DNA of 64,000 nucleotides from the NCBI GenBank assembly GCA_002633005.1, contig NMRA01000084.1, positions 775,267 to 839,266 of the forward strand, read 5' to 3'. This DNA is from Phoronis australis (Eukaryota; Animalia; Phoronida). Shown one piece after another: positions 1-64,000 of this stretch (the stretch's first letter is position 1; each line of letters opens with the position of its first letter). A program made the translations under genes and the position numbers. The notes beneath the pieces are model-generated. The model saw only the letters and a list, made by a program, of their open reading frames with translations, was not told where the DNA came from and ran no database searches.

Positions 1-2043
1 CCTGTTGACAGAACTCAAGATGTTGTTTAATTTTGATTCCATTTCTGTGTTTTGATATTCAGATTAGATAGACTATGTACTATCGAAGTGTTTTGTTTGT
101 AATTGTTTTCAATTGAAACAACATGTGGTTTCTTTGAAAGTGACTGGAGACTTCAGGCAGTTTAGGGACACAATTACTGGTAAATGATTTAACCAGAGTA
201 GTAATTTAAGACCATATCTCAAGCAGCATGCACCCTTTTCAAGCTTTGCAGCTGCCAGCAGACAATATTTTGACAATTTTTGATTGATTAGCATTTCCAA
301 CAAGGTTAGATACTTTGAAAAATTGAAAATATGCATTCTGACGGTTACATGTATTTGAAGTTGTCGACATTTTACCTTACTTTCCGTCTTCATGGTGGAA
401 AAAGTTGATGAGTAGTGAAGAATCTGTGAGCCGTGTTCATATGTACCAGAGTTGGTTCAAGCGAGCTGCGATGCTTAGTGCATGTTAGTCCCGGTGCAAG
501 TTTGTGAGTCAGGTAGTTGAGTTTATATGCTCATAAGTATGTGAAGAACTATGTATGTTTGTATGTGCTTGAGCCGTGTAGTCCGCGTCCACAGTCTGGA
601 ACTGTGCACCGTATGTCCACAAATTCTCTGTTCACCATTTTATTTTGGCATAAAAAGCAGAAATCGTGTCATTTTCCATTTCCTCTTGCTCATTTGCTAA
701 ACGGATTGGATATGAGGTGAACAGTTTTATTCTGTACCCTTATTGGCTTCCTCTGGAAACATGACTTGCATAATGTCAGTCTAGTTCTGTTGATTAAGTG
801 TTTTTGTTTGGTCACTGTGACTTGATTTTGAGAGTAACGATCTTAAGTATGACAGACTTCTGTTGATGCAAATGTGACCGCTGGCAGATCATTCCACCAG
901 TTTTCACTTCACCAAGCTGCATTTGGGTCATATGCTGGACTGGTGGTGTGTTGACTGTCAGGGATTTGTTGGACTCTGAAGGGGATTAGCAAGTGAGCTG
1001 TGTGGAAGGAAAATCAACAAGTGCCAGCAGAGACTGCAGCGTGTCGCCTAATGACTGGATCCAAATGTTTGTACCAATGACCATCTGTGTAGTTCACAGT
1101 CACTGTTAGACTGTACTTCTTTTCACTATCAGTCTGGAACTAAGTTACATCCTCCACGTTCACCATCGGAGTAGTAACCGGGCTGTGACACTGCCTGTCG
1201 CAGAAGCCATCATTGTTTTGGCTGGTACTCCCAACATCACTCCCCTACATTATGTTGGTGCCATAACTGAAGTGTGCTTCTAGGGTATTGATCTTTGTTG
1301 CTGTGTTTCTGTTATCACCACCCTTACAGTACCGCTGCTTTGGCAGAAACACGCTATCATTGGTCTACAGTGCAGTGTTAACAACACCGCAACCATAGTT
1401 CTACATCACTTCATACTTGAAGTAGTTGATTCAATGGTAAACACGAATGTCGCACTATTAGCCTAGTCGTATATCTGGTGTATGGTTATGAATATTTATC
1501 AATCTCAGGTGATAATATTTAAGAGTCACTTGCTGAGAGCGTCATCAGTTGTTTATCTTGACATCTAAGCACACTGATGCTTGAAACCTGACTGTTGATA
1601 AAGTCTGTATTTTGTATGTACTGTTTTTTCATTTTGTAATTCCACTTCAGTTCTTGGACTTATGATGGTTTTAGGGATGAGCATCAGCTCAGTAGTCACA
1701 AATATGGCCTTAAAGTTTTTGGGACTCTTAGTTCTGTGTATTTTTTTCTCGTTCACACATAACTCTTTCACTCTGTATCGAGATTGTATCAATTCCACCG
1801 TTTCTGTTCAGGGATGTGCACTGAAATCTTTTATTGCACTGCCTTCTGTGGGTTTTGTTGGCCTTTGGCTATGGAGCGAGAGTTGTATGCTGTGTAGTCT
1901 CCATCCCTTGACCCAATTGTCAAACTGTGTTCACCCCAGTTTGCCTTCTGCTGATGAATCCCCCAGCTGAACAGGTCATGAGGCTTTTGTTCCCAAAAGA
2001 CGGAAACCGACTGGAGACTAACAGGCTTTCACCTATTTTCCAG

Positions 2044-2453
2044 AGCCTGGAGGTTCAGAGGGGAACCGTTGTGTCAGTGGTCAGACCAAGCGGTCTTACA
2101 ACCAGTGTTCAATTTGCAACAAAGAGTTCGCCAGCGAGAAAGAACTAGTTTGGCACATGCAGTCGTGTGCCATTAGTGCCAGCTCAGAGACAGAGATGCG
2201 CTTCGTGTGCCCTGTTTGTCGCAAAGGATTCAAGTCAAAGGTCATCCTGAAGCAGCACCAAATGACGCACATTGACTTGCGCTTCAGTCCGTATAAGTGC
2301 GCAAAATGCGACCGGCCGTTCAACCGAAAGTCCAACTGCCTACGCCACGAGCTGCTATGCAAGAAACATACGCACGGTGGCTCCCTCATGCTCGATGAGA
2401 GCAATCCCGACACCAATCTTCTGGATTATCTGGGTGGAATGGATAATTACTAG
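2044..2453 (+). CDS. Zinc-finger terminal exon ZF-E1 (3 fingers: C2HC, C2H2, C2HC)
   Basis: Branch-like GACTAAC ~2016, acceptor ...ctattttccAG|2044, phase 1. Reads PGGSEGNRCVSGQTKRSYNQCSICNKEFASEKELVWHMQSC...FVCPVCRKGFKSKVILKQHQMTH-IDLRFSP-YKCAKCDRPFNRKSNCLRHELLC...; stop TAG 2451-2453. First in-frame ATG (2157) is at the end of finger 1. Confidence 0.88.
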
Positions 2454-2673
2454 TTTCCATTTGGTTCCCTTTCCTGTACCTCCTGTGCAGGTGGAAGCAG
2501 TTTTGTTGTGGTTACTGTTTCTTTTTTTTAAACCCCAAGTCAGAACTTTATGTCTTTCCCTAAATGACCGAGGTTCAGTGATATTTCATGAGGAAGCCCA
2601 ATATAGTCAGCCACCTTTCGCTTAACCACACTTGCACGCCGGTTTATCTGACAAGCTGTTATCCTCTTTGCAG

Positions 2674-3002
2674 ACTTCCTGTCGCACACTGTCCCCGTGG
2701 AAATGCCTGCCCCTGGCACCACCAAGTGTACCCAGTGCAAAGCCGCATTTGCCACACACGAGGAGCTGCTGTGGCACGTGCAGTCTCATGTAGTGACCAG
2801 CAGGGCGGCGCTGATGCACGTTTGCAACATATGCGGCAAATCATTCCCCGCCAAAGGGAACCTGAGACAGCACCAAGTTAGCCACATGGACAAGCGGTTC
2901 AGCCCGTTCCGTTGTGAGCGTTGCGGCAAGCGCTTTGTCCGAAAGCATCACTTGAAAGGACACTTGGAATCTGGAAAATGTGGGATGGATGATCACAACT
3001 AA
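2674..3002 (+). CDS. Zinc-finger terminal exon ZF-E2
   Basis: Acceptor ...atcctctttgcAG|2674, phase 1. KCTQCKAAFATHEELLWHVQSH...HVCNICGKSFPAKGNLRQHQVSH-MDKRFSP-FRCERCGKRFVRKHHLKGHLESGKC; stop TAA 3000-3002. Confidence 0.88.
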
Positions 3003-3644
3003 GAGGTCATCCTTGGTGGATCTGTATCAGAGAAATGTCTTGTGCTTCAGTCCTAAGCAACAGATGTAGAGCACCCTCTATTGGTGAAGTCGTGTACATC
3101 AGATTGTTTAGAGTTTACACCATGAACTATTTGAGTGCTTTAGTTGACGTTGGTTGTTATGGAATTAGCAAATGGCAGCAAATACACTCTGTTGCGAAAT
3201 AGTCTCCTTAACAGTATTTCATGTGGAATAGTTTCTGAAAGGAAAGTCAGTGAAGATATGCGGTGCTTGTTAATTTTTTTGGACTAATCTTGCTGGAAAG
3301 TGTATTGTAAAGTCGTGGTTCTGAAATGTTAAGCGAGGTTTTCTCAAACTATGTTAAACCGGCAGCTGCACCTTGTGTTATGTCTAAACTAATTTCAGCC
3401 AATAAATGGTAGGTTGTGTGCAAGTGTTGGCAATAAACATAACTTTAGATAAACGTGCACTTCTGTTAATAGAAATAACAGAAGTGACTGTCTGCAGTAT
3501 GGAATACTGGCCCCAACAATTTCAATGATAATGTGGCGCTAGCACACTGTGGAGGGGTCTGTGGCCTCTTGAGGTTGTGGTTGAAATGTGACATTCCTTT
3601 CCTCCATGGGGGTCTCTCTAATTGGTGGTTTTGTTATTTTCCAG

Positions 3645-3985
3645 TTGCTCTGTCTCTGGATGTCCCAGACCCCTCGGTTGGCCTAGTTCATGGTACTGAC
3701 AACTACAAGACATGCCCCCAGTGTAGTAAAACATTTGCGAAGGAGAGCGAACTGCTCTGGCATACGCAGACGTGCGCCATGGCGACCGACACAGAACTGA
3801 TGTTTGTTTGCCCCACTTGCCGGAAGGGATTTAAGTCAAAAGCAATACTCAGACAGCATCGGCTGACACACATTGACTTGCAGAACAGCCCATACAAGTG
3901 CCACTACTGTTTCAAACCATTCCCGCGCAAGTTTTGCGTCAAGCGACACGAACCAGGCTGCCCAGCTCGACCGCGACTGACGTAG
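3645..3985 (+). CDS. Zinc-finger terminal exon ZF-E3
   Basis: Acceptor ...ttgttattttccAG|3645, phase 1. TCPQCSKTFAKESELLWHTQTC...FVCPTCRKGFKSKAILRQHRLTH-IDLQNSP-YKCHYCFKPFPRKFCVKRHEPGC; stop TAG 3983-3985. Confidence 0.88.
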
Positions 3986-4344
3986 ACCAAGATGGTCGAT
4001 TTACTTAGTGACTTCCAATGGTGTCTTTTCCGAAGTGGGCGTTGCCTTAGAAACTGTCTTACCTAAAGGGTTATGTCCAGTACGAATTTACTTAAGTCAT
4101 GTCTGTGTGTCACAGTCGAGGTCTGTTCAAGAGTGGTCGTTTTCTCCCATCTAGAGAAGTCGAATTCTACTTGCAGGTTGCCTGTTTCATCTGACCTTGG
4201 TTAAGATGGGGACACTTGTAATCATCTGTATATTCTCTTCTGAATGCGCTCGGATTGTCGTTGTTCTCTCTGCACTCTGTAGTGGCGCTCTTCAGACGTC
4301 GCCAACCGGAACTGGGAAGTAATGAGGGTCTTCCTGTTTTGCAG

Positions 4345-4691
4345 ACCAGGCGGCGCTGCTGACCACTGCTCTTGTGGGGGATTCGTCTACCGGCAAAGAC
4401 TACTGCACTTGTCAGAACTGCGGGAAGAGACTGCCGTCCGAGAGACAGCTGTTGTGGCATATGCAGATGTGTACTGGGTCGATGGAGGCCGACACCATGT
4501 TTGCGTGCCGTGTCTGCCGCAAAGTGTTCAAAACTCAGCAGACGCTAAAGCAGCACCAACTCACGCACATGGACCCTCGATTCAGTCCCTATAGATGCGG
4601 CCACTGCGACAAACCGTTCAAGCGTAAGGCTCACCTCCAGAGCCACGAGTCCCGGTGTCCACGAAAAGAGAGCTTTGGCGGCATTCAGTGA
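4345..4691 (+). CDS. Zinc-finger terminal exon ZF-E4
   Basis: Acceptor ...cttcctgttttgcAG|4345, phase 1. TCQNCGKRLPSERQLLWHMQMC...FACRVCRKVFKTQQTLKQHQLTH-MDPRFSP-YRCGHCDKPFKRKAHLQSHESRC; stop TGA 4689-4691. Confidence 0.88.
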
Positions 4692-6383
4692 GGCGGGCGT
4701 GAAATTTGGAGCCCAGGATTATTGTCTTGCGTATTCTGGAGTCTTCTGGTGTTGTTAAGCGTTTTATGAGCTGCAAACTTTTGATAAGCCCCCCCGCCAT
4801 CACTACCCCAGTGTCTGTTTTTATTCCTTGTTGCTGTGCTAAAGACCAATTGTTTTAACGTTATCCGAGCAAATTTAGTCAAGCATTTTTCATTTTACTT
4901 TGATTAAGCAAGCGCATGTTTAGTAGCTGCAGTTTTATGATTGCAATGTTTTGTTGCTCTTAGTGCAGAAAAACCTATTAAGATATATACGCAATATAAG
5001 TATTTTCAAGATAAACTGAAAACACCCGTTTTACTCAACTCTCTCTCTCTCTGATGTGGAGTTGGTATGCAACGCATAAACATTTTCACTGTATCCTTCA
5101 CAAACATGTTCAATACGAACACTTGATTTCTTTTCATGTGTATGACTAAGGCCTTAATTTTGACAAACATGCTGTTTGAAATGGATAATGGAAATTTGAC
5201 GAGAATGCGTTTGCAGGTTGAGACTTAATTTATAGGCAGAGAGGTTATATCAGGTTATGCAATGTAGCTGGTGTGGAGTGAACGTTGGTGAGGGTGTAGG
5301 CTAGCTTTTGATAAGACGAGCAATAACGTGTGGGCGGAGGGTTGATTCTTGCGCGAACTACAGCAAAAATTTGTAAGACATGAGAAGTCGTCCGTTTGGG
5401 AAATGTGCGTCTGCGAGAGAGGAAAAGCGCGTGCGAGAGAATAATTCTGTGCATGACCAGGGAAGTCTAGGTGTCATGAGTTAACATCACGACAAAAGGA
5501 CGCCATATAGCAAACATCTGCGAGTTACCTTAATGTATAAACGTGGTGCATCATTGCTAATCAGTGTCTTTATTGTACATACTTCAAGGCCATCGACAAA
5601 TAGAACAGCAAATATTCGGAAATGCATTAAAGTGCTTAAAATCTTCACTACAGCAAACAAAAAACAAAAAAACAACCCCACCCAGCTGTCAAATTAGAAT
5701 ATCTGCAAATACTATATGAAGATACGTCAATTAGCTGATCTCGAGGTACGAGCATTTATGGGTGAAAACGTAGGCGTACTTCGTTGGATCAGGGACAATC
5801 AATCTCATTACTAGTCATTGTCCATTGTGTTGAGGGGGAAAGCCGTACACTGATGCTGTTCGATTTCCCGTTGTTTATGCTACGCTAAGGAATGCCGTGG
5901 CGTTACGTTTGTGGTGGGTGTGCCAACTTAGTATTTGACCAGGCTGCAGCTGTTTTCACTTTCCAGCGGGACATCGAAGAAGTGCGGATATGGCACGAGT
6001 AGTAAAAAAACTTGCTTGTTGGTACATGGCACACTGGCGCTGGTTACGCCCATATGTCACACTCACGTTCGTGGAGCTGAGAAGCTTTTAACTGAAGTTG
6101 CTCTTCTCGTTTTCTTGTTTTGGGATATTGAATTAAGGGTTATGATATGCAGTGCTATGTTTTATAATGCTAATAGTATAGTCAGTTGTCAAGACAGGGT
6201 AAACGGTGATCTGAAACACTTTGAAGTCTCAAGGAAAAAGTGAACGTAACCATCAGATAAGCAAAACGAGAAATAGTAATTTGTCAACTATTAGAGGAAC
6301 CTACAGTTTTCTCTCTATGAGCAGAAGCATATTAACTAATTTATACATTTTCATCACAGCTGGTTTATTAACTTTTTAATTTG

Positions 6384-6566
6384 CTAGCGTTTGGATAACT
6401 TCTGAATTCTGGTGCGATAAATACATTCTTTAGACTCCAATACAGTGTTCAAAACATATAAAATGAAACGCGTACAAAATGGGGAAAACCGAAACTGTCG
6501 GTCAGTATGAATGGGTCGCCCAGACTCAACAGTTAATCTATGATGCGATAATCTGAGTCGTGTCAT
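6384..6566 (-). mobile_element. Degenerate LINE (CR1/L2-group) ORF2 C-terminal relic
   Basis: Minus-strand translation TRLRLSHHRLTVESGR...RQFRFSPFC resembles the 'TKLRISSHxLxIETGR...RxCxxC' C-terminal motif of CR1/L2-group RT proteins; no RT core visible. Confidence 0.55.
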
Positions 6567-7165
6567 TTTATGAATATGTACAAATGGTAAATCCAGTATA
6601 ATTTATCAGATGATGCTTAGTTGAGCAAACTTGGAAATACTATCGTATTGTATCACATCTTGTGACATGTACATTTTACTGTAAAACGGATCTATTTAGA
6701 TTGTCGTGCATACTCCTACTATGACACGGGTCTATGGTTTCATGTTCGGGCTTTTTTAAACACCATCTCGTCATGATAAGCAGGTGGCCTGTCTTGGGAA
6801 TGTCACCGGTTGAAATACGTGTGGCAGCAGTGTCTCAGGCGGATTTGTTCGTATCGCAATGTTTTTGCGCTCTTGTCACAGATTTTTTCGACAAAGTTTG
6901 CGGTTTGAAAGGCTATAGAAAGTGGTTCACTCGTGTGTCTGGACTAAAATCGGCGGGGAAAAACGAAAGGCAGTTTGTGACGTATTGAAAAAAATATAAG
7001 ATTGAGACGGATTTGTTCATGATATTTATTGACAGGAAGAGCTTTCACGCCATTTTTCGTATCCCTTCCATAGTATTTTTTGTTTTGGTTTCTTGCTATC
7101 TGTTTTAGTTTTGCCTGCAACCCGTACTGTCCCGACAACTGAACGATGTCTTCATGTCTTTCCAG

Positions 7166-7554
7166 ACTTCCGGGCAGCGCTTCCTGGCGTGAAAGACAAG
7201 AACCGTTGCCCTACCTGCAACAAATGCTTTAGTTCTCAAGATGAATTAGTCTGGCATTCAAACACCTGTGTCGTCGCCATGGACACGGCCACAACATTCA
7301 TTTGTAACATCTGCCGAAAGGGTTTGAAGAGTGTTAAGTCTCTTCGGCGTCATCGACTGATACATGTCGATGTTCAGTTTAGCCCGTTCAAATGCCGTGC
7401 GTGTCAGAAGCCGTTCAGGCGATGTGATCACTTGCAGCGTCATGAAAAATCATGCCTGTTAAAATCTGCGAAAGACAATGCACAAACATGTACTTTATCA
7501 TCTAGCCAAGAATCTTTTTCGACGTTATCTTCAGATCAATCAACATTATATTAA
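7166..7554 (+). CDS. Zinc-finger terminal exon ZF-E5
   Basis: Acceptor ...ttcatgtctttccAG|7166, phase 1. RCPTCNKCFSSQDELVWHSNTC...FICNICRKGLKSVKSLRRHRLIH-VDVQFSP-FKCRACQKPFRRCDHLQRHEKSC, then a Ser-rich tail; stop TAA 7552-7554. Confidence 0.88.
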
Positions 7555-8328
7555 GCAGGAACCAACCTGATACAGTTGTTCTTTATTAATGCTGAAGCCT
7601 CGCCTAACGCTTGCCCGAAAGCGTGAGCATCGTGCGTGTAACACCTGTCTGTTACTTCAGCTAAGTCGCTTTACTGGTACCATGACACTGAATACTAAAT
7701 GGCATTGGCGATCTAATGATGATTTCTTTCACTTGCTGGTTCATTCTTTTGTATGCTTTGCCTTTCCTGTACTTCTTGCTCGGTGTCTTTCTGCTCTGGA
7801 ATTGTGTGAAGTGGTTGTTTTTGAAACCTTAGGTGTGCATCTCAAGTGTCTCCGTGTTGTTTCTTAATTGCGCGAGTCCGAGCCTCAGTTATGTGGCCAG
7901 TCGTGCCATTTTCAAAGTGCAAAAATTCGAGACTTGCTTGGCACAAACTCTGATATCTCTTGCCAAATCCTCTGCACAGCAGCTCAAGGAGAAATTCAGG
8001 TTGCATCACCCACATCTTGTACATAAACACGAAGTAAGCTCCTTTCTCACCCTGCTGTAGAAATCGTTTTCCATTTTGAGTCACACGATTGTCGTATGAT
8101 TGAGGGTCGAAGACGTGAAGTTAAAACAACTCTCTCGACAAAAATTAGACGGAACGGAAATGCCAGCCATGTTCAGCATGGGGTTGACTGTTGTAAATGT
8201 TTCCGGCTTTGTATCGTTGCATTTCTTGCATCACAATCGTCGTGGTCGTTAAGGTTTCTGTAAATATTCTGGATTCGAAAATATTTTTGCAAGGCTGGGT
8301 ATTCATTGGAAGTTTTCCTTTTTTCTAG

Positions 8329-8648
8329 ACTCCGGGTTGGCGCCACCAGTGTCAGCAGCAGGAACCAGTAAGACGTGCTCCAACTGCGGCTTGTCATTTG
8401 CCTTCGAACGCGAGCTTGTCTGGCATTTACAAATGTGTTCCGTAACCATGGGATCAGGCCGCACTTTTATCTGCCGTCTTTGTCATAAGGCTTTTAAATC
8501 CCACCGAAATCTTAAGCAACATCGGTTGACACACATTGATGTGCGCCTTAGCCCCTACCAGTGTAACTTTTGCGAAAAACGATTCAAACGTAAATTTCAC
8601 GCGAACAGACACGAAACAACTTGCCCAAGCAGGCCATCTGTTAAGTAA
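8329..8648 (+). CDS. Zinc-finger terminal exon ZF-E6
   Basis: Acceptor ...ttttccttttttctAG|8329, phase 1. TCSNCGLSFAFERELVWHLQMC...FICRLCHKAFKSHRNLKQHRLTH-IDVRLSP-YQCNFCEKRFKRKFHANRHETTC; stop TAA 8646-8648. Confidence 0.88.
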
Positions 8649-9032
8649 ACGCGGCTTTTAGACATTCCATACAACATTGCTAACAGATGAAACAGGGAAC
8701 AGCTTTTCAGTATTAATCTCACTTTTTGTTTGATAAGTTGTTCGGCGCAAGGTGTTGAAATTCGGCGAAAAGCCAAGGTTTTATCGAAGACTCTTCTTGC
8801 TGCTGAATGAGTATGTGGGTGTGAACGTGGTTCGACTGAGCAGGCATGTGGGGAGTTTAAGAGATGGTCTTCTGTCGCGTTAGCATTTTAATGATACAGC
8901 AGTTTGTAGTGAGGTGGCAGCTGGTGACATGTCTTCCTGACAGGCGATTCGCCTTGGTCTTCTGCGAGGGTCTTTTTCAAATTTGTCGCTGTTTAATTAC
9001 GTTTCGCACTCACGGTCTCCTTTTGTTTGTAG

Positions 9033-9343
9033 ACCACCAGCTGACGGCCCCCCACGGTTCTAACACTTGTCTTCGATGCGGTAAAAAGTTCAGCTCCTCT
9101 CAAGATCTGACGTGGCACATGAAAACGCACGAGATCACGAGCCAGACGGCGCTGATGTATGTTTGTGATATATGTCGCAAGTCGTTCAAAACAAAAGCCT
9201 CTCTCCGGCAGCACCAGCTGGGTCACATGGACAGGAACTTCAGTCCCCACCAATGTCGTATATGTGGCAAGAGATTTGTCCGAAAACACGTGTTTCAGAA
9301 GCACGAGGCCAAGTGCGTGCTGAAGAGAAATGCTGTCGTGTAA
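9033..9343 (+). CDS. Zinc-finger terminal exon ZF-E7
   Basis: Acceptor ...ctccttttgtttgtAG|9033, phase 1. TCLRCGKKFSSSQDLTWHMKTH...YVCDICRKSFKTKASLRQHQLGH-MDRNFSP-HQCRICGKRFVRKHVFQKHEAKC; stop TAA 9341-9343. Confidence 0.88.
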
Positions 9344-9981
9344 CGCTATGGACTGGACTTTCTGCTAAACAATGCCCATAGACTATCGTTCTTTCCGAAT
9401 TGTTTTTTGAGCTTAGGACGCCAATGATGAGCTTCCTTCAACTGCCTACAGGTGTACCTGGCTAATAGATACTATTGTGTGTGGTTTTCTGAAAATACTA
9501 ATTGATCGACCATCTCTTTTTCACGTTGTCTTTCTCTGTGAATGGATTCTGAAGCAGGCGTATTTCATACGAAGCTTGCTGTGGCTTCAGTTAGTCATTG
9601 GTTTTCTTCTTGCGTCGACAAGGTTACTAATAGTGAGCTGCAAGTCGTGGATGATTATAGGGTGTTATTTTCTTCTGAGGATGCGTATTTTCGACGTTTG
9701 GTTTTTCATTATTGAGGAATACCAGTGGTCTTTTAGTTGATATCCAGTTGCTCCGCATTCCAGTTACCAATCCTACTCTCTGCGTGACCCATATCACTTT
9801 GTTGCGCGTGGCTGTAGGAATGTTGCCTGGGATTCTCAATGTTGAGTGCTCAAAGGAAATTGTTATCGTACTGCTCTTCAGGGGAACGTGTGCCTAACTT
9901 GTCTGTGACTTAGAAACTATCGTTCTATTTCAGCTAATTGTTGGGATCGCAATTGAGCGTGTTAACATTTTGTTTTTTTAG

Positions 9982-10340
9982 AAGTCGGACCATTGGATCC
10001 CCAGTCCATTGTTACGTCGCCTGACGGCTTACTTCTATGTCCCGAGTGTGGCAGATCCTGCACTGATATGCAAGACCTCAACTGGCACATGCAATCGCAC
10101 GTGATGAAAATTGAAGCGGAAATGACGTTTGTCTGCCACGTGTGTAAAAAGGCGTTCAAGTCGCGTGCAAGTTTGCGTCAGCACCAAGTGTGCCACATGG
10201 ACAAAACGTTCAGTCCATTCCAATGTAAATGTTGCGCGAAGAAGTTTGTCCGTAAACAGGATCACCAGCGTCACGAGGACAGATGCACGAATCGAGCTTT
10301 CTCCGAATACCAGGCCAGCCGTGGAGTGCTACCGCAATAA
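9982..10340 (+). CDS. Zinc-finger terminal exon ZF-E8
   Basis: Acceptor ...cattttgtttttttAG|9982, phase 1. LCPECGRSCTDMQDLNWHMQSH...FVCHVCKKAFKSRASLRQHQVCH-MDKTFSP-FQCKCCAKKFVRKQDHQRHEDRC; stop TAA 10338-10340. Confidence 0.88.
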
Positions 10341-13300
10341 TTGGGAGGCGACAGACTGGGTGTGTAGATCACCAAGTTGGCCGTTTTTCTGCCTGGATTC
10401 TTTATGAGGAGAATTTCGCGGAGAAAGTTGATAAATAGCTGCAGAGGGCCGCCTGGCTTATTTTGAAGATAACGTCTTATTTGCCTGTTGAAGCCTGTTG
10501 GCGTTTCGTGCATAACCTTTTTCAGGTTTTGTATCCATGTGTGGACTTCTCCGTTCGTTCGCTGTTATTATATTGGTAGAACTTTCGCTAACAGTTTTTT
10601 AGATTCCACTAATGTTATATGTCACAGCATGGAATCCCAGCTACTAACTTAACTGGGCTATTGGTTCCCCATTGTATATATTCACTGTTGTCACGTCCTT
10701 GTGTTTTCGCTTCGATTGCTTTTAGCAGTCACCTGAAGCACTTTTGTCCCGAGTCGCCGAAAACGTGCTGAAGTGAGGTGACGATTGATGGATTGAAGGC
10801 ATTCTGCTCTAGTTTTGATCTCCGTGTAGATATTAATCGGGTCACTTTGGTCCATCTGTTGCTTAGTTCTCTCGTTTTCCCAGAACTGTTGATTTTCAGC
10901 GTCTTGGTAATATTCATTAATTTATTCATTCCTGCCTAGCAAAGTGCACATAGTTAAGTAGATTAATTACTGTTACTTAAGCCAACTCTGTAAACGTTTT
11001 TAAGCAAACGCTGTTGCCTATTGACTTTGGTATATTTTTAATTGACAGCAAATATGTTGTAAACGAAATGTAGCATTTTATTTTGTAAGATCCTAAATGC
11101 GACTGGGTAATATTTTCGTTAGAACGTCGTCTAGTAAGCATTTATTTTGTGCAAACTGGAGAGCGTTCCGTAGACCTCGTTTCTTGAGTATTTCGCGAGT
11201 GTGCTCAAGAGCTTACGAGTCTGCCCTGCAAAATAGCGATCACTGAAGTGATTGGTCGATGAAGTTGAAGTGCTGATTACTGCTCTGAATTCAGTGATCG
11301 TTTAGTGAGGATTTTTCGCCGTGGGTGCAAGCTGATTACATGGGTCTGCGGAACTCAGCCGTGCAGAGGTTACGACTTGCTGTTACTGTCTTGTATGATG
11401 AGGTGTTGATTTTAGATGTACGTGACATCACTTCATACTGGTTAACCGCTGTGTTTCACATGCTGTTGCAACGTTTTTACCGTTGCTGTGGGTGTTATAC
11501 TGCCGCGCAAAACTCCCACCTTGGAAAGTTACCAAAACGTATTTCCTCATACGGGGCTTGGAATTTTCCTCTTTTGAGAGTATTTCCTCATTTTTGGTTT
11601 CAGTTTCCTCTTATTTGATTTCCAGTTTTCTCTCGATCGTCTCTTGTTATCATTATTTTGACTTTATTCGTTCAGAAACGGTTTTTTTTTTTTCATTAAA
11701 ATTTTACAACACAAAAATTATTTCTATCACACAAGCTATTTATTTGTGGTAACCATACATCACCTAGAAAATTTTATCTTTTTGTTATCGGTCGTTCCAA
11801 TCCCTGCTCATGTTTCGTTCAAAACGGTCACGTGTATTTAAACACAACATGGACAATATTCTTCAACCCAAGATAATCTGAACACGGAGACCATTTTGCC
11901 GAAATTACCTCTGACACAAGAGGTTAGTAAAGAAGCTGGTCACGTGGCTTGTAGGAAGTTTACGTCGTGGATGTTGTGGTAGCTATTATGCTGGATGAGG
12001 GCAAGTGCTTAAAATGCAAAACATTGTTTGCTCTTTGCAACATATTGCTATAGAAATTCTGGAAATCGTATTCGTAAGGGTATTTCTTCTGTGTTCAAAT
12101 TACAACCACGCTACTCCAGAGAAATAGACGTTAATTAGTGGGTACTTGCTTGGTATTTGGTACCGCCTGCCGTTGCAGGGGAAGCGAATTTTTCAGAACG
12201 TCTTTCTGTTGGTCCTGGTCTGGTTTCGAACTCCACTTAATGCCAGTCTATGCCCTGTAATTTGTCGAGTAAAGCTGTTTTACTATGGCAGCACGTGGTT
12301 TACTTCGCCCGGTCAACTGGCTAAGACATCGGGTTGGCTTGTAAGTCAGACGTCTACATCGAGAACCAATCAATCAAATGAGTTAACTGATTGACCCGGT
12401 GTTGCCCGTCGCACTCGTTCGAATTGATTGATCGTCGCTTATCGACATTTTCAAAAGCGTGGTCTTGTACTGACATCTCGAGTCCGTGAGGGTTACTTCG
12501 TAAAATGTTACTTTCCCAATAAATCATTACCTTCGACATATTGAGAAATGTCCAAAAGCTTTCCCCCATGGTAGGTTCTGAAAGCTTTTGAGAATGTCGA
12601 TTCTTTTGCATATCCTTTAGTATAATGCGGTTATACATGTATGTAAGTTTTTAAGGAAATAAAACACATTTTGTAGTTAAGGAACTTTTGGATTTCAATT
12701 GCGTAAAGATTACATGCTTGAATAAAGAGTATGTTTATTTTTGCCGGTAAATATGCTCAAACTCTGTACTCCACCACTTCCTTTCTGACCACCTATCCGT
12801 CGTAAATTTTGGAACCCCGGTGGCCACCAGGCTCCCGTCCCCGGCTGACATTCCTATTTATTGAGGTCATTGGTCTCCCGCCACCTGCGGCTCTACTTCA
12901 GAGCGGCAGTGAAATCTCTTGCATCTACCTAAAAAGCATTGTTATTTAGCAGTCAAACAAAGTCACCATTATTATGTGGTGTTTGGGTGGCCGGTTCTCG
13001 AATTAATGTGCTTTGTTGTTATTTTTTTTATTTTACTACATTTATTTTCCTACAAATTATAATCAGTGAAGCCTCCAGCTACATACAATTTGAATAGTAA
13101 TCGATTAATAACACAAAATTACATATTACTAACAATGTAGTGGAATTAGAGCATGATTTTGTTTTGGAGAGGAATGGAAAGGAGGGGTCGATACTTACAC
13201 TCTCATTTGCAATCGCGCTATCTGGGATTGCCCGTCGACGTTACTATTTGCGTTTTCATCCATTTGTCTACGTAAACGTGTTTGTAGTTTATATTTGCTC

Positions 13301-13722
13301 ATCATGGTCAGAAAACAATCAAACGTTTTCCATGGCCTTGTTATTGACATTGTTTAGTATCATTTTTAAATATAGTTTAATACCTGTTTGTTATAATCAT
13401 GGAACACATTATTCCACGATGTAGTTCATCCGTGTGAACGATTGTGGGTGCACAACGTTGAATTTATTGAAACGCCTCGCGTTCAATCCCATCCGTGTAT
13501 ATCCGTTCGGGTCATTTTGGCATGATATTTCGTGCCAGTGGTGACAAGTAAAAAATTCAGTTCTATCACTCTGAGTGACGTTGCGCTAATAATAATTACA
13601 AGGCGTGTTGTAGCGTAAGTTTCATTTAGTTAAAATAACTGATGTGTTGTCAATGTTTTTCGCTTGTTGCATTGGAGAGGTCGTGCCGTTTGTGTGATCA
13701 TGTCCCTCTCGCTGTTTTGTAG

Positions 13723-14075
13723 GGACGCCGACTAAAAAAATGAATTCTGGCGCTCCCAGGGTGGTTACCGGCGGGACATGCACACAGTGCGACAAGTATT
13801 TCTCCAGTCTCGAGGAGATGACGTGGCATGTGCAGTCGGAGCACGTAGTTGCCGTGGAGGCAGGGTCAATGTTTATGTGTACCACGTGCCAAAAATCGTT
13901 TTCGTCTAAATTCCAGTTGAAGCGACATCAGTTGTGTCACGTGGACAAGTGTTATAGTCCGTTTCATTGTCGCGTATGTCAAAAGAGGTTTGTGCGAAAG
14001 TACGACGCCAAAAGGCACGAAGCTACGTGTAAAAAGGGAAACACCTTGGAGGCACAGTTCGACCTTCGCATGTGA
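13723..14075 (+). CDS. Zinc-finger terminal exon ZF-E9
   Basis: Acceptor ...ctctcgctgttttgtAG|13723, phase 1. TCTQCDKYFSSLEEMTWHVQSEH...FMCTTCQKSFSSKFQLKRHQLCH-VDKCYSP-FHCRVCQKRFVRKYDAKRHEATC; stop TGA 14073-14075; AATAAA at 14213. Confidence 0.88.
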
Positions 14076-14956
14076 TGATTTTGGCTGCGGTTTTCCCTGA
14101 GCGTTAACAATTCGTTCTTTTGTTCTCAGCTTCTGAAATTGTCTTTGGAACGTCGAACGTCTTCGGTCGTCACTATCTCTTCATCTGCTTCACCGATTCG
14201 TTCCCCATCGCCAATAAATCTCACCATAGAAGACGTAGCTTAATTCAGTTAATAGAAATAACAGGATATTGATAGGTCAAGCGGGCCTGTGGGCGCGGCC
14301 CTTGCCTGCCGGTCGCTGATTGCGGGCGCATTCTTTTGCTCTTCTTGAATACAGACATGCGAGGAGACCTTAGTTGTAAACATTTTTAATGCGTTAGTGG
14401 CGCTTTTGATCGACTATCTTTCTCGTTTGTACCACAGTTCTTTGTATTTTTCCTGTATGTTTTGTATCTTTCCATTATTATATCTCCTATTCATGGTCGT
14501 AATATAAGAGCTTTTATCGCCTGCCTGCGTCTTGTTTTAAGGTAGTTTCGTGTACCCATTTGGACTCTGTTTTTTCATCACGCGTGAGTCAGACGTATAC
14601 TTGTTTTTTTCTTATCGCCTTATGTGAATCTAGCCTGGCACTTTTGTTCACTCATCTTGTAATCTATATCACATTTTTATATTTTCCTGTCCATTTTTGT
14701 ATTTTTCTGTTGTCGCTTTCGACTGCGTCTTGTTTTAAGAAGATTCGTAACTCGTGGACCCGCCTGGCTTTCGTGTTTTTCAGTCACACGCGCGAGTCCT
14801 TCGATCATAAATGTAACTTTGTGGCGTTGTGAGAGCAGAAAAACGTTTTTCGCTTGACCCTATGTGTATTTCTGGTGTGCAATGAGACCGGCGGAGTTGG
14901 CTGAGCCAAAACGCAATTTCTTTCATGTACGGAAATTTTGAAACATTGTATGAATC

Positions 14957-15264
14957 CATGCGCGCACCCAAGGGGGGAGCTCGGGGGCTCGAACGAATCC
15001 ATGTGCGCACCCAAGGGGGGAGCTCGGGGGGCTCGAACGACCCCCCCCCCCGCCCATTTGGCGAAGTGGACAAAAAGATCCGCCTAAGAGAAACAAAAAG
15101 TCCGAGAAAACGAGACAAAAAGTCCTCTGAAAAGGCGCAAACGCACAATTTACAGCTCTGTACGTGGTATCCCGTTTTTTTAGTCGTTCGGCTTTTTTGT
15201 CGACAAAAGGTCCATGTCGTCGGAAATTCGAGTCCCACCATATTAAAGGCTGCGTGTGCGCATG
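14957..15264. mobile_element. Non-autonomous hAT-like MITE with duplicated left end and 5-bp TSD (GAATC)
   Basis: Left end CATGYGCGCACCCAAGGGGGG... occurs twice (14957, 15000), each preceded by GAATC; right end ...CTGCGTGTGCGCATG (15264) is followed by GAATC. Confidence 0.65.
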
Positions 15265-15846
15265 GAATCGTTTAAATATCACATCACACAGCAGTGCATA
15301 TTTGATGGTGTGATCGTCACTCAGAATTTGTATAAAATCGCTGGGAAATATTCTTCTACATTAACTCTAAACAAGACTGCAGAACACTCAGTATCCACCA
15401 GGGACTACAGGCACTGTCGCCGTCTTACGACAAGAGCTACTGCATCACGGACTGGAGTATTTCTGTTCACGTCCGGATGTAGTATTTTTCCAAGAGAATG
15501 AACTCTATACGGAATAACCCTGTCCTGAGAACAAGTCAGCCTCGTACCAAGCCTTAAGATGGTGTTGATCCGTTTAGCCATTTGGCTGGTACCATTATCT
15601 TGAGGCTTGGGGACGAGGCAGGTTCACCAGTTTCCTTAGAAATCACGGTGTCGAGTTCGATTCCGCTGCATTCTGGCGAACTTCACGTTACTTTATTTGT
15701 TAGGCACCTTCACGCTATGACGAAGTGGTTCAGCACAATATACTGGCGTTCTTTTTTACTTTGTTCGCTGGAGTTCGCTTAACCCCTCTGAATTTGTTGT
15801 CATTAGTTGTCAGCTCAGATTTCCTGGGAATTTCGAGCGCGTGTAT

Positions 15847-15999
15847 CAGTGGCGGATTTAGAGGGGGCCATGCCCCCCCTAAAATTCTCCGAGATTCCAT
15901 TTGGCAATTCGGGGGTGTGAATGTCTGACGGGCAATATCTTGGCTAATACTCTGCCCTGCCCCCCCCCCGCCCAACTTAAAATCCTGGATCCGCCCCTG
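15847..15999. mobile_element. hAT-like MITE, copy 1 (CAGTGGCGGAT...ATCCGCCCCTG)
   Basis: Short TIRs, G/C runs, and an internal sequence (ctaaaattctcc.agattccatttggca...gacgggcaa) shared with 27843-27985. Confidence 0.7.
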
Positions 16000-18362
16000 T
16001 GTCGGGTTTTAAAATTTTTACTTTCGTTGTCGTGTGGCAGCGCTTAACATATATTTTCAAGTTGCGGGCGATGGTGAGGCGAAAATGGTAATCACTTGGT
16101 CAAGGGCTTTACAGCTAGCAGGTGGCGCTGCTCGTACCGATGGGACTGGGACAATGACTTTGTTTGTGATTGCGTGGCTTTCAGAGAGTATCTAATCGTT
16201 TTTGTGAATAAGCTGACAATAATTCGTTATAGACGTCAATCTTAATTGTCTACATTGGTTGGAAGTCGCACATTTTCTTCGGCGGCTTGGTCGTTGGTGC
16301 GGAAATTCATTCTTTTTGTCACACATGTTGTGGAAGTTAGAAGTAGAACTTGTAGCCAATTGTTTAAAGTGTACATGTATATCGTTACAATCAATCGTGT
16401 TAGTAGGCTAAATGCCACGTCACCGGGATTGGGCGCCTGTACAGAAACGTCTCAGTGACAAATTACCGGTGAGCGAAAATGCAGTGTATTAAAAATGAAC
16501 ACCAACGGAGGATTATTTCTACTATTGACAAGCTGTAACATTGATAGCAATTTAATATCAGCGAGAAAGACTGAAGTCTGAAGACTTTATCTTTGTTTGG
16601 TTTTCATAGTTGTATGCTCCGTACAAAAAGTGGTCCGGCAAATCACAGCCTCGGCATCATAGCTCTGTAACTCAGTATTCAGCCCAGCAATATGAGAATA
16701 TTCAGCGAGCTGTAAAGCACCACGTGACTTTTTATTCTGTGCAGTGCCACCTATTAGCGGCAATGTCCTTGGTCAGAGTACGTATGGATTTGTCTTCGTC
16801 TTGCTCCTTGGTCTAGTGGGCCCTTGTCTGATCTGACAGTGCTAACGTTGTCAAGAAGAAAACGGACGTTGTTCACTTTCTTTTGGTGAGGTCCGTTTAT
16901 TCTAGCTGGTTTGTTTTGTTCAGAATTTCTGTCAAGTAGCCTAAACGCTCTATTGTTATGAAATTGAAACAGGTTTTGAATCTTTATTTCAACTCTCAAA
17001 TGAAAACTTCACGAATTGGCCGAGTCAGATGTTTTGACTAGGGTTTTTTTGTATTGGAAAGAAACTTACCAAGACGCAAAGTACCCATCGGTCGGGGCTG
17101 GATTTTTTCAGATGGCATGGTTCACTGGTACGGCCGCCACCCCATTCTTCGCTAGTGACATCTGCGGAAATATACTGACAACGTTTTTGATTTTTTCTGT
17201 ACCGATAACTTTTGAGATTTTTTAATTAAAAGCAGTTTGGCAAGAGAACACCATAACACCATGAGATGGGTTATTCAAAAATTGGAATGCGAATGCCTAT
17301 TTGATGGCTATAGAACGATTCACCTACTCTGTGTTATTCTTTTTTGTTAATTGCTTATTCGTTATTCAAATTTTAACAGTTTCACTTTTTCCTGGCATTA
17401 GCTATTACTTAGCTTCCTGTGACATTTGGAAAACGATTTGCAGTTCAAATAATTCATTTTCTTGGGTGACTTTTGAAGCTTTTCTCATTAATAACAATTG
17501 GTAATCGATTGAGTAGTGTTCACTGAGCAGTGGGCTCCGTCCGTCAAATTGAGGTTCTGGTCACGTCACTACTTGTCATGTTTCCCTTATTGAGAGTCTA
17601 GCGTTGTTAATACAGCGTAATTCTGTAGACCTCACTTAAGATTGTTTGAATATATTTCCCTAAAAACTGCACATGCACTGTTGTTGTGCAAAGGACTGTG
17701 ATTTTTTACCCGTATCTCAAATTTACTCTGCCATGGAACCTGAAAAGACTCAGCTGTTCGCTCCCGGCAAAACCCCTGATAAGGTACTATGTTAGTTCTA
17801 AAGAACATTAGATTCGTGGCTGAAGACATCTGTGTTCTTCGTTTCCTTTCTCTACATTGTTCACCATTCTTAAGTCAATGTGTATGTGTAATAGACCCAG
17901 CTACATGTAAGCACCGTAATTTTTTCGCACGTCATCTGGAACAATTGGAAGTTTAAAGCTTTGAACCTGATGTAGACCCGCACTTTGTATAAAAATGTCT
18001 TGATTTAGACCACTCGCGGTATTTAAACTGGTCTTGAAGTTTTTCTAACATATTAGGAGAGATTTCAAGTCCTGGGAAAAACCTTATTCCTCGTTAGCTC
18101 CACCTGGCGGGTTGTTTTATGCTCCTGATATGGTCACAAGCAACAACTGTTCTTTCCATGCATTCTCAGAAATTCTGTCGTTCTGTAATCTGAGCAAGGA
18201 ACGAGCTGAATGCCCAACATCAGAAGTTAGCATTTTGGGTTAAAGGTTGGTTTATAGTAGGATTCATATGACCCTTGACTTTCAGTAAAATTTTGCAGTC
18301 ACCCTTTGTACTGTTGTGCCGCCGTTGGTGTTTTGTCTTCTCACCGTTTTGTTCACTTACAG

Positions 18363-18703
18363 TTAACCCGTTAGCGAACGTCGATCTGTCGTCACTGAAG
18401 TGCCCCGAGTGTTCGAAGACGTTTGACTCCCGGGACAAACTGGTGTGGCACATGCAGAGCCACGCTGTGGACAAAACGAGTCAGGAAGTGAAACAGTTCG
18501 TCTGCTTCATTTGCACCAAATCGTTTGGAACCAAAAGTCATCTCAAGCAACACCAAGTGTGTCATATGGATAAAAGTCTAAGCCCTTTCCAGTGTAAAGC
18601 TTGTGGCAAGAAATTTTCTCGCAAGCAGCACTGGCAGATGCACGAAGCCAAGTGTTTGAACAACGCCATAGCAATGTTCCAGGCTAGCAAGAACAATCAC
18701 TGA
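18363..18703 (+). CDS. Zinc-finger terminal exon ZF-E10 (last of the array)
   Basis: Long pyrimidine tract, acceptor ...gttcacttacAG|18363, phase 1. KCPECSKTFDSRDKLVWHMQSH...FVCFICTKSFGTKSHLKQHQVCH-MDKSLSP-FQCKACGKKFSRKQHWQMHEAKC; stop TGA 18701-18703. Confidence 0.88.
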
Positions 18704-19808
18704 CATAACTGCAAATTTTGAAAGGGGCTTATGGCATTGGCTATTTTTGTTTATCATTGTTATCCAAAATACAGGGCGCATTTACAATAGCGCCCACTAG
18801 TCGACTTTCAAAGCAATATTTGCATATATTTTCAAGACATGAAACTGATGATATACTAGTCAGTGAGCCCTGAGCAGTAGGAGAAAATTTTGTGAGTACA
18901 TGTATTTTCTGTTTTACCTGACAGTTTGCTTTCTTGCTGCCTAAACAGAGTCACCTTAGACAAACATATTAAGATTTGCACTGTAAAGCTACCTCTAGTT
19001 AAATCAATTATTGAAATCCTTTTGAAAACGGATTAATTTTGGCACACTATGTCAGTTTTTTTACTTTATTGGCTTTGATTGTTTGCCCTATTAACTGAAT
19101 TTCTTAGGTCAGCCGATCTATTTTTCTATTTTTGTCTTTAACTGCTGCTAATCTGTAAAACAAAGTGAGTGTCACCGCCTTATTTCTTCCGTTATGGTCG
19201 CCTAACCAGAGGCGCCGCAAAGATGTTGAATTTACATGAGTAGTGTAAAACTTTTTCTAATTAAATCATTGGTTGATCTCGTTTTGAAAAAGGCTTAATT
19301 TTGTCGCACGGCGTCAGTTTTATGATTATATCTTTTGAATTATTTTCCTGTCCACTGGTTTTCTTACGTCCACGGAGTTGATTACCTCAAATTTTAGTGT
19401 TTAATTGGTTTTTATACAAAAAGTACACCGTTGATTTTTAATGCTTTTTTGTGATGCTACTGGTGTTTCCGGTGGAATGAGAAAAAGTACTTTCACTATT
19501 TTAGTTTTTGATTTTTATAGCTCAATCAGTGTCACATATGAAGGTTCCGTTTGATTTTCTCGAAATCGCGCCAAGTTCAAGACTACGATTACCAACCTGC
19601 ATTTCACTACATAGAAATTGCGTTGTATTGTTAGGATTGTGATGCAAAAAAACAGACTACATATTTACATAATAGTTTGTGACCTTTGTTTAGTTACTCG
19701 GTGAAGAAAACGGGGTACTTGTTGATTTATTGTTGTAGGTAATGTGTATGTACACTGTATTGTAGTAATATTGTTTCATGTGACATATAGATATTCACGA
19801 TAGTGTGA

Positions 19809-19814
19809 AATAAA
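19809..19814 (+). terminator. Candidate distal polyadenylation signal of the zinc-finger locus
   Basis: AATAAA at the end of a ~1.1-kb T-rich stretch after the ZF-E10 stop. Other AATAAA seen at 3401, 3432, 12518, 12658, 12721 and 14213. Confidence 0.45.
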
Positions 19815-21112
19815 AAATGAATTTAAAAAAGGCGTTAAGAAAAAACTAAAGCGAGAAGTGCTTTCCTTGATAAAGTCAGATTTGCCGTTTTAGCGCGAAT
19901 GATGTCACATATGTCTATGTGTTTAGGCCTTTTTTATATGTAGCACTGTCGCGTTGAGATGTTTGATGCCGCGTGTTATAATAAGAAAATTCAGCGCAGA
20001 GTTAACATTTTCGGAATTATGAAATATTTTATTTGAAATGAAAGTAATGTTCAGATGTTTTGCATGCTTTGCGGCATTTTTGGCTAACTGTGCCGAACGT
20101 CCTCAAAGGTACATTATCGGCGAGAAAGTAAATGCTTTCTCAAGTGACCTATCTCCTCAGATAGAGCCCATCTCTTTGCCGTTTAGCTAAAACCCTTTCG
20201 TTAGTGGCCGAACATTGCCTTGTTTAATACAGGCATTGATTTCAGCAAATGCCTGACAAAGAACGGCGAGAATTGGTGATTTGGCATGACATCGCAACAC
20301 ACAACGATTTTGTTTTTTATATTATACCTCTGATCATAACTATTACTAAGAACTTAAAGATTTCTATCTCATCCAATGGTATTTTCAAAAATATGTTTTT
20401 CGACCTTAAGACCGCTAATGTCACTCCAAGTATGCAGTCGTACATGTATAGGCGTGTCTGGACTTTGCTAATGCCGTTTGTGGTGCATGTGACCTGGATT
20501 TGCCCGAATTTTATCAACCTGTGCCGAAATGCTCCGAACTTCGATTTCTTAAAGCGAGAGATCAAAATTAGTGGCAAAAGTGTGCTTTATATGAATACTA
20601 TATGAAGACGTATTATTTACAATACAGTTCAGTTCAAAATTGTACATCAACAAAAAGAATGTTTTTAAAATACCACACAGTGTAAAATGACATGTCACGA
20701 TAGCAACGTCTCTAAAAATGCTGAATATTGTGCTGCCTCTTCGTCATACCAACATTTTAGTCCGAGCGTATTACTGAAAAGGCAGACATCAGTCTATGTG
20801 TATTCAATATTTTCAGTGTAATTTTATTGAGATAAAGATATGTATCGTTTGCACGAGTTTTTCATTTCCAATACCTTGGTAACTTAAAGAAACTTCGTCC
20901 TTTGTAGTTTTGTTCTGAACTTGGACAGGAATTACCCGTAGCGACAACAAAAACTACCGGTTGGCTGAACCTTCGCATGATCTTTTTACGAAGGTGCGTA
21001 GCTGTAGCTGTACACAGAGGGCGCTAGTGCAGGCGCTTGGTAGAGAAATCAAATATTCTTTGACAGCAGACGACTACTGCATTGTTGCCCGTGCAGGCTG
21101 TTCATCTACTAT

Positions 21113-23731
21113 TAGTCAGCTTTGTTGTGTAATTTTGGAATTTTTTGGGGAAAGTGGAAACTATACATTTTTGGAAACCTCATAGAATGACAAATCAGAA
21201 AATAATTGATTCCATTTTGGCGGCCATCTTGGGTTTTCAAAAATAGCACCCGTAAAATGGATTTTGTCCAATATCTCCGCTTTTGGGTCACTTAGAATGT
21301 TGGTTTTTATGGCTACACCTCTATTTCTCAGGTCAAGGAATTTAAGTTTTGGGCGCCATCTTGGCGGCCATCTTGGATTTTTAAAAATGGCGCCCGTAAA
21401 ATACATTTTCCTCAGTATCTTTGCTCACATTTTCTAAGTACATTCTTCATGTAATCCGACACATATGATCACTATCTTACTTTCTTGTATATTTTGTTCG
21501 AAGCTTGTTTCCTTCAAGACACTTAAAACTAAACCAGTACCTAAACATCTTATTTACGTTTGAAAAACGCGAAAGTATGTTTTTTGTAGTATCAATAGTC
21601 TTTCAAAACTTTGAAATCAGTCTATAAATTATTACTATAGCCATCACTGACACCAGGAATCACGTCATCATCACCATTCTGACATTCTGCACTATACTGA
21701 CATAGATCTGTGTAAGATAGGTCTTTTGATCGGCAAGAGCATCTTTGGGAAGAGGAATTGTTTTAACACTGGCATCTGACCATCTCAGTGATGGCCTCTG
21801 GCGCCGGAATCTCTTCAGTTGTGTTTCAGCTTGTCATCTTTGTCCTTGTAAATTCATTCTGCAATAGGTCAAGGAACTCCTGTTGAGCAATGACTGCCTG
21901 GCCCCACTCGCTGGCTTGAATAAACACCATCAGCACATGCTGTTTCAAAGCATCAATGGTTGGTGGACGTTTGTCGCTGTCAGCCATATGTTTACAGAAT
22001 AGGTACCATCTCAGCTCTGGAATGCTATTTGTGTCTATACCCTGTGGTGAGTATGCACATGTAAAAGGGGCTAATGTGAAAAGAGGTTCACCTGTTACTT
22101 ATAAGCAGTACAAAAAGTCTGCTGTGCATTGATATCATCGGTGTTTGCCTTCAAATATATATTCAACCTATAGAATGGACCAGTGCTGTCTGTCCATGTA
22201 AAAGCATGGAAAGCAGGAAGAGCCTTTGCCCGGACAGCACCTAATATTGTCCATATTGGATTCACGTCCACAACCCCAGATGCCATGAGGACTGAAGTAT
22301 TTCTGAGAAGCCTGCCATAATAGGCAATGACGATTACCAGTACATCTATGTCAGGTGAAAAGAAAACATCAGCTGAGAATCAGGGACCATTTGATGTGAT
22401 GCCAGAACTGCATGATGTACAGCGCATTAGCAATACATCTGCTTTTTCGTGATCGTTTTCTTCTAAGCGTAGGTCACGTCGGTTGCTCTTTGTTCATCCT
22501 GAAGCTGAAGTAATGGCTATCTTGGCAGAGTCTTTACTATATTCAAGTGTCTTTGCAGACAGATATTCAGTAAGTTGAGCCTTTCTTGGTCATGGGAGAG
22601 GAAACGGCTCTTTGAGATGTTCTTTATGTAAGTCTCATCTCTTATCTGGTGCTGTACTTGACCCTTTCTCTGCCTCCTTTTTTCTCGTGTGGCTTGCTTC
22701 AAAGAGTTGTCTTTGTGGGTGTCAAAAACCAGAATGATATCGTCATAATCTCTAGTTATGAACATCACTTCCATACTATCTACACGTGCAGTTTTATGGT
22801 TTCGGTGAACACACTCATTGGATGTTGTTTACATGTTTTCTGGGTCTAAAACCTCTCTTGCAGCTTGAGGACTGCCCTGTTCTAAGACGTCTGCTTTGGA
22901 AAGTTTCTGCAGAAGATGGATTCGATTCCATTTGTCTGTGTATGACAGCATTGCCCTACTGGCAGCAACGATTGTTCTTTGTGTTAGGGTGAATTCGTAG
23001 CTGACAGCTTGTTTCTGGTCGATTTGCCCAGCAGGCTACAACAGTTGTTCTCGTCATTGATCCTCAGCCTGGTTACTGCCAAGCTTATCTTCCATCCGAC
23101 TGCCAAAGGCAAAATGCATTTCCATTGAGTAGAGGAGAACTGGGTTCCAAAGTGAACAGTGGAAATAATAACGAAATGTTCAAAAGATATGTCTCAAATG
23201 TCTTTTGAAAAAGATATAGATATACACTGTAAATATACATGTAGGTTAATCTGCGTTTCTGTGATTCCTTTAAATATTCTGGGGGTTCGTATCTGCTATT
23301 AAAATCATTTAGATTATTTGTATCATTTTAGAAATAGTTTTTCAATTCCTTACCCCACAAAATGTAGGTGCAGCCATTACAACGAACATTCTAAGTGACC
23401 CAATAGCAGAAATACTGAGCAAAATGTATTTTACGGGCGCCATTTGTGAACTTTCAAGATGACCGCCATTAAAATTAAAAGTTCCAATTCATTGACCTCA
23501 GAACTGCAGGTGTAGTGATAAAAACTAACATTCTCAGTTACCCAAGGGCGGATATATTGGGCAAAATCCATTTTACCGGCGCCATTTTTGAAAATCCAAG
23601 ATGGTCACCGTAAAAATGGAATCAATTATTTTCTGATTCGTCATTCCATGACGTTTCCAAAAATATATAGTTTCCACTTTCCCAAAAAAATTCCAACGAA
23701 TGTCAAAATTTGGACATAGTGAACCTGACTA
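21113..23731 (-). mobile_element. Internally deleted Academ (AcademX-type) DNA transposon with XPG-nuclease-like transposase relic
   Basis: Long imperfect TIRs TAGTCAG...(21113-~21420) / (~23400-23731)...CTGACTA. Minus-strand frameshifted fragments in order: LVFDTHKDNSLKQATREKR, DHEKADVLL, FSPDIDVLVIVIA, ALPAFHAFTWTDST, LFCKHMADSDKRPPTIDALKQH, then a Cys-rich tail. These match the XPG/PIN-like domain and Cys finger typical of AcademX. Flanks tat/tct (imperfect 3-bp TSD). Confidence 0.75.
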
Positions 23732-24349
23732 TCTGGCGGACAGACAAAAAATACCGTTGAAAAGGTTTAGCCCAATTATGGTAAAGTTGCCATCTTAAAT
23801 CGGATCATGAAAAGACAGGCACTGGAAATGAGTGCATGCATAACACTCGTCGAGTCGCAGTGCTTCCAGGGGTCTGGAGAAACTAAGGTACCCTAGAAAT
23901 ACCAACATTGGTATATTTTGTTCTGTTTGTTTTGAAAAAAAACATGTGATGTTGAAAGGACAACGTTTGACTGAGAATGCGTTTTGTTTTAACAATATTG
24001 GTTTGATTTCAATTAATTTGAAAGCCAAAGACTTTCACTTCTCTGCGAGCAGTGTATCACCTTTACATTGTTTTGGTATGAGTTATTAAAAACAGCATTT
24101 AAGAATAAACTCTGATTAACATAAAGTACTGGATGACGGGACACAACAGGAAAGAAGACCCGACTCCACGTTTTACATTTCTTGTTTTCCGCAAGAATTC
24201 CAACCGTTTCAGCGCTCATAATTTGTAGTTTATATAAGCGTGTGCCCATCGGTTGTTCGATGTGCTTTCTGTAGCGGGCAAGACAGGAACGGCACCAACG
24301 GTATTTAGTGGAATTGCGTCAGCCTTTATCAAACCTGTTGGTGTATGTT

Positions 24350-24917
24350 TTACCCATATACTTACAGAAACACAATTCGGTACTTTTTGTAATGAACAAC
24401 ATTACATGTAGGAATAAATGAAAGTTGTCAGCACTTCATCAACTTTCGCATTGTACAAGATTTCTGAAAGGAATTCGAACAGCTAATGCAAAAGTGTCGC
24501 ATTCAGCTTCCCAACAGTCTCTCTTACGATCGAGTTATTCTTGGACTTTACGAGACACATGATTTTCTTTTTAACATTTTGCTTCTAGTTGCCAAACAGT
24601 ACATTTACAAGGAGAGTTGTCACAAAAATATACCTAATTTTCACAGGTTTATTACACATACTTATGAGTACTACGATGCTGAAAAATTAATTGCATACGA
24701 AAACTTTGTTTATGACAGCTTCTCTGCGAAAGGGCAAAATTTCGTTGTTCACGTTAACTACATGTAGAAGTTATTTACTTTAATCGAGATACGAGAATGG
24801 TCTCTCCTGGGGTGCGCATGCGTATTACTAAATGAATGGATGTACTTATTTGTTTGTTTGTTTGTTTTTGTACTGTTTTATAAATGATAATAAATTCTTT
24901 AAAAAAAGAAAAGAAAA
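24350..24917 (+). mobile_element. 5'-truncated L1/Tx1-type LINE 3' end
   Basis: ORF 24486-24767 VILGL...FLFNILLLVAKQYIYK...PNF...EKLIA resembles the Tx1/L1 ORF2 C-terminus; followed by (TTTG)n, AATAAA and an A-rich tail at ~24900-24917. Confidence 0.65.
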
Positions 24918-26258
24918 GTGTCCAAAAAACTTTTCAAGCAATTTCCATTTAATCTTTGTAAATTATTGCAACATTCACTGTTGCGACTGGTCAGAAAGGA
25001 ACAGTTGAGAAGTACCAATGGAGTTCCCAGTAATCAGGTAAACGTTGATCAATGTTCATTTTTGTGAGTATCTCGGGAAAAATGTCCTCGAAAAGAGATC
25101 CAAACTTAGTGTTCGCCTTTGTTCTGCGTTTCCTACTATTTGTCTCACGATTCCTGTTACCATCCTCCCCTTGCTCAAACAATTGAAACAGCTTGAAAAC
25201 GTTGATTTATCAATTGTTATCATATAAACTTCAAAATGGTCTACGTATTTGTAATTTTATTTTCTACCACTAGGTGGTTGTAGGCTTTCTTTATAAAGCT
25301 TATTTTTACTGCTATTTTGACCGATTTTTTGCTAATTTTACTTGTTTGATAAGACAACAAAGTTTAATTATTTCTGTCTGTTAAAATCTTAGTGACCATA
25401 GCACACGAACTCAACATTTTGTCATTTTTCGTCACATCCATTCGCAAATTACACGCAAATACGCATCTTTAATAGCGGGAACTGTTCGTATTTGAAATGT
25501 ATGTATATGAATGAGGTGGAAAACGTCAAAATGAAATTTCCAGGTGAAATTACTCGAGTGGAACACTTGTGAAAGTTCGTGCAGCTCAGAACCCACTGAC
25601 TAATAAGTTATTACAAGGTTCTGCTACCTATAAATCCGTGTTGTTTTCATGTAGATTACTTAATGCTATAAAAGTGTTATCAACTTCTTCAATACTCAGA
25701 TGACATTTGACCTTTGGGTTTGCAAGGAACTGCCAATAAGTTATCACTTGAGAAGATGCGTGGCGCGTGAAATGATGTGTAGCGTCCGGTCGAGTTGCCT
25801 CTCTGTTTTAACTACGAAACAATTTGAGACTGTGTTTATATTGGTAGTTGGTGGTCTAAATAAGAGTTGCTTTGTGATGGAAGCCGAGTTTTTAGTTATT
25901 TTAAGTTCATGAGATTTATTTTGAATCAATTTTGTCCACTGGGCTCGCAGTTTTGTTTTTCGTGTTGTAGATCTAAAAATGGATTGAAATTGTAGATATT
26001 CTAAACGTTTCCCATCAACTAGTGGTAAGGCCATTACTAACTGCTGTTCTGCGGCTACAACGCGAGCACGTTAGCTGTAATGCCTGCCTCACAGGTAAAA
26101 TCGATCTCACAATAATCCTCACCACGATAGATTTATAGAACTATATTTCAGGTGACCAAAAAGAACATAGAGACCACCAGCAACTCACGAAAACGCTTCA
26201 GACTTTTAATTAAGTAGAGTTAGCCAAATCTGAAATTGCGGACTCGAAAATGGCCCAT

Positions 26259-26527
26259 TGGGTGAGTGTTACGCTCGTAAATTACGTGCGGAAATTAATT
26301 CTTGTTAGTGGCGTAAATTAATTATCAATGGCGTGAATTAATTATTAATGACGAAAATTTATTATTTGCATCGTGAATTAACTTTTAACTGCGTCAAGTT
26401 ATAGTTTGCGGCGTAAATTAATTTTTAACGGCGTATTTGCGGCGTAAAGTAACTGTTAACGTCGTAGAAGTACGCCTTTAACAAGAATGAATTTGCGCAC
26501 GTAGTTTATGTGTGTAGCGTTCACCCA
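26259..26527. mobile_element. MITE with ~57-bp TIRs and internal 20-bp minisatellite
   Basis: TGGGTGAgtgttacgctcgtaaattacgtgcggaaattaattcttgtta is the imperfect inverse of the 26470-26527 end; about 8 degenerate GGCGTAAATTAATTATTAAT units start at 26310. Confidence 0.65.
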
Positions 26528-27842
26528 TTTTGCTAACGACGCTTGTAAGCATTGACGGGGACTTCAGTTGGAAAAGGAAATGGGAACCCAAAAGATACGG
26601 ACTCTTATGAGATCGATTTTATGAGAGTAAAAGGCCTAATTTGATTTTTGTTTTTAACTTCGTGAACAGAGTGAAATGCAGCTGAACAGAACGCGGACGT
26701 CAAGTTGGACGTAACGTTCCTGTAGACGACAGAGACGTGGGACGAACATGGCTAGTTCAGTAATGTTGCGATCTATCTCGCGAATTCTGTGATAGGAAGA
26801 CCCAGATTGGCGAAGAAACGAATTAGTGTTCCGCTTTTCAAATCCAAAATCAATATTCGCGTATTGTATGAAATAATCATTTTTCATCTCTGCCCTTAAA
26901 ATTCATTGCATTATTTGTGTGTCAATTTCACTTGACTTTCGCAACAACTCGGTCAATCTTGGGTCTTGGCCTACCGTTTTCAGGGATCTGTTTCATGAAA
27001 AGTAACTTAAGACCACTTAATACACCGATTTGGTCTCACTCTCCCAAATCACGAGCGCCCCCTAAAGGTTGCACTGTAATTATTAACACATCGCTGCATA
27101 GAAATAATTTTGTTAAAATTTTCTGTGTAATGAACGATGGTATCAATATGTAAATCTTAAGCCTGCGTGGAAGTGCAGATCGCAAGCATTTCTGACCAGA
27201 TTTAGAAATGTATGCTATTATAAAACGGATGTATATTCTCGGATAGATCATTATTTTTCTAAAATGAGTTTAAATTACTTCTGAGAAATAGCTATGTGGA
27301 GCGTAGAACCAAATTTCTATCTTCGGGGCACTCTGCATCCTCATTTTTTCGCAGGTGGAAAATGTTTCCAAAAATTCACTTTCGGTTTTCATTTGCAGAG
27401 GAAATTCCTCCTGGTCATTGTGGTGGGGGTACGTGTTAAATGAATCTCGCAAAAAATCCATTGTTGTGAAATATTAGTGACGAAAAATACGTTGCTGCCT
27501 AGCAGGTAAGCTCGGTCCGACTTGTCGAACAAAGTTTGAAATTTGAATCAACTAGGCCAAAAAAATTTTCCAGTTTTTGCTCATCTCACATTAAGAGGTT
27601 GTTTGCCGGACATCAGGCGCTTTTCTGCTAGTATCCTCACACTTCTTGCTTGTGCTCTGACGGTGAGTAAACTTGAAATGATCAAACAAGTCATCTAAAA
27701 CACGTGAAATCAACCTATAATGTTGGCAGTGATCTCGGTCGGCTTGTCTGTTTACAGTTTCCATCTGTCCTTGAAAGTGGAAGGTTACCCCGGCGGAGCT
27801 TAACTGTGGCAACTGTACGCGTTTTGAATGCCCGGCTGTATC

Positions 27843-27985
27843 CAGTGTCGGATATAAGGGGGGGGCAAGTGGCCGGGGCCGTGGCCCTCCCTAAAATTCT
27901 CCTAGATTCCATTTGGCAGTACGGGGGTGCGAATGTTTGACGGGCAAAATCCTGGCTAACACTCAGAATCCTGGATCCGCCCCTG
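27843..27985. mobile_element. hAT-like MITE, copy 2
   Basis: CAGTGTCGGAT...GGATCCGCCCCTG; highly similar to 15847-15999. Confidence 0.7.
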
Positions 27986-29965
27986 CAAACGGTCCTAAAT
28001 AGGGATTTAACTATTAAGTTCCCTACTACTGCGTATTTTTGAACTTGTGAAAACATCGACTGCCTTTTCTTGTATTGTTTTAGTTTCATTTCTGAGTCAA
28101 CTTTTGAGAGTGAACTCTAAGTTGAATTGTCAACATTATCGAAATTAATTAGGGATCTTTTCATGCAACATCCCCAATTTAAGGACTGAATCCCTATGTA
28201 TTTTCAATTAACTCTGGGCTCAGTTTTTAGTTAATATATTATTAGAAAATGTAATTAATCGAAGAGGAGCTCACAATAAAGATGAAATGATAGAAATACA
28301 TTGCATATGTGGGTCCATAAAGACACAAATACTCAAAAAGACTTGGGTACCTTAGTTGAGTCCCTATTTGGGGCTGTTTCATGGAACCGGTCATTGGGAC
28401 CCAAAGACAAGCTCGGACAAAGTCTCAGAAATTTCAGCATTTTCAAATCAGTCACTATTTTTACTTTAAAGCGCCTTTGGATGAGGGGCCTCTATGTACA
28501 GTTATGGTAAATTAATTACTTTGCTGAATGTTACATGCATGTATAAGTTGATTCCGAACATATAGAAATTTGTCTATACTCTTTCCTTTGGTCGTACATG
28601 TTTTTCTACGTCTCTCATCCGGCTAATTTACGAATTAGCAGGACCAAAATTTCTATTCCCGAGGAATCCTTTGTTCGTTAGGTAAACATTTTATTTGTCC
28701 TTTGTTTTCTTTACAAAATTTGAAGCCCGCAGTTTTCAAGGGCAGTCTTTACACAGGTGTGTACATAAGACAATGTCCTATTTAAGCGAGAAGGCCAGTT
28801 GAGTAGTTACATGTATAATGAACCACTGTAGCTTAGTTTGTGTTATTGGTTACGCATTATTCACTATTTCCTTTTCGTCTGTACAAGTGTGCATATTACT
28901 CCCAGGTTCATAGTAAAAAAATGTAAAATCATAGATATCACCATTCAAATGGATATGTGTACTATCGACGTCATTGGTCCGCTGAACCTGGATGAAAATG
29001 CCGCACCATTTCAACTTATATTTAGTGTGTGTTTTCGTAAGAACATGCGCAACTAAAAGCTACCTTATCAATTCTCAAAAAAGCAGACCAGTATCAATTA
29101 ACTATTTTTGCCCCAATAGTTTTTCCTACTTGTAAAACCAAGGGACGAGCATCTATGTATATGAGTGTGGTCGGCATTGTCACGTCTGTAATCTTGCTCA
29201 TCTCTGTATTTGTCATTTTCTTGTCAAAATGATGGTACAGGCGTGAATGAAATTCCTAAGGCGTGTGAACAACATGGAGGACCTTACGGAAAAGTCTATG
29301 TATTAAGCCAGAATCTTCAAAACTGTAAATTTTAATTCAGTAAAGTAGAAATTTTCTGAAATTAGAAGGCCTGTACAATTTGATTTTTGGCTTTTTCCCA
29401 ATCTGTCGTTAACTGGGTCACGTGACGGTTTCTTTTTAATAAAATTTAACAAATTTAAAGAAAAATGTACATCCATCGAAAAACAACGGTATCAATAACA
29501 TGACCAAATTTCATTTGACATAAATGTTAACGATGAAATCTCAAAAACGCTGTTGCAGATTTCTAAATGATCATTCCGTTTTGATATTCGTTTTTAAAGC
29601 TTTTTGAAATGCTTCCTAGAAAATCATGAAAAAGTGGGACGTTTTAAAAACAATTTCTGACAGCGAAGTTGAGAACAGTGTGGTATCTGAATCTTTCATA
29701 TGAGTCCGTGAGACGCGGTGTTTCAAACCTAAAAACAACCTGAAAACAACCATAATGTCTTTTAAAAGTGTTCTGACATCGGTTGGAGTGTTCAAGATAA
29801 AGTTGGCTTTAACTTAGAAATATATTTATTTAATGTTTGCGTACATGGTTTGTTCATTAGACACACCACGATCGCAACTGAGACTTTCTATAACATATCA
29901 TTCACCCCACCAAAATTAGATGCTAAGGAAATCTTGGAATCAAAAGACGCCAGAAAAGCCTGGGA

Positions 29966-30349
29966 CCGGGGTCTAATCTTTGTACTCGAAATCGAACTCG
30001 AGACATTTTTGGCATTTTCCGTTCTCCTTTTGTGCGAACTCAAGATAAACGTATATTAGTCTGTGCTCTATGACATTTGAATATGAGTTTCCAGTCCACG
30101 TTCGCACTTCACGACCCCTAGATTCGAGCTACAAACTCGAGTGAAATCTCGAGATTTCTAGTTCAGACTCAAACTTTTGGCCTAATTCTGGGATCATCAA
30201 GTGCAAGGAGCATTAAACAGTTTCCAACGTACATGTAAGCCATTATGCACTCCAGAAGAGAATAATAAACGCTTAACTTGAGTTCGCACAAAAGCAGAAT
30301 AGAAAACATCAAAAGTAAATTCGAGTAAAAATATTTGGACCCTAGAATC
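29966..30349. repeat. Degenerate inverted repeat (~95-bp arms), MITE-like
   Basis: cttttgtgcgaactcaagataaacgtatattag (~30027-30060) is inverted at ~30260-30293; the ORF track shows LLLCELK on both strands. Confidence 0.6.
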
Positions 30350-33029
30350 AAAATTGCTACTCTCAGTAATCGCCGTGTATATAAAATTGTCTTCTTGAAC
30401 GCGGCTCTGCAATTATTCCTGACAGATATCATTCGTGACCTTTAGCGAAATCGTGGTTCAGTTGTCTCACTCTGCAGGCGTGTTCAGAGATTTTTGGTTG
30501 TATTCCTAGGGGGTCAGGCTTCCTGTCTTTGGGCTAGACATTAGTTGAATCGTAGTTATCGAAGTATACCACCAGGTGGGGCAATATCGTGCATTGACGT
30601 TTCAGTGATTAATTCGTACAAAGGAAGGCCAACAAATTCAACAGCAAGGGGAAACCAGAGCACAATTAATACATTGACCCAGGAATCAATCATTTTCAAG
30701 AATAGTATCATTGAGGGCAATTTTTCTTAACCCCCTAATATAAAATATTTCCCGGCAACGCTGGACACCGATCAAGCCTTTCTTGGCAAGCATCCCTGTG
30801 ATTGTGTTTCTCAATTCCGATATTTAGGACAGAACGTCAATATCTGCTCCCCGCCTTGTAATGGTAAGCATGTTGAAAAAGGTTCCCCTTTTTTCTTTTT
30901 TCTTTGTTCGTCCAGTTTTAATTGCCTTAACAACAGCGAAGCAATCTCTTCCTGGTCCTTCCAAATCCTTGTGTCTTTTCTGTTTATATTCGATCACAGA
31001 AATCTTCTGACAAACACGGCTTGCTTTTTAAGGTTATGTAGGATCCTAGAATACAGATCGGATTTACATTAAATGTTCAGATACTGTGCTTCACACTGCT
31101 CTCTAAAACAGCTGTAAGGAGTTGCTTTCCAAATGTTCCACTTTTGCGTGCGAGGCTATCAAATATAGGGCATATGTTATTTTGATGAAAAAATAGAGTA
31201 GCATGGAAAGAAAACGATGTGATAATTTAGAAAACTGAAACAGCGAAATTTATTGCGATTTAAATTCTATGGTTTGGTAGATACATGTATTTGGCTAAAT
31301 ATACAGACTTGCCTGTGAGGTTCTACATATCCTTGACATTTGTTACTGTGTTCAAGTTCGACAGATAATGTTGTTTAATTAAATCTAATATATTAACCAT
31401 ATACTAGTATAATGGATTATCACACCATGAATATGCCCTGGTTTCGGTTCGTAGGCCTTTAACATATTAGGGCGTTTTGAACTCAGTAGTTTTATTATGA
31501 TAAATTGTTCTTTTTAAGTACGTGAAACCTATTGCAAGCAATACAATTCACGTTGTGGTATCCGACCTATGGCTGGAGCCACGCGAGTGGTCAAAGATGT
31601 CATGTCGCACAACTTGTTTTTGTAAATGCGCTGGTCATGACATCGACCAATTCTCTTATCTTTTCCCAGAACAAGTATAGTAAAATTCTCCGTCGGCTTA
31701 TCAACATACATGTACATCATAAAATGAATCGTCGGTATTGATTGAATTTGCGTCGGGGGTATTATAGGCACCAAGTTCACTGCGGGCGCTGTTGTGAGCT
31801 AAATATTCGTTTGTCTACCTAGTTCTTTCGCTTCGCTTCGCCAAATGTGCATGTAACAAACCCTCAAAGGGTTTTTGGGTCACACAGAGGGTGTCTAATC
31901 ATTTTTATCACGCACAAAATTACAAAGTCTGAAAGCCTGAAACACCAGATTAAACAGCCAAATAATTTTGAACACTCGGGCAACCATAAATGGAAATTTT
32001 TAAAAGGAGTACGTAAAGAATTCTTCAAAGTAACGCCGCAGTCTTCAGAGTAGTTCTTAGAAACTAAAACGAAACAAGGATGTATATACGGCAAAATTCC
32101 TTAATTTCAGAAACAGAATATAGTTCTGCAATTCACGACAATGATCGAAAACATTTGGCCAATACAAACTACGAGACACGAGTATCTAGTATTCTTGACA
32201 TGCATTTGTAAACACAAAAGGAAATTTACAAATCGTAATTTATTCTTTTCTGACAAGATTGAAAGTACGAAATTAAAGAGAAAATCTCTTCAAATAAAGT
32301 AAGTGGGGAGTTTCTGCGTCATTCCAACAGAGAAAGCATTTTGCATAATTAATCATTTCACCGTTTCCTTGTTTATTTTGCCGAACTTTGGTGTATATGT
32401 GCTTTCATTCTTTCCCGACAATATTGTTTACGGCAAACACGCCAATAGTGTATATTTTGTATGTATCAATTGTTGTTATTTGTGTTATTCATAGTCGCAA
32501 CATATGACCTTTTATCACCCACCTGGACTCCATTTTTCATTATACGTGAATCAGTTGAACATAAATTTCCTTGTCACGTCAATGTATCGCTTGTTTTGTT
32601 TGCTGGTTTATCAATGAACATGTCAACAAAATTAATAGATTATTGTTAAGAACATTCTTTACTGTTTTAACGCATTTTTAATTTATTTTAAACCCGTAGG
32701 AGAGTCACGATTCAATTTCAATACGTTTATTTGTCACGATTCGTCAGTCTATATTTCATTTTCCAAGTGTTGATGCGTTGCCTTTGGAATATTTACGTCA
32801 TAAGACGTGTCTATTCCTTTTTATCGTTTTAATACATTTTACTTAGCGTGCTGTATTGTATAAACGTACTTGTAACTTAATCTTTCGGGACAGGTCACGT
32901 ATTCAAGCCGTGTCGCATGCACTTATATTACGCAATACATTTTCCTTCTTTTGATGTTAGTTACAAAAGTGGACGCAACAAAAGTCAAGCGACGTAAATA
33001 GATAAGACAACTACTATCTTGCGTAGGCT

Positions 33030-33490
33030 CATAGGCGGATTTAAGGGGGGCACAGGGGGCCCGTCCCCCCCCCTTTGGCTATTTTAAATACATCAAATTT
33101 GTTACAAACTGAATGCACAAAATATGAAACATGTAATAAGCATTACAAAAAGAAGGTTTCGCTCGCAAACGCTGTGGACCATAAACAAGTAGGTCTCGTA
33201 GTATAAAATTAGTAGTTAAATTGCGGTGGTGCAGTGGTGAAGAACGCGCGCTCTGTCCGCCATGTCATGAGTTCGAGTCTATTGCCCTTGTAGTTTTCTA
33301 TTTTGCCTTTTTTCTTGGATAATACTTCGGGAATCAAGGAAAATGCTTGATTTTTAGAGGTCGGGAGGGGGGCAAACCCCCCTCCCAACCTCCCCCCATT
33401 CAGTGCTATGCGTATCTACAGTCGTGCTCTGAGCAAATGTTTACAGACGAAATGTTGGGCCCCCCTTGTGATATCCTAGATCCGCCACTG
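33030..33490. mobile_element. hAT-like non-autonomous element containing a tRNA/SINE-like A-box/B-box relic
   Basis: Ends CATAGGCGGATTTA.../...TAGATCCGCCACTG, flanks aggct/agact; internal TGGTGCAGTGG (33227) and GTTCGAGTC (33271). Confidence 0.55.
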
Positions 33491-35699
33491 AGACTGGACA
33501 CTATCTGTAAGCTACTTTTCTTAACCCTTCACCTCCCGTAATCTCTTAGCAACAGGTTTCGCTTCCTTGTTCCGAGAATTCTTAACAGGTGAGACGAGGA
33601 AGTTCCTATGACATTAAAGGTGTACATGGGTTTTTACAAGAGAAACCATAGTATAGTGTTCTAAAGGTCTGTGATCTATAATTCGGTATAAGGGTAATCA
33701 AAACCGTAAGCATTGCTCACATTTACACAGAACAGTTATGTTCGAAATCTCTGTAATCTATGCTTCAGCAAAAAAAGAAACCAAGCCCAAGTCTGTTATA
33801 CTTCAATGTTTTTATAAGACAAATGCCATCACCTGAACGTTGAAGGCAAGTTGGCCATTTTTAAATGCTGGCGGAAACAAACGTGTATTGTCTATAAACC
33901 CGCCGTCCGTCGCAAAAGCTAACTTTTGATTTAAACTATTAACTGTCCTAAAATTGTTCTCAAATTGTTCCTTATTGAATTTAAATGTTATTTCCGAGAG
34001 TGAAATACAGAGAGATGACACTATGTTGTTGATTGAGACTTGCCTCTCCAAGCTGGTTCGGCGTGTCATTGTATGCGCTGAACACGCAATCAAGAAATGT
34101 CAGTTTCGTGAAAGCTCATCTCAGTTAGGAAGAAATTTAGATCAGTTTTCAGTAGTAAGTGTTCAAAATCAGGAACGTGAGTTTATAGCCGTTTTAAATT
34201 TTGAATTTAAACTCAGGATTTTACTGAAACATTTCTGCATTCGCTGGTCAATTTGAAACTGACTATTTTATTCATCGTTCCTTTTGTACTGTTTCCAGTT
34301 ACACTTCCAACTGTTCGAGTTGCGCCACTTCATCTGAAATTCACATGCATCTTGAAGTAAGAACATTATCATGCTCGTAATAAAATGGTCTCAAAAAAGG
34401 CTAATTTCACCATTAGAGGTTTGTCCGAAGTATTACACTTCAGGGGATGGCGCACCTTGTTTACCACTAGGTCGATTGTTTTGCGTGGAGTGAGGCATGT
34501 GTGGACTGCTAGTAATTTGGGCTTGGGTACATGAATAAGTGCATATTTTAACTAGTCGTTTGTACATTGTACTCATCCCAAAATGCGAGCGGGTTTTCGA
34601 GCATACAACGGGGGAAGCATTGATCCGAGGTTTCAGTAATGCGTGTTTGCGCGCACAAAAACTAACACCCTGGTGTCGGCATCTCGAGTAGAACACTTGA
34701 ACTCAGGTCAAATGTCAAGCCCTCTTGGTAGATTTTGGTACTTTAAGACGGAAGTAATGTTAGAAAGGAACGGACAACAAACTAAATAATGAATTGTACA
34801 ATGTGCTGACATAAATCAGCGTGTTGATTTCGCATAACAATTAATTATAAATAATTTCTGAACGGTTTAGGGCATGTAGTTTGTCAGCTTCGCGCTATCT
34901 CGATATTTATGGAGGCATCTTTATTTCCTTGTCACAAATCGAGGAGTGTCTGGGAAGGTTCGTACACTTCGTCACCCGACTGTAATTTTAATCTTTGAGA
35001 TATCGTCGCCAAGGTTGCAACTGCATTTTGTATAATAACAAAAATTACGCGTGCATATAAGAATAATCCCAAGACGTGTGTGTATCAAAACTAGACTTCC
35101 GTAATTACTCACAGAACAGTTGGTACATATAAACAAGGTAGGTTCTCTTAGACAGTTTTCTTTGAACAGTCAACTTGCGCTACTGAAAAAAGAATTGCTA
35201 CCCCAATACCTAAATTTCTAATAAGCCCATTTGTCAATTCTCATTTTTCGTGTGGTGTTTTCTGTCTAGAACTGTAGCTCGTTTTGCAGACAGTTTGTGA
35301 GCTGAGTATAGCTATGATTTCTAGAGGAGCTGTTCAACGTCTGGTGGTGTTAAAAAGGATGTATTCTTTGTATCGACCGAGCTTATTTCTTTTTTTACAT
35401 TCATATCCAAATACCATTCCACAAATAAACCTACCTCATTGCATTCCCATGGTAACATGTAAATATAAACAATGGCGGTTTTTTGTTCTAAAAACAGGCA
35501 AGGCAAACTAAAACGTAACTCCACCTCGATTTGCTTAGACAACAATCTAATGTCAATCTTTTTTTGTGTTTTTCTTACGAAACTAAAACTAATCTCTCAA
35601 AAACAATCAAACCGAAATCTTATAACAATAGGTTTTGTTACTTTTAGTACCTAGACTATTGAAATGGACCATAGAGGAAGGATAGTGTGTCCACTGAGA

Positions 35700-35850
35700 T
35701 GACGTCAGTTTAACCTATTTTGAAACCTAAATAAAATACCACACGTCAAGTAACCGTTATGTGACCTTTCTGAAGAGGTCGTTATTGTGCTGGTTCCTAT
35801 ATAAGGTACGAAAAAACGGCTATCACCATTTCAAGACAGACTAGTATATG
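35700..35850 (+). promoter_or_regulatory. Core promoter and short non-coding exon 1 of chitin-binding gene 1
   Basis: CRE palindrome TGACGTCA 35700-35707; TATATAA 35798-35804; initiator-like CCATT ~30 nt downstream (35828); donor G|gtaggc at 35851. Same layout as the paralogue at 58483-58544. Confidence 0.55.
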
Positions 35851-36547
35851 GTAGGCCTATGGATGTTGGTTCTAGCGAAGCACTGACAGTAACTCGACTG
35901 GATTTTTGACTACTATTTATAAATTTTGAAATGTCGTTTGGCTACTTGTTACATGTTTGAGATTGTGAATTATTTTTGTACTGCCACGATAGAGCGGCTA
36001 TAAACCTGCCTTCTATCACTGAAATTTATTGTTAAACAACTTGCTTCAATGAAATTGATCTCAAATTTTCCTTCGACCAGGCTCTACAAGTTGGCTTGCC
36101 ACAACGTGACACTTGATGCAACGAGCAAGGTCTTTAGGAACAATGAACTGTCAGTCGTTTTTCAACCCAAAAATCAAATTTAATCTAAGTAAGGAGCAAG
36201 TTGAGACCAATTTTATGTCGATAAATCCCTTAAAGCAAAAGTTCGCTTCTTGGACTGAAGGTGACTTCATAGTCATGTTACTATCCACGTAAATATCCTT
36301 GATTCATCGGTAAAAGTTATGTTACATGACGCCTAGATTCCGCTATTTAAACGATAAACTAAACGACATAACTTATTTTTTGAAACTTAACTAATCAACA
36401 TCCTTTACCAATGTTATTTTCTCGTGTACGCAGAAGAATTTTGGTAATTCTCTTTTTTAATTGTTATGAGATTGTTTTGCTGTTTATAGATATCTTAGTA
36501 CGTCTTCAACATAAAATATTTGATCAAAAGAAGGAAACGCTTGAACG

Positions 36548-36614
36548 ATGATCACGCAGCTTCACGTTGGAACTACTTGTATCTTTATGGCTTTGGCAGC
36601 CGCTGCCAGTATAG
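36548..36614 (+). CDS. Chitin-binding gene 1, signal-peptide exon
   Basis: ATG 36548, MITQLHVGTTCIFMALAAAASI+G, consensus donor G|gtaagt at 36615, phase 1 (matches the next exon); acceptor ...gctgtttatAG|36490. Confidence 0.8.
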
Positions 36615-37881
36615 GTAAGTAGTCCCCGTGACCCGTTGTTATTTTGTTGTGTTGGTGATTACAAGAATACGATTCATTGGTAGGAGCAATGTTTAATAAT
36701 TTAGGAAATATATTGGTTTAGTATCAAATGATGGAGAGATAGCTTCGCGACAGCGATCTCATTCAGGTTACTCTGGTGCCAGCAAAATAATCTATCTTGT
36801 CCAAATTTGGAGCGTTCAGGTACTACTCATCTCCCCGTGGTTGCTGGTCATGTTTTTATCAGGGGTGTGACACTGGGGTAAGCATATTAGCCCTAAGCTA
36901 GGATTGCAATAATAAATCAAAGCGCTGAAAGCTCAGTAGTTTGATGGCACTCTTTATTTCCGGTGAAATTTCAATGACCTTCATGCAGGTACCGACAACG
37001 TCACCGGTTGAGCTGTTAGGCAAACCCAAAAAAGAAACGTTCGTAAAATTCAAAAACAATGTAAAAACTGATATGCCACCAAAAATCCACGAAAGTCGTG
37101 AACCTTTGCATTATCTAACAATAACCGCGGAAAATTTATTCATGATCCCCGGGAAAGATGATTGCCCATCAAATGCCAGTTGCCTCAGCTTGAATTCCAC
37201 TGAGTGCTGATAAGAGTAGATCGCAGGTCCGGCGGAGTAGAATTGATGGGCTCAACGATTTGAGAGAATTTGAATGTGAAAACGAACAGTAAATTGTCTA
37301 GATTTTATTGGTTCAGTAAGGTGGAATGCTCCACGACAGACGTTAACGAACATGAAATCGAACAGCGAACTTGCCAATGTTATTGTGAACCTGAAATTTA
37401 GAGTAGATATTTGAAGTCAGCAGCATGTCTGTTTCCGCCCTCTTTTGGCCATTCTGAGAAACATAGGCCATTTTGGATGTTCCATTGCCGTTGTCGTGAC
37501 ACCGGCTTATTTTTGCCAAAGTTTGTTCTGTTAATTAGTAATAGACGGGTGTATTGGTCAAAACTTTGCGAGAATCTTTAAAATCTTGTTTAACTCCAAA
37601 CGTATTTACTCACAAATTGTCAAAAACAAGTATTCACGACAAATTTTGTATTACGCCGGTAAAATTCCCCACTGAAATTGTACTATTTATAACTACATAG
37701 CTAGACGTACGATTCCTGTCAGGGGGGCACTTTCAACAGTTGGAATCGTCCAAAAATTGCATGTTTCATATTTGCACAAATTTAGCTTAAGATAAAAGAA
37801 TCAATATAATCCCCTCAGATACGAAGTTTCGAAGTAATCACACGTTACTGAACCCGCCTCCCCATCATTGACTATGTTCAG

Positions 37882-38106
37882 GTGGTCCTGGCGCTTGCCA
37901 AAGCCATGGAAACAACTACACTGTGGCAAACCATGATTGTACGTGTTTCCACCAGCGAGATATGACCAATGGCAACGAAGGATATCACAGATGTCCATCC
38001 GGTCTAGTTTTCAACACGGCTAAGTGTGTCTGTGATTATCCAAGAGACACCACATGCCAACCTGCGTCCATAGACAGATGTTCAGCTGTAACGACGCCAT
38101 CTGCTG
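37882..38106 (+). CDS. Chitin-binding gene 1, domain exon A1 (8-Cys CBM14/ChtBD2-like)
   Basis: 225 nt, phase 1-1, ttcAG|...|gtgagt. GPGACQSHGNNYTVANHDCTCFHQRDMTNGNEGYHRCPSGLVFNTAKCVCDYPRDTTCQPASIDRCSAVTTPSA; the CPxGLxFN-x-CD[YW]P-x-C motif is that of chitin-binding type-2 domains. Confidence 0.88.
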
Positions 38107-38449
38107 GTGAGTTTTGATGCCTTTTGTGTGTTTACCTTAAATGTCTTAAAGGGTTTACAAACGAATTCCTACACAACTTCCACAAATTTCGTCATAGTGG
38201 GCGGAAACACCACGTGTCATTCATCGTCCACTGATAGGTGTTCGGCTTACACAACGCCATCTGCTGGTGAGTTTCAATTAATTTTGACATTAAAACGCTT
38301 ATCTATACGATTTTTCTATACAACTTACCTAAATGTAATCAAAGTAAGCCGAAAAATCACTGTCTACGAACTGTTCTTGTTCACGCTGGGCCTCGCATAA
38401 ATAAACTCAAATATTCTGTGCACTTACTATCCTTCCATATACATTACAG

Positions 38450-38707
38450 CTCAACCAGGTTCATGTGTGCAACGCGGAAATCGTTATACCATCTCAAGCC
38501 GAGACTGCACGTGCTTCCATCAACAAGACATTGGGAATGGCAACGAAGGCTACCATAAATGTCCCTCCGGTCTCACTTTCAACCCCGATCCTTGTGTTTG
38601 TGATTGGCCACAGAATTCAGTTTGTAAAGGCGCCGCCACAGATAAATGTCCTGGAGTTCCGGCAGCGCCGGCAGTGACTAAGAAGCCTGTTACTTCAAAA
38701 AGCACGC
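38450..38707 (+). CDS. Chitin-binding gene 1, domain exon B1
   Basis: 258 nt, phase 1-1, tacAG|...C|gtaaga. QPGSCVQRGNRYTISSRDCTCFHQQDIGNGNEGYHKCPSGLTFNPDPCVCDWPQNSVCKGAATDKC plus a P/T/K-rich linker. Confidence 0.88.
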
Positions 38708-39359
38708 GTAAGATCTATCTGATCCATTTTACAAAACGTTTACCACTTTTGTTGTCTATTTTGATGTTATTAACTAATATTGTTGTTGATGTATGTGATT
38801 CAGTAACAGGCGTACTTTATTAAACCAGTGAACGGTGAACCCTTTTCCACCCCTGAAAGATGTCCATTGAATGTTTTTAGACCATACTCATTTTGATCCT
38901 CTCTCAAGTAAAAGTTTCGTGGATTTCTGTATCTAATGTAGTTCTTACGTAGGAAACGGCTTAAGGGACATGGATGCTTGCAAATTTCAATGCTACTCTT
39001 TCAGTACAAAGCATATTTTCGCACAACATATTTGGTCAATTATATGTAAAATACTATTTAAACAACAGGAGCACTACATTTCCATACGTGGTGTTTGAAT
39101 TCTGTTAACGAGAGTTGGAGCATTTACTAACTCGAAGGCAATCTATACATGTAAGTTCCAAAGCATTCTCCTACTAACAGGTCCCGTGCATAAGGAGGAA
39201 CTTTTAAAATTTGATATTTTCAGAGTTCGTCTGCATATGTCACTCGTGTTGTATGTGCATAATATATGTACGTTTTGGGTGATGGGTCGTTTTGTTGAAT
39301 AACTACAAATACCTGTCAACTGTTAGAAGCAGTCTTAATCTTTATAGCATTATTTTCAG

Positions 39360-39584
39360 GTGGTCCAGGCGTTTGCCAAAGTCATGGGAATAAGTACACT
39401 GTTGCAAATCAAGAATGTACTTGTTTCCACCAGCAAGACATGTCCAACGGCAACGAAGGATATCACAGGTGTCCTTCTGGTCTTGTTTTCAACACGGCTA
39501 AATGTGTCTGTGATTATCCGAGAGACACCACGTGTCATCCAGCGTCCACTGATAGGTGTTCGGCTAACACCACGCCATCTGCTG
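39360..39584 (+). CDS. Chitin-binding gene 1, domain exon A2
   Basis: 225 nt, ttttcAG|GTGGTCCA...GCTG|gtgagt, phase 1-1. Confidence 0.88.
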
Positions 39585-39910
39585 GTGAGTTTTGATGCCT
39601 TTTGAACGCCTGTCTATACAACGATTTTTCTATAGAACTTACCTAAATGTCTTCAAAGTTAGCGGCAACATCACTGTCTACGGACTGTTCATATTCACAG
39701 TGCGCCTCGGCTAACACCACGCCATCTGCTGGTGAGTTTTGATGCCTTTTGAAAGCCTGTCTATACAACGATTTTTCTATAGAACTTACCTAAATGTCTT
39801 CAAAGTTAGCGAAAACACCACGGTCTAAGGACTGTTCTTATTCAAGGTGCGCCTCGCATGAGTATATTCAAATTTTCTTTGCGCTTATTATCCTTCCATA
39901 TATATTACAG

Positions 39911-40168
39911 CTCAACCTGGTTCGTGCGTGCAACGCGGAAATCGTTATACCATCTCAAGCCGAGACTGCACGTGCTTCCATCAACAAGACATTGCGAATG
40001 GCAACGAAGGCTACCATAAATGTCCCTCCGGTCTCACATTCAACCCCGATCTTTGTGTTTGTGATTGGCCTCAGAATTCAGTTTGTAAAGGCGCAGCCAC
40101 AGATAAATGCTCTGCAGTTTCGGCACAACCGGCAGTGACTAAGAAGCTTAACACTACACCAACCACGC
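39911..40168 (+). CDS. Chitin-binding gene 1, domain exon B2
   Basis: 258 nt, ttacAG|CTCAACC...ACGC|gtaaga, phase 1-1. Confidence 0.88.
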
Positions 40169-40615
40169 GTAAGAATCAATTTATCTGATACAGTTTACAA
40201 AAAGTTTGGGATTATTGTTGACTTTACTATTGCTGTTTTTTCTTTGTTAGTATTATTTTAATGATTTGTGTGATTCAATCGATTCGAAGTTGCTTTGGTG
40301 TCACCGCCATAATTTGGTGATCACGTGTTAAATTAATTGAGTCTGGTTGTCTTTTTGCTATAGTTCCTGCACTGAAATGAGTGTGGAAGCAAATATCACG
40401 TGAATTAGGTTTCACGAATACTATACTTTACGGAAGTCGGTGGACTATCAGCTATTACTGCATAACTTTTAAAAATAGATATCGTCTCAGTTCTATTGCA
40501 TTTATCACCCGTGCTGCAACTGCATAATACAGGGCGATGGGTCGCTTTGTTTAACAAAGTACAACTCCCTAGTCACTGTTAGAGGTAGTCTTGATGTTTA
40601 TAACATTATTTTCAG

Positions 40616-40840
40616 GTGGTCCAGGCGTTTGCCAAAGTCACGGGAATAAGTACACTGTTGCAAACCAAGAATGTACGTGTTTCCACCAGCAAGACATGTC
40701 CAACGGCAACGAAGGATATCACAGGTGTCCTTCTGGTCTTGTTTTCAACACGGCTAAATGTGTCTGTGATTATCCGAGAGACACCACGTGTCATCCAGCG
40801 TCAACTGATAGGTGTTCGGCTAACACCACGCCATCTGCTG
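40616..40840 (+). CDS. Chitin-binding gene 1, domain exon A3
   Basis: 225 nt, phase 1-1, near-identical to A2. Confidence 0.88.
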
Positions 40841-41012
40841 GTGAGTTTTGATGCCTTTTTAACGCCTGTCTATACCACGATTTTTCTATAGAACTTACCT
40901 AAATGTCTTCAAAGTTAGCGGCACTGTCTGCGACTGTTCATATTCACGGTGCGCCTCGCATAAGTATATTCAAATGTTCTTTGCGCTTACTATCCTTCCA
41001 TATATATTATAG

Positions 41013-41270
41013 CTCAACCAGGTTCATGTGTGCAACGCGGAAATCGTTATACCATCTCAAGCCGAGACTGCACGTGCTTCCATCAACAAGACATTGCTAA
41101 TGGTAACGAAGGCTACCATAAATGTCCCTCCGGTCTCACATTCAACCCCGATCTTTGTGTTTGTGATTGGCCTCAGAATTCAGTTTGTAAAGGCGCAGCC
41201 ACAGATAAATGCCCTGGAGTTTCGGCACAACCGGCAGTGACTAAGAAGCGTAACACTACACCAAGCACGC
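41013..41270 (+). CDS. Chitin-binding gene 1, domain exon B3
   Basis: 258 nt, ttatAG|...|gtaaga, phase 1-1. Confidence 0.87.
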
Positions 41271-41707
41271 GTAAGAATCAATTTATCTGATACAATTTAC
41301 AGGAAGTTTGGTACTATTATTGTCTTTTTGTTGTTAGTATTATTTTGTTGATGTGTGTGATTCAATCGATTCGAAGCTGCTTTGTTGTTATCGCGACAAT
41401 TTGGTGATCACGTGGTAAATTAATGAAGTATGGTTGTCTTTTTACTATAGTTCCTGCACTGAAATGAGTGTGGAAGCCAATATCACGTGAAATAGGTTGC
41501 ACGAATACTCTACTTTACGGAAGTCGGTGGACTATCAGCTATTACTGCATAACTTTTAAAAATAGATATCGTCTCAATTCTTTTGTAGTTATCACCCGTG
41601 TAGCAACTGCATAATACAGGGTGATGGGTCGCTTTGTTTAATAAAGTACTGTACAATTACCTGACGACTGTTTGAAGGAGTCTTGATCTTTATAGCATTA
41701 TTTTCAG

Positions 41708-41932
41708 GTGGTCCAGGCGTTTGCCAAAGTCACGGGAATAAGTACACTGTTGCAAATCAAGAATGTACTTGTTTCCACCAGCAAGACATGTCCAACGGCA
41801 ACGAAGGATATCACAGGTGTCCTTCTGGTCTTGTTTTCAACACGGCTAAATGTGTCTGTGATTATCCGAGAGACACCACGTGTCATCCAGCGTCAACTGA
41901 TAGGTGTTCGGCTAACACCACGCCTTCTGCTG
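41708..41932 (+). CDS. Chitin-binding gene 1, domain exon A4
   Basis: 225 nt, phase 1-1, intact splice sites. Confidence 0.88.
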
Positions 41933-42111
41933 GTGAGTTTTGATGCCTTTTGAACGCCTGTCTATACAACGATTTTTCTATAGAACTTACCTAAATGTCT
42001 TCAAAGTTAGCGGAAACATCACTGTGTACGGACCGTTCATATTCACGGTGCGCCTCGCATAAGTATATTCAAATGTTCTTTGCGCTTATTATCCTTCCAT
42101 ATATATTACAG

Positions 42112-42369
42112 CTCAACCTGGTTCGTGTGTGCAACGCGGAAATCGTTATACCATCTCAAACCGAGACTGCACGTGCTTCCATCAACAAGACATTGCGAAT
42201 GGCAACGAAGGCTACCATAAATGTCCCTCCGGTCTCACATTCAACCCCGATCTTTGTGTTTGTGATTGGCCTCAGAATTCAGTTTGTAAAGGCGCAGCCA
42301 CAGACAAATGCTCTGCAGTTTTGGCACAACCGGCAGTGACTAAGAAGCGTAACACTACACCAAGCACGC
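42112..42369 (+). CDS. Chitin-binding gene 1, domain exon B4
   Basis: 258 nt, phase 1-1, intact splice sites. Confidence 0.88.
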
Positions 42370-42807
42370 GTAAGAATGAATTAACCTGATACAGTTTACA
42401 AGAAGTTTGAGATTAGTGTTGTCTTTACTATTGCTGTTTTTTCTTTATTTTAATGATTTGTTTTATTCACGCGATTCGAAGCGGCTTGGGTATCACCGCC
42501 ATAATTTGGTGATCACGTGGTAAATTAATTGAGTCTGGTTGTCTTTTTGCTATAGTTCCTGCACTGAAATCAGTGTGGAAGCAAATATCACATGAAATAG
42601 GTTTCACGAATACTATACTTTACGGAAGTCGGTGGACTATCAGCTATTACTAAATAACTTTTGAAAATAGATATCGTCTCAGTTCGTTTGCATTTATCAC
42701 CCGTGTTGCAACTGCATAATACAGGGCGATGGGTCGCTTTGTTTAGTGAAGTACAACTCCCTGGCGACTGTTAGAGGCAGTCTTGATCTTTATAACATTA
42801 TTTTCAG

Positions 42808-43032
42808 GTGGTCCAGGCGTTTGCCAAAGTCACGGGAATAAGTACACTGTTGCAAACCAAGAATGTACGTGTTTCCACCAGCAAGACATGTCCAACGGCA
42901 ACGAAGGATATCACAGGTGTCCTTCTGGTCTAGTTTTCAACACGGCTAAATGTGTCTGTGACTATCCGAGAGACACCACGTGTCATCCAGCGTCAACTGA
43001 TAGGTGTTCGGCTAACACCACGCCATCTGCTG
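42808..43032 (+). CDS. Chitin-binding gene 1, domain exon A5
   Basis: 225 nt, phase 1-1, intact splice sites. Confidence 0.88.
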
Positions 43033-43211
43033 GTGAGTTTTGATGCCTTTTGAACGCCTGTCTATACAACGATTTTTCTATAGAACTTACCTAAATGTCT
43101 TCAAAGTTAGCGGAAACATCACTGTCTACGGACTGTTCATATTCAAGGTGCGCCTCTCATAAGTATATTCAAATGTTCTTTGCGCTTACTATCCTTCCAT
43201 ATATATTACAG

Positions 43212-43469
43212 CTCAACCAGGTTCATGTGTGCAACGCGGAAATCGTTATACCATCTCAAACCGAGACTGCACGTGCTTCCACCAACAAGACATTGAGAAT
43301 GGCAACGAAGGCTACCATAAGTGTCCCTCCGGTCTCACATTCAACCCCGATCTTTGTGTGTGTGATTGGCCTCAGAATTCAGTTTGTAATGGCGCAGCCA
43401 CAGATAAATGCCCTGGAGTTTCGGCACAACCGGCAGTGACTAAGAAGCGAAACACTACACCAAGCACGC
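43212..43469 (+). CDS. Chitin-binding gene 1, domain exon B5
   Basis: 258 nt, phase 1-1, intact splice sites. Confidence 0.88.
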
Positions 43470-43905
43470 GTAAGAATAAATTGGTCTGATAAAGTTTACA
43501 AGAAGTTTGGTACTATTGTTGTTTTTTGTTGTTAGTATTATTTTGTTGATGTGTGTGATTCAATCGATTCGAAGCTGCTTTGGTGTCACCGAGACAATTT
43601 GGTGATCACGAGGTAAATTAATGAAGTCTGGTTGTCATTTTACTATAGTTCCTGCACTGAAATGAGTGTGGAAGCAAATATCACGCGAAATAGGTTGCAC
43701 GAATACTCTACTTTACGGAAGTCGGTGGACTATCAGCTATTACTGCATAACTTTTAAAAATAGATATTGTCTCAGTTCTTTTGCAGTTATCACCCGTGTT
43801 GCAACTGCATAATACAGGGTGATGGGTCGCTTTGTTTAATAAAGTACTGTACAATTACCTGACGACTGTTCGAAGGAGTCTTGATCTTTATAGCATTACT
43901 TTCAG

Positions 43906-44130
43906 GTGGTCCAGGCGTTTGCCAAAGTCACGGGAATAAGTACACTGTTGCAAACCAAGAATGTACTTGTTTCCACCAGCAAGACATGTCCAACGGCAAC
44001 GAAGGATATCACAGGTGTCCTTCTGGTCTTGTTTTCAACACGGCTAAATGTGTCTGTGATTATCCGAGAGACACCACATGTCATCCAGCGTCCACTGATA
44101 AGTGTTCGGCTAACACCACGCCATCTGCTG
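43906..44130 (+). CDS. Chitin-binding gene 1, domain exon A6
   Basis: 225 nt, phase 1-1, intact splice sites. Confidence 0.88.
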
Positions 44131-44309
44131 GTGAGTTTTGATGCCTTTTGAACGCCTGTCTATACAACGATTTTTCTGTAGAACTTAGCTAAATGTCTTC
44201 AAAGTTGGCGGAAACATCACAGTCCACGGACTGTTCATATTCACAGTGCGCCTCGCATAAGTATATTCAAATGTTCTTTGCGCTTATTATCCTTCCATAT
44301 ATATTACAG

Positions 44310-44515
44310 CTCAACCAGGTTCGTGCGTGCAACGCGGAAATCGTTATACCATCTCAAACCGAGACTGCACGTGCTTCCACCAACAAGACATTGCGAATGG
44401 GAACGAAGGCTACCATAAATGTCCCTCCGGTCTCACATTCAACACCGATCTTTGTGTTTGTGATTGGCCTCAGAATTCAGTTTGTGAAGGTGCAACCACC
44501 GACACATGTCCCTAG
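44310..44515 (+). CDS. Chitin-binding gene 1, last coding exon B6
   Basis: Phase-1 acceptor; complete 8-Cys domain ending ...VCEGATTDTCP, stop TAG 44513-44515; AATAAA at 44544 and 44828. Joined CDS is 2913 nt (970 aa). Confidence 0.85.
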
Positions 44516-46197
44516 GTATGGAGTGTATTTTACTCTCCCTTTAAATAAATTGGTGATGGTTTATTTAATCAGTCACATATGTTTAACACTGTGTTGACAT
44601 TTGAGGTCAATGAAGGCTTGGCTTCAAGACGTGGATTCATTTTGATTTGAATAATTACGATTATAACTTGTATACTCTTAGAAGTTCTCTTTCTCGAGTG
44701 TTGATTGTACTGTATAGCTACCTGTATTTGAATGCATACATGTTTGTGTGCAATCATCAGAACGGGATACATTATAGTAGAATGGTTCTACCCGTGAAAA
44801 TTGTCTTTTATTTATTGATCTAAAAGCAATAAAATTTTCTAACAAAGTTTGCTACTAGACATATTATTTTTGAACATCAGTTAAGAATTTTACGATCACT
44901 GGTTCATCAATTTTTTAAAGTTGATCAATTTTGATGCCATTTTTAAAGTGATTGCCGCGAAATTGGAACCTGGAAACTCAGCACGAGGTTTCTTTCACGC
45001 TGCCAACCTTTACGTTACCAGGATTAATTTCATTTAGCGTCTTTTGGGGTTAATTTATGATGATGATTGTTCATATTTGCAATTTTTTGCATTCTTTTCA
45101 GACATCTAAAAAGTAATTCACGTTCACTCCATGTAGAAAACATCTAAAACTCACTTGTAATTTTGGCTTTTTACCAACCTCTTCGTAATTGTTTCACCAA
45201 ACTCATTCTGATAATAAGGACATCGATAATATGACCAGTTTTTATACAAAGTTTGATAATGTCTCAGAAATGCTGGTGCAATTTTCTGAATTATCGTTTC
45301 GCTTTCGTTTGATGAAAAAAGAAACTTCCTAAGCGCTTGTTGGAGAATATCGTGTAAACCATAACATCTAAAGTTTCAGTTGAATCGAAGAATTCACTTC
45401 TGAGATATGGTGTGCCAAATTCAGCCTAAATTGGACCTTTTTCTTGGATTACACGTGACTTTATATGAACAAGGACACAAACATGACTTTTCCTGAAACG
45501 TTTTTTCGCTCTGCGCGCTTTCGTGCCTTTTTAACAAGGCAACGTCTGGGATTTATGACTTTAGGTGGCGACAGTTTCTCGATTATTATCACGATCGGGG
45601 CCCGTGGCCAATAAACATTAAATTACTTCAGAATCAAAAACGTAATCCAACTAAGCAATTTCTTATGTTTTAGAGACCTCTGAAACGCAGTTTACCAAAA
45701 GTACGTACTCAAAATTTTGTAAAAATCGCACCTGGTAGTTCTCAAGAAAGCGTGAATACAAACAATTCCTGAGAAAAGTCTCGAGCACGTCCNCCCCCCC
45801 CCCCCCCACCCTGCTCCTGTTTCTTGCAAAAAACCCTAGCCGGTCGAAACTCATTTTAGTTTTGATTAAGTCAAAGCCTTCGAGAACTTTTCTAAAGTAT
45901 GACTACGTCTCGAAGTGTCTTGAGTAAAGTTTTCTGGTCGCCATCTTTAGACAATTACTCAAGTAAGTTCAGTATGAAGTACTTAACGTTCTAAGTAAGG
46001 CTTGACGTCACTGGCCCAGATACTTCATTGCCAATGTATTTGATTTCAGTGTTCAAGTGACGACTTTTGGCCTTCGGCAGTTTCGAAAGATCCTTGGTGT
46101 CTTGGTGACTTGCTGGATAACTCTGTCACTGCCTATTGACACAGGTTTAAATTCCTTATAATTTGCTATGTACTGTAAACCGTTGCCGCGGCCACAT

Positions 46198-47838
46198 TAG
46201 AGACTCTGTTTTTTTCAGAAACAGAGAAACCCGTTTTAGTAAACATAAATTACGCCACCTTTTTCTTTTTCTTCTTTAGTTGTACAAATGGACATCGGCC
46301 CAAAGTACAACAAACAAACAAGATCATTGCTGTGCTATTCACACTAGTCAGCATTACACAAGCTGTTTAGTTTTTTAGATGCGTAGTATACATATTTCAC
46401 AAATGAGGTATCAGGATTACATAACAATCTATGAGATTTTTATTAATTAGAAAATTCCGTTTGCTAATTCAAAATGACATTGGAATTATGCCGTAGTGCT
46501 GCCCCGTTTTTTACGATAACCAGACTGTCTAGTTCCCAGCAAAACCTAGAAGGCTGCGATCTGTTCTATTCATGGATGATCATAAAATGATTTCTAGTCA
46601 CATAGCAACGAAGCTTGACTCTCCCAATATGGACACATATTGGTTCGCTCTACACAATAACTTATAACATATACTGCGCCGGTGTTAGTTCGTAGTAAGT
46701 GCGAAGGACTGATGCATCGTAATTTCGTGCTCGTACGATACTTAGAATACTTCATTTTGTACAGACTAATAATGAAACAAACAAAGTGCGTTTTAGGTAT
46801 TCTCTGCAGCTTTTTAAATGTGCTGGAAGCTGGAACGAGGCTAACGTGGCACTGTGCAGTTCAGCTGCGCTTACTTTGCACTTCCGGGAAATTAAATACT
46901 TAGGGTACATATAGATCAGATATGAATTATAAGTAGGTTTTGTGAGCCTGGTTTGCTTGTATTTATGAACATGTGTTGGATGATAAAATGGCGGCTGCCT
47001 GTAATGTTGTTGCATTGCTGCGTAGCAACTGATGCGACATCAAATAGCTCTCCGACAATCGAGAATTTCAAAAACTAGTCGTATAGTAGGCTGGTAGCGC
47101 TTATGAATCCCATTTTTTGGAATCTGTGGTAAATTTACCTTCACTTTTTGCATATTGCCACCTCTTTTCTGAACATGGCAATCTTTGCGGTGGGAGTGAA
47201 ACAGTAAAACATCTGAAGCAGCATTAGAAACTCAGATATTTGATGGCACCTTGTCAGTAGATTTTTCCCACTGTCGTCAAAAGACTGTTTATCATAAAAT
47301 CTGATGTAAAATCCTATTTTGTGCAGAAGAGTGTATCCGTATTAGTGGTGGATCTGGCAAATTAAATTGATGTGCCGTGGACTAAAATTGATGATTTTAC
47401 GAAGTGTTTTGCTTGTGAAAATGAGCTCCTGGTAAAAAGTTAAATTGCGTTCATTGGCCTGCGACTCGTGATGTCGGACAAAAAATCATGGGAAGGCGTA
47501 ACAAAGATATTTGGATTTATCTTCGATTTAGAAACCGTCGTCGTCTGGAGTTGCTTCTCGCCATGTTTCTTAAAACTGGAACTAGGTCAACGCTACCTTG
47601 AGAAAGAATGAACTACTTGAACAAAACTGCAAAACCATTGTCGATCGATTCGTGGATAATCGTGGAATTTTGTGGAGTGTATTCTTAACTTTAAGAACTA
47701 AAACAAAAAATATTGGAGTTATTCTCTTTACTAGTGGTGAAAAATGCGAACTGCGCTCGTAACCTTTATTTTCCGTAAAAGAAGTCAGATTCCGTGAACT
47801 CCTTCCGTTTTCCGTTTTCGCAAAAAATAGGGTCTCTA
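46198..47838. mobile_element. Non-autonomous DNA transposon relic with TAGAGAC.../...GTCTCTA TIRs
   Basis: TAGAGACTCTGTTTTTTTCAGAAAC (46198) versus the reverse complement of the right end, TAGAGACCCTATTTTTTGCGAAAAC (47838); no clean TSD and no ORF recognised. Confidence 0.5.
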
Positions 47839-48370
47839 CAGTGGCACGGTTTTAAGGAGCTAACAACGACTTTTGAACGGCTTTAGTTCAATTTGTGTTG
47901 AGTCCTAAAACTATAAAATATTGTGATTTGATCTATATACACCGTTAATTCAATTAGAAAAAAATTGCCTACTATTGTTTGCAGTGTACGTTCAAAGCTT
48001 ATTTTCAATGACTGACAATTTTGCTTTTGTTTGCATTTTACATGGAAGTTACTATTTTTTTAATAAACATTATATTTATTGTGACTTAACTTTTGTATTC
48101 AAGTGATGGCTATGCTTGATAAAATACACGGGTCCTATACCGACACCTATCGTTCGCCGAACTAAGTATTCTCTAGAAACTGTAGTGTTAATTAAGCATC
48201 AGTCGCTTACTTTGTTACAACCCCATATTTAGTTATAAGTTGTCCCGCCGCATGGCACTGTTCTTGGATTCACCCAGGATTTCCTAATAGCACAGGAACG
48301 ACAGAGGATGTCACGGCATTAAAAGCCTTTGTATCCCACTTTGCTATCTTATTAAATAAGAACACCATAT

Positions 48371-48419
<49 letters not shown>

Positions 48420-48430
48420 GCAGCAGCAGC
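48371..48430. repeat. (AAC)n/(AGC)n microsatellite
   Basis: About 16 AAC units followed by 4 AGC units. Confidence 0.95.
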
Positions 48431-51400
48431 ACTAGTAACACCAGCAACAAAATGAAAGATTTTTTTTGTTTTCTTCAATAAGGAAATATCTCTTTGCGAT
48501 GAAATATTTGCTCCCGCACGTCCTGAATCACACTATACCCAACATAAATGTAATCACACCGGACAAAAAACCAAACCTGTTGGACAAATGTATATTCGTA
48601 CACCTAACTCCACACACGCACCGAATCTACTCTATACGGGTAACCAAAATCCATACTTGGGTACCCCAAACTCGGCCAGTTCAAAACACCTAGTTTGGGA
48701 CTATAAATTGTTTCTATGCGTTTGTGGAAGGGTGTTATTTGTACGGTATGTGATGATGAGTTAAGGGAGGTGCCGAGGTCACCTGTATTCTGAATTGTTA
48801 ACATCAGGAGTGTCATGTTTGAGCCAATTCACTGGTATTTAGATCTTTTAACACATTTAGACATCTCGTGTTTTCCATGGTAGTGTGTATAAATTAACCA
48901 GGCAATGAGTGTTAAACCAGATTCTGGTCGCATTAAATGTCACTTTTTACTTTAAAGTGGTCCAACATTGTATATACAGACTGGGGAGTTACGTGTAACG
49001 GATGAGATGAGGAGGTACTTGTAAGCGAGATCACCTGTATTTTGAACAACGAACATAGGAGTCTCCTATTTGAGCCAGTCCATTAGCACTTAGATCAAAT
49101 ACCACATTTAGATAACTCTGATGTGATTTTGCCTTAGAAAGTTGGTAGTCTTGCTATTAAAGCACCTCGAAGACTAATTAGCAGTTAGAACCCAATGTGC
49201 ATGAAGTTATATTTTGAGCTGAGTTTCAAAGTTTATATGCTGTATGTTGTTTGTCTGCTGAGAAGTCATGGAAAAACATGAGCTACAATACAATACTTGT
49301 CGTGTACTTATGGACTTTATACTGAAAGCAGCCTTTATCATCCTCACTTCTTTTACATGACCTCTGCAGTGGATCATGCTTCCAACATGAGGCATTTATA
49401 TAGTCAAGTAACAGCTGATCACCTGGAACAGGATACATGTACGTTTGCCCTCTGGAGGACTGCGAAGTAATATGAATTCACTCTTTATACTTCTCACAAC
49501 TAGTCACACACACTTATTCAAGTACGTTCCTCTGTGCCTCCCACTGCTCAGGTGAAATATCTTCTCACTGGTAGCTGGTTCCATGTTGTCAGCCCCCATT
49601 GCTACTCGAAAGTCTCCCATTTTTCACTTGTGTCAAGCACAGCAAAATGCGCGCAGATAACAAAATGATAACATTAGCCAGCCATACCACTGCAAAAGTG
49701 AAGTTATTGTAACATTGGCGGCTATATAACGTCCACGGAATGACTCTGACCGGTGGTTTTGCATTTGCCTGTAATTGCCAATGAATCTTTCACCTTGACA
49801 CTGTCCTCCGCTTTTAACGCCCTGCATCAAAACCACTTGAAGATTCCTAAAGAAATGTTTGTTCAGACACACTCCACAGCTAACCCACAGTAAGCATCTT
49901 TGTAAACAGGACAGCCACAGATAAAACCATAAATAAATGATCTTGTTCATACAACACTGTATGATTTGGAACGTCGCAAGTGGGGAGAGGGCAACACGAT
50001 TTTTGAAGGAAAATGTTATGAAAATGATTTGTCGGCGGTGTTTTTTTTTNNNNNNNNNNNNNNNNNNNNNNNNNNAGCACTTTTTAGAAATAAAGTAGTG
50101 TACCCTCGGTGCCTAGAAAATACGAAATTTGATGAATGATAAATTGATTCGCCGTTTGCTGGCCAACTATTAACAAATGTTCACTTTTTGTTGACGTTTG
50201 TCGGCATTACTCATTGTGGTGAAATGGCGTAATCACCAGTCATTTTTGACTTCAAATGACATGAAATCCGTTCGCGCCAGGAAATTTTTTGTCTTAGTTT
50301 GTAGACCTAAAATAGCTCAACACACTGGTTGGCACTAAAATGTTCTGAAACCTGTGCCAGCTGAGATATCGGGATACGAATTTAGCCTATTTTGACAGTT
50401 TCAAAAATCACTAAAAGTACTCATCTTATGCGGCTCTAAAAACAGACAAAAAATTATCGAAATCTTTTAAATTTTCACGAATAAAGTAGTCAAAGGTCAC
50501 ACCTGATCAATAACACAGGTTCAATATTTCAACGTTACTTCCACTTCGTAACGTAACTGTCGGAATTTTACTAAAACTTAACTGCTGCCAGGCTGAAAAC
50601 GTGTCAGAAATAAATAGTATCCATGGAAACCAAAAGGGGGCGTTTTGAAAAAAATAAAGGTGGTCTGGAGTCAGTGGGGCCAGTATCATCTCACAGACAA
50701 AATATAAAGAGAATCTGTGACATATCGTTTATCACCCTCTGCCTGGTCCATTCGCGAACATGCTCTTATAACATGTCACACCATTCTTGTCTTGGAAATA
50801 GTCGAAATTAATCTATTCTAAAGTATCATTTGCAATAAATTTTATCAACCATAATTGATTGTGTACACCTATCGTGCACGCGCAGACATAGTGTCTGTGT
50901 GTACACTTGTGCACGCGCAGGTCAGTATAGTGCCTGTGTAAACTTGTCGTGCACTCGCAGATATACATGTATATAGAGGGACAAAGGGGCATTTACCTCC
51001 GAACTGTTCCACCGAGAGAGGGCACCGTCTGAAATGGGACACCTTAAAATGAAAGGCTAAACATCATTAAGCTTGGAAAAAAGTGACAGTTCATTCCACC
51101 CTCGTGTGGTCCCAAAGCGATGCAGGGAGTGACCTACTTCAACATGAAAGCACGATTTCACAAAAAAAAACAGGAAAATAGTGGTAATCTATTCCAACAT
51201 TGGGTCCTCTCTCCGAGAGCGGCCTCGTAAGAATTTGTCAATAAAAACACAAAAAGGTGGCTACTTGCATGTCATCAATGGCCTCCTTCAAGGGCGGGGC
51301 TCCTAAAGATAAAAATATCTTTATTTTCAAATATCAGGAAATGCGCAGCAATTGATGTTATATGTCAGGTCATCAATTTTTCTCAAGTGGTATACAGTTT

Positions 51401-51926
51401 CGAGAAAAAAATAAAGCAAAAGTTGTCTTCGTTATCCCTTGCCAGAGAATTCGCAAAATTGACTTATTGAATTTAAACTTCCAGTAAATTAGTACGCTCC
51501 ACAAAAGCTTCGCTTAAAAATTTTTTACATTTTTCGAAATATATGTGTGCGTTTAGACGACCTGTATTGCGAAAGCGAAGACCCTAATGACAGTGTCCTG
51601 TCCAGGGTCCTCAAAAGGTAAACCATGCACTAATGCAAATTTGTTAAATGTTCTCTTGACATTTTTCCTCTTATCCGTTTTTCGCAGTCTTTCTTTTATC
51701 AGTTGCCTATGTCGGTTGCCACGGTTTAACCCAGATGCCTGAAATTTTTTGGGAGGCCCGTCCCCCCCCCCTACGAGTAGAAATTTGACGTCACTCGTAT
51801 CACTTGTACGGGCTACGAGCGAACGTTCGATGTTTCATTTTGATCATCGCATCTCCTACTCTTTACCCGGCGATTGTGATCAAGTGTTCTCTATGACTTG
51901 TTTTTAGAAATGACGAGTCCCTTTAA

Positions 51927-53258
51927 AGGCGAAGGCAACCTTTTTTCATGTCATTTTTAGCAAAAATAGGGTTCGTTGATTATCCCAGACATGTTTTTCA
52001 CGTATTTAATGCTTTTCGTAATTTAATTAATTACTCGTCGTCTACTCTGGAAGTGACGTTTTGGGAGGCAAGAATTTCGCGCCAATTTCTTTTCATACAG
52101 TCTGACTGTGAGAGCAGTCGAGTCAGTCGAGTCAGTCATTGCTCTGCCTCGGTTGTGATAAGTTCGGTCGTCGTTTGCTTTTGTTTACGAGTCAGTCAAC
52201 ATGCCACGCTGTTGCTGCCTACCGAGATCGTACTCATTATCGTCTAACGTACAGCTAGAGAAAGACCTGTCCCACTTGCCCGAGTGTCCCGCGACACACT
52301 CCCAGTGGATGATGACTTGAGCACCCAAGCTGCTTACATCCCGCCGTGCGACTCCCTCGTCACACACGTGGCACCTTCTAAATAGCTCCAATACACGTCC
52401 ACAATAAACTTATCAAACTTAGGCTCACCGATCTGTTCATTGGATGACGAACTGTCCTTTTCACTGGGTGTCAAACTGGGCCTGTATTTACTCCCACTAC
52501 TCAACTTTGCTGCAGGGCTGCTTACAGGCTCTGGCTTAGAGACAACAGCACACGGGGAATCACTGCTAGTTCCTGGAATTGCACGCTATGGGTTATGTTC
52601 GGAGGCATGGGTGACAGTAGATGAAGTGCCTCCAGTCATTGTATATAGTGGCCGGAGCTCGCGAGGCTTCTCGCTTCAAAAACGCACTTCTCGGGGGTGG
52701 CGACGGACACTGCCGGGAATCAACAGCGGCGGTATGCAAGTTCCAACCCTTCTTCAGGCGTTGTTTCGCAGGGACTTTCATCAATTCAGCGTACATATCT
52801 CTGTCGTAATCTGACGGCTGAAAATGCTTGCCACTGCTTTGTACATTGCTTGAACGGGTAGCGCTGCGTTCTTCACACGAACGAGCTAGCCAAGTACGGC
52901 GAAGTGTGTCATCCTTCGGAAAGCGATGCAAGGTACCCAAAGCGCGTGTGAGACGGTAATGAGTACATCCGGGTACGCAGCAACAGCGTGGCATGTTGAC
53001 TGACTTGTAAACAAAAGCAAACGACGATCTAACTTATCACATCCGAGGTAGAACAATGACTGACTTGACAGCTCTCAAAGTCTGATTGTATGAAAAGAAA
53101 TTGGCGCGAAATTCTTGCCTCACAAAACGTCACTTCCGGAGTAGAGGACGAGAAATTGATTAAATTACGAAAAGCTGTAATTTAGTGAAAAATATGTCTG
53201 GGATAATCAACAGACCTTATTTTTGCTAAAAGTGACATGAAAAAGGTTGCCTTCGCCT
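51927..53258 (-). mobile_element. Kolobok-like THAP transposon relic with ~290-bp inverted termini
   Basis: ttaa|AGGCGAAGGCAACC...GGTTGCCTTCGCCT|tgaa (TTAA-type target, AGG/CCT ends). Minus ORF 52593-52994 MPRCCCVPGC...LHRFPKDDTLRRTWL...SGKHF is a decayed THAP domain; downstream LFRRCHVC...WECVAGHSGKW resembles the following Kolobok Cys/His region. Confidence 0.75.
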
Positions 53259-53553
53259 TGAATAATTGTCATTTAATTGTATAACCTTTCGAATTAACTT
53301 GTTTAATGTCCTAGCGAGCCTGAAAAGCGATGTGTGGACGCTTAACCGCTATTGAAGTACTTTCAAAGAGGATTTCCCGTAACCGCGAGGCTAGTTGCCG
53401 ACACGAATGTTAAATCGCACGTGCATTCGAGTAGCTCAATTTGAAATAGGAGGAAATACTCGTTGAAAGCATAATCGACAAAATTCTAAGATTGACCTGC
53501 CATATGAATGTTGCCAAAGTCGTTGAAGATGCAAACTACATAAATATAAGTGC

Positions 53554-53722
53554 AAAATCCCTCCATTTCTTCGTGTTGTTGTAACTTTTGCTACTTAAAC
53601 GATTGAAATACATCCTGTCAAAAAGCTTCCGAGAGCCGAAAATCCCTCCATTTCTTCGTGTTGTTGAAACTTTTGCTACTTAAACGATTGAAATACATCC
53701 TGTCAAAAAGCTTCCGCGAGCC
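53554..53722. repeat. Direct tandem duplication, 85-bp unit x2
   Basis: aaaatccctccatttcttcgtgttgttg...cttccg(a/c)gagcc at 53554 and 53639, nearly identical. Confidence 0.9.
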
Positions 53723-56700
53723 ATTGTATGCTCAGGCCGAATCACCTATTCATGCGCGAGAATGATGCAAATTTCGCAAGAAAGAAAGCATGTGTCTCTT
53801 TTTGATTACGTATAAATAAACTAGTTTTGCATGAAGTAAACCCTCAGGCTGGATTCCATTATTGGGTGATTCGAGTTTGCTGCTTTGGCACTGAAAACCT
53901 CTTACACATAGAAAAAATAGTTCAGCTATAAAATGTCTCGTGATCCTGACGTTTGTTCAATCTTGCGTGATCTCCCCTTTCTCGTAGAAAACTAACGCTA
54001 CGGAACGCAATCCGGCAAAAGAAAATGCAAAATATGTCGTTGTTGGTAAATTATATACCATTAATATTATATGGTGTCGGTGACCCAGTTTATATGAGCA
54101 TTAATAAATAATAAAAAGTAGAATACAATAGGTATGGGCAAATCGTAACATATAAGTCCACAAAACAAATGACAGTTACACGCGAAATATGGGTTAACGT
54201 CAATTTTACAGGCTTGTCAAACGGTTGACCTTCATTTATACAATTAAAAGATTGAGCTGATTATTCCCATCACACCTTCCAATACGTCCATCAATGACGA
54301 CGCTATTGAACGCAGATATTTTTGGTTTGAAATCAGGCTGTGCTGATTTGGTTGAATTGAAACTATGTAGGCCTAAATCTACTCGGAAGTCGGGTGGTCA
54401 CCTAAGCATTCTCAAAAACTGAAACTGCGCACACCAAAGCAAAAGCTCAAGATTGTGATAAGCCCAACACAGTATGTGTCTATCACTCCAAATATTCAAA
54501 GCCACAGACAGCGGCGGTTATGTAGGGCCTTATTGAAAAGTCTACGTATTTAGCAAAATTTGCACAAGGGGACCGTTTCACTAGAAATCTCGTGACCTTT
54601 CTCGCATACACTGCCAAAATGGCCGCAACTGAAGTTATTGGAACGTTCAATTTACAGTTTCCATTCCATAACCAAACATTTCTCCCAGCCAGTGCGTTGC
54701 GAAATTGACAAATGGGACAGCAACCGTTTTTAGTGTCGTGTTTGGTTCACTAACGATTTTTGTGGTTATTTTCGATAAATGAAAACAAATTTCCCTTCAC
54801 TGCTCGATCTTCACCTGCTGGAAGAGATTTCTTGAAATTCGAAGCTGCGGGAGCTGCATCCACTGTAATGACTGAAGGCCACGAGTTTGGTGACACTAGT
54901 GCACGAGAACTTGCTCACCTGGTATTCTCATGGTGTGTTCGTAACTATTTTGAATTTTTGTGGATGTCAAAGCATTTTTTTTTTAGTTTTAAGTTTCAAA
55001 AAAACGACCTGTCAACAACTCGCCACTTCGTCGATTTTTCTCCCTCAAGGCATATCCCGTCTCCTTACTTGGTACGACAAGACATAGACGAAGCACATTT
55101 CCCTTACATGGAAAATGTGACTTTTGCCTCATATTGTGCGGGTCGACCTCAGATTCGGAGAGCAATCACACATTATAATTTGCGTTACTATCCATTTTGT
55201 CAGTCATCTGTTGTCGGATGACGGTGAGTGCAAGCGCGCGTTTATTTAAGTGGAAGGGAGATTAGAATCTCTGTCGTGACTATAAAGTTTTTCCTTCGTT
55301 CGTAGTTTAAAAATCGTGAATTTAGTTACTTTTTCTGAAAATTCCCTGACAGGGGAAAGTGAATAACTTTGTAGTAGACTTTGCGAAATGGTACTTTCGT
55401 CAGGAATTGTTTAAAAGATGTTTTAGATAGCTTTCGCGTTCCATACCTTATTAACTGAGTTCGAGTCCAATCTAGGATTTCTGAGACTACTCGTTGACGC
55501 AAAATAATTACGGCAACTTTTTCAAAATATTGTGCAATCAAAAGATATCCACAATGAATCCACGCACAAAAACTTGGCTCTAGTGACGCATGTATTATTA
55601 GCTTCAGCCTGGGAGGAATTTCATTGATTTGAAAATTTACCTAGGACAAAAATAAAATCGTAATTAAATCAACAATTACTACCTTTCCTTTCAAATTTAC
55701 GGAACCTGTTCCACGGCTGCCGTTTTTCACTGGCGGGATTCCGTGAGCACGCTTTTCGCACAAGAGAACTGTACAAAACACGCTGTGGCGTGTTCCGTAG
55801 ACACAAGGTATCACGAATAACGCTAGTGTGATCACGCCATTCGTTCGTAGTGCATGGCTCGAAATGTCCCTCGAAGACTTGCGTGATTTCGGTTCTCTTG
55901 CAGAGAATTTGCCCTGCGGAGTACAAGAGCGGTTCTCTTACGCATACTTGGTAGGATGAATTCTGGGACGTATTCACGAGCCACTTCTCTTGCACTTCCA
56001 TACAAACTCTCCAAACATCACCATTCAAGCTAAGCAGAACCCAAGGTAAACTGGAATGAGTCAAATGTAGTTAAAGCATAGGAGCGCACATTAAAGTTAT
56101 CAGACAAACTTTAATTAATGCTCATGTCAATTCAATATACAGCTTCCAAAGGTACACTTATATCAGTTAGAGCGGTGTCCTCGTGAGAGGAATTCGCTAT
56201 GGCTGTAAATACTTATTTAATAAAATGTTACGTGCCTGACGAAATGGTTTGGATAATTGTAATGTAGAGTGCGTGTATGTTTATTTCAAAAAAATACTCA
56301 AGTCGTTTTCTTCTCTTGATTTGGTATTTTGTCGCTATTTAGGGGATTATAGGCACGTTAACAAACTTTTCCAATCTTGAATTGTTGCAAAATGAGCCGG
56401 CAAGTCGCAAGCAAAGTGTATATACACCAAACTCGACTTTGCCATTTCAGGGTTGACCAATCCCAATTAATTCAGAATGATTTTCTTGGGTCGCGGATGA
56501 CTTCAATATTTGTATGGGTAACGGAAATAAGTCCCATCAACGGTAATGAGTATAATGATTTTAGGAGCTCGGTTGCCCTAATTTCGTTTCGTTTTTAGCA
56601 ACTAAATACTGAGGAAACGCAATAGGAGAAGTATCGAGTATTCGCACAGTTAGACCTCAATGAACAAATAAACAAAGAAGGGAGACGTATCCATTCTCTA

Positions 56701-57186
56701 CATTCATTTTACAGTATGGACTATTTTGTGTGAAAATTATGTAATCCGCACCATTTAAACAATTGCCTGTAAACTACAGATGCAGACCGTTCCAAACCCA
56801 AATTGTATAACTGACAGCTATCTGCTTACTTAAGCTGTAACATACTTTTCAGTAATTGATCGACGTACACCTCACTGCGATCACGTCATTACGGCTGTCG
56901 ACAAAAGAAGTAAATTGTGCGAAACAGAGACATTATGAATCAATCCTATCTACTCTACTCAAGTACAGCCAAACCTTCGGAAAATAAATTATCTGCAAAC
57001 TCGTTTGACGTTAATATTTAACAACCACAGACGGGCGCACACAACAGAGAAAAACACCTCATAATGTTGTGAATCAAATGGAATGATCGGTTCCTTTAAA
57101 GGAACACAATCGGGGAGAACAGTACTTTTCGACATTCAACTGTACCCCCGATTAGACGTCGCAGTCCGACATTTCGCTAGCTAAGC

Positions 57187-57898
57187 TTATCAATATTCAA
57201 TAGTAAAACTAGTAAAACTAAAATGACGAGCGTCGGTACTAAAATATATTAAAATAGCCCCACGTATCGAGCGATGCGCTCTTTCTTAAGGGTGTGCTAC
57301 AGACTGCTGAATACATGTGGATAGGTCTAAAATAAAATGGCACGTAGTGACATATACTAAACGTGAACAATATGAAAACAACAGGACATAGCAACTACCA
57401 GTGGGGTAGACTTAAGTATGATGAGAGAGAGAGGGGGGGGACCAAAACAGAGACATACGCAGCTACTGGAGACTATTCACAACAGACTCTCCCTCTCCCT
57501 CACCCTCTCCCTCTNNNNNNNNNNNNNNNNNNNNNNNNNNNNNNNNNNNNNNNNNNNNNNNNNNNNNNNNNNNNNNNNNNNNCCCTCCCTCCACCTCTCT
57601 CTCTCTCTCTCTACCTCACTGGTAGTTGCTACGTCCTGTTGTATTCATATTCTTCACGTTAATTGTATGTCACTATGTGGTACCCTGTGCCATTTTATTT
57701 TAGATATATCCACATGTATTCAGCAGTCTGTAGCACACCCTTGAGAAAGACCGCATCGCTCGATACGTGGGGATATTTTAATATATTTTAGCACCGACGC
57801 TCGTCATTTTAATTTACTAGTTTTACTATTTTATATTATTATTCGTCGGTAACTACACGGCATTCACAACATCTATTTGATTATCAATATTCAATAGT
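57187..57898. mobile_element. Penelope-like element relic: inverted pseudo-LTR pair around (GA/CT)n, flanked by an 18-bp direct repeat
   Basis: 57199-57440 is the reverse complement of ~57583-57830. TTATCAATATTCAATAGT occurs at 57187 and 57881. Hammerhead-like TTGAGAA-A-stem-GATACGT at 57741-57768. An assembly gap (57515-57582) lies in the middle. Confidence 0.6.
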
Positions 57899-58157
57899 TA
57901 GAAGAACGTTATAAGGATATGTAGGACTTTATCTACAAATCTGTGCTTTTCTTCAAATTTCTACAAGACCATAGAATTGAACACAGTACAATTACATATT
58001 TTTAAAAGTAGCAACAATGTAGAATTCCAATTTTGACTTCATACCAATTTGCAGTCACTTGAGTCATGTAAGCATGTGTTTTTAGTAGAATCTTACGAAA
58101 GGTACATCCACACTCCAAACAATGACGTCAATAACATGACCAAATGTCGCTGGATGT

Positions 58158-58225
58158 AAATGTTTGAGATAAAATCTTAAAATGTTCGAGATAAAATCTT
58201 AAAATGTTCGAGATAAAATCTTAAA
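58158..58225. repeat. 22-bp tandem repeat x3 within a dispersed repeat (relatives near 29490 and 45225)
   Basis: AAATGTTYGAGATAAAATCTTA x3; the adjacent 'aataacatgaccaaat' motif recurs at ~29495 and, more diverged, at ~45227. Confidence 0.7.
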
Positions 58226-58482
58226 ATTGCTGTTACAGTTTTCTTAATTACCATTTTGTTTTCGTTCTATGCAACATTTGGTCATGATTTTTTTATCACG
58301 TTCATCAATAAGTGTTGCTAGCCACAGTACGGGACTTTTTTCATCCATTCATCTCTATGAAGAGGCTTATTTCCTTTGTCGATACAGTTGCATTGTCTAT
58401 CCTGTCCTATACTCTATTGTTACAGATAGGACAGGATGAAAAAAATCCGTGCTGTCCTTTCCCAGCCACCGTAGACAAGTAA

Positions 58483-58544
58483 TATAAAACGGCAATGAAA
58501 AGGACAATATTCACACTTGAGTGAAGTTGCAGTGTGCAGCTGAG
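58483..58544 (+). promoter_or_regulatory. Core promoter and short non-coding exon 1 of chitin-binding gene 2
   Basis: TATAAAA 58483-58489, initiator-like TCACACT with A at 58513 (30 nt downstream), donor GAG|gtaagg at 58545. Confidence 0.6.
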
Positions 58545-60414
58545 GTAAGGCTTAATCGGCTGTAAATAATGTCACTGTTAGGAATATGAAATTGGTATCG
58601 AGTGTCAAAAAGAAAAAAGGAAACGACAAATTCTGTAAAAATGTGTAACACATTTGAAGCTGCAAAAAACCCCAGCTGCAGAGAAGAAACTGTCATTCAA
58701 TTTGGACCACTTACTTGCTCTAAATTTGTTCCTCTGTTAGATGAGAAGTAATTTTTGGTCTTTCATAGAACTGGCAGTTCATTTTTACTGGAGACCATGC
58801 TCCACCGAGATAAGACAATTTGTAGAGCCGTTTTTAAACCAGTAACGAGCTGACAGGCCTGTCCGAGCCCAGAAATTATAGTCTGAAACCAATGCCATGA
58901 CAGCGATTAGTCTAAATCAGAAGTTATTTTTCATGAAAGAGGGCTGGTATGTAGCTGCTTTAGTCGGCATAGTCGCTACAAAATCATGAAACCCAGCGTT
59001 TCGATTTTGTTACTTTTCGTACGTCGTCCTCGGGTATATGAGGCTCGTTGTTTTTTACTATTATATCGATGAACGTCTCCAAATATTTTTTTCAAAAAGA
59101 CGTGTTATCGACACTCGTTTTTGCTATTCTAAATTTTTGATGGCATGGTGCGGTATTTCAGTCGTCTACTTTTTCGAAAAAAATCAACAGGAGAAGATCA
59201 AAAGGGACACGGGTTTGACTGCTGCATCGTGGCATTGTTAAAGAGAAGGGGGAGGGCTGGTGACATTCGTGCATGTTAGCTAGTGCCTAACTTAGAACGC
59301 AATGGAATTTGCAACCTAGATTGCTTGAGTGCGTTTGTGGGGTTCTTTAAAAACAAAAATCGAGACGTTGGGTGGAATTGACACGCCTGACATTATTTTC
59401 TTTAAAGTTATTAAGGACTCTGGACAAATGTCTAAATTTGGCAAACTTCGGAACATCAGATCTCAGAAATCGCAAATCGTTTCATGCGAAACTTTCAGTA
59501 ACTGTGTTTTATGCCCTGTTCTTTAAAATAGTTCTAGAATTGCTTTTATTATGTTCCCCTTTGCATGGGGGGGCTATCAAAATATGACTAGAATTTTTTC
59601 AAAAACTCAAAAGTTGCGTAAAACGAAAAGGAAATGATAATTTCGAAAACAATCACACCGAAAGTTAGTCACGTTATTGCTACCGATGTTTTGTTATGAT
59701 TGTACCTATCTTTTTCACTAAATTTTATCAAAAAATACACTGTCATTTGACCTAATTACGGGTAAACTGACTAGGTCAAAAATCAAATACCGTGCCAGGA
59801 CCAACTTAGACAGGTCCCCCGACTATGTTGCCGCCTCTCGGCAAGGCTCGCAGTAGAACCAACGGTGCCTTTTGGATTTATGTTGTTTTACCTTTTTTCG
59901 TCGGTAACGGCTTTTAAATCTTTAAAAGGGCACCATTAATTGCTTCATCCACGAATACAGCTAAGAGTTAAAGGCTTAGAGATCGAATAACATTGAAATA
60001 AAACAAATAATTCCAACCAGATTGAAGGACCAATTAAAACCAAAAGACAGTGACTGTGATCATCGATACAACAGACTTCACTGTCAATAAAGTTTCCGAA
60101 ATTTCTAAATGTCCGTGTCTGGCTTTACTAATTGCCTATTTACATTGTTCTTTTGGTTTGGTAATAATTACATTTTAAATTGTCGAGGTTACACCCATTC
60201 TTCTTGCGCGACTACTTGAAGAGTAAACATGTAATATTACGTACGTAAAAACACGTTATAGCAGGAGATCAGTCATATTTGTATTACTTTAACACTGTAT
60301 GTTTATTCCGACTTCAGAGTCAGAAGAACAAGTTATAGTAGGAGATCAGTAATATTTGTATTACTTTAACACTGTATGTTTTTTCCCTCTTCAGAGTCAG
60401 AAGACCATTCTAAG

Positions 60415-60490
60415 ATGATCACGAGGCAGACAAAGCTGTTAGCATTGCACATTTTAATGGCGGCCTTTATAGCCGGTGTCAATGGACGAG
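60415..60490 (+). CDS. Chitin-binding gene 2, signal-peptide exon
   Basis: Acceptor ttttttccctcttcAG|60395; ATG 60415 MITRQTKLLALHILMAAFIAGVNGR+G|gtatac, phase 1; starts MIT like gene 1. Confidence 0.78.
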
Positions 60491-61242
60491 GTATACCTGC
60501 GTTTATAATATTACACCGAAATTAGTAAATGCTTACCACGCTGATTTCATTTCCTAAACGTGACAAATTCCCGTGAAACTGTTGGTGTAATATGTTTTAC
60601 TCGGTTCCAGCCTCGGCTAACGAGGTGCAGTCTGTGTTGCCGCGCACATTTTGTCCCTCTTTGTTAAAGGATTTGTACTGATTATGAAATTATAAACTCA
60701 CAAGCAGTCAATATTTCGGAGTCAATAACATTCCATATTGACAATTCATGCATTTGTATTGACTGCTGCTATGGAAAAGCAGTTTTATTTTTTTGTAGAG
60801 GAGATCTCTCGTGATTTGGTCCCGTAATCTTCCTTTTCACAGGTCATTGCTTTATCACTGTAACACCAGCGAGTCGCCGAATTCGAAAGTGCTTTACGTC
60901 TTTTATGTCATCTGGATTCTGACGTCACGTTTGTTTTTATATAACTGTAAAATGTAAACTACTCGTTGAATGCAAACCTCTTCTAAGACATTGCAATTTC
61001 CACTATTACACAAAGGTGTGTTTTCAACTCCTAAAATGTTCACTGACTTTCATTGCACGGCAATTGCGCGAACTCCAACGCGCGCACGCCGAACGTGCCG
61101 AGAAGCAGCTTCCGGTCTTACCAGTATGATCTACTAACGTTAGATGATTGTTTTTCATTACAGGGATATATTTGTTAAATTACGATTTTCTGGTTGGTCA
61201 AGGTAAATGTCAAAGTTATTGAATTCCTACGCGTTCTCAGGC

Positions 61243-61970
61243 ATGCGTCATTCCGGAAGTGACGTTCGAGGCCCATATTTGTGAGTATCGTTAGTGCGAC
61301 GATTCATTGAAGACAGCGGTTGATTATATATTTTCCAACAATTGCCATAATGAATGACTGAGCTAGAACTCATTTGAATGGGATTTAATCATTGTTTGGT
61401 CTGAAATGACTGGAGGCGACCAAAATACACATGGTGAAGCTGTGCCGGTTGTTCTCCTTGGACACTGCATTGACTGTTTACAACAACTGGTGATACCATG
61501 TCGTTGTCTTGATTCACTACATGGCTGCAACTCGCAGCAGGCGGCAATTTAGCAGAGAAGGGAAATACCGATGGTATGGCGTCGTTCTTCAAAACACGTT
61601 TAGTTGAAACATTCAGAATATCTGGGTATCTTGCGCTACCCAACGGTACGAAAGGTTTGCCGAGCTAACGACAGTTTTACATTGCTTTAGCCGTGGTATG
61701 AACGGACAACGCTACATTTTCGACACGTACGGGCCAACTCCGAAGGATCTAGTCATCCACTGGAAATCGATGAAGCGGTGAGTCTATACTATTTGAGGCC
61801 TCATAATACTTGCATCCCGGTACGCAACAACTTTCAGTTAAATCAAACAATGATCTAACTTGTTACAAGCGGATGTACGCAATGACGTATTCGATATAGC
61901 GCACAGTCCGAGGTGGACAAAGGAGCGAGGAATGATTCGGGCCGCGAACGTCACTTCTGGGGTTACGCAT
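61243..61970 (-). mobile_element. Second decayed THAP (Kolobok-like) element, inside intron 2 of gene 2
   Basis: Minus strand reads SCCVPGCKYYEASNSIDSPLHRFPVDD*ILRSW (~61830-61735) and LKNDAIPSVFPF (~61594-61559). Inverted 32-bp ATGCGT..CC.GAAGTGACGTTCG.GGCCC at 61243-61274 and 61939-61970; the GAAGTGACGTT core is shared with the 51927 element. Confidence 0.65.
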
Positions 61971-62085
61971 GTATAACCATTTAGAACCTGGAAGAATTTG
62001 TTCAACTTGAAAATTTATCTGGGATTACCAGAAATTAGTAAGGAAATTTTTTCGCATGTACATGTAAAGCAATTCATTTCCACAG

Positions 62086-62328
62086 CTCTTTCCGGAATGT
62101 GTAATGCTAAAGGAAACCGTTACACCGTATCAAATCGAGACTGCACGTGCTTTCACCAACTTGACACGACCAATGGCAATGAAGGATACCACAGATGTCC
62201 AGATGGTACCATTTTCAACACAGTAAAATGTGTCTGTGATCGACCAGGAAATACAGTGTGTTATCCAGCTTCCATTGACAAATGTCCTGCGGTTGTCACG
62301 ACAACGCCAAAGATGACAACCATATCAG
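62086..62328 (+). CDS. Chitin-binding gene 2, first 8-Cys domain exon (further exons not identified)
   Basis: 243 nt, phase 1-1, tttccacAG|...TCAG|gtatga. LSGMCNAKGNRYTVSNRDCTCFHQLDTTNGNEGYHRCPDGTIFNTVKCVCDRPGNTVCYPASIDKCPAVVTTTPKMTTIS; Cys spacing identical to gene 1. Confidence 0.85.
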
Positions 62329-64000
62329 GTATGAAATCGGCAACAGTAACATTGCACGTGAACTGATGCGTGCTTTTGTCGATATCACTACCATTTAAAT
62401 ATTTTTGAGAGAATGAAAATAAAATTTAATTAAGGCTTTTCAAAATCGTGCAGTCCGTGGCATTTCTAAACGTTTGTACTAAGACAATCAGAATGAAATA
62501 ATGTAGCTGTTACATGTTTACTCTGACATTAAAGAACAATAGCGCACACAGTGTCGTGACATTTCTATCAATTTTATTTGCAGCCGTAGGTGGTACTAGT
62601 GTTAGTGTTAATAAGGGTGCTATGGTAATACCAATTATGTCCGCTAAGAATTTATGTTAGTGCGCTTTCGGTGTCATATTGATGTTCTTATAGTGCTGAA
62701 ATCTGAAATGGTTATGGTTGGGCTTTACGACTTAATGAATCACGAAGCTTTCATTATCACGCGCTCGAGCATGTTCTAGAAATCGGGTTTGCAAAGGTGA
62801 AGGCTGGATGTGCACCATTTGTTTTTGGGTGGCATTTAAATGTCGATGGAGTATGTTAGAAAAGCTATGTCTGTAGAAGTTACCTTTGTGTCGCTACAGT
62901 TAATTGAATAGTGTCGCTGGAACCGTTATTCTTGCAAACCTCCACGACACGTGTTTTTGTGAAAACACCGTGGTTAATCTCCATTGTCAGGGCCACCACG
63001 CAAAACAGAAAAATTATTCAAACTGTAATGTTTTCGCTGTCCAATCAGAAACCTGTGCTCGGAAAATCGAGGGTGACCAGGTCTATAGTTGGCCTCGATA
63101 ATCAGCGATGCCTGAGACTAATAAAAGCATTATCATCATTACGTGGTGCCTGTGGTAAGCTACCGGAGATATACCGGGACTATAACAAAAAATTTTATTG
63201 AAAATTATCTATGCTTCTGCCTCTCATATTGTACCGATTTTTTTACCCGAATTCAGTGTTTTAGGTTGTGTCCTGGCCTGTCCTAATACAAGCTATAAAT
63301 TGTTATGGAGTAAAGGTCAATGCATAGGAATGAAATATAACTCCACATGGAAAACCTGTTCTCATATAATGAGGTTTGTTGCCCAAGCAAATACACAAAC
63401 GATTTGATTGCTCACATTTTGATCCCCGTTGACTTTTCCCTGAAGCTGCCTGAGGTCAGATTTACTTTTAATCTTTATTCACAATAGCATTAAAACCCGA
63501 CGTCGAACTCTTGCTTGTCAATTTAAAACATTCTAACGTTCAACATTGTGGATGCCGTCGTTTCCAACAAATTTCGCGTGGAGTTCTTGACAAGATTAAA
63601 CAATCTCGAAACCCCTTGCACGGTAAATGTCCCATTTCTACCAGCCATTATCGTTGATTGTTCCGTGTTCTTCTCCTGTACCTTTATGCTCTCATCCTAC
63701 TGTTCCTCGAGCCTGATGACACCCGTTTATATGTTCATTCACCAATATGCTAACTAGGTGTCCCCAGTACCCGATGTTCCCCAAGCCTGATAATCCCTTC
63801 ATCCGTTAATTCAGTTTTTGTGCAACATCTTGGTATGAATCATTTAAATAAGTCTATGAGCGATAAAAGCGACACTTTACAAGACAGTTGGAAATGAGTG
63901 GAAATCTATCGTCTATTAAAAAGGGGGCGAATGCAAATTTGAACTGGGTTTTGACCGGGGAAGGAGTTTTTTTTTCTGAGAACACAAAGGGGCATGTTCT

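Follow-up and report, generated by a model that had tools for sequence, protein, structure and literature searches.

The cassette array

A six-frame motif scan and a profile search of the window (the whole 64-kb stretch of DNA analysed here) identified ten full three-finger zinc-finger cassettes, all on the plus strand, and both scans recovered the same ten segments, with the same starts, as the first-pass annotation. In order along the strand these are c1 (2044–2453, 135 codons from acceptor to stop), c2 (2674–3002, 108 codons), c3 (3645–3985, 112 codons), c4 (4345–4691, 114 codons), c5 (7166–7554, 128 codons), c6 (8329–8648, 105 codons), c7 (9033–9343, 102 codons), c8 (9982–10340, 118 codons), c9 (13723–14075, 116 codons) and c10 (18363–18703, 112 codons), the last of the array. 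With stops read as X, each scores 118–128 bits against the cassette profile and non-cassette sequence reaches at most 4 bits; the same search found neither a decayed or additional copy nor any minus-strand copy in the 64 kb. All ten have the form of alternative 3′ segments, with zinc fingers and a stop of their own, opening at acceptors of a common phase (phase 1). That they could not be chained into a single protein had been claimed from the stops; the ten in-frame stops, together with the lack of joints between cassettes among those listed from the RNA data, rule such chaining out. The DNA between them, described earlier as not alignable, indeed does not align: in a self-blastn of positions 1–20,500 the cassettes match one another in their coding parts only (66–76% identity), and three further matches are repeats unconnected to the cassettes.

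All ten cassettes match Pfam zf-C2H2 above cut-off, and the final finger is always of the C2HC type. The first two are C2HC and C2H2 in c1 and c3–c6 and both C2H2 in c2 and c7–c10, finger 1 of c9 having the H-x4-H form. Two features mark the family: a Trp always precedes the first His of finger 1, and a linker of the form H-x-D-x3-S-P is present. The extended linker H-x-D-x3-S-P-x2-C occurs in none of 213 retrieved proteins, whose best single domain scores 58 bits on the cassette profile; the cassettes themselves reach 124–134. Homologue searches returned only generic zinc-finger proteins (62 of 1982 longer candidates, 1 of 116 near-length candidates and 1 of 5 for c2); the best 150 of 128,755 representative matches are all poly-finger proteins, a ranking that would mask a single-cassette orthologue. 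Likewise, four metagenome loci are generic zinc fingers at 35 bits or less, an Atlas search gave generic C2H2 clusters only, and Rfam gave no match. An AlphaFold model comprises three fingers (pLDDT 82, pTM 0.40) with no confident packing between them. The top sequence and fold matches are generic C2H2 arrays (fingers of ZBTB24, HIC2, ZBTB7A and CTCF), which share the three beta-beta-alpha fingers; however, the best single stretch among the PDB alignments listed reaches only about 49 bits, TM-scores are about 0.5 with rmsd above 10, the cassette linkers exceed TGEKP in length, and up to two of the three cassette fingers are C2HC.

The array had been proposed to be old and under purifying selection, a view that the substitution pattern supports. 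Across the 45 cassette pairs pS is 0.66–0.99 (mean 0.83) and pN well below it at 0.28–0.45 (mean 0.37), with synonymous sites saturated and all frames and zinc ligands intact. More than one codon is used at 18 of 19 invariant residues, and of six coding differences seen in the RNA data, five are synonymous. The thin coverage of c5, c6 and c10 (depth about 1–3) would suit dead remnants of duplicated zinc-finger exons, passively transcribed in a long UTR. Given ten frames and their ligands preserved despite synonymous saturation, and a probability of 0.03 that a single frame remains open after 30% neutral substitution, we regard this as extremely unlikely.

Acceptors, 3′ ends and transcription

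A phase-1 YAG had been placed about 10–25 codons ahead of finger 1; one is found in all ten cassettes (six CAG, four TAG), at an actual distance of 11–22 codons. A general 3′ splice-site model, trained without cassette sites, chooses the proposed AG in nine of the ten when searching up to 100 nt from finger 1, and in the remaining case prefers a CAG lying 5 nt beyond 4345; the probability of at least nine of ten sharing any one phase is about 0.001, and phase-1 picks fall with wider searches to 8/10 at 150 nt, 7/10 at 200 nt and 5/10 at 300 nt. Acceptor scores are all at least 2.7, a value attained by 20% of random 100-nt windows, and a YTNAY branch motif at −27 to −17 (a range picked post hoc) accompanies seven of the ten versus 29 of 152 (19%) control YAG sites. 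In phase, strength and branch points the acceptors exceed chance expectation. A common selector motif at −200 to −30 does not rise above three shuffles (best 8-mer in eight of ten acceptor upstreams versus 5–6 shuffled; best 10-mer in seven versus 6–8) and is too weak to claim, and no inverted-repeat family tying several acceptors to one site was found.

Alternatively, the array could be a row of independent small zinc-finger genes, every one with a promoter and a short upstream exon to itself. Paralogues of this kind would inherit a common phase by descent, and animal genomes often contain tandem C2H2 clusters. Such genes could draw their starts from the in-frame ATGs downstream of the acceptor in c2 and c9, or from the one weak phase-1 donor with an in-frame ATG upstream of it in each gap before c1, c5, c6, c8, c9 and c10. 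However, in seven of the ten cassettes, c3 and c4 among them, the open frame ahead of finger 1 contains no in-frame ATG, much as the first-pass annotation had noted for most of them (in c7 two ATGs lie upstream of the acceptor). Moreover, the gaps preceding c2, c3 and c4 contain no GTRAG donor, the inter-cassette DNA in 1–20,500 yields no homologous upstream exon by self-blastn, no listed joint inside 1–19,500 involves the well-covered cassettes, and short gaps of 220–384 nt carry no canonical poly(A) signal. These observations make separate genes quite improbable.

The canonical poly(A) signal A[AT]TAAA is absent from five of the nine gaps, so that about five 3′ ends probably serve all ten acceptors. 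Two AATAAA at 3401–3437 (plus strand), before which depth is down to 6–16 by 3334, form the likely common 3′ end predicted for c1 and c2. Cassettes c3 and c4 likely share a 3′ end near 5000: depth in the gap between them is estimated at 4–12 throughout, no canonical hexamer follows c4 until 5626, and depth is at most 2.1 in bin 5201–5850. For c5–c8 the likely common end lies at three AATAAA (12518, 12658 and 12721; 12518–12726, plus strand) after a 2.3-kb 3′ UTR, along which sense depth is 7–13 in 10401–11050, 1.8–5.1 in 12351–13000 and 0–0.5 in 13001–13650. Cassette c9 is followed by an AATAAA at 14213, and c10 by an ATTAAA at 19260 and an AATAAA at 19809. Closely spaced same-strand frames with acceptors and without local donors also typify outrons, and the layout would accordingly fit an operon-like array with spliced-leader trans-splicing at each acceptor. 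This is very improbable: cutting out the cistrons needs the canonical poly(A) signal missing from five gaps, and with eight of the ten cassettes lacking an ATG between acceptor and finger 1 the leader must provide the start codon, yet in flatworms, where a leader does provide it, the terminal AUG of that leader yields phase 0 rather than phase 1.

RNA data came from three stranded runs of one study, with 18–19% of each run examined. Over all cassette bins the first mates map to the minus strand, which by the usual library convention indicates plus-strand RNA. Cassettes c2–c4 are well covered, c2 among the best (14–31 at 2843 in c2, 11–15 at 3808 in c3 and 16–26 at 4372 in c4). Sense depth is 1.8–6.6 for c1 (bin 1951–2600), 1.0–2.9 for c5 (7151–7800), 0.9–2.8 for c6 (the two bins spanned), 2.9–4.3 for c7 (9101–9750), 6.1–7.4 for c8 (9751–10400), 3.1–3.4 for c9 (13651–14300) and 1.3–3.0 for c10 (18201–18850). 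It is about zero directly ahead of c1, c5, c9 and c10 and climbs in the acceptor bins. With c2–c4 at depths of 11–37, no GT..AG joint to any cassette is seen among 15 of 17 joints listed, down to rows of four reads, and no donor in 1–19,500 is joined to a cassette among those listed for the three runs. Among 24 of 487 loose ends listed, none falls at an acceptor and all lie at repeat-like places, which is compatible with splicing or with none. A contig from run X1 (4308–4907) spans the c4 acceptor unspliced, and fits read-through UTR, DNA or absent splicing at c4.

The first-pass annotation had proposed ten alternative terminal exons. Of this, alternative 3′ ends of one gene gain indirect but convergent support from the acceptor phase, the branch points, the missing ATGs, the lack of consensus donors before c2–c4, the sense RNA and the lack of listed internal joints; a separate 3′ end for each exon is improbable, with about five groups of nested acceptors probably sharing poly(A) sites.

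The upstream region and a proposed mechanism

The region ahead of the array (1–2043, plus strand) has a sense depth of 0–2.1, and no exon in 1–1950 matches the summed cassette depth. None of its 27 frames of at least 40 codons contains a Pfam domain, nor does any of 86 frames from 1–2043 and 18704–36600, and no BTB domain is visible within the window. The CpG o/e of 0.40 in 1–2000 is the lowest among 32 bins of 2 kb, and the depletion weakens across the array. With gene-body methylation as the ground for such a reading (described in PMC4378273), it is consistent with the body of a gene beginning upstream, and it could also come from a decayed methylated repeat. That the constant part lies outside the window, as suggested earlier, agrees with the matching acceptor phase, the missing ATGs, the lack of consensus donors before c2–c4 and the absence of a listed joint to any donor in 1–19,500.

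Cassette groups could instead have their own promoters, with a constant part produced elsewhere being added by trans-splicing. The roughly five 3′-end groups would parallel mod(mdg4), for which five 3′-exon clusters with independent promoters are described (PMC13490949); the lack of a donor in 1–19,500 among the listed joints and the antisense reads over c5–c7 in two of the three runs point the same way. This remains unlikely in view of the single strand of all ten cassettes, and of the low upstream sense coverage and CpG depletion, which match one long pre-mRNA. Outron RNA, moreover, might show ahead of the acceptors, but sense depth is 0 in 16901–18200 (ahead of c10) and at most 0.7 ahead of c5 and c9, although the libraries may not retain outrons.

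We hold it likely that the cassettes are alternative 3′ ends of one gene with its constant part upstream. The locus would then be the variable 3′ end of a transcription-regulator gene. A phase-1 donor would close the constant part, which we place upstream of the window, and splicing would connect this donor with one acceptor out of at least ten. Every acceptor would lead into a frame that encodes three zinc fingers and runs to a stop of its own, giving ten regulators predicted to bind different DNA sites. We further infer that the donor is common to all, that splicing occurs in cis and that the isoform is chosen in two steps. First, the chosen 3′ end would limit the cassettes present in the pre-mRNA (groups c1–c2, c3–c4, c5–c8, c9 and c10); then the acceptor picked inside the group would determine the protein, the group's downstream cassettes remaining in the 3′ UTR. 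A final T in the donor exon is not expected, since it would make a stop in c1 and c8; a final G is most likely and would give Asp or Glu at seven of the ten junctions. Against this reading, cassettes c2 and c9 could be translated on their own from the ATG downstream of the acceptor.

Fingers 2 and 3 are predicted to read DNA with isoform-specific specificity, because their helix contact positions differ in all ten cassettes. Finger 1 more likely contacts protein, judging from a Trp that is invariant at +6 and from an acidic +3 position in eight of the ten cassettes. Gene predictors would overlook nine of the ten products, and the array would be a compact test case for the choice among many competing 3′ acceptors.

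Comparison with lola and mod(mdg4)

By analogy, the locus likely works in the manner of lola and mod(mdg4). As in the former, many alternative 3′ ends, each a zinc-finger module with its own stop, would lie behind a constant part; broad, fruitless and tramtrack are Tramtrack-group BTB-zinc-finger genes of like design. For lola, 20 isoforms are described, of which 17 have distinct C2H2 ends (PMC11426971). The C2HC–C2H2 order of fingers 1 and 2 in c1, c3, c4, c5 and c6 recalls lola L and T as described in PMC1947980; however, the lola module there is a C2HC–C2H2 finger pair, whereas the cassettes have three fingers ending in C2HC, and none of them is such a pair. With mod(mdg4) the array shares clustered variable 3′ exons and, if our placement of it is right, one constant part for all isoforms (PMC13490949, PMC4667647). 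In contrast, most mod(mdg4) variable exons encode FLYWCH, which no cassette matches at E-values up to 0.01, and they occupy both strands, whereas all ten cassettes lie on the plus strand.

Interchangeable DNA-binding ends of a single transcription factor are published for arthropod BTB genes (PMC11426971, PMC13490949), and in the titles and abstract openings of the literature, most subscription papers being outside this scope, we found no description of such arrays outside arthropods. More tentatively, at a little under an even chance, the array may be an independent non-arthropod counterpart of lola without a Tramtrack-type BTB, in which an undescribed three-finger cassette family yields at least ten DNA-reading isoforms through a two-tier choice of poly(A) site and then acceptor, with an antisense transcript, variable between individuals, over the weakest group. 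The TTK-type BTB is reported to be arthropod-specific (PMC11426971). In an arthropod host with a TTK BTB the array would be merely an unusual new lola-like locus; in a non-arthropod host with a constant domain other than a TTK-type BTB, it would be a convergent origin of the lola strategy.

An old array of three-finger cassettes

The three-finger module is present in exactly ten copies in the window, each of them + stranded and within 2044–18703 (cassettes c1–c10, with putative acceptors at 2044, 2674, 3645, 4345, 7166, 8329, 9033, 9982, 13723 and 18363). Each matches Pfam zf-C2H2 above cut-off and, as the first-pass annotation had proposed, ends in a stop codon of its own. The core region shows 39–59% amino-acid identity among cassettes, and 19 residues never vary; these comprise, among others, the Trp immediately N-terminal to the first His of finger 1 and an H-x-D-x3-S-P linker that joins fingers 2 and 3. 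Finger 2 is C2H2 and finger 3 C2HC throughout, and finger 1 is C2HC in c1, c3, c4, c5 and c6 and C2H2 in c2, c7, c8, c9 and c10; the sole well-supported branch of the cassette tree (99/96) separates these two sets. The signature occurs in no database protein among the homologue-search matches listed.

Across all 45 cassette pairs, synonymous divergence (pS) has a mean of 0.83 and a minimum of 0.66, and dS is therefore mostly saturated, as against a nonsynonymous divergence (pN) with a mean of 0.37 and a maximum of 0.45. The chance that a frame of cassette length remains open after 30% neutral substitution is 0.03. With all ten frames intact, the earlier suggestion of purifying selection on an old array holds, as does the observation that the inter-cassette DNA cannot be aligned between copies. 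Among 40 of the 246 differences between RNA and the window, six lie in cassette coding sequence and five of these are synonymous, three of the six coming from the contig run X1 alone. The array is real, old, selected and transcribed.

In the standard C2H2 recognition model, helix positions -1, 2, 3 and 6 are the contact residues. Because these differ in all ten cassettes in finger 2, and likewise in finger 3 (with Arg at -1 kept), fingers 2–3 would be predicted to read a different site in each cassette. Finger 1, where +6 is Trp in 10/10 and +3 is acidic (Asp or Glu) in 8/10, is likely a poor base reader by the same model. A structure model of c2 has three canonical fingers (pLDDT 82, pTM 0.40), its nearest folds being DNA-bound ZBTB, HIC2 and CTCF fingers.

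Putative acceptors, transcription and probable shared 3' ends

A pyrimidine tract plus YAG in phase 1 precedes all ten frames, with the first Cys 11–22 codons downstream, and seven of the ten lack an ATG ahead of finger 1; both features had been recognized at first pass. A generic acceptor model searching 100 nt picked the same site in 9/10 (P ~0.001 for the common phase), and wider searches placed phase 1 on top in 8/10 (150 nt), 7/10 (200 nt) and 5/10 (300 nt). A branch-point-like YTNAY lies 17–27 nt upstream of the acceptor in 7/10 cassettes versus 29/152 control sites, and GC content increases across all ten acceptor sites. No GTRAG donor is found in the gaps before c2, c3 and c4; six other gaps each have one weak phase-1 donor and an upstream ATG.

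Three stranded raw-read RNA runs from one study (X2, X3 and X4; 18–19% of each used) and X1 were mapped to 1–19,500 at 90% likeness, with depth in 650-nt bins, which are too coarse to define exact coverage edges. In every cassette bin the first mates map to the minus strand, and the RNA is therefore from the + strand, given the usual library convention. Sense depth ahead of the cassettes is 0–1 (c1), 0.4–0.7 (c5), 0–0.5 (c9) and 0 (c10), and goes up in the bins containing these acceptors; c2–c4 reach 11–37. Among 15 of the 17 RNA joints within 1–19,500, none connects a cassette to a GT donor or to another cassette, and no stretch of 1–1950 is as deep as a common exon would require. Therefore, either the donor of the well-covered cassettes lies outside 1–19,500 or the cassettes are unspliced. 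Among 24 of the 487 rows of loose read ends, which fall at repeat-like places, none is at a cassette acceptor.

Antisense reads within 7151–9750, covering c5–c7, reach a depth of 6–11 over 7151–9100 in X2 and X3 and are absent from X4, where sense depth is just as low; hence no repression is evident. Reads derived from other transcripts accumulate in their hundreds on short interspersed repeats at 6118–6158, 11554–11755, 14950–15260 and 15860–16000, of which the second falls within the inferred 3' UTR of c5–c8.

Of the ten alternative 3' ends originally envisaged, the ten putative acceptors with their own stops stand; separate 3' ends probably do not, since AATAAA/ATTAAA is absent from 5/9 gaps (c1/c2, c3/c4, c5/c6, c6/c7 and c7/c8), and in two of the gaps none of twelve hexamer variants is present. 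Coverage stops near an AATAAA pair (3401/3432), near 5000, near 12500–12720 and after 14213, and the c3–c4 gap has a depth of 4–12, estimated from bin means; one X1 contig crosses the c4 acceptor unspliced. We infer that nested acceptors form five groups with common 3' ends (c1–c2, c3–c4, c5–c8, c9 and c10). That the array constitutes the alternative 3' ends of one gene is, in our judgement, probable.

Upstream region and neighbouring features

CpG o/e is 0.40 in 1–2000 (0.24–0.50 per 500 nt), the lowest of 32 bins, and reaches about 1 by 5000. This is consistent with a methylated gene body that reaches in from upstream (PMC4378273), with 1–2000 a methylated intron; alternatively, a decayed repeat or element could be the source of the depletion. 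The minus strand of 1–2000 has long broken frames without a Pfam match, and Pfam matched none of 86 open frames from 1–2043 and 18704–36600.

Three short minus-strand frames at 21829–22828 (CpG o/e low, 0.55) resemble a broken DNA-transposon protein; they have no Pfam match. The next + strand gene after the array is a chitin-binding CBM14 (peritrophin-A) repeat gene (36548–44600 and 61977–62366), whose product is probably secreted. It has a signal-peptide-like first exon (36548–36614), alternating CBM14 exons in a tandem unit of ~1.1 kb (copies 85–95% identical, introns included) and, near 62.1 kb, a further CBM14 exon that has diverged more. A minus-strand THAP-domain frame (52593–53033; Pfam E 2.4e-9) is enclosed by a pair of 326-nt inverted repeats that are 87% identical (51923–53262), together probably a P-like DNA element or a remnant thereof. 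Three N runs (45793, 50050–50075 and 57515–57582; 95 bases in total) are distant from the array.

Comparison with lola and mod(mdg4)

The lola gene gives rise to 20 isoforms, of which 17 differ in their C2H2 ends, and TTK-type BTB domains were found in no lineage outside arthropods (PMC11426971); mod(mdg4) has about 30 isoforms, mostly FLYWCH, arising by trans-splicing from five clusters with promoters (PMC13490949, PMC4667647). The Phoronis array would function like both in its variable 3' ends. Its cassette type differs from the variable ends of lola (PMC1947980) and from those of mod(mdg4), and in this feature it falls outside either system.
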